A stretch of DNA of 38,418 bases, taken from the NCBI GenBank assembly GCA_022712415.1, contig JALAGN010000056.1, positions 1 to 38,418 on the forward strand, given 5' to 3'. The number at the start of each line of letters is the position of its first letter. Position 1 is the first letter of the stretch. This document shows, in pieces, positions 1-38,418 of the stretch. The notes under the pieces were generated by a model that was not told the origin of the DNA, searched no databases, and saw only the letters and a list, made by a program, of their open reading frames with translations. The position numbers and the translations under genes are program-made. The stretch is from Spiroplasma sp. Its GTDB lineage: Bacteria > Bacillota_I > Bacilli_A > Mycoplasmatales > Mycoplasmataceae.

Positions 1-2232
1 ATAATTAACTAATAAAATTAATCCACCAAATACGAAAAATAAAACTAGAAACGTTAGTCATGAAAAATTTATTCCCGGCTGTTCGATGACAGCGTAAGAG
101 GTAAATCATTTTATAAACTGTGGTTGCAACAACGAACCTAGAACAAATCCCGGTACGAACGATACAAATAAAATTAGCAAGCAATAACCTAAATATGAAA
201 CAGATATTTTTTTTGCACCAACACCTTGCACCAATAAGTTTTGCAACTGATCTTTGTTTTGTTTTATACATTTACCAATTACAATTCCTAAAGTGTAAAA
301 GACAATTGCAATAATTGAAACAAAAGCAATTAGTCCAATTAAAATTAATGCGGTTTTTATTTTACTAATAATACTTCAGTTCAAATTTCAATTTGATGAT
401 TTGAAATTTTGATATGCAACAAATTCACTTTGATCTTTTATCATGTTCTCATTATTTCAGAATGTGTAAGAAAAAAAGTTGGAAACATTTTTTTCTTCAC
501 CGCTAATAAAAAAATTATTTGAAAAGTTTGTTGTCAACCCATCACCTTTTGGATTGTTAAATATTTTTTGCAACATTTTTTTTGAAACGTAGATGATGCA
601 CGATTGATCTTTATCAACAACTGGTAAATCAATATCTGCAATTTGTAAATAACTTAAAGCATCGCTTGCGGTTCCGCTAATTGAAATTTCTAAATTATTA
701 ATTTTCATTGTAGTTTGATTTTGATGTTGGTCCTTGAATTGTTCTGAAACAAAAATTGATTCATCATTTGGTTTATCTCCACTGATTAATTTTATTTTCT
801 TTCAATCATCAACGACAACAAAACGATAATTAATTTTTGCGATTGGGTCAAATGTAAATGACTCTTCGCGTAATTCAAAATTAATATTATTTATTTTTGC
901 AACAAAATTAAAATGCTCAAATCTAATTGACGACAAATTTTTGTTAACGTATGAAACCGTTTTTGAAATATTATTATTTAAACCACCAATCGACGAAGAA
1001 TATGTTTTTCCGATTGGAACTTGCGAATACGCATAATTGTTTTCGTCAAAAACAATTCCTGAAATTTTATTTGTCTCGTTGGTTTTAATTGTAAATTGAT
1101 TTGTGTAACCGTAGCATCCGCGATATTCCAAATCACGAAATTTTTCAAAGCCTTTATCTGGATCAGATCCATATTCAAAACTTGTTTTGATTTTTTCAAA
1201 ATCAGATTTGTAAATTTCATTTTGAAGTTTACCTGCTTCTAATTCTTTTCCAAATAAAAATTCGAAACCTGTTTCTTGATCGGTTGCTACTTTGTCATCT
1301 CCAATACCTAACATCGGTTTATCTCCGCCGTTAAAAAAATTATTAAATCCACCTTCCGTTGGTTTGTTTCCCTCACCTAAAGTTGAAACATAACTTTGAA
1401 AGGTGTCGATGAAAAAATTGTTTAGATTCGTAATTAAAACAATCGGCAAGGTTTGTAGTGCGTTATAAATATATGAGCTAACAAAATTATCATCGCTGTT
1501 AAATAATTTTTCATCTGCCATTCAACCAGCAACATCTTCACTCGACGAAAAAGAATTTACAAATTTGTTGTACGCCTCTTTGTCAGTTGTAAAATATTTT
1601 TTCATAACTGTATCATTTAAATACGACTCGTCATTTTTCAAATCGTTAACATATTCTTTTAATAGTTCAAAAGTTGTTGCCGACACAAACTCACTATAGA
1701 TCGACTCGTCAAAAAAAATAAAGTCCGGATTGATTTGGTATTTTGTGTCGGAAATTTTCAAGGCACCACTTGCATCCATATGAGAAATTAAATTTCCATA
1801 TTCTGATTGAAATAATGTTTTGAAAATATTCTTAAACTCATTTGAGTCAAAGGTTTTTGAAATAAAAGTTTTGTCACCGGTCAAAATAAAATTGACAGCC
1901 GTTTCTGATTCATTTATTTCCGGATCGGTGATAGAAAGAAATTCACGATCACCCGCATCGTTACTTTCAATTAAATCGTACAGCGGAATGAATTGGTTTT
2001 TTTCTTCGTCCAACACGGCCGATGTGTTTGTCACTTTCTCAGAATAAACATAATCTGGTTTAGTGTATGTTGTCACAATATCGTTGTAAGAGGACGTAAA
2101 GTTTTCGGTCACAGTTAGTCAAGAGGTTAAAAAGAAGGAAAATAAAAACGCCAAAATCAAAATGACAACTAACTGAATTTTGCTTTTCATAATTGTTTTA
2201 AAACCTTGTTTAAAATATAAATTCTTCTTCAT
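1..2232 (-). CDS. Large membrane protein, FtsX/MacB-type ABC permease-like; the 3' end runs off the window
   Basis: Track ORFs 1522..2112, 802..1521 and 457..708 share one frame and join across in-frame TGA (e.g. 2119, 1522, 802, 457, 388, 376). The start is ATG 2230-2232 with GGAG upstream. There is an N-terminal TM helix (IQLVVILILAFLFSFFL), a polar ectodomain of about 620 aa, then hydrophobic helices with an FtsX-like LLVQGVGAKKISVSYLGY segment. The frame is still open at base 1. Confidence 0.6.
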
Positions 2233-2274
2233 AGCGACTCCTAACAAACAAATTATAGTTTATTTTGGCAAAAT

Positions 2275-2298
2275 AAAAACCGCATATGCGCGGTTTTA
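2275..2298 (-). terminator. Rho-independent terminator after fba
   Basis: GC-rich palindrome ccgcatatgcgcgg flanked by an A-run and a T-run (aaaaaccgcatatgcgcggtttt), directly downstream of the fba stop at 2307. Confidence 0.7.
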
Positions 2299-2306
2299 TA
2301 AATTTA

Positions 2307-3200
2307 TTATTTAGCTTTACCTTGGCATCCGAATCATCCAGTTAATTCAACGAATGTTGCTTTGATAGCTTCAAATCCAGGTTTTAATAATTTACGTGGA
2401 TCGAATCCTTTTGTTTTATCATCAAGGTCTTTTTTAGCTTCGATGTAAGTTCTTGTTGCATCACGGAATGCTAATTGCAATTCTGTGTTAACATTGATTT
2501 TTGAAATTCCTAATGAGATTGCTTTTTTAACTTGTTCTTGAGGAATTCCTGAACCACCATGAAGAACCATTGGCATGTTACATGCTTTTTGCAATGCGTC
2601 CAATGTTTCAAATGATAGTCCTGTTCATCATTCAGGGTATTTCCCGTGAATGTTTCCGATTCCGGCCGCTAACATAGTAATTCCAGTTTTTGAAATTTCA
2701 GCTGCTTGAATTGGGTCTCCCAATTCACCGTTACCAACAACACCATCTTCTTCTCCACCGATTGAACCAATTTCAGCTTCAACTGAAACTTCGTGTTCTT
2801 CTGCGAATTTGATTAGGTCTTTTGTTTTTGTTAAGTTTTCTTCGTATGGTAAGTGTGATCCATCAAACATAACTGATGAATATCCAGCTTCGATACATTT
2901 TTTAGCCATTTCAACTGATTGACCATGGTCTAAGTGTAGTGCTACGGGAACAGTAATATTTAAATCTTCTAATAATCCGTTTACCATTCCAACAATAGCC
3001 TTAACGCCTCCCATATATTTAATTGCTCCTTCAGAAGTTGCAATGATAGTAGGTGTTTTAGTTTCTTGAGCTGCTTCTAAAATAGCTTTAGTTCATTCTA
3101 AGTTATTAATATTGAAGTGCCCAATTGCATATTTATTTTTGTGTGCTTCAGCTAACATTTGTTTTGAGTTAACTAAGCGTTCGTGATATAGTTTCGACAT
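2307..3200 (-). CDS. fba: Fructose-bisphosphate aldolase, class II
   Basis: Track ORFs 2334..2603 and 2628..3014 are in one frame and join via TGA (WW at 2625-2630, W at 2334). The start is ATG 3198-3200 after GGAAGGAG. The product is 297 aa with MSKLYHERLV..., HLDHG and VLHGGSG motifs. The stop is TAA 2307-2309. Confidence 0.93.
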
Positions 3201-3223
3201 ACTTATATCTCCTTCCAATATTC

Positions 3224-3232
3224 ATTATAACA
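3224..3232 (-). promoter_or_regulatory. Extended -10 (TGTTATAAT) upstream of fba
   Basis: The reverse complement of attataaca is TGTTATAAT, about 24 nt upstream of the fba ATG. Confidence 0.45.
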
Positions 3233-3260
3233 AAGTGAGACCAAATGTATACAACGAGAT

Positions 3261-3291
3261 AAAAATAAAAACAACCGCTAAATACGGTTGT
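3261..3291 (-). terminator. Rho-independent terminator after the 3295..4977 gene
   Basis: Stem caaccg (3272-3277) pairs with cggttg (3285-3290). On the minus strand it is followed by TTTTTATTTTT. Confidence 0.7.
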
Positions 3292-3294
3292 TGA

Positions 3295-4977
3295 TTACTC
3301 ATTTGCAGCCTTTAAGAAGACTAAAAACGCAATGGCATTAGTAACTAAATAAAACAAACTCAAGAACAAATAGTAGAACCCAACATTGTAAATTTTACGT
3401 GCCTGGAACTCACCTCTTCATGATTCGTTGCTCGTTGGAAAGAGGTAAATTTGCCCATCGCTTTGCACTTGATCGTGATATTTTTGGTTGAAAGCACTTA
3501 GTTTATCTTCATCGTTATTTGCTACCGCCGTTCAAAGGCTAGGGTTTTGAAAGTAAACAGAGCTCCCAATTGTTAAATAATCGTCATAACTCATTGTGGG
3601 GCTGGCAAAAACTCAACTATCAAAACCATCCATTCAAACATTTCAGGCAAAGTTCCCTAACATTTTTTTCTGATAACGGTTGAAATCTTCACGTTCCAAT
3701 TTATTTTGTGGAACTAGTGAATATCCTAGGAGGTTTAAAACCGATCAATTTCATAACATATGAGCTGGTGAAATACCCGCTTTAGCAAGCGTGCTTGTGT
3801 CATCGACATTGTCAATAACACCACTCAATCAAGATTTTCCGGGCAACACTTGGATTGTATTAACTTGTTTATTGCTTAAAGCAATATCCAAATAATTTTG
3901 TACCAAAGCGTTTAATTCACGGAACTCTGGGGCGACCGTCTCGATTTGTTTGTAGAATCCCGCCATTTGTTCACTGTAATTCATCCCAATTTTAAAGGGT
4001 GAATCTTGGAACGCATTATATTTTTGAACAACACTTTGCTTTGCGTAATTATCAAAATCAACATTGAAAATATCTGTTTCACCATTAATGCTGGCAAACG
4101 CTTTATATTTGTCAGTTCAATGATATGTTCCTTGATAATCCTCGTTAACAATTTGATCAAATGCGGCGCCTAGTATTCCGCCCGACACCAAAGCATAAGG
4201 CATGTGATTAATAAACGCTTCTCATGGATTCGTGATACTGTATGACATAGTTGATGATGTGATAAATTCATTCATCTCACTCATCCCGTTGCGCAACTGC
4301 GCGACACTTTGGTTTTCTTTAGCTAACTGTGCTATTTTGGCACCATAATAATCTGGTGCGGCGTTTTTGATATCGTCATCAGTTGTAATCTCGGCACCGA
4401 GACCGGAGATTAGCGGTAAAAAAGGAGTCAAAGCAAAACAGACAGTAAAGACCGAAGAGAAAGCGATTGCAAGTTTAACTTTGTTTAAAGTGAAGAATAA
4501 CATAAAAATACTGTTCAACACAAGAGCGGTTACAAATAAAGCAAATAATCCTCAAAGATAATTCGGTGTGACTATCTTTTTATGCCCGCTCTTGAACGCG
4601 GCAATAAACGCTCCGAATATCAACAAACCGAATAATAAAAAGATCAAATTGAAAACAAAGTTTATTGCAAAACGGCTAATATACGATTCAATCTTTGACT
4701 TTCCTTTTCTTGTTTCAAGTTTTCACAATCCGTTACTTTGCCCCTCACTAAATAATTCGTTTAAGTTGCAAATATTAAAAATTAAAATGAGGATACCAGT
4801 GAAAACCATCAGCATAATAAACATAACTTGCGACAATTTATTATTGGTGGCCGCAAACACATTTGTTAACGCACTAAAAAGAATTAGTGAAGTCGCGATT
4901 AAAACAAAAAGAATAATCGAACTCTTTTGAGAAGCGGTTTTCTTAAAGTTTCAACGAAAGATGGATAACTTAGTCAT
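3295..4977 (-). CDS. Multi-pass membrane protein with a large extracytoplasmic domain (ABC-2 permease-like); function unknown
   Basis: ATG 4975-4977 follows AAGGGGGG. One frame stays open through several TGA to TAA 3295-3297, giving 560 aa. The N-terminal roughly 230 aa form several hydrophobic helices, followed by a polar domain of about 300 aa and a C-terminal helix (FYYLFLSLFYLVTNAIAFLVFL). Track ORF 4222..4521 is an internal fragment. Confidence 0.6.
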
Positions 4978-5149
4978 TCGGACCCCCCTTAACTTATGCA
5001 TTGCATATATGTTTTTAAAATTTAAGCCGTTCGAAAAAATATTCAGTATATTATTTTTGTGAATGTAATGAATTCGATATTGCGCATGAACAACTTAATA
5101 AAGGATATTAATTTCTATACGCCAATTCTTTCAATATTATAATACCGGC

Positions 5150-5195
5150 AAAATTAACAACATCTCCCCCGTACGACACGAGAGAAATGTTGTCT
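5150..5195 (-). terminator. Probable terminator after the 5225..5764 gene
   Basis: acaacat(c)tc (5156-5165) pairs with gagaaatgttgt (5182-5193). On the minus strand it is followed by TTAATTTT. The stem is imperfect. Confidence 0.5.
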
Positions 5196-5224
5196 AAAAT
5201 AATTTTACGTTTATAGTTATTTTG

Positions 5225-5764
5225 TTAAAAAATAAAAGATATACCATTTATATGAGAGTCTGCATCAACTTTATGAACAGCCCCATAAGATTCTGCTCTG
5301 ACAGTTGTTTGTAAAGTTAGATCACCATTTTTATACACTTCGAAAGCAATAGATATAGTGGCTTTTTGTGTAGCTCAACCATTTTTATCTTCATGTGTGT
5401 GACTATACCCATAGATTCAGTTACCGTCATTATCTTCTCCAAAATATGTTAATTCGACTTTTTCTAAATGTTCTGGCGATTGATAAGTAGCAAAATCAAA
5501 TGAACCTTGCGCATGTAAAGATGAAAAACCACCATTTGCAACAAACTCATCAAATGTAATTCTAGCCTCAGACAAATTAGCAATTTTTAATTCTGGTGAT
5601 TCATAGGTTTGAGATCCACCACTTCCAGATTCTCTAATTGTTGCACTTTGGTCACAATCAATTAGTGTTTCGATAGCTTTATAGTTATTAGTAAATGATA
5701 CTGATGTTGGTAAAACTGCTGCCGATAATCCTAACGAACACGCTAATGTTAATATTTTTTTCAT
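5225..5764 (-). CDS. Secreted or membrane-anchored protein of unknown function
   Basis: ATG 5762-5764 follows GGGGAGGAAG. An N-terminal signal-like segment reads MKKILTLACSLGLSAAVLPTSV. Track ORF 5417..5764 reads through TGA 5417 and TGA 5375 to TAA 5225-5227, giving 179 aa. I recognise no family. Confidence 0.6.
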
Positions 5765-5825
5765 AATTCTTCCTCCCCATTCTTATATTATTATACACTT
5801 TTTTTATTGTCCGATTTTTGGCCAA

Positions 5826-5851
5826 CAAAAAAGAGGATTAAAATCCCCTCT
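5826..5851 (-). terminator. Rho-independent terminator after pyrG
   Basis: The minus-strand RNA GAGGGGAUUUUAAUCCUCUUUUUUGUU forms an 8-bp stem with G-U wobbles plus a U-run, immediately after the stop at 5855. Confidence 0.65.
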
Positions 5852-5854
5852 AAA

Positions 5855-7453
5855 TTATTTAGTTAATTCAATTACTTTCTCAACAAATCCTTTAAATAAT
5901 GGATTTGGTTTAGTTGGACGAGAAGTAAATTCAGGATGATACTGAGCAGCAATGAAGAATGGGTGATCTTTTATCTCCACAACTTCCACAAGCCCTTGTT
6001 CTTTATAAATTCCTGAGAAAACCATCCCCGCTTTTTCAAAGCGTTCACGGTAATCGTTATTAAATTCATAACGGTGTCTGTGGCGCTCGTGAACAAGTGT
6101 TTCACCATAAAGTTGATGACACAGTGTTCCGGATTGAATGGTTGTCGGGAACAATCCCAGACGAAGTGTTCCACCGATTTTTTCGCGGTCTTTACCTTCG
6201 ATTAGCATAATGATACCATTTGCGGTTGTCTCATCGAATTCAGTTGAATTCGCATCCGATAGTCCCAAGACGCTTCGAGCAAACTCGATACAAGCCACTT
6301 GCATTCCTAAACATAGTCCTAGATAGGGAACTTTGTTTTCACGTGCGTATTTTGCTGCAAGGATTTTACCTTCAACCCCACGATATCCGAATCCTCCCGG
6401 CACAAGAATTCCTTTGGAATCTTTTAATAACTCTTGATAGTTATTCTCATTAATATTTGCGGCTTGGATTCATTTGACTTTAACTTTTTTCTTAAACTCA
6501 TATCCCGATAGTTTTAAACTTTCAATCACCGATAAATAGGCATCAGGTAGTTCAACATATTTCCCAACAACTGTAATTTCAACTTCTTCGTTGGAATTGT
6601 CGATATTGTGGTTAAACTCCTTGAATCAATTAATGTCCAATTTATCAAGAATGAAGTTCAATTGTTGTGCCACAACATTGTGAAGGTTTTCACTTTCCAA
6701 ATGAAGGGGAACATTATAAATCGAAGGCAGATCAGGACAAACGATAACGTTCTCAACATTAATGTTACAGAACAGCGCAATTTTTTCCCGCATTTGTTCT
6801 TCGACTTCACCTTCAGTTCGAGCCACAATAACGTCTGGCTGAATTCCAAGACTTAACATTTCTTTAACTGAGTGTTGAATTGGTTTGGTTTTAAATTCGT
6901 TTGACACACGAAGGTAAGGTAGCAAGGCAACATGAATAAACATGACGTTTTCACGGCCGCGTTCCATACGAACTTGGCGAATTGCTTCCACAAACGGTTG
7001 CGATTCGATGTCCCCAATTGTTCCACCGATTTCGGTGATAATCACGTCGGCTCCCGTTGTTTCTTCGGCACGGTACACAAAACCTTTAATCGCGTTAGTA
7101 ATGTGCGGAATGACTTGAACCGTTTTTCCTTCATATCCACCCATTCTTTCACGGTCAAGCACGCTTTGGTAAATCCGCCCCGACGTTACGCTTGAGTTTT
7201 TATTTAAATCCGTGTTGGTAAAACGTTCGTAATGCCCTAAGTCAAGATCGGTTTCTCCACCATCAGCCGTTACGAAAACTTCACCATGTTGGTATGGACT
7301 CATTGTTCCGGGGTCGATATTTAAGTACGGGTCAAATTTTTGCATAAAGACATTAATGCCCGCTGATTTTAACAGTAACCCGAGACTACTTCCGGTAATC
7401 CCTTTACCTAGTCCCGAAACAACTCCTCCTGTTATAAAAATATGTTTTGCCAT
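5855..7453 (-). CDS. pyrG: CTP synthase
   Basis: Track ORFs 5855..6403 and 6626..7462 are in one frame. I checked codon by codon that 6404-6625 contains only TGA stops. [18 protein letters not shown] is at the N-terminus and the glutaminase motifs GLCLGMQ and HRHRYE are present. I prefer ATG 7451-7453, which lies 8 nt after AAGGAG, over the track's GTG at 7462. The product is 532 aa. Confidence 0.93.
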
Positions 7454-7470
7454 TTTCTCCACTCCTTCTT

Positions 7471-7510
7471 AAAAAATAAAAATCAGCCAATAAAAGTATA
7501 TTAGCTGATT
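7471..7510 (-). terminator. Rho-independent terminator after rpoE
   Basis: aatcagc (7481-7487) pairs with gctgatt (7504-7510). The minus strand continues with TTTTTATTTTTT. Confidence 0.7.
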
Positions 7511-7520
7511 GCAAATGCTA

Positions 7521-7991
7521 TTAATCGTCAAACGAATCTTCTAACAAGCCGTCGTCAAAATCATCGTCGTCGTCTTCTTCATCTTCTTCATCTTCCTCAT
7601 CATCGTCGTCGTCGTATAATCCGTCATTCGACAATTTATTACTAATTCGATTAAGATTTTCGTTAGTGTCTTCACTGTCGTTAAAGACAGTTGTTTCTCC
7701 ACCCATTTCGTCAAACTCTTCGGTTGTTTCAAACTTATCAACATAATCGTATTGTTTCTTAACATCCTCAAGTTTTAAATAATCTCTTAATCCTCAGGTT
7801 CCATTAGCTGTAAGGGCAAATCTGTTATCGAGAACTAATTCAGTATACAGCTCGGCGATCACATCATCTTTATCTAAAGAATCACCGTTGATATTTTGTG
7901 AAATTGCGTTTCAAATATCTTCAAACGACGAATCTTTTTTTGCACTTCTCAGAAAGGTAAATGCTAATTCAATTGGTGACATTGTTGCCAT
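7521..7991 (-). CDS. rpoE: RNA polymerase delta subunit
   Basis: ATG 7989-7991 lies 6 nt after GGAGGA. The N-terminal globular part (MATMSPIELAFTFLRSAKK...W...LTANGTWGLRDY) joins via TGA codons to track ORF 7521..7706, which carries the typical poly-Asp/Glu tail. The product is 156 aa. Confidence 0.8.
7561..7614 (-). repeat. Imperfect GAN triplet run encoding the acidic RpoE tail
   Basis: tcatcgtcgtcgtcttcttcatcttcttcatcttcctcatcatcgtcgtcgtcgt. This is coding low complexity (DDDDDEEDEEDEEDDDDD). Confidence 0.7.
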
Positions 7992-8020
7992 ATAATTTCC
8001 TCCACAAGCATAATTGTATA

Positions 8021-9223
8021 TTAATTTTTAGGTAGGAAAATAATTTTTTTATTTTTTTCTTTCCCTTTTGCTGTTACAACGGCTGAAAAATGCGAAATAT
8101 CCTCAATTACACCGTTGGTGTCTTGGATATAGATTAACTCATCTTTTCCCTTTTTAATTTTTTTATTGTATATTTCAACCACTGGTTGATCTTTTAAAGC
8201 AAAATAGTAGTCTGTATCGTACCCAAGTGCAGCAACCTCCGCTTTTTTCGCTTCCACATCTTCTGGATGACAGACAGCGGTTTCTAAAAACTCACGATTA
8301 ATAATGCGTTGCGCAAAATCCTTTAGGATTGCATCGTCCTCGTGTTTTGCGGTTTGAATTAATTGAATAAAACTACAATCGTCTAACTCTAAATAAGCAT
8401 TGACGTTAAATTCTGTTCCATCAACTAACGGTTGTACCAAACTATAGTCACCTTTTAATGGTTGACCACTTTTTATCAAATACGATAAACGTTTAAATCA
8501 CATATGCAATGTTTCGTCAAACGCAAACGAAGTCTTATGACAATACACTTGATTGTACATGTAGTATCTTCCTAGCAAGTACGCCTCAATGGCATACATC
8601 GCTTTAATGGGAAAGACAATTTTTTCATCTTCAATTTTGATGTGGCGAATAATTCAATCGACATCAACTTTCGAATATGTAACTCCCGCATTAATACTAT
8701 CGCGCAATAAATAATCCAAGCGATCAGCATCCAACTGTGAAGAAACCAATAAATTCATTAGGTTATCTTCGCATTTACCTTCGATAATGTCGGCTACCAC
8801 TTTGGGATCAATTCCGTGTTTCACCAGAATTTTATTGATCTTAGTTTCAGGACTAGTAATAATTAACGACGAATAATGTTCGTGTTTAAAATGATTGACA
8901 CCCACTTTTTCAAAAGAATGTGAGAAAGGACCGTGACCAATATCGTGTAACAGTCCCGCCACCTTAACAGTTAAACGATTCTTCTCATCGTCAAACGGTT
9001 TTTGGTTTAAGATGTTCGGGTTCTCTAAAAATTTTGTAACCAAATGGTAAACACCCAAACAATGTGCAAACCTTGTGTGTGACGCTCCGATAAAAACGTG
9101 TTGCGCTCCACCGAGTTGTGCAATTCTTTTTAGTCTTTGAAATTCCGAAGTGTTAATTAATTCATAAATTACTTTATCATTAATTGAAATGTCACCGTGG
9201 ACATTGTCTCTAATTGTTGTCAT
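8021..9223 (-). CDS. HD-domain phosphohydrolase (dNTP triphosphohydrolase-like)
   Basis: Track ORFs 8021..8479 and 8654..9223 are in the same frame. I checked that 8480-8653 contains only TGA stops. HCLGV and LLHDIGHGPFSH motifs are present. The product is 400 aa. Confidence 0.8.
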
Positions 9224-9232
9224 TAATTCACC

Positions 9233-10681
<1,449 letters not shown>

Positions 10682-10693
10682 TTAAAATTCCTC

Positions 10694-11791
10694 CTAGTTG
10701 TTAAATTTGAAGAAGCAAACATCTCCATCTTGCATGATATAAGTTTTTCCCTCAAGGCGAATTTTACCAGCGTCTTTAACGGCTGATTCAGAACCAAGAG
10801 CAAAAATATCTTCACATTTATAAACGTCAGCTTTAATAAAACCTTTTTCAAAATCGGTGTGAATAATTCCGGCACATTGCGGAGCGTTCATTCCATCTTT
10901 GAATTGTCATGCTCGCGCTTCTTGCGGACCTGCGGTGAAGTAAGTTTTTAATCCTAATAGTTTGTAACCAGCTTCAACCAATGTACTCAAACCCGATTGT
11001 TTGATTCCTAACTCTTCCATGAAAACTTGTTTGTCCTCATCAGCTAGTTCTGAAAGTTCTTCTTCAATGTGAGCTGAGATGACAACAAGTCCGGCATTAT
11101 TTGCATCAGCAAACGCACGTACTTTTTTAACATAATCATTTTCTGATTCGATTTCATCTTCCGCTACATTAGCGACGTAAATAAATTTTTTGCTTGTTAA
11201 TAATTGAAATGATTTCAATAATAAACTTTCATCTTCATCGTATTCCAACGAGTTTAAAAGTTTTCCGTCACTCAAGGCGGCTTTTAATTTTTGTAAAAGA
11301 TTTCATTCAGTTTGAATGGCGCGCTCTTTACTTGTCTTTGCTTTTGGCGCAAGCTTGTCAATTCTTTTTTTGACTGACGCTTCGTCAGCCAAAATCAATT
11401 CTAAATTAATAATTTCAATATCGCGAATTGGATCAACACTACCTTCAACATGAGTGATGTCTTTGTTATCAAAACATCTAACCACTTCGCAAATAGCATC
11501 CGTTTCACGAATGTTGGCAAGGAAGGCATTTCCTAATCCCTCACCTTTACTTGCTCCAGCAATTAATCCTGCAATGTCAACGAATTCGATTGTTGTATAA
11601 ATTGTTTTTTTTGATTGAAAGATTTCAGACAACTTATTTAAACGCGGGTCTTTAACTTCAACAACTCCAACGTTAGCATCAATCGTTGCAAACGGATAGT
11701 TCTCCGCTTCAACCTTTGAATTAGTTATTGCATTAAACAAAGTTGATTTACCAACGTTTGGTAAGCCAACAATTCCAATTTGTAATCCCAT
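10694..11791 (-). CDS. ychF: Ribosome-binding ATPase YchF
   Basis: Three track ORFs (10694..10891, 10907..11275, 11303..11791) share one frame. The sequence contains [21 protein letters not shown]. The product is 365 aa and the stop is TAG 10694-10696. Confidence 0.92.
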
Positions 11792-11794
11792 ATC

Positions 11795-12682
11795 TTAGTC
11801 CTCTGATTCATAACCCATTAGCTCAAGAATTTTATTTAAATCCTCAACGCCATTATATTTAAGAACAATTTTATTATCTGAAATACTTACTCTTGTTCCA
11901 AATCTGATCATCAATTTATTTTCTATTCCATTCAACAATGGATCTCTTTTTTTAATTACTTTTGTCGTGACATCGTCACCACTTTGTAATTTTTTAATTA
12001 GTTGTTCCACATCACGAGCAGTTAAATTATTTGCCACGATGCGATCGAAAACTTCTTTTAGTAATTTTTCATTTGATAAAATTGAAAGCAATGGTTTTGC
12101 TTGTCCCATTGAAATTTCTTTTTGCAGCATTGCATCTTGAATGTATTGTGGTAAGTTGACCAAACGTAAAATGTTAGCAACATGCGAACGCGATTTACCA
12201 ACACGTTTTGCAATTTCATCTTGTTTTAGGTTTAAAGATTTTGCTAACTGTTTGTAAGCAACCGCTTCCTCAATATCAGTTAGGTCAACCCGTTGAATAT
12301 TTTCAATAATCGCAAACTCTTCCATTTGTTTAGAGTCAAGTTTGGCAATCACAACCGGAACTTCTTTGAGGTTCGCTAATTTTGCAGCACGGTATCGACG
12401 TTCACCCGCTACGATTTGATAAGAATTTTTTGCAACTTCGTTGACGATAATCGGTTGAATGATTCCGTTTTGTTTAATTGAATCACTTAACTCTTGAATC
12501 TCCACATCACTAAATATTTTTCTTGGTTGAAACGGATTGGGTTGTAAAGTTGAAATTGCAACTGTGCTTGTCAGCTCTTTTGCTTTCTCGGTGTCGTCCT
12601 CTAGTGAACCCACTAAATCAGTGACTGACTCACCAAATATTTCGTCAAGACCTTTAAAGTTATATCTTTTTTTAGTAGCCAT
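11795..12682 (-). CDS. parB: Chromosome partitioning protein ParB/Spo0J
   Basis: Intact 295-aa ORF with the ParB box GERRYRAA and an HTH region. Confidence 0.9.
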   Translation of the reverse strand: MATKKRYNFKGLDEIFGESVTDLVGSLEDDTEKAKELTSTVAISTLQPNPFQPRKIFSDVEIQELSDSIKQNGIIQPIIVNEVAKNSYQIVAGERRYRAAKLANLKEVPVVIAKLDSKQMEEFAIIENIQRVDLTDIEEAVAYKQLAKSLNLKQDEIAKRVGKSRSHVANILRLVNLPQYIQDAMLQKEISMGQAKPLLSILSNEKLLKEVFDRIVANNLTARDVEQLIKKLQSGDDVTTKVIKKRDPLLNGIENKLMIRFGTRVSISDNKIVLKYNGVEDLNKILELMGYESED

Positions 12683-13442
12683 TTTCTTTTAACACCTCTC
12701 TGACAAACTCATCATATTTTCTTGCTCCGTCACCTGTTGGGTCGTGCTCAAAAATTGATTTCCCTTCAATTGAAGATTCACTAATTTTAATATTACGAGG
12801 AATGACGGCTGAGTAAACTTTATTTTTAAACGTTGCCATTACTTCTGCTAAAACATCGTGCGCCAATCTTGTTCGCGAGTCGAACATTGTCACAAGCACT
12901 CCCTCGATAGTTAAATGAGGATTTAAAGTTTCTTTAACTTTTTTAATTGTTCTTAAAAGTTGTGCTACCCCATGCATCGCATAGTGTTCTGCTTGAATGG
13001 GAACTAAAACCGTGTCGGCCGCAGTCAATCCATTTCGATTAATCAAACCTAAACTTGGCGGGCAGTCGATAATAATGAAATCATAATTATCTTTTACTTT
13101 TTTTAATTCGTTTTTCAAGACGTTTTGATTTTCATTTTTTTGTTCTAATAAGATTAAGTCGGCAGCTGCGACGTCGATCGAACTTGGAGCAAGATCAACA
13201 CCGTTTCTAAGATTTTTTACGATCACACTTTCCAGTGTTGCATCTCCCACTAAAACCTCATACATACTAATTGAATTTCCATCAATCATATGACCAATTC
13301 CAGTTGTGGCATTAAATTGTGGATCAATATCCATTAATAAAACTTTGCGCCCATAGCGCGCAAGTCCGCAGGCCAGGTTAACAGAGGTTGTTGTTTTACC
13401 AACTCCTCCTTTTTGATTTGCTACCGCGATTATTTTCCCCAT
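12672..13442 (-). CDS. parA: Chromosome partitioning ATPase ParA/Soj
   Basis: Intact 256-aa ORF with the deviant Walker A NQKGGVGKTTT. It overlaps parB by 11 nt. Confidence 0.92.
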   Translation of the reverse strand: MGKIIAVANQKGGVGKTTTSVNLACGLARYGRKVLLMDIDPQFNATTGIGHMIDGNSISMYEVLVGDATLESVIVKNLRNGVDLAPSSIDVAAADLILLEQKNENQNVLKNELKKVKDNYDFIIIDCPPSLGLINRNGLTAADTVLVPIQAEHYAMHGVAQLLRTIKKVKETLNPHLTIEGVLVTMFDSRTRLAHDVLAEVMATFKNKVYSAVIPRNIKISESSIEGKSIFEHDPTGDGARKYDEFVREVLKENGY

Positions 13443-13476
13443 CTTGCTTTACCTCTTTTTTCATTTATATTATATA

Positions 13477-14184
13477 TTATTTTCCTAACGGTCGATTTTT
13501 AATTTGAGCATACATTCTTGGATATGTATTGCTGGTTGGTTTAACTTTTTGATAAATAATATTGTTTCTCACGCCAATTATTTCCTCATCAAAGTGTTGA
13601 ATTGAAACAAACTGTAGACCTAACTGTTGCTCTTGACCGTTTAAATCGGCCAGTTCCTCGTCAAGTTTCTGTGATTTTAAACAAATGAAGTGTCCATCGA
13701 CCTTTAAAGCTTGAACCGCAATTTCTAATAAAACATTTAACGCTGCGACTGCTCGCGAGATAATGATATCTTGTGTTTCTTTAAAGGTTTTAGAATACTT
13801 CTCAGCTCGTTCGGTTACAATTCAAACATTACTTAATTTTAATTCGTATACCGCTTTTTCCAGAAAAGATGTTTTCTTTGCGTTTGATTCAATTAAAGTT
13901 AGTTTGATATCCGGAAAACAAATTTTCAGAACGATGCCCGGAATTCCTGGTCCCGTTCCAACGTCGCAAATTTTCTTACCACTTAAATCCATCTCGTCAC
14001 AAATTAATAATGAATCGTAAAAATGTTTTGCTCAAACATCACGGTGTTCAACGATTCTGGTTAGATTGTGAATCTCGTTTTCCTGAATCAAAAGTTGATA
14101 GAACTGTTCGAGACTGGCAATCTTTTCATCTGTTAAATCGATATACTTTAGTTTTTTAATTTTTGCAATTATATCTTGAATCAT
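13477..14184 (-). CDS. rsmG: 16S rRNA (guanine527-N7)-methyltransferase
   Basis: This gene is missing from the track because TGA splits it. ATG 14182-14184 follows AGGTGA. My translation is MIQDIIAKIKK...DVGTGPGIPGIVLKI...IISRAVA... (SAM-binding motif). The product is 235 aa and the stop is TAA 13477-13479. Confidence 0.85.
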
Positions 14185-14204
14185 GTTGTTCACCTGTACT
14201 TTCA

Positions 14205-16085
14205 TTATTTATTTCGATTTGGATATTTTTTTCGTAAATGAATTAATAGCATCTGAATATCCGCTGGATTAACTCCCGAAATTCTCGAAGCTTGTCCAAT
14301 CGAGATCGGTCTGATTGCTGTTAATTTTTGACGCGCTTCTGTTGCGATTGAATCAACTTCACTGTAATCAATATCGTTTGGAATCATTTTGGTTTCCAGT
14401 TTCTCTAAACGTGAAACAGATTCTAATTCTTTTTTAATGTATCCTTCAAAACGAATATTGATAACTAAATTTTGTAATTGATTCTCGGTTAAGAAATTTA
14501 AAACATCAGTATGTTTTTTGATAACATTAACATCAACAGTTGGTTGTTTGATAATTTCAAATAAACTAAATCCTTGATGAATATTTGATTGGCCAAGTTG
14601 CATCAGTTCAACTGCCAAATCCATCTTTGGAGTAATGCGAATTGCTTTTAATTTTTCAATTGTACTTTCAATTCCATTTTTGAAAGCTAAGTAATCTTTT
14701 CATTCGTGTTCCGAAATCAAACCAATGTCGTGTCCGTATTTTTTCAAACGTAATTCAGCGTTATCATTTCTTAATAACAATCTGTGTTCAGCACGCGAAG
14801 TTAAAAGTCGGTATGGTTCGACAACTCCTTTGTTAATTAAGTCGTCGATCATGACGCCGATGTAAGCTTCATGTCTTCTTAAAATTAATGGTTCAAGATT
14901 ATCTAATTTTCTCACGGCATTAATTCCGGCAATCAAACCTTGACCCGCCGCTTCTTCGTAACCACTTGTTCCATTAATTTGTCCAGCACAAAATAAATTT
15001 TTAACTAGTTGTAATTCTAAGGAAAGTTTAAGTTGTGTCGGATCGATGCAATCATATTCAATTGCGTAAGCTCATTTGTCAACGACAACATTTTTAAATC
15101 CGGGCAGTGATCGTAACATTTTATCTTGAACTTCAATTGGCATTGAAGTTGAAAATCCTTGCACGTATCATGTATCCATATGAACAGATTCTGGTTCTAA
15201 AAAAATTTGGTGCTCCACTTTGGAATTGAAACGAACAATTTTGTCTTCGAAGCTCGGACAATATCTTGGTCCAACCGAATCAACTTCTCCCGAGTACATC
15301 GCTGACTTGTCTAAATTTTCTTCAATGATTTTTTTTGTTTCATCAGTTGAGTGAATTAAGTAACAAGGTTCTTGTTCATCAACCGGTGTAAAAGTTTTGG
15401 TTGAAAATGAAAATGAAATTTTTTTGTCAGTTCCAGGTTCAAGTTTAGCATCACTTAAATCAACAGAATCTTTTTTAACACGCGGTGGTGTTCCAGTTTT
15501 AAATCTTTTTGTTTTGATTCCAATTTCTTTTAAACGTTCTGATAATAATTTTTGAGTTATCTCACCATTGGGACCTTCTTCAATTCGTTCGCTTCCACGA
15601 AGAACACGACTCGATAAATATGTCCCCGTTGTTAATACAACTGCTTGGCATTTTAAGAATGAACCGTCTTGAAAAACAATTCCGTTAACTTTGTTATCAT
15701 CGTCAAGTGTAATGTCAACAACAACACCTGAGACTAGTGTTAAATTTTTTTGTTCCTCAACTTTTTGTAACATATATTTTGAATACTCAATTTTGTCAGA
15801 CTGTGCGCGGAGCGCTCACACTCCCGGACCACGTGATGAGTTTAATAACTTCATTTGTAATGATGTTGCGTCGGCCGCTTTAGCCATCTCGCCACCGAGC
15901 GCATCAATTTCACGAACAACAATTCCTTTTGCCGGTCCACCGATTGAAGGGTTACATGGCATCATGGCAATTTTATCTTTGTATAAATTTATCAACGCAG
16001 TTTTTTTACCAAGACGTGCAGCAGCTAATGCCGCTTCAACTCCGGCGTGTCCACCACCAACTACAATAATTTCGTAATCGTTCAT
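14205..16085 (-). CDS. mnmG: tRNA uridine 5-carboxymethylaminomethyl modification enzyme MnmG (GidA)
   Basis: Four track ORFs (14205..14624, 14700..14936, 15168..15773, 15816..16088) share one frame. I checked the gap 14937-15167. The sequence contains [18 protein letters not shown] (FAD motif). I prefer ATG 16083-16085 over the GTG at 16088. The product is 626 aa. Confidence 0.92.
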
Positions 16086-16110
16086 CACATGTTCACCTCT
16101 TTCAATTTAC

Positions 16111-16134
16111 AAAATAAAAAACACTTAATGTGTT

Positions 16135-16136
<2 letters not shown>
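16111..16136 (-). terminator. Rho-independent terminator after metG
   Basis: aaaacac (16118-16124) pairs with gtgtttt (16130-16136). The minus strand continues with TTTTTTATTTT. The hairpin overlaps the metG stop codon. Confidence 0.65.
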
Positions 16137-18179
<2,043 letters not shown>

Positions 18180-19469
18180 TTAAATCACCCTTTCAAAAAT
18201 TTTATTTACATTTCGTAAAAAATATTTATTATCGAACATTTTATTTAGTTGATCGACTTCAACAAATTTATTAACTCCGTTTTCAATTAGAACTTCTTTA
18301 AATTCTTTTTGATCACGCATCGCTTCCATTGTACATTTCTGAATAAAATCATAAATCTCTTCACGAGAAACTTTTGATGTCTTAATTATTTCAGTTAAAA
18401 CTCTTTGACTAAAATAAATTCCTTTTTGTTCATCAAGATGTTGTTGAATTTTATTTTCGTTAACGAAAATATTTTCAACCACTCCAGCTAATCGCTCAGA
18501 AACATAAACGATGGTACTAAAAATATCTGGCAACATAATTCGTTCGTTGGAACTATGTGAGATATCACGTTCATGTCACAGAACATTATTTTCAAATGCC
18601 ATGTTCACAAACGATTTAATAAACCGCGACAACCCAACAACGTTCTCAGAACTGATGGGATTTTTTTTGTGCGGCATTGATGACGAACCTTTTTGTCCTT
18701 CACCAAACCCTTCACTCATTTCTTGAATTTCACTTTGTTGAAATAATCGAATCTCAGTTGCGATCTTTTCAAAAGTCGAAGCAGTGTTTGCAATGACTGA
18801 AATTAAAAATGCATGTCGGTCTCTTTGTGTTACTTGTGTTGATAATGCGTCGACGCCCAAACCAAATTGTTGTGCAACATATTCTTCAACTTCAATTTCA
18901 AGATTGGCATAGTTACCCATCGATCCAGAAATTTTAGAAACCTCTGAATGTTTTCGCGCTAAAGCAAATCTTTCTAATTGTCTTTTTAATTCTTCGTATC
19001 ATAATAAAAACTTAAGTCCTAGCGATGTTGGTTCACCGTAAATTCCATGAGTCCTTCCAGTTATGATAACATCTTTATACTTAATTGCTTTTAATTTTAA
19101 AATTTCTAAAAAGTGATTCAATGATTTTTCTAAAACGTCATTTGATTGTTTAATCAAAATATTTTGGGCGGTGTCAACGATGTCAGTCGAAGTTAAACCT
19201 AAGTGGATTCATTTTTTTTCTTCACCTAAAGATTCTGAAATCATTCTTGTGAAAGCGACAACATCATGTTTCGTAACTTTCTCAATCTCTAACATTCGAG
19301 CGATGTCAACTTTTGCTTTCGCTTTTATTTTTTTAACATCATCCGTTGGGACAACATTAATTTTTGCTCAGCCTTCCACAACTTTGATTTCAACATCAAG
19401 TCACGTGTTTAATTTATTTTCTTCGCTTCAAATTTTTTCAATGTCTGAATTCTGATAACGCTTAATCAT
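18180..19469 (-). CDS. purB: Adenylosuccinate lyase
   Basis: ATG 19467-19469 follows GAGGTGA. The N-terminus MIKRYQNSDIEKIW... joins via TGA codons to track ORFs 18576..18920 and 18180..18536. The fumarate-lyase signature SSSMPHKKNP is present. The product is 429 aa. Confidence 0.9.
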
Positions 19470-19486
19470 TTTCTCACCTCATTTTT

Positions 19487-20782
19487 TTATTTATTAAATT
19501 TGTTTTCGTATAGAACAGTTTGTTTTCGATCAGGTCCAACTGAGAAACCAGCGATTGGTACTTCACAAATTTTTGAAATCATTTCTAAATAATTTTTTGC
19601 ATTTTGTGGAAGTTCGTGTAACGATTTCACTTGTGTGATATCTTCTTTTCAACCCGGCAAGTCCATGTAGACCGGAACACATTTTTCATATTCCTCATTC
19701 GTTGCCGGAACACTAGTTAATTCTTTTCCGTTTAAAGTATAGTGTGTGCAAACTTTCAAAGTATCGAAACCAGTTAACACATCAAGTAGTGTGATGAAAA
19801 TTTCATCTAAGTCAGAAATACGAATTGCATATTTCAACGCAACTAAATCTAATCAACCAATTCTTCTTGGACGTCCAGTGTTCGAACCATATTCATGTCC
19901 GACTTCACGGATTTGATCTCCGATTTCATTTTTCAATTCTGTTGGGAAAGCTCCAGTTCCAACTCTTGTGCAATAAGCTTTAACAACTCCAACAATATTT
20001 GTAATTCATCTTTGTGAAATTCCTGTTCCTAACGAAACATTGTTTGCAGAACAATTTGAACTGGTTACAAACGGATAAGTTCCGTGATCGATATCAAGCA
20101 ACGCTCCTTGCGCTCCTTCGAATAAAACATTTTTACCTTCTTTGATTGCGCTCTCTAAGAAAAGTCCACAATCAATTACTTGCGATTTAATTTTTTCATA
20201 AGCTGCCATCGTATTTTTATAAACAGTTTCAAAATCAATTGGTTCTTTATTAAACATTGCTTTTAAAAATTTATTTTGGTATGCAACGTTTGCTTTTAAT
20301 TTCTCTTTGAAGTTTGGTAATGCAACATCACCAACACGCAATCCCATACGTGAAACACGATCTTGGTATGCAGGACCAATTCCTTTTTTAGTTGTTCCAA
20401 TTTTAAATTCACCACGAGCATCTTCTTGTGCCGCATCAATTTCAGAATGGTATGGGAAAATTAAATGTGCACGATCAGAAATTAATAACTTCCCGATTTT
20501 CTCTCCCGAGTTTTTAATTGCTTCAAACTCACTGACAAGATTTTCTAAATTAACAACGCAACCGTTTCCGATGACGTTAATTGTTTTCGGATTAAAGATT
20601 CCTGAAGGAACAATTGTCACTTTATATTTTTTACCATTGAAGTTAATCACATGACCAGCATTGTCTCCACCAGCAAAGCGAGCAACAACGTCGCTTGTTT
20701 GTGCAAAAACGTCTGTCATTTTTCCTTTACCTTCGTCACCTCATTGTGCTCCAACAATAACCATTGTGTTATATTTATTCAT
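19487..20782 (-). CDS. purA: Adenylosuccinate synthetase
   Basis: ATG 20780-20782 follows GGAGGAA. The N-terminus [21 protein letters not shown] (P-loop) precedes track ORFs 20006..20719 and 19649..19837. I traced the frame to TAA 19487-19489. The product is 431 aa. Confidence 0.92.
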
Positions 20783-20795
20783 AACAATTCCTCCT

Positions 20796-21356
20796 TTAGT
20801 TATACTTGTTCATAATATTGGTAAATGCTACATCGCTAACAAAGTCCGTTACAAAATCAGACTTGTCTAGCACTTCATCTTTTATTTGTTTGATTTCGTT
20901 TTCTGTTAGTTTCATTAAAACTCAATCGATAATTTTAATACCATTGATTGGAGCACCAACTCCAATTCGAAGACGATTAAATTTTTCAGTTCCTAAGTGG
21001 GCAATGATATTTTTAATTCCATTGTGACCACCGGCCGAGCCTTCGCTCCGGAAGCGAAATCTCCCCACGTCAAGATCTTTATCATCATAAATTATGAGAA
21101 CATCTTCTTTAGCAATCTTGTAATAATTCATAACTTCAATGATAGCTTGTCCTGACAAGTTCATGAATGTTAATGGTTTTAAGAATAAAACTTTTTCGCC
21201 GCCAATTTTTGAAAAATAGACAATTGAATTATTGTCCTCATCCTTTTTAGAAAAGGGAAAGCGGTCTAGTAAAACATCAAGTGCGATAAAGCCAATGTTG
21301 TGACGTGTCTTTTCATATTGTTTTCCTGGATTACCAAGTCCGACAATTAACTTCAT
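20796..21356 (-). CDS. pth: Peptidyl-tRNA hydrolase
   Basis: Track ORF 20922..21356 (MKLIVGLGNPGKQYEKTRHNIGF) extends through TGA 20922 to TAA 20796-20798. The product is 186 aa. Confidence 0.9.
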
Positions 21357-22390
21357 TATTTTTTGTTTCTTGATTCAACGTATTTAGCAACACGTTTACT
21401 AATAAATTCGTGATAATCGTTATACACGTCAGATAATGAATGACAATCAACTGAACTTTTAATCATATTTGCTAAGAGTTCGGCGATTGAGATAATTTTT
21501 AATTTATCAAAGCGTTTCTCTTGTGGGATATCGATGGTGTTCGTAACAATTACAGATTCAACGATTCCGTTTTTAATTACTTCTTCCATACGTTCTTTTG
21601 CCGGACTATTGAATAATCCGTGACAAGCGATAATATAAACTTTTTTGGCTCCGTGTTCTTTTAATGCTTTAGCGGCATTAACAATTGTTCCTCCGGTGTC
21701 GATCATGTCATCAACAACGAAACAAGTTTTATCTTTAATGTCCCCTAAAACAAATTCCACTTCAGCTTTATTTGGTTCTGGTCTTCTTTTAGCAATAACG
21801 GCGATTCCAGAAGTGGCTGCTCCTGTAAATGACGCAACGTTATGTACCCGCGAAAGTCCTCCGTGGTCCGGTGAGACTAGGATGCAATCTTTCGGATCTA
21901 ATTTTAAGTCAATAATTGTATCAACAATTTCCGATGCAACTGATTGTGCTGTTGTAAAGTTATCAAGCGGAATATCGAAGAATCCCATTGTTTGTGTCGA
22001 GTGTAAATCAACACAAATAACTCGATTAGCTCCGGCGTTCTCAATCATATTAGCCACTAATTTAGCGGTAATTGGTTGACGTCCTTTTGCTTTTCTATCT
22101 TGTCGCGCATATCCAAAGTAAGGAATAACGACATTAATTCTTGCAGCTGACGCTCTTTTAAAAGCATCGATCGCAATTAATAATTCCATTAAATTATCAT
22201 TTACTGGTTGATTAGTTGATTGTATTATATAAATTTCTTTTCCTCGTACACTATCAAGTGATTGCACTAAGATTTCACCATCGGCAAAGTACGAAGTTTT
22301 TGTTTTTGATTGTTCAATACCTAGTAATTTACATACCTCTTCTACAAGCGGTTGGTTTGATGTTAATCCAAAAATATTTATTTCTGCCAT
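21356..22390 (-). CDS. prs: Ribose-phosphate pyrophosphokinase
   Basis: The track ORF is 21356..22492. I prefer ATG 22388-22390 (MAEINIFGLTSNQ...), which follows GGGAGATAAACAAA. The PRPP loop reads FVVDDMIDTGGT. The product is 344 aa. The stop overlaps the pth start by 1 nt. Confidence 0.9.
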   Translation of the reverse strand: MAEINIFGLTSNQPLVEEVCKLLGIEQSKTKTSYFADGEILVQSLDSVRGKEIYIIQSTNQPVNDNLMELLIAIDAFKRASAARINVVIPYFGYARQDRKAKGRQPITAKLVANMIENAGANRVICVDLHSTQTMGFFDIPLDNFTTAQSVASEIVDTIIDLKLDPKDCILVSPDHGGLSRVHNVASFTGAATSGIAVIAKRRPEPNKAEVEFVLGDIKDKTCFVVDDMIDTGGTIVNAAKALKEHGAKKVYIIACHGLFNSPAKERMEEVIKNGIVESVIVTNTIDIPQEKRFDKLKIISIAELLANMIKSSVDCHSLSDVYNDYHEFISKRVAKYVESRNKK

Positions 22391-22590
22391 TTTGTTTATC
22401 TCCCTACTAATAATACCAAATAAATAGAGCACTATTTTTTTAAAATCCAATTTCCAAAACAGTGCCGTAGTCAAAAACATTGAATTCTGCACTCATTCTT
22501 GGGTAAATATTCGCAACGCAAAAAATTCTTAGGCCTTCTAGACAACGTTAGTGAAAGTGCAACATTAAAAAACACCGAACAACCCGAAAT

Positions 22591-22618
22591 AAAATCGCGG
22601 ATATTATGCGATTTTCTT
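22591..22618. terminator. Orphan hairpin with U-runs on both strands, lying between divergent genes
   Basis: aaaatcgc (22591-22598) pairs with gcgatttt (22608-22615) around a 9-nt loop. The plus strand continues ttttctt. No CDS ends here on either strand. Confidence 0.4.
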
Positions 22619-22674
22619 CAAGAAATGCCGTTTTTTCTTTATAATTTAAGGAGTTGATTTTTTGAGGTGAAATT

Positions 22675-24207
22675 ATGAGTCTAGTATATATGCACGGTTT
22701 AACGCACGCTAATGGTGGGAAAAAACTGTATGAGAATTCGGAACTACGTTTGAATAAAGACGAACACATTGCTTTGATTGGTCCAAACGGAGCAGGAAAA
22801 ACAACATTGTTAAATATTATTGCTCAAAAAATCGTTCCAGATCACGGGGAAGTTGAAATTCACCCCAAAACTAAAATTGGATATCTTGACCAACACCAGG
22901 ATGTTAATGGTGAACAAACGGTTGAAGAATATTTAAAACTATCTTTTCAAGAGTTGTACGATCTTGAGAAAAAGATGCACGATATCTACGCCAAAATGGC
23001 CGAGGAATACGATGAAGATGAATTAGTTAAAGCGTTAAAATACCAAGACATTTTAAACGTAAATGATTTTGAAACAATCGATAAAAAAATTGGGAACTTA
23101 GTCACTGGATTAGGAATTGGAAACGATAAACTAGCGATGCCAATGGGCTCTTTATCAGGTGGACAACGCGGAAAAGTGATGTTAGCCAAGCTCTTATTAA
23201 GTGGAAATGACTTCCTCTTATTAGATGAACCAACTAACTTTTTAGATATTGAACAAGTTGAATGACTAGCGAAGTTCTTACAAAACTTCGATAAAGCTTT
23301 TTTAATGGTTTCCCATGATAATGAATTCATTAATAAGACTTGCAAAATCATTTATGCGATTGAAAATTTACATTTGACTCGCTATGTCGGAAACTATGAA
23401 AAATATTTAGAAGAATCAGCCATGTTGAAATTACAACACGAAAAAGCTGTAGCTTCACAACAGCAACAAGTAGATAAGTTGAAAACTTATATTGCTAAAA
23501 ACTCGGCTCGTGCTTCAACCGCAAAAAGTGCACAGTCACGACAAAAACAATTGGAAAAAATGGATCTATTAAAAGATTGAAATGAGGATGCCAAACCCCA
23601 CTTCAACTTTACCTATAAACGTCCTTCAACAAGTGTTGTTGTGAAAGCAAAAGATCTTGCCATCGGATACGATCACGCTTTATTGAGCGAATTAAACTTT
23701 GAAATTCGTGAAGGTGAAAAATGTATTATCTCCGGGCGAAACGGGATTGGGAAAACAACCCTTTTAAAAACAATGTGTACTGAAATCGATGCTTTTAGCG
23801 GAACAATCGAACTTGGTCATAACGTTTCGTATGCTTATTTCCATCAAATTGAGGAAATGGAGCCAATCACACCAATTCAATATCTTTTAAATCACCACGA
23901 CAAAATTACCGAGGCTGATGCTAAAGCTAAATTAGCGCAATTTGGAGTGCGAAAACAATTAATGTTTCAAGCAATGAACACCTTATCTGGTGGGGAACAA
24001 TCAAAAGTTCGTTTGTCTTCTTTATCACTAGAACCTTGTAGTTTACTTGTTCTCGATGAACCAACAAACCACATTGATGTGAAAGCAAAAGACGCTTTAC
24101 TTGAAGCAATCCAAGCGTTTAAAGGAACTGTTCTTTTAACAACGCATGATATCAACTTCTCAACAAAATGAGCTGATAAAATCATCAACTTCGATGATCT
24201 AGCCTAG
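22675..24207 (+). CDS. ABC-F family ATPase (two ABC domains, no TM domain)
   Basis: Track ORFs 22675..23265, 23305..23580 and 23641..24171 share one frame and join via TGA. There are two Walker A motifs (GPNGAGKTT, GRNGIGKTT), two LSGG signatures and a Gln/Lys-rich linker. ATG 22675 follows GAGGTGA. The stop is TAG 24205-24207. The product is 510 aa. Confidence 0.88.
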
Positions 24208-24225
24208 TCCCTCTACCAACAAAAG

Positions 24226-24253
24226 TTGCATATTTTAATTATTTAATTATAAT
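24226..24253 (+). promoter_or_regulatory. Sigma-70-type promoter for the 53-aa ORF
   Basis: TTGCAT (24226-24231), a 16-nt spacer, then TATAAT (24248-24253), about 25 nt before the ATG. Confidence 0.6.
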
Positions 24254-24277
24254 AATTGAAACAAGGAGGTATTAATT

Positions 24278-24439
24278 ATGGCAGGTAACGATTTCGATTC
24301 AAGATGCTTTAAATGTGTTGCAGAAATGCAACAAAAAGGAATGGGTGGCAAAGGTGCTAGCGTTTTAGCTGGTAGAATGCAATCCGGACTAGTTGGTCAA
24401 AACCCAGATGATATCTACGTTTGTCCAAAACATAGTTAA
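24278..24439 (+). CDS. 53-aa Cys/His micro-protein (CxxC...CxxH, zinc-ribbon-like); function unknown
   Basis: This gene is absent from the ORF track because it is under 60 aa. The strong SD AAGGAGGT lies 7 nt before ATG 24278. The translation is MAGNDFDSRCFKCVAEMQQKGMGGKGASVLAGRMQSGLVGQNPDDIYVCPKHS. The stop is TAA 24437-24439. It is bracketed by its own promoter and terminator. Confidence 0.65.
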   Translation: MAGNDFDSRCFKCVAEMQQKGMGGKGASVLAGRMQSGLVGQNPDDIYVCPKHS

Positions 24440-24446
24440 TAACACT

Positions 24447-24476
24447 AAAAAAATCGTGGTTAACACGATTTTTTCT
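24447..24476 (+). terminator. Rho-independent terminator after the 53-aa ORF
   Basis: aatcgtg (24452-24458) pairs with cacgatt (24464-24470) around a 5-nt loop, followed by tttttt. Confidence 0.75.
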
Positions 24477-24504
24477 TTACAATAATTACATATTGGAGGT
24501 TAAT

Positions 24505-24960
24505 ATGATATTTGACAAAATTAGCAACTTAAATAAGTACAAAGGAATTAACAAAAATCTCGATCAAGTAATCGATTTTATTGCAGCAAATGATTTGGCC
24601 GCTTTCCCCGATGGGGAACACAAAATCGACAACGATAATTTCTTTAAAAAAATCAATCAAGCATGTTTCAATCTTGAGGACGCACCTTACGAATTGCACA
24701 AAATATACGCCGACATTCACATCATTGTTGACAAGAAATCTGAATTCGTTGGTTTTCGCCCCAAAGACGAACTTGAACACAGCGAATTAATTAACGACGA
24801 CCCGGAACACGACGTTCGTTTTGTGAAGGATGAAATTAAAAACACCATTCATTTAGAAAATGATAAGTTCGTTCTTTTCATGCCTGGTGAAGGACATGCT
24901 CCGAAAATCAAAAATGGTTTTGAAAATGTTAACAAAATTATTTTTAAAGTTAAATGATAA
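24505..24960 (+). CDS. YhcH/YjgK/YiaL (DUF386) family protein
   Basis: ATG 24505 (MIFDKISNLNKY) follows GGAGGT and is preferred over the track start at 24493. The family-like motifs HKIYADIH and FMPGEGHAP are present. The frame reads through TGA 24955 to TAA 24958-24960. The product is 151 aa. Confidence 0.7.
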
Positions 24961-24983
24961 AAGTAGCCCATGGCTACTTTTTA
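24958..24983. terminator. Bidirectional terminator shared by the DUF386 gene (+) and rsmA (-)
   Basis: aagtagcc (24961-24968) pairs perfectly with ggctactt (24972-24979). It is flanked by an A-run and a T-run and lies between convergent genes. Confidence 0.7.
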
Positions 24984-25771
24984 ATTACACAATTATATAA
25001 ATTAATATATTCTTCTAACGAGATGTTTTCTGGACGAAGAGTTGAAACAATTCCGACCTCATTCAATAATTGAGCGGCGTCGTGGTCGGGTAAAGTCGAT
25101 TTAACGTTGTTTAAAATTGTCTTTCTTCTGTTGTTGAACAACTTTCTCACTAAGGCAATAAATGCCTCAGTATCATCAATTTCACTCTTATGGTTGTTGG
25201 TAAAATCTAAGCTAATAATTGCTGAATCAACGGCCGGAACCGGATTAAACATATTTTTCTTAACTGTGAACTCGTACTTTGGTTTTGCGTAGAAATTCGA
25301 CACGATTGATAAGTTATTGTATTTTGAATTACCCAGCTCTGCGCAAACTCTTTCAGCAACTTCCTTTTGAAACATTAAAATCGCTTGTTGTAAATATTCA
25401 CTGTTGCGAAAAGCCTTAAATAGAATTTCACTTGTGATGTAATACGGTGTGTTTGAAATTAAGACAATATTTTTAAATTGACCGTGATATTTTTGCAACA
25501 ATTCACTTCAATCAATCTCCAGCACATCCGCGATGATTAATTCAAAATTATCGGCTGTGATTTTAGCTTTAAGGATTTCCTCAAGGTCTTTATCAATTTC
25601 GATGGCGACAACTTTTTTGAATTGTTTTACTAATTCACCGGTCAAAGCGCCGCGGCCCGGGCCGATTTCAATTACCAGCGTTTCACCATCATTTTGCAAA
25701 AGCGAAATGATTTTCAAAATGAGGTTTTTATCGGTAATGAAATTTTGTCCATAGAATTTTTTAGCTTGCAT
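24974..25771 (-). CDS. rsmA: 16S rRNA (adenine1518/1519-N6)-dimethyltransferase
   Basis: Track ORFs 24974..25501 and 25508..25771 share one frame and join via TGA 25508. The sequence contains MQAKKFYGQNFI and the SAM motif EIGPGRGALT. The product is 265 aa. Confidence 0.9.
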
Positions 25772-26306
25772 TAGATTCCCTCAATATTTCTAAAACCGCT
25801 TCAACAGTTAAACCGGTATAGTTAAGTCATTTAAACAGTGTTTTGGCATTAATTTTTTCACTTCACGCAAAATAGGCGGCGATTTTCTTGCGATTGGCGG
25901 CTAAATTAAATTCATGCTGCAAGTAATCGTCTCAAGAAAGCGACGGATTTTGATCACCGTTAAAGGTAATGGCATTCTCCAATGCAAATACAATATCAGT
26001 CAGCTCCGCCTCAGCAATCCCAATTTTTCGAGTATTTTTAATGTTTTTTTTATCAACAAAAGCATTCGCACATTTGAAATCAAGATATTCATTAATTCGA
26101 GCGCGAATTTTATTCCCCGGACCGTCCGGATCGGTCATCACAATAATCCCGCGGGCAGCATTAGTTTTCTTGCAGACTTCTAAAAAGGTTTCATCAAACC
26201 CCAACCCGTTAGTAATTAGAAATTCAAGTTCATCACCCGGGAAAGCTTGCTTGATTTTTTGGACATCAGTCTTGCCTTCAACTACAATTACCTGTTTTAG
26301 AAACAT
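25761..26306 (-). CDS. rnmV: Ribonuclease M5 (TOPRIM)
   Basis: Track ORF 25932..26306 (VIVVEGKTD...MTDPDGPG) extends through TGA codons at 25932, 25863 and 25827 to TAA 25761-25763. The product is 181 aa. It overlaps rsmA by 11 nt. Confidence 0.85.
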
Positions 26307-26400
26307 GATGACACCTCTTTAAGCACGATTTTTTCGTTATTTAACTGTTTATATAGTATAATTATACACGAAGGGTTTTTCTATTAGAGGAGGAAATTAT

Positions 26401-27444
26401 ATGGCAACATGAGACCGTAAAAAAGAGTTTGTCGCTCTTGACTTAGGGACAGCTAACACAATTGCTTATTTAGGTGGACAAGGTATTATTTATAACGAAC
26501 CATCGACAATGGCATACGATACTCATACAAACACAGTAATCGCAGCTGGTGAAGCTGCTTACGATATGGTAGGAAAAACTAACGACGATGTTCGTATGGT
26601 AGTACCATTGGTTGACGGGGTTATCGCTGATATGGACGCAGCAAAAGATCTTATCAAAATTATTTTTTCACGTATTAAATTATCAGATATCTTAAAAAAC
26701 GCATTGGTAGTTCTTGCTTGCCCTTCAGGAGTTACTGAATTAGAAAGAACAGCTTTAAAACAAGTTGTTTTCGACATGGGAGCAAGAAAGGTTCTAGTTG
26801 AAGAAGAAGTTAAACTTTCTGCAATTGGAGCTGGAATCAACATTAGCATTGCTAGTGGGCACTTAGTAGTTGACATCGGTGGAGGTACAACAGATATCGC
26901 TATCATTTCTGCTGGAGATATCATTTTATCAAGATCAATTAAAACTGCTGGAAAACATTTCGATGAAGAAATCAGAAAATACATTCGTGCAGAATACAAC
27001 GTATTAATTGGTATTAAAACAGCCGAAAAAATCAAAATGGAAATCGGTTCATTAACTAAATTAGACAATGGACGTACATTCCGTGCTTACGGACGTGACG
27101 TTATTTCTGGATTACCACGTGAAGTTGTAATCTCACCTGATGAAGTTAAAAACGCATTACTAGCACCATTCTCAAAAATTACAGACTTGATCGTTGAAGT
27201 AATGGAAAATACACCTGCTGAATTAGCTGGAGATATTATCCGTAACGGAATCACAATCTGTGGTGGTGGAACTTTAATCCGTGGAATTGATACATACTTT
27301 GAATCAATCTTCCAATTAAAAGTTACAAAAGCACAAGACGCTTTATTAACAGTTATTGAAGGTGCAAAAGAATATGAAAAACAAGTTGACAAATGATTAG
27401 AAGTTGTTGAATTACGCGAAGCTCGCGAATACCGTATTAAATAA
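26401..27444 (+). CDS. mreB: MreB paralogue a (canonical motifs)
   Basis: ATG 26401 follows GAGGAGGAA. The N-terminus is MATWDRKKEFVALDLGTANT, with a TGA-encoded W at codon 4. The track start at 26509 would remove the phosphate-1 motif. DIGGGTTD and ICGGGTLIRG are present. The frame reads through TGA 27394 to TAA 27442-27444. The product is 347 aa. Confidence 0.92.
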
Positions 27445-27446
27445 GA

Positions 27447-27471
27447 AAGTTCCCTTACGGGACTTTTTTTT
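27447..27471 (+). terminator. Rho-independent terminator after mreB a
   Basis: aagt(t)ccc ttac gggactt followed by ttttttt. Confidence 0.7.
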
Positions 27472-27572
27472 ATGCCAAATTTTATTTTGGAAATAATTAG
27501 AATAGTCGTTTTACTATTACACCGATTTGATGTATTATGAATATAGATAATGTCAAATGGGGGTAAAAAATA

Positions 27573-28607
27573 ATGGGAAAAATGGATTGAACCGATAAAA
27601 AACACATGGTTGTTGATTTTGGAACTGCATCAACAAGAGTCTACATTGAAGGCAAAGGAATTGTTTTCAATGAGGCTTCAGTAATTGCTGTTAATACAAA
27701 AACTAAAAAAATCGTTGCCATTGGCGAAGATGCTAAAAAATGTCTCGGAAAACAAAGCAAATATATTCGCGTTCACACCTTACAAAGTAATGGTGTCATT
27801 GTTGATATTCGTATGTTTGTTTTATTCCTTGGCGAAGTCTTTAAAAAATATACTGAAATTATTAAATCAACATACGTGACACTTGCTTGCCCTCCTGGAT
27901 TAACTCCTGTTGAAAAAACCGCTTTAATTAAATCAATTGAAAGCTTAGGTTGCTTCTTTGTGGATCCACAAGATGCTTCAAAATTAGGTCTTTATGGAAC
28001 TGGTGTTGATATCACAAAACCAGATGGTCGCCTTGTTTTAGACATGGGTGCCGGAAAAGTGACTTGTGGGATGGTTTCTTCAAACGAAGTTGTTGTACAA
28101 AAAAGCTTAAAAATTGGTGGTAACTACCTTGATAATGAAATTATGAAAACACTAAAAGCTGATTTAAAAATTGCTGTCGGTGAAGTGACAGCTGAAAAAG
28201 TAAAAAATGCTGTCGCAACAGCATTAAAAACGAAAAAAGGATTATCAGTTAAAATTTACGGATATGATGTGACATCAATGATGCCAACCGACAAAGATGT
28301 CACTGAAGATGATTTACAAGAGGTAATGAAAAAAGCCATCTACCAAATCACTTCATTAGTCACAACAGTCCTAGAAGAATCACCTTCAGAACTGTCAGAA
28401 GATATCATTAAAAATGGAATTGTTGTTGTTGGAAACTTTGCTAAACTAAATGGTTTAAAAGTTTACATGGAAGACTTCTTCGAAGTACCAATCACAATTG
28501 CTAAAAATTGTGGAACAGCCGTGCTTGACGGTGGAATTAAATACCGCGATCTTTCACGTGAAGAATACGAATTTAAAATGAAAAAAATTAAAGAAACTGA
28601 ATATTAA
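27573..28607 (+). CDS. mreB: Divergent MreB paralogue b (degenerate nucleotide-binding motifs)
   Basis: ATG 27573 lies 8 nt after GGGGGT. The N-terminus is MGKMDWTDKKHMVVDFGTAST. The length and order of actin-fold blocks are MreB-like, but the motifs read DFGTAST, DMGAGKVTCG and VVGNFAKLNG. The product is 344 aa. Confidence 0.8.
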
Positions 28608-28639
28608 AAAATCTCCCACCAATCATAGTGGGAGATTTT
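28607..28639. terminator. Bidirectional terminator between mreB b (+) and the 68-aa gene (-)
   Basis: A perfect 12-bp stem forms between aaaatctcccac (28608-28619) and gtgggagatttt (28628-28639), with an 8-nt loop. The convergent stop codons lie at 28605 and 28641. Confidence 0.8.
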
Positions 28640-28640
28640 G

Positions 28641-28847
28641 TTATTCAACCAATAGTAGAATACCGGCAACTAACCCTAAAGGTCATGCAAATATAATTGC
28701 ACATACACCTAATGCGATATGTGGTTGACCGTCTGTTTGTGCTTTTTTAGCTGCTAATGTCATCGGAATCATTCATGCCAATGGTAATAGTAAAAACGAA
28801 AAAAGAACAGTTTGAACTATCATTAAAATATAACTTGCTTGTCTCAT
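28641..28847 (-). CDS. 68-aa two-TM membrane micro-protein; function unknown
   Basis: This gene is invisible in the track because two in-frame TGA split it. ATG 28845-28847 follows GGAGTGGAGGA. The translation is MRQASYILMIVQTVLFSFLLLPLAWMIPMTLAAKKAQTDGQPHIALGVCAIIFAWPLGLVAGILLLVE. The stop is TAA 28641-28643. I checked every codon. Confidence 0.65.
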
Positions 28848-28910
28848 ACTTAATCCTCCACTCCTATTATATCGCATATTTTAGGAATTGAAAGGGACTG
28901 TACCAAACGC

Positions 28911-28956
28911 CCCACCCCTTAGGAAGATATTTATCTTGTTATTCGGTGGGTTTTTT
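28911..28956 (+). promoter_or_regulatory. Orphan terminator-like structure upstream of the mreB c promoter
   Basis: cccacc (28911-28916) pairs with ggtggg (28945-28950). The enclosed region contains a small inner palindrome (aagata..tatctt). The structure is followed by tttttt. No plus-strand CDS ends here. Confidence 0.35.
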
Positions 28957-28964
28957 GTTATAAT
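28956..28964 (+). promoter_or_regulatory. Extended -10 (TGTTATAAT) for mreB c-d
   Basis: TGTTATAAT lies about 93 nt upstream of ATG 29057. Confidence 0.45.
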
Positions 28965-29056
28965 TGAACCAGATTATATGTAACACGATAACTGTTATAT
29001 GTGATTCAAATGTAAAAAACAAACAAATTTATATATTGAAAAAGGAGACCAGAAAT

Positions 29057-30085
29057 ATGGCTATAGGATCAAAAAAACCTACTTTCCTATCAATGGACTT
29101 AGGTACAGCAAACACACTTGTTTACATTGCTGGACAAGGAATCGTATACAACGAACCTTCAATCGTTGCATACCGTATTAAAGAAAACAAAATTATTGCC
29201 GTTGGAGCAGAAGCATACAAAATGATCGGAAAAGGAAATAAAACTATCCGTGTCGTTAGACCAATGGTTGATGGTGTTATTACTGACATCCGTGCTACTG
29301 AAGCACAATTAAGATACATCTTTACAAAATTACGTATCTCAAAACAATTAAGAAACTCAATTATGTTATTAGCATGTCCATCAGTTATTACTGAATTGGA
29401 AAAAACAGCGTTGAAAAAAATCGCAGTTAACTTAGGAGCAGACCAAGTCTTCGTTGAAGAAGAAGTTAAAATGGCCGCACTTGGTGGAGGGGTAAATATT
29501 TACGCTCCAACAGGAAACCTAATCGTTGATATGGGTGGGGGAACAACTGATATTGCTGTTCTTGCATCAGGTGACATCGTATTGTCAAAATCAATCAAAG
29601 TTGCCGGTAACTACCTAAACGATGAATGTCAAAAATTCATCCGTTCACAATATGGACTAGAAATCGGTTCAAAAACTGGTGAATCAATCAAAGTTAACAT
29701 CGGATCATTAACTAAATACCCTGATGAAAGACGTATGAAAGTTTATGGACGTGACGTAGTTTCAGGATTACCACGTGAAATCGAAATTACTCCTGAAGAA
29801 ATTCGTGAAGTATTAAAAGTACCAGTATCACGTATTATTGACTTAACAGTTCAAGTATTAGAAGAAACTCCACCTGAATTAGCTGGAGATATCTTCAGAA
29901 ATGGTATTACAATCTGTGGTGGTGGAGCCTTAATCCGTGGTATTGATAAATACTTCGCAGATACTCTACAATTACCAACAAAAGTTGGGGAACAACCATT
30001 ATTAGCCGTTATTAACGGAACTAAAAAATTCGAATCAGAAATTTGAGAAGTAATTAAAGCTCAAAGAATGCACACTGAAAACTAA
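29057..30085 (+). CDS. mreB: MreB paralogue c (canonical motifs)
   Basis: ATG 29057 follows AAGGAGA. The N-terminus is MAIGSKKPTFLSMDLGTANT. DMGGGTTD and ICGGGALIRG are present. The frame reads through TGA 30044 to TAA 30083-30085. The product is 342 aa. The track start at 28964 is an unsupported upstream extension. Confidence 0.92.
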
Positions 30086-30133
30086 TCCAAATTTAATTTA
30101 AGTGCAAACAATTAATTAAAGGAGGAATCTCGA

Positions 30134-31183
30134 ATGTACAACGAAGTAAAACGACCTTATATTTCACTTGACCTGGGAACAAGTAATATTCTTGCTTATG
30201 TTTCAGGACAAGGAATCGTATATGATGAGCCCTCACTAATGGCATATGACATTCGTACTAATAAATTAGTTGCGAGTGGTTCAGCTGCATATGAAATGAT
30301 GGGTAAAACAAATGATGAAATTAGAATGGTCACACCTCTAGTTGATGGAGTTATCTCCGATCTAGATGCGACAAAAGACTTATTAAATCATATTTTTAAT
30401 CGTTTAAAAATGATGAACTTCTGAAAAAGTTCAATTGTTCTCTTGGCTTGTCCAAGTGGAGTAACTGAATTAGAACGTGATGCGTTGAAACTTGTTGCCA
30501 AAGGCATGGGAGCATCATTAGTTGTAATTGAAGAAGAAGTTAAAATGTCCGCTGTTGGTGCTGGACTTAACGTTGAATTGCCACAAGGTCATTTAGTTAT
30601 TGACATTGGTGGTGGAACAACTGATATTGCTATCATCTCAGCTGGTGAAATTGTAGTTTCAAGATCAGCCAAAGTTGCAGGGAAATATTTCAATGATGAA
30701 ATCTTGAAATATATTCGTTCTGAATACAACGTTTCAATCGGTATTGTTACCGCTGAAAAAGTGAAAAAAACAATTGGTTCATTAGTTAAATATCCTAACG
30801 AACGATCAATTCAAATTTACGGACGTGATATCGTCTCTGGTTTACCAAAAGAAGCTAAAATTGGTTCTGAGGAAATTAGAAACGTCCTATTATCAGCATT
30901 CAGTAAAATTACTGATGTTGTAATTGAAGTTATGGAAAACACACCTCCTGAATTAGCAGGTGATATCATGAGAAATGGTATTATGCTATGTGGTGGTGGA
31001 GCGTTGATTAGAAATATTGATAAATATTTCTTCGACATCTTCCAATTGCCAACTAAAATTGCAGCCGACCCTCTATCATGCGTTATCGAAGGAACAAAAG
31101 CTTATGAAAAAGTTGTTCTAAGACACATTGAAGAAGGTATGTATGTTGACCAACAAAAAACTTATCTTGAAGGACTTAAATAG
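30134..31183 (+). CDS. mreB: MreB paralogue d (canonical motifs)
   Basis: Track ORFs 30134..30424 and 30443..31183 are joined by TGA 30422 (NFWKSS). AAAGGAGGAA precedes the ATG. DLGTSNI, DIGGGTTD and LCGGGALIRN are present. The product is 349 aa. Confidence 0.92.
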
Positions 31184-31188
31184 TCCGC

Positions 31189-31217
31189 AACCCAGGGTTT
31201 AACTCTGGGTTTTTTTA
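31189..31217 (+). terminator. Rho-independent terminator after mreB d
   Basis: aacccag (31189-31195) pairs with ctgggtt (31205-31211), followed by ttttttt. Confidence 0.75.
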
Positions 31218-31275
31218 TGCTTAAATCCCCTTTTTTCTTTTCATAAAATATATAATATTTTGGTGGAGGTGACCT

Positions 31276-31956
31276 ATGATCACAATTAATAATCTCAAGA
31301 AAACATTTCGCAAATACACCATCCTCGATATTGACAATTTAGTGATTGGCGATAACGAGAAAGTGGCAATTGTCGGAAAGAACGGTGTTGGAAAGACAAC
31401 GCTTTGCGAAATCATCATGGGAACTCAGGCCCCAACAAGTGGCAAAATTGAAACAAGTATTGATGACTTACGTAAGAATGCCGTGTTTCAAGAAACTGGT
31501 TTCTCAAACGATGTTAACATTTACAGCATCGCAAAGTTCTACCAAGATATCTTTCGCGCTCGCGATTTTGACCTTGACGCATCCTTTGAAAAGTATGAAA
31601 TCGCTGATTTAAAAAAACGTCGCTACAACCGTTTATCGGGTGGACAAAAGCAGAAATTTAAATTGTTAATTTCCCAACTAAACCAACCCAACCTCTTATT
31701 ATTGGATGAGTTGACAACCTCACTTGATTACGAGTGACGCCAAAAAATCTTTAAAATTCTCAATCAAATGAGTCACGAGAACAAGGCAACTATTCTCTTG
31801 ATTTCACACGACCCCGAAGAGATTGGTGCTCTTTGTGATCGCGTAATCATTTTAAAGGATACAAAAATATTTAAAGACTTTACCTTAAAAGGTGACGCCA
31901 AAGAGCGAGTCGAACTTGTGAGAAAGGAATTAGCTTGAGATGAAACCACTATATAG
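31276..31956 (+). CDS. ABC transporter ATP-binding protein
   Basis: Track ORF 31276..31737 extends through TGA 31735 and TGA 31936 to TAG 31954-31956. It has Walker A GKNGVGKTT, the signature LSGGQKQK, Walker B LLLLDE and the H-loop ISHD. The SD is GGTGGAGGTGA. The product is 226 aa. Confidence 0.88.
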
Positions 31957-32701
31957 ACAAACACTATTAATGTATAGCAAGAGCATTTATTTTATCGTCC
32001 TTGGACTAGCGCTGCAAATCGCTTTTGTTTTCATTTTTGGTTTCGCCATCGCTGATGGCATTGCTAAATCATTAATCAATAACGGAACCGATGTGACCCG
32101 AGCTGACGTGTTGACGACAATGGTCGGAAACATTACGCTTATTTCAGGCCTTTCAATTGGTTATATGGCCTTTTCGTTTGATTTGATCTCACTTAAAGCA
32201 ACAAAACAATTTAAACAAATCTCACTTGCTAACATTACGAGAGCAAAATACTTAATTACTTTATTGCTTGTGAATATTACCTTTTTACTAATTACCGTTT
32301 TAATTCAAGCAATTCTCTTAATTGCCATCTTTCATATTCACTTAACAGCAGAAGTGATTCTTTCCCTCACAATCATGCCTGTGATTTATACAATTATCGG
32401 CTTTACCACCGCTTTAGTCACAACCGGAATTTGTGATAGTCAAAAAGTGATGACAGTCCTTGTGATGTTGGGATTTTACATCATGATGTTTACAAGTGGA
32501 ACCTTTATGTATTGAGAACCTTTCTCAATTTACGCAAAAACAATTCCAATGATCACACCAATGGGTTGTCTCTTGCAGTTAATGAGCTTTTCCTTTGCAC
32601 CAGAACATTCGTTTACCGAAATTTGATGAGCTCTACCCATCTTTATTGTTGAAATGACAGCATTAATTTACGGCGCTTACAAATTATTCAAATGAAATTA
32701 G
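31940..32701 (+). CDS. ABC-2-type permease (about 6 TM helices)
   Basis: ATG 31940 overlaps the ATPase gene by 17 nt. Track ORF 31940..32515 extends through TGA codons at 32513, 32624, 32627 and 32693 to TAG 32699-32701. The protein is hydrophobic throughout. The product is 253 aa. Confidence 0.75.
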
Positions 32702-32731
32702 CAACGGAATGACATTTAGAGTGCTTGTTTA

Positions 32732-32760
32732 TTGATATCAACGGAATAAATGGATATAAT
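32732..32760 (+). promoter_or_regulatory. Near-consensus sigma-70 promoter for mreB e
   Basis: TTGATA (32732-32737), a 17-nt spacer, then TATAAT (32755-32760), about 30 nt before ATG 32790. Confidence 0.6.
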
Positions 32761-32789
32761 TAAAATACTTAAATAAGGAGGAATTATTA

Positions 32790-33848
32790 ATGAAATTTGA
32801 GGATCGTACATATATAGCGCTCGACTTAGGGACAAGTAATATTTTAGCTTATGTCTCAGGGCAAGGAATCGTATATAATGAACCATCGATTATTGCATAC
32901 GATAATATGACAAACAATTTATTAGCATTGGGGCAAGAAGCTTATGACATGTTAGGAAAAACACACGAGAACATCAGTTTAGTTGTTCCAATCCGTGATG
33001 GGGTTATTACTGACCTTGATGCGGCTCGTGATATGTTAAAACATATCTTTGAAAAACTAAAAATGATTAATGACTGAAAAGATTCAATTATCTTATTAGC
33101 ATGTCCAAGTGGTGTTACCGAATTAGAACGTGATGCATTAAAACAAGTTGCTTACGATATGGGTGGAGAACTTGTAATCGTGGAAGAAGAAGTTAAAATG
33201 TCAGCCATTGGCGCTGGAATTGATATTGAATTACCAAAAGGGAATGTTGTTATTGATATCGGTGGAGGAACTACTGATATCGCGATTATTTCGGCTAACG
33301 ATATTATTATTTCAAGATCAGTTAAAGTTGCTGGAAATGTGTTCAACGAAGAAATTAAAAAATACATTCGTTCAGAATACAACGTCTCAATCGGGGAAAG
33401 AACATCAGAAAACGTTAAAATGGAATTAGGATCACTGACTAAATACAAAGGTGAAAGAAATATTTCAGTTTACGGGCAAGATATTGTTTCTGGATTACCA
33501 AAAGAAGTTATCATTTCTTCTGAAGAAGTAAGAAACGTGTTTGTCAACGCGTTTAGTCGTATTACCGACTTATTAATCGAAGTAATGGAAAATACACCTC
33601 CCGAATTAGCTGGTGACATTATTACAAATGGTTTAACAATTTGTGGTGGTGGTGCTATGATTCGTGGAATCAAAGACTACTTCACAGGAATCTTTAATAT
33701 TCCATGTAAAATCTCAAGCAACCCATTAGTTGGTGTTGTGGAAGGTGCACAAGCATTCTACAAAGTAATCAACAAACGTTTAATGGAAGGTTACTACGGT
33801 AAAAACGGAGATACTCTTCGTCGTAAAAACAACCCATCATTAACTTAA
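32790..33848 (+). CDS. mreB: MreB paralogue e (canonical motifs, basic C-terminal tail)
   Basis: Track ORFs 32790..33077 and 33159..33848 share one frame and join via TGA (INDWKDS). AAGGAGGAA precedes the ATG. DLGTSNI, DIGGGTTD and ICGGGAMIRG are present. The C-terminus reads GKNGDTLRRKNNPSLT. The product is 352 aa. Confidence 0.92.
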
Positions 33849-33852
33849 GACT

Positions 33853-33881
33853 AAAAAAACCAACTTGCGTTGGTTTTTTTT
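33853..33881. terminator. Bidirectional terminator between mreB e (+) and tatD (-)
   Basis: aaaaaaccaac (33854-33864), loop ttgc, gttggtttttt (33869-33879). A perfect stem flanked by an A-run and a T-run. Confidence 0.8.
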
Positions 33882-33910
33882 ATATCAAATTTGTGATTAA
33901 CAAAGTGTGA

Positions 33911-34720
33911 CTAAGTTAATGAAATTTTAAACACTTTTTTGGCATTGGTAGCTGTTGCTGTAATAATATCTTGCACGTCCATGTTTTTTAAGTTCGCCAC
34001 ATAGTCGGCAGTGTAAGCAATGTAGCTTGATGTGTTAATTTTCCCACGCATTGGTTCTGGTGCTAAGTAAGGCGCATCAGTTTCTAATAGTAAGAAATTA
34101 ATTGAAATTTCGCGTACTGTTTTATGTAATGCTTTCGCACTTTTGAATGTTACAATTCCCGGAATAGAAATGTAAAAACCACGCTCAATAAATTTTTGTG
34201 CTAGTTCAGGCCCTTGTGTATAACAATGGATAATTCCTGATTTCACTTTTTTACGATCGATAATTTCTAATGCATCTAAATAAGCATCTTCTTTTCCTTC
34301 TTCATCACGAATATGTAATGCAACCGGAAAGTTGTGTTTTTTCGCAACATCAATTTGTAATTCCAACAATTTAATTTGTTGGTCACGATATTTTTTACCA
34401 TTATGGAAGTAATCCAATCCGATTTCACCGATCGCAACAACTTTGTCACCATTAGCTAATGTTTCAATTTCTTCTGTTTCCAAATCAATATCAACTTTGT
34501 GCGCTTCGTTGGGGTGAATCCCAACAGCGGCGTAAACTTCTTTATATTTTAATGCTTGTGTTAAAGCTCGCTTTGATGATTTAACATCAAAACCAACGTT
34601 ACAAAAATAACTTACTCCGACTTTCTTGGCGCTCTCGATAATCTCCTTTGTTTCAATTTGTTCCTCTTGATATCAAGGATCGTTTAAATGTGTATGGGTA
34701 TCAAATAAACCTTTACTCAT
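33911..34720 (-). CDS. tatD: TatD-family metal-dependent hydrolase
   Basis: ATG 34718-34720 follows AGAGGTA. The N-terminus MSKGLFDTHTHLNDPW (HxH motif) joins via TGA to track ORF 33911..34483. The product is 269 aa. Confidence 0.88.
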
Positions 34721-34757
34721 GTTGTACCTCTTTTCTCATCTATATTATAAGTCTTAA

Positions 34758-36113
34758 TTATTTACCGAGACAATATTTTTTAAATATATTGTCGATTATT
34801 TCCTCATTGATGTCAGCCAAACCTAAAAGATCGTTGAAAATATCCATCGCTTCACGGAGATCGACATTAATGAGGTCAATTGAAAAGCCGGCAGTAATAT
34901 TTTCGTGGGCTATTGCAACTTTTGTTGCCGCCATTTCTAATTTCGAAATTTCGTTAACGTTCGTTAGAATCAAATCATCTGATTGCGAAATTTTGTTCAT
35001 ATTAAATTTAGTTTCAATCGCTTTCACTAAGTCTTCAATTTCATTGTTGACCGTTGAAATAAAAATAGGGCGCAACGCTTGAAACGTTTTTTGTAATTGT
35101 TTCACTTCGTCTGGCGATAAGAGATCCAATTTGTTGAAAATAAAAATAGTCTTATCTTTATCAACATCAATTAGGTCTTCATATTTTTCGTCATGATCGA
35201 TAATGTATAAAATTAAGTCGGCTGATTGTGAATGTGAAAGCGAACGATCGATTCCGGCTTGCTCTAATTTATTTTCGGTTTTCCTAATTCCGGCTGTATC
35301 TAATAAATGCAGCGTGAAATTCTCTAGTGTAATTTCACCTTCCACAATATCGCGGGTGGTTCCCATTTCGTCCGAGACAATTGCTTTGTCTTCGTTTAAT
35401 AACGCATTTAGGAGCGAAGATTTCCCAACATTAGGTTTACCAAAGATTACTGTTTTCAAACCGTTGTTGGCAACAGAGGCTCGTTTTGAAATCTCTAATG
35501 CTTTTAGTAACTTTACGTTTAGTTCTTTGATTTGTTGTCCAATCTCAATTGGAGTAATGTTTTCAGTCTCTTCATATTCAGGGTAGTCAATAGCGGTTTG
35601 CACTTGTGAAATAATATCCATCACGTTATTTTTCAAAATATTAACAATCGCATTAGTTTTCCCTGCCATATTTTTAGCACTAATTCGTAGTGCCAAATCA
35701 TTTTTAGCTTCAATTAAATCATTAATCCCTTGTGCTTGAATTAGTGAGATCTTTTGGTTGAGGAAAGCACGTTTTGAGAACTCCCCGCGCTCCGCAATAC
35801 GAGCACCATTACGAATAATCGTCTCCATAATCTTTTTAGCGACCAGGACACCACCATGACAGTTAATTTCAATCACATCTTCACCTGTGAAAGAGTTGGG
35901 TGCCACGAAGGTTAAGAGCAGAACTTGATCCAATAACACATCGCCATCAAAAAAATTACGAAGTACAGTTTGTGGCTGTGCCTCGATTTTTTTGGCTAAT
36001 GATTGGTTAACAATTTTAAAAGCGTGTTCACCCGAAATCCGGATGATACAAATTGCTTGCTTAGCAATATTTGTTGCTGGCGCAACAATGGTATCGCTGA
36101 ATGTATTTCTCAT
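34758..36113 (-). CDS. mnmE: tRNA modification GTPase MnmE (TrmE)
   Basis: Intact 451-aa ORF with G1 GKPNVGKSS, G3 DTAG and the C-terminal CLGK motif. Confidence 0.93.
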   Translation of the reverse strand: MRNTFSDTIVAPATNIAKQAICIIRISGEHAFKIVNQSLAKKIEAQPQTVLRNFFDGDVLLDQVLLLTFVAPNSFTGEDVIEINCHGGVLVAKKIMETIIRNGARIAERGEFSKRAFLNQKISLIQAQGINDLIEAKNDLALRISAKNMAGKTNAIVNILKNNVMDIISQVQTAIDYPEYEETENITPIEIGQQIKELNVKLLKALEISKRASVANNGLKTVIFGKPNVGKSSLLNALLNEDKAIVSDEMGTTRDIVEGEITLENFTLHLLDTAGIRKTENKLEQAGIDRSLSHSQSADLILYIIDHDEKYEDLIDVDKDKTIFIFNKLDLLSPDEVKQLQKTFQALRPIFISTVNNEIEDLVKAIETKFNMNKISQSDDLILTNVNEISKLEMAATKVAIAHENITAGFSIDLINVDLREAMDIFNDLLGLADINEEIIDNIFKKYCLGK

Positions 36114-36121
36114 TTTAAAAC

Positions 36122-36622
36122 CTACCTTTTGTACGTTAAAATAATTCTTCTATTTCCGTATTGTCCCACAGTTCGTGTTCGAATCCCTTTGAAATAAGAT
36201 GTTCAAGCATTAACTTTGGCTCGCATTGGTTTCGTCATCGGATTTAACACATGACGAACTCCTGAACGTGTGACGTTCATCGCGATCTTCACAAACTCTT
36301 CTCTCGTCATTGTACTACTTTGTCCCGCAAGTGCGAGGTCGGCAAGCACAATGAGAACATTATTCCTAAAAATGGAATACGATGCTCCTTCAATCAATTC
36401 ACGCAAGATACTTTGTCGGTCATAACTAAAATTTAGATCATGAACATTGACGACAACTTTTAATCCATCTTCAACAAAACGAAAACCAAAGAATTGCATT
36501 CCTGCCATTTGTTCGACAAGCGCTCGCATTTTTTCATACATTGGTTTTAATTTGTCTTTTTCCAAAAATAAAACCACTCCGTCCGAGTCCGTTCCACAAA
36601 AACGAAGGGGGAACTTTTTCAA
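36122..36622 (-). CDS. jag: Jag/KhpB-like (KH + R3H-type) RNA-binding protein; start uncertain
   Basis: This is the 3' part of track ORF 36203..36982, extended through TGA 36203 to TAG 36122-36124. The position between yidC and mnmE is classic for jag. The C-terminus LNPMTKPMRAKVNAW...TRTVGQYGNRRIILTY resembles an R3H domain. I chose TTG 36620-36622 as the first plausible start after the yidC stop. There is no clear SD. Confidence 0.5.
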
Positions 36623-36647
36623 AATAAAGTGGTTTATTTGGTCGATA

Positions 36648-37844
36648 TTAATCTTTAACTTTTGCACTATCTTTTTGCTTTGTCGCAATTTTGCGTGTTT
36701 TAGCTTTTTTTGCTTTGATTTGTTTTGCTTTAATTTCTCGAGCAAAGTGGAATGCAAGTGTTTGCCCAATTTGTCACGATGAAGAGAAAATTCAGTAAAC
36801 CGCGACTCCGGAGGCAACCGTAGCGACAATGAAGATGAATACAACTGCGAATACACCTTGCATAATAAATTGTCTTCTACGTGATTTTTTCTGTTGCGCT
36901 GATAGCAACTGTCCGCGTTGTTTTCGTAATTGTAGCAATAACGGTAACAACATCGTACAAATTTGCAACGGTAGGTAAACAACTAAGAGCGCAAAGTATG
37001 TTCAATGCCCAGCTAATACTTGTTGTCATGGTTGCTCAATCAATTTAATTGAACCAACTTGGGCAACTTTCAAGGCATGCGTTGAACGAACAACAGCATA
37101 CATCGCGAATAGGAATGGCATTGAAGCAAAGGAAGCAATAATGGCTGAGAATGGTGAAATTCCTTCGCGTTTATATAGTTCCATTGTTTCCATTTGTTGT
37201 TTTTGTTTTGAAGCTGGATCTTTTTTACCAGCATATTTCGCTTGAATTTCAGCTTGTTTTGCTGAAACAGCTTGCATTCTTTCTTGGTTTTTTTGTGATT
37301 TTCAAGTAAATGCTAATACAATTCCACGACTCAAGAACGCTGTTAACAAGATCGCAAACAAGGCTGCAATCCCATAACTTGATTTTGATGCATCCATAAT
37401 TCCAGCAGCATTTGTTCCTGAGAATAAACGAATGAATCCAACAAGGACGAAGGCGATTGGATAAACGAAGAATCCATAGTAAGGTGACTTACCAATTGTG
37501 AACGCCTCGCCTCAATTTGAAATCTGTAAGTAGTCATATTCGACAATGTCAGAACCACTTACCCCAAATCAATGAGTTTTATATCCTTGGTCATCTAACG
37601 AACGGATAACAATTTCAAATGACACTCCGGGACTATAAACTTTATTCCCCGTCATATCAGTTACTTGACTTACGGTGTAACTACTCATGAACATTTGTAC
37701 ACAACCTCATAACATCGACATCAAAAGGAAGATCATTAATGTGATTTTTGTTCATTTTCAAATTTCTTTGAATATTTTCTTAGTTTTATCTTTGGGACTT
37801 ACACTGCCTTTGTTCAGGTATTTCCCATAGTCTTGTTTGTACAT
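36648..37844 (-). CDS. yidC: Membrane protein insertase YidC
   Basis: ATG 37842-37844 abuts the rnpA stop and follows AGGGGA. A single frame runs through many TGA, including track ORF 37026..37277, to TAA 36648-36650. A lipobox-like MLWGC is present. The conserved SGVAVYWIFSSSWQIGQ segment and a Lys-rich tail are present. The product is 398 aa. Confidence 0.88.
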
Positions 37845-38192
37845 CTAAGATTCCCCTTTTTGTTTTCCGTCAAGCGCGATTAATTTTTGTTTTAATAGAA
37901 TTAAATTATCTCGATAATCAAAATTAAAATATGTATTTCTTACAATAATTACAATTTTTTGTTTAATATTTTTTACATCCGGTAGTATTTCACGAACCAT
38001 GGCTCGAACTTGCCTTTTGATTTTGTTTCTTGCAACTGCGTTGCCCAGTTTTTTTCCAACCGATATGCCGTAATGAAAATGATCATCACTTGGTGTCCGA
38101 TAGATAAAAAATTGGTTTGTTTTCAAACAGTTACGTTTGCCAATTATGGTTTGAAACTCATAATTGTTTTTAATTATATTAATGTTTTTCAT
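37845..38192 (-). CDS. rnpA: Ribonuclease P protein component
   Basis: Intact 115-aa basic ORF with the RNR-type motif (GNAVARNKIKRQVR), directly downstream of rpmH. Confidence 0.88.
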   Translation of the reverse strand: MKNINIIKNNYEFQTIIGKRNCLKTNQFFIYRTPSDDHFHYGISVGKKLGNAVARNKIKRQVRAMVREILPDVKNIKQKIVIIVRNTYFNFDYRDNLILLKQKLIALDGKQKGES

Positions 38193-38196
38193 TTAA

Positions 38197-38331
38197 TTAA
38201 GCAGAAAGTTTAGCGCGGCCTTTGGCACGTCTAGCTTTTAACACTTTACGTCCACCTTTAGTTGCCATGCGAGCTCTAAACCCATGGGTGTGGGCATGCT
38301 TAATTTTACTTGGTTGTCATGTTCTTTTCAT
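38197..38331 (-). CDS. rpmH: 50S ribosomal protein L34
   Basis: This gene is not in the track. ATG 38329-38331 follows GAGAGGTGA. The translation is [44 protein letters not shown], with one TGA-encoded Trp. The stop is TAA 38197-38199. Confidence 0.93.
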
Positions 38332-38371
38332 TGCTTCTCACCTCTCAAAATATGCTACATTTCCATTAAAA

Positions 38372-38384
38372 ATTATACATTATA
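38372..38384 (-). promoter_or_regulatory. Tandem -10 boxes (TATAATGTATAAT) upstream of rpmH
   Basis: The reverse complement of attatacattata gives two TATAAT hexamers 40-55 nt upstream of the rpmH ATG. Confidence 0.4.
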
Positions 38385-38418
38385 AACACCCCTAAATGGG
38401 GATTTTTCGATACTTTTG

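Follow-up and report, generated by a model that had tools for sequence, protein, structure and literature searches.

The 38,418-nt window analysed here, from a Spiroplasma sp. (contig JALAGN010000056.1), carries a known kind of locus, the bacterial-actin (mreB) cluster that gives wall-less Spiroplasma their helical shape and swimming. Published work describes Spiroplasma MreBs as polymerising below the membrane into a ribbon that determines helicity and powers kink-based swimming. We consider it very probable that this array is an ancestral cytoskeleton cluster extended by one gene of the Apis clade, and that the other genes inserted within it are passengers specific to the lineage and not conserved partners of the ribbon. 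Reading the locus requires genetic code 4, a correction to the first-pass annotation: with translation table 11 the mreB genes appear broken, whereas table 4 (TGA = Trp) gives five uninterrupted ORFs. All five are full-length, lie on the plus strand exactly where they had been placed and match Pfam MreB_Mbl (5/5), and their identification as Spiroplasma-type MreB paralogues agrees with Pfam, the tree and synteny. The reported interleaving of an ABC ATPase/permease pair and a 68-codon ORF with two transmembrane segments (TMs) was likewise confirmed, and by-eye inspection of the ORFs called in the window recognised no fibril-like ORF, as expected from the claim that fib is missing there. The array adjoins oriC and is flanked by rnmV (RNase M5) and tatD, as it is in S. 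eriocheiris, S. chinense, S. taiwanense, S. clarkii and TIUS-1, and the G+C content of the window (about 35%) is above that of the S. chinense, TIUS-1 and S. taiwanense arrays.

Phylogeny and position indicate that the five genes (a–e) do not correspond to the canonical classes 1–5. Paralogue a (26401..27444, 347 aa; PF06723 E = 1.4e-120) is assigned to SMreB2, grouping with the position-1 MreB2 of S. eriocheiris (bootstrap 95/100) and sharing 91% identity with the first array gene of S. chinense and of S. taiwanense. Paralogue b (27573..28607, 344 aa; E = 2.2e-79) falls in the SMreB3 clade (bootstrap 98/100), and its best match among solved structures is 7E1C (E = 7.7e-76), which we take to be S. 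eriocheiris MreB3. Paralogue c (29057..30085, 342 aa; E = 3.3e-128) is placed in SMreB4 (bootstrap 100), with 86% identity to S. eriocheiris MreB4 and 94–95% to the Apis-clade position-3 genes. Paralogue d (30134..31183, 349 aa; E = 2.2e-126) is assigned to SMreB5 and groups with S. eriocheiris MreB5 and with 7BVY, presumably S. citri MreB5 (bootstrap 87). Paralogue e (32790..33848, 352 aa; E = 4.1e-121), by the same criteria, is an MreB5-like duplicate typical of Apis-clade Spiroplasma: it belongs to a separate clade (bootstrap 100), shares 73–80% identity with 352-aa proteins from S. chinense, S. apis, S. turonicum and others, and has as its counterpart in S. chinense and S. taiwanense the gene adjoining tatD. 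Duplications of SMreB1, 4 or 5 are already known in the Apis group from the literature. By the same class assignment, no MreB1 gene lies within the window. Paralogues a, c, d and e keep the DLGT(A/S)N, D(I/M)GGGTTD and CGGG(A/T) motifs, as had been noted, and the degenerate nucleotide-binding motifs of b read DFGTAS, DMGAGKVT and VGNFA. An earlier by-eye ranking (a, d and e closest, c more distant, b highly divergent) fits the pairwise identities: 60% for a–d, 56% for a–e, 64% for d–e, 50–54% for c against these three and 30–34% for b against all others.

Hairpin/T-run terminators follow a, b, d and e, and there is none in the 48-nt c–d gap and none past the permease, in keeping with the first-pass annotation. 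The intrinsic terminator after a (27445..27472, plus strand) reads GAAAGTCCC-loop-GGGACTTTC followed by T8, from sequence and fold, and that after d (31189..31216, plus strand) has a 10-bp stem with five GC pairs and a T-run. The other two are bidirectional: one, common to b and the 68-codon ORF (28608..28639), has A/T runs flanking a 14-bp stem, and the other serves e and the convergent tatD (33853..33880; A7-CCAAC-loop-GTTGG-T8). Paralogue e has its own near-consensus promoter, as claimed (TTGATA-17-TATAAT, 32732..32760, plus strand; 11/12 match to the sigma-70 consensus), and in the relatives' spacers upstream of e a TATAAT -10 is visible at a similar distance to the Shine-Dalgarno (SD) sequence. 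Judged from these signals, the predicted transcription units a, b, c–d, ABC pair (with possible read-through) and e are probably right.

The region upstream of mreB4 (paralogue c) showed two further features. A hairpin and T-run lie inside its promoter (28908..28964, plus strand; 10/12 with TG in the promoter scan), which has a -35 TTGTTA at 28936–28941 and a TG-extended -10 TATAAT at 28959–28964; the layout TTG-17 nt-TGnTAWAAT with a hairpin/T-run in the spacer also occurs in the five Apis-type relatives aligned, and the extended -10 additionally in S. eriocheiris, S. poulsonii and S. sabaudiense. Where the mreB4-mreB5 mRNA is predicted to start lies a conserved 37-nt stem-loop (28971..29007, plus strand; MFE -11.5 kcal/mol, z = -4.0), found at the same position in ten taxa, with 86% of cells paired versus 29–47% in slid controls and compensatory changes in 5/11 pairs.

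Synteny was compared in a non-exhaustive sample of about ten taxa, as a genome-wide scan gave few loci. The conserved frame, rnmV ... tatD-mnmE-yidC-rnpA-rpmH(-dnaA), is present in the window and in strain contigs, and S. clarkii and TIUS-1 share its rnmV-tatD limits. Within it (B2–B5 denoting the MreB classes), the order is B2 / B3 / argS / B4 / e in S. taiwanense, B2 / B3 / 104-aa hypothetical protein / B4 / B5 / e in S. chinense, B2 / HhH-GPD, ada, ogt / B3 / SPE_1229 / B4 / B5 in S. eriocheiris and B3 / B4 / B5 / 131-aa minus-strand ORF / e on a Logan contig, and S. poulsonii has B4 / B5 there. The b–c and d–e gaps hold unrelated genes in different species. Orthologues of the ABC pair or the 68-codon ORF were found in or beside none of the mreB arrays of S. 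eriocheiris, S. poulsonii, S. chinense, S. taiwanense, S. clarkii, S. sabaudiense, TIUS-1, sp. DGKH1 and the Logan contig. The belief that the best-studied species have their paralogues split over several loci held for S. citri (mreB1 elsewhere) and S. poulsonii (three loci), but in S. chinense and TIUS-1 five mreB genes already stand side by side.

The ABC pair is restricted to the window species and its closest relative (contig L001) among the roughly ten taxa sampled. Its ATPase (31276..31956, plus strand, 226 aa; ABC_tran E = 3.9e-22) has intact Walker A, Q-loop, signature, Walker B and H-loop motifs; its top four NCBIfam matches are ABC-F, ECF and PotA-type families, followed by the ABC-2-type PmtC (5th) and DrrA (6th), both far under cutoff, and its sole orthologue was found in the Zophobas-associated relative (61% identity). 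The polytopic permease (31940..32701, plus strand, 253 aa), which overlaps the ATPase gene by 17 nt, scores just 16.7 bits for ABC2_membrane, below the cutoff of 26.9, and its L001 orthologue passes with 35.6 bits; a search of 5.8 billion proteins returned same-species matches only. Compared with L001, the flanking MreBs are 96% (a), 94% (c), 89% (d) and 89% (e) identical, far above the ATPase (61%) and permease (about 40–42%). In L001 the permease frame is also broken by a TAG at a conserved Trp, and guaA-guaB are additionally inserted ahead of e. One strain contig (L007) shows a clean 1,069-bp deletion (window 31801–32869) that removes the permease, and in another (L018) dS is 0.97 for the permease allele and 0.013 for the adjoining mreB e, the change coming at a sharp breakpoint near 32605; as these are metagenome contigs, both the deletion and the mosaic could be assembly artefacts. 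Against the L018 allele the permease dN/dS is 0.13, and this purifying selection marks it as a working gene.

In our preferred account, a cluster ancestral to Spiroplasma, with MreB2–5 between rnmV and tatD by oriC, would have gained the MreB5-like extra in the Apis clade, and the MreB3-MreB4 and post-MreB5 spacers would be permissive slots in which unrelated genes landed independently in different lineages. Here the former would hold an orphan membrane ORF on the opposite strand, and the latter a self-contained ABC-2-type exporter operon with its own -10 and SD and translationally coupled ATPase and permease, perhaps an ordinary pump of the efflux or immunity type, with a transcript that may continue into e. 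We infer that the inserts arrived recently and have no cytoskeletal role. The first-pass annotation had instead proposed them as membrane anchors or regulators of the ribbon, a link it believed undescribed, and for this lineage at least, with co-expression with e, one could point to genes physically embedded and co-oriented in the array, a permease-e gap with no terminator and possible co-transcription, a permease held under purifying selection, and a position kept in at least two, possibly three, lineages (window, L001 and L018). S. sabaudiense, too, independently has a non-orthologous ABC ATPase and membrane protein directly upstream of an mreB cluster, which also counts against a pure passenger. 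We nevertheless regard an anchoring role as very improbable, and this central proposal went unsupported, because neither insert lies in or beside mreB in the relatives examined outside the closest one, where the 68-codon ORF is missing and the permease carries its nonsense codon. The permease also evolves far faster than the MreBs and is deleted or allele-swapped among strain contigs, and e has a promoter of its own. Published experiments show, moreover, that two Spiroplasma MreBs alone (MreB5+4 or MreB5+1) make a minimal cell helical and able to swim, and that fibril is removable, as is SPE_1229, between mreB3 and mreB4, with both traits kept.

Whether the 68-codon ORF (28641..28847, minus strand) is a gene at all is a separate matter, and the view that it is a frame open by chance, or what is left of a degraded gene, within an enlarged b–c spacer is a minority reading that we take seriously. 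This species-specific orphan matches nothing in Pfam or NCBIfam, and homologues outside the species were found neither in any library nor in any related locus compared, and the spacer of the closest relative is just 190 nt; it is not homologous to the slot genes of relatives, including SPE_1229, which are also mutually non-homologous. By a rough, uncomputed estimate, an ORF this long would arise in six frames of a 450-nt spacer with a few-percent chance. It has no variable site among five strain contigs (L002–L006), so no selection signal can be read there. A coding gene is nevertheless favoured by a strong SD (GGAGGA, 7 nt upstream of the ATG), a promoter-like site at 28906–28878, a 3' end abutting the bidirectional terminator, and a product predicted to form a clean hairpin of two TMs with a basic loop. 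The frame, which includes two TGA codons, survives in a variant with two substitutions (V48L, W55L), about 20 contigs have the ORF annotated as a hypothetical protein, and the spacer exceeds those of relatives by about 260 nt, roughly the size of the cassette. Least probable of the alternatives is that e is an SMreB1 that moved into the array to complete a canonical set of classes 1–5. The gene count equals the number of known classes and the Citri clade keeps mreB1 at a separate locus, but the tree rejects this reading: e lies in the 352-aa Apis-clade group beside MreB5, within the MreB2/5 group, and MreB1-type proteins (336–346 aa) cluster with MreB4. The S. chinense MreB1-type gene is also about 0.9 Mb away from the S. 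chinense array.

Among known transporters, the ABC pair resembles the DrrAB and PmtCD-like ABC-2 exporters in combining a short ATPase with a polytopic permease of about 250 aa whose gene overlaps that of the ATPase, but it differs in a permease under the Pfam cutoff, in matching no NCBIfam family at cutoff, and in being extremely lineage-restricted and fast-evolving. For the array, S. citri groups mreB2-mreB3-hypothetical protein-mreB4-mreB5 at a single locus, with mreB1 at another site (Lartigue et al, preprint 10.1101/2021.11.16.467908; Kiyama et al, 2022, PMC9710875). The S. citri and S. eriocheiris locus has the same four classes, order and chromosomal position as the window, and likewise a non-MreB gene between mreB3 and mreB4, but it lacks the ABC pair and the fifth, MreB5-duplicate gene; SPE_1229 is a 244-aa lipoprotein-like protein on the plus strand with no similarity to the minus-strand ORF of the window. 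The arrays of S. chinense (CP043026, about 1.359–1.365 Mb), TIUS-1 and S. taiwanense have no ABC pair between MreB5 and e, unlike the window, and where the window has its minus-strand ORF, between MreB3 and MreB4, S. chinense carries an unrelated 104-aa gene and S. taiwanense argS. They share the window's flanks, with rnmV upstream and the convergent tatD, mnmE, yidC, rnpA and rpmH downstream, and the order MreB2-MreB3-[slot]-MreB4-MreB5-e, and their proteins are 77–95% identical to those of the window except for its very divergent MreB3 (44%).

Read with the standard bacterial code, the region broke up into fragmented MreB open reading frames; with code 4 (TGA = Trp) it contained five intact mreB genes on the plus strand (a, 26401–27444; b, 27573–28607; c, 29057–30085; d, 30134–31183; e, 32790–33848), exactly where the first-pass annotation had placed them. 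Each of the five matched the Pfam family MreB_Mbl (PF06723) end to end, with E values of 2e-79 to 3e-128, scores of 267–428 bits against a cutoff of 27 and about 320 of the 327 profile positions covered. The nucleotide-binding motifs quoted in that annotation were present in a, c, d and e, where phosphate 1 (DxGT), phosphate 2 (DxGGGTTD) and adenosine (GGG) were intact, and degenerate in b (DFGTAS, DMGAGKVT and VGNFA). The best solved relative of b was PDB 7E1C (E = 7.7e-76), an entry that the PDB search labels only as "MreB" and that we take to be S. eriocheiris MreB3; its aligned segment, DIGGGKTS, shows the same kind of departure as that seen in b. Pairwise identity was 60% for a–d, 56% for a–e and 64% for d–e, with c at 50–54% to these three and b at 30–34% to all others.

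Classes were assigned using a neighbour-joining tree of 81 Spiroplasma MreBs (100 bootstraps), for which the references were locus position in S. eriocheiris, S. poulsonii, S. chinense and S. taiwanense, plus the sequence of 7BVY, presumably S. citri MreB5. Bootstrap support was 95 for a as a class 2 member, 98 for b as class 3, 100 for the Apis subclade of class 4 that contains c, and 87 for d as class 5. Paralogue e belonged to a separate clade of 352-aa proteins, confined to Apis-type species (bootstrap 100) and adjoining MreB5. MreB1-type proteins (336–346 aa) grouped with MreB4 and are encoded outside the array, about 0.9 Mb away from it in S. chinense. Identification of e as MreB1 was ruled out by the same tree, which placed none of the five window paralogues in class 1. 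The classes represented in the window are therefore 2, 3, 4 and 5, with e as an additional, MreB5-like duplicate of class 5, and not the full set 1–5. Duplication of SMreB1, 4 or 5 has been described in almost all Apis-group species (Takahashi et al, preprint), and a literature search for an "MreB6" in Spiroplasma found nothing relevant.

Paralogue b is only 44% identical to the MreB3 of the nearest named species, compared with 91–95% for MreB2 and MreB4. Aligning MreB3 to genome contigs gave five loci (four from Haloplasmataceae and one from Spiroplasma sp. DGKH1), and a metagenome scan with MreB3 gave two distant loci (32–34%) and no intermediate relatives. The whole window has a G+C content of about 35%, a high value for a Spiroplasma-type organism that uses code 4; most named species have values in the mid to upper 20s. 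An uncultured, unusually GC-rich Apis-type spiroplasma with a very divergent MreB3 adds diversity for structure–function comparison. Two features outside the array were also recorded. Positions 1–2300 have a lower G+C content (27–32%), no ORF of at least 110 aa under code 4 and no Rfam match, and are possibly a degraded or non-coding stretch. At 24278–24439 (plus strand), directly after an ABC-F gene, lies a 53-aa ORF carrying the Cys motifs CxxC ... CPxH. It probably encodes a conserved small zinc-ribbon protein, as S. taiwanense, S. chinense and S. clarkii each have a gene of 50–53 aa at the same site.

Hairpin/T-run terminators were found after a, b, d and e, with none in the 48-nt c–d gap or after the ABC permease, and paralogue e has an 11/12 sigma-70-like match upstream as its own promoter, which is conserved. 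These are the elements from which transcription units had been drawn up; the elements stand, and the units themselves are still predictions. By eye, no fibril-like ORF was recognised among the ORFs of the 38-kb window; in other species, fib and mreB1 map to separate loci. We consider it very probable that these MreBs act as Spiroplasma MreBs are known to act, that c–d (MreB4–MreB5) forms one operon, as predicted, and that the ABC pair in the d–e gap would be an independent exporter operon, the transcript of which may run into e.

The ABC pair consists of an ATPase gene (31276–31956) that overlaps by 17 nt the gene for a 253-aa polytopic membrane protein, the permease (31940–32701). The ATPase scored 79.8 bits to ABC_tran (PF00005, cutoff 25), and its canonical motifs (GKNGVGKT, LSGGQKQK, LLLLDE and SHD) are all present. 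Among NCBIfam models, the ABC-2-type families PmtC and DrrA ranked fifth and sixth, both well under the cutoff and outranked by ABC-F, ECF and PotA-type families. The permease scored 16.7 bits to ABC2_membrane (PF01061, cutoff 26.9), with a match spanning positions 8–206 of the 211-position profile, and its orthologue (40% identical along the entire length) in the closest relative, contig L001, scored 35.6 bits, above the cutoff. A single-sequence AlphaFold2 model of the permease had a pLDDT of 52, too low a quality for comparing folds, and no relatives beyond its own species were detected among 5.8 billion proteins searched.

Among the loci examined, an orthologous ABC pair occupied the same site only in L001. 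The flanking MreBs of L001 are 89–96% identical to those of the window, compared with 61% for the ATPase and about 40% for the permease; the reading frame of the L001 permease is also interrupted by a TAG in place of a conserved Trp, and guaA–guaB is inserted between this gene and e. L001 is a bacterial contig (JALNTZ010002483) within a Zophobas morio beetle assembly and is annotated as beetle proteins (Zmor_008870 and others), with regions of note at 8360–9545 and 13128–17707; two membrane-protein ORFs lie between its MreB2 and MreB3. In the strain contig L007 (JGI 3300066021), a clean 1,069-bp deletion (window 31801–32869) truncates the ATPase and removes both the permease and the first 26 codons of e. 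It is one of three clean deletions in this contig, none with junction microhomology; the others (window 14501–16189 and 18342–20266) take most of mnmG, and purB with part of purA. Either L007 comes from a strain undergoing degeneration or the deletions arose in assembly. The 1,963-bp fragment L018 (JGI 3300060762), aligned to window 31908–33867, is a sharp mosaic. Up to about 32605 it differs by about 22% at the DNA level across the 3' end of the ATPase and the permease, whose allele is 82% identical in protein (dS = 0.97, dN/dS = 0.13); the 1.26 kb beyond that point, which runs through mreB e (dS = 0.013 for e), has only 3 differences, and the three within that gene are synonymous. This mosaic reflects either recombination that replaced the allele or a chimera created in assembly. 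If both contigs are faithful, the cassette would be functional, dispensable and exchanged by recombination, as expected of an accessory pump rather than a core cytoskeletal partner.

The surroundings of the array were pieced together from 12 single locus look-ups. The array is bounded on one side by the divergent gene rnmV (RNase M5) and on the other by the convergent gene tatD; mnmE, yidC, rnpA, rpmH and dnaA come next, so the array lies beside oriC. Between rnmV and tatD, the order of classes 2-3-4-5 is kept in S. eriocheiris (MreB2, [HhH-GPD, ada, ogt], MreB3, SPE_1229, MreB4, MreB5), S. chinense (MreB2, MreB3, a 104-aa gene, MreB4, MreB5, e), S. taiwanense (MreB2, MreB3, argS, MreB4, e) and others. 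The rnmV–tatD frame is the same in S. clarkii; it encloses five contiguous mreB genes in strain TIUS-1, MreB4 and MreB5 in S. poulsonii, and MreB3, MreB4, MreB5, a 131-aa ORF on the minus strand and e in the Logan contig L019. A run of five contiguous mreB genes therefore has precedents among these arrays. Both gaps that hold "trapped" genes in the window contain different, mutually unrelated genes in other species, and the foreign genes captured repeatedly across taxa comprise argS, guaAB, DNA-repair genes, RIP toxins and ABC pumps. The two intergenic slots are natural insertion-tolerant sites for engineering. Outside the rnmV–tatD frame, S. sabaudiense (CP006934, L023) has a second mreB cluster at 878–10053, with a non-orthologous ABC ATPase and a 510-aa membrane protein upstream, and interrupted by two ribosome-inactivating-protein (RIP) toxin genes. 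This pair was rejected as an orthologue of the window's pair, since the ATPases are 33% identical, a generic level, and the permeases have no match.

The other insert, in the b–c gap, was confirmed as a hidden 68-codon ORF at 28641–28847 on the minus strand, preceded by GGAGGA at a distance of 7 nt and predicted to encode two TM helices. That it is a real but species-specific gene seems likely to us: alongside a good Shine–Dalgarno sequence there are a promoter-like site and a terminator shared with b, about 20 contigs have it annotated as a hypothetical protein, and its frame is kept in a two-substitution variant. However, it matched no protein family, no homologue turned up in the related loci examined, and the closest relative lacks it altogether, with a b–c spacer of only 190 nt. 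It has 0 variable sites across the strain contigs L002–L006, where polymorphism (about 0.45%) is too low for a selection signal. From these sequence comparisons, we infer that the ABC pair and the micro-protein are recent, unstable passengers. The first-pass annotation had put them forward as membrane anchors or regulators of the ribbon, and it is tempting to see in such inserts a candidate for the membrane attachment that has long been sought for the Spiroplasma ribbon. The comparative evidence goes against that role, which we now regard as highly improbable and, at most, lineage-restricted, and a false lead is averted.

A modest by-product of this analysis concerns the leader of mreB4. The hairpin/T-run upstream of c (28908–28957) looked orphan and turned out to belong to a conserved layout, the leader of which spans 28908–29007 in the window, 10790–10880 in L001, 1635–1726 in L019 and 3270–3359 in L023; further comparison contigs carry it at 12800–12893 (L008), 7565–7656 (L015), 7620–7710 (L022), 8680–8769 (L016), 8730–8818 (L017) and about 11960–12045 (L010). 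Upstream of mreB4, the window and five Apis-type relatives share TTGnnn, a 17-nt spacer and a TG-extended TAWAAT. In these six Apis-type taxa (the window, L001, S. taiwanense, S. chinense, L019 and S. clarkii), the 3' arm of the terminator hairpin and its T-run fall inside the –35/–10 spacer of the mreB4 promoter. The extended –10 also occurs in S. eriocheiris, S. poulsonii and S. sabaudiense, and in all nine taxa a 37–43-nt stem-loop starts about 7 nt past it, at the predicted first transcribed bases of the mreB4 mRNA.

Folded singly, each of the nine leader sequences formed one hairpin (z = –2.0 to –5.6). The outer 11 pairs of the stem-loop were 86% paired, compared with 29–47% when the partners were slid, and compensatory changes occurred in 5 stem pairs, with a covariation score above 500 of 500 shuffles in a small sample of 10 sequences whose alignment was fitted to the model. 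Run on 268 kb, a covariance model matched these sites alone, including that of sp. DGKH1 even though it had been left out of model building. The extended –10 and stem-loop span ten taxa (the Apis-type group, the S. eriocheiris and S. poulsonii groups, and S. sabaudiense). Rfam gave no match at gathering thresholds and chance-level matches only at E ≤ 1, and a literature search found no paper describing an mreB4 leader, operon or stem-loop in Spiroplasma. Tentatively, the leader may be an undescribed cis-regulatory element, possibly a 5' mRNA stabiliser, or a protein- or RNA-binding operator that would insulate the mreB4–mreB5 operon and set its dosage. In S. poulsonii, MreB1, 4 and 5 are expressed more strongly than MreB2 and 3, a pattern that would be compatible with a 5' stabiliser. 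The products of the mreB4–mreB5 operon are the two actins sufficient for swimming. Should the leader prove functional, it would offer a first handle on stoichiometry control of the motor actins.

Compared with the systems already described, the locus is ordinary. S. citri is reported to have mreB2-mreB3-HP-mreB4-mreB5, with mreB1 and fib elsewhere, and S. poulsonii is reported with three mreB loci. The b–c micro-ORF was ruled out as a counterpart of SPE_1229 or the S. citri HP on the grounds of no similarity: BLASTP and TBLASTN comparisons with SPE_1229 (244 aa), the 104-aa gene of S. chinense and the other slot genes produced no hit with an E value under 0.3, and strand and size differ from the SPE_1229-type slot gene as well. 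SPE_1229 itself was included in the syn3B reconstitution and found to be removable. The window is a further example of the known Spiroplasma mreB array with lineage-specific passenger genes.
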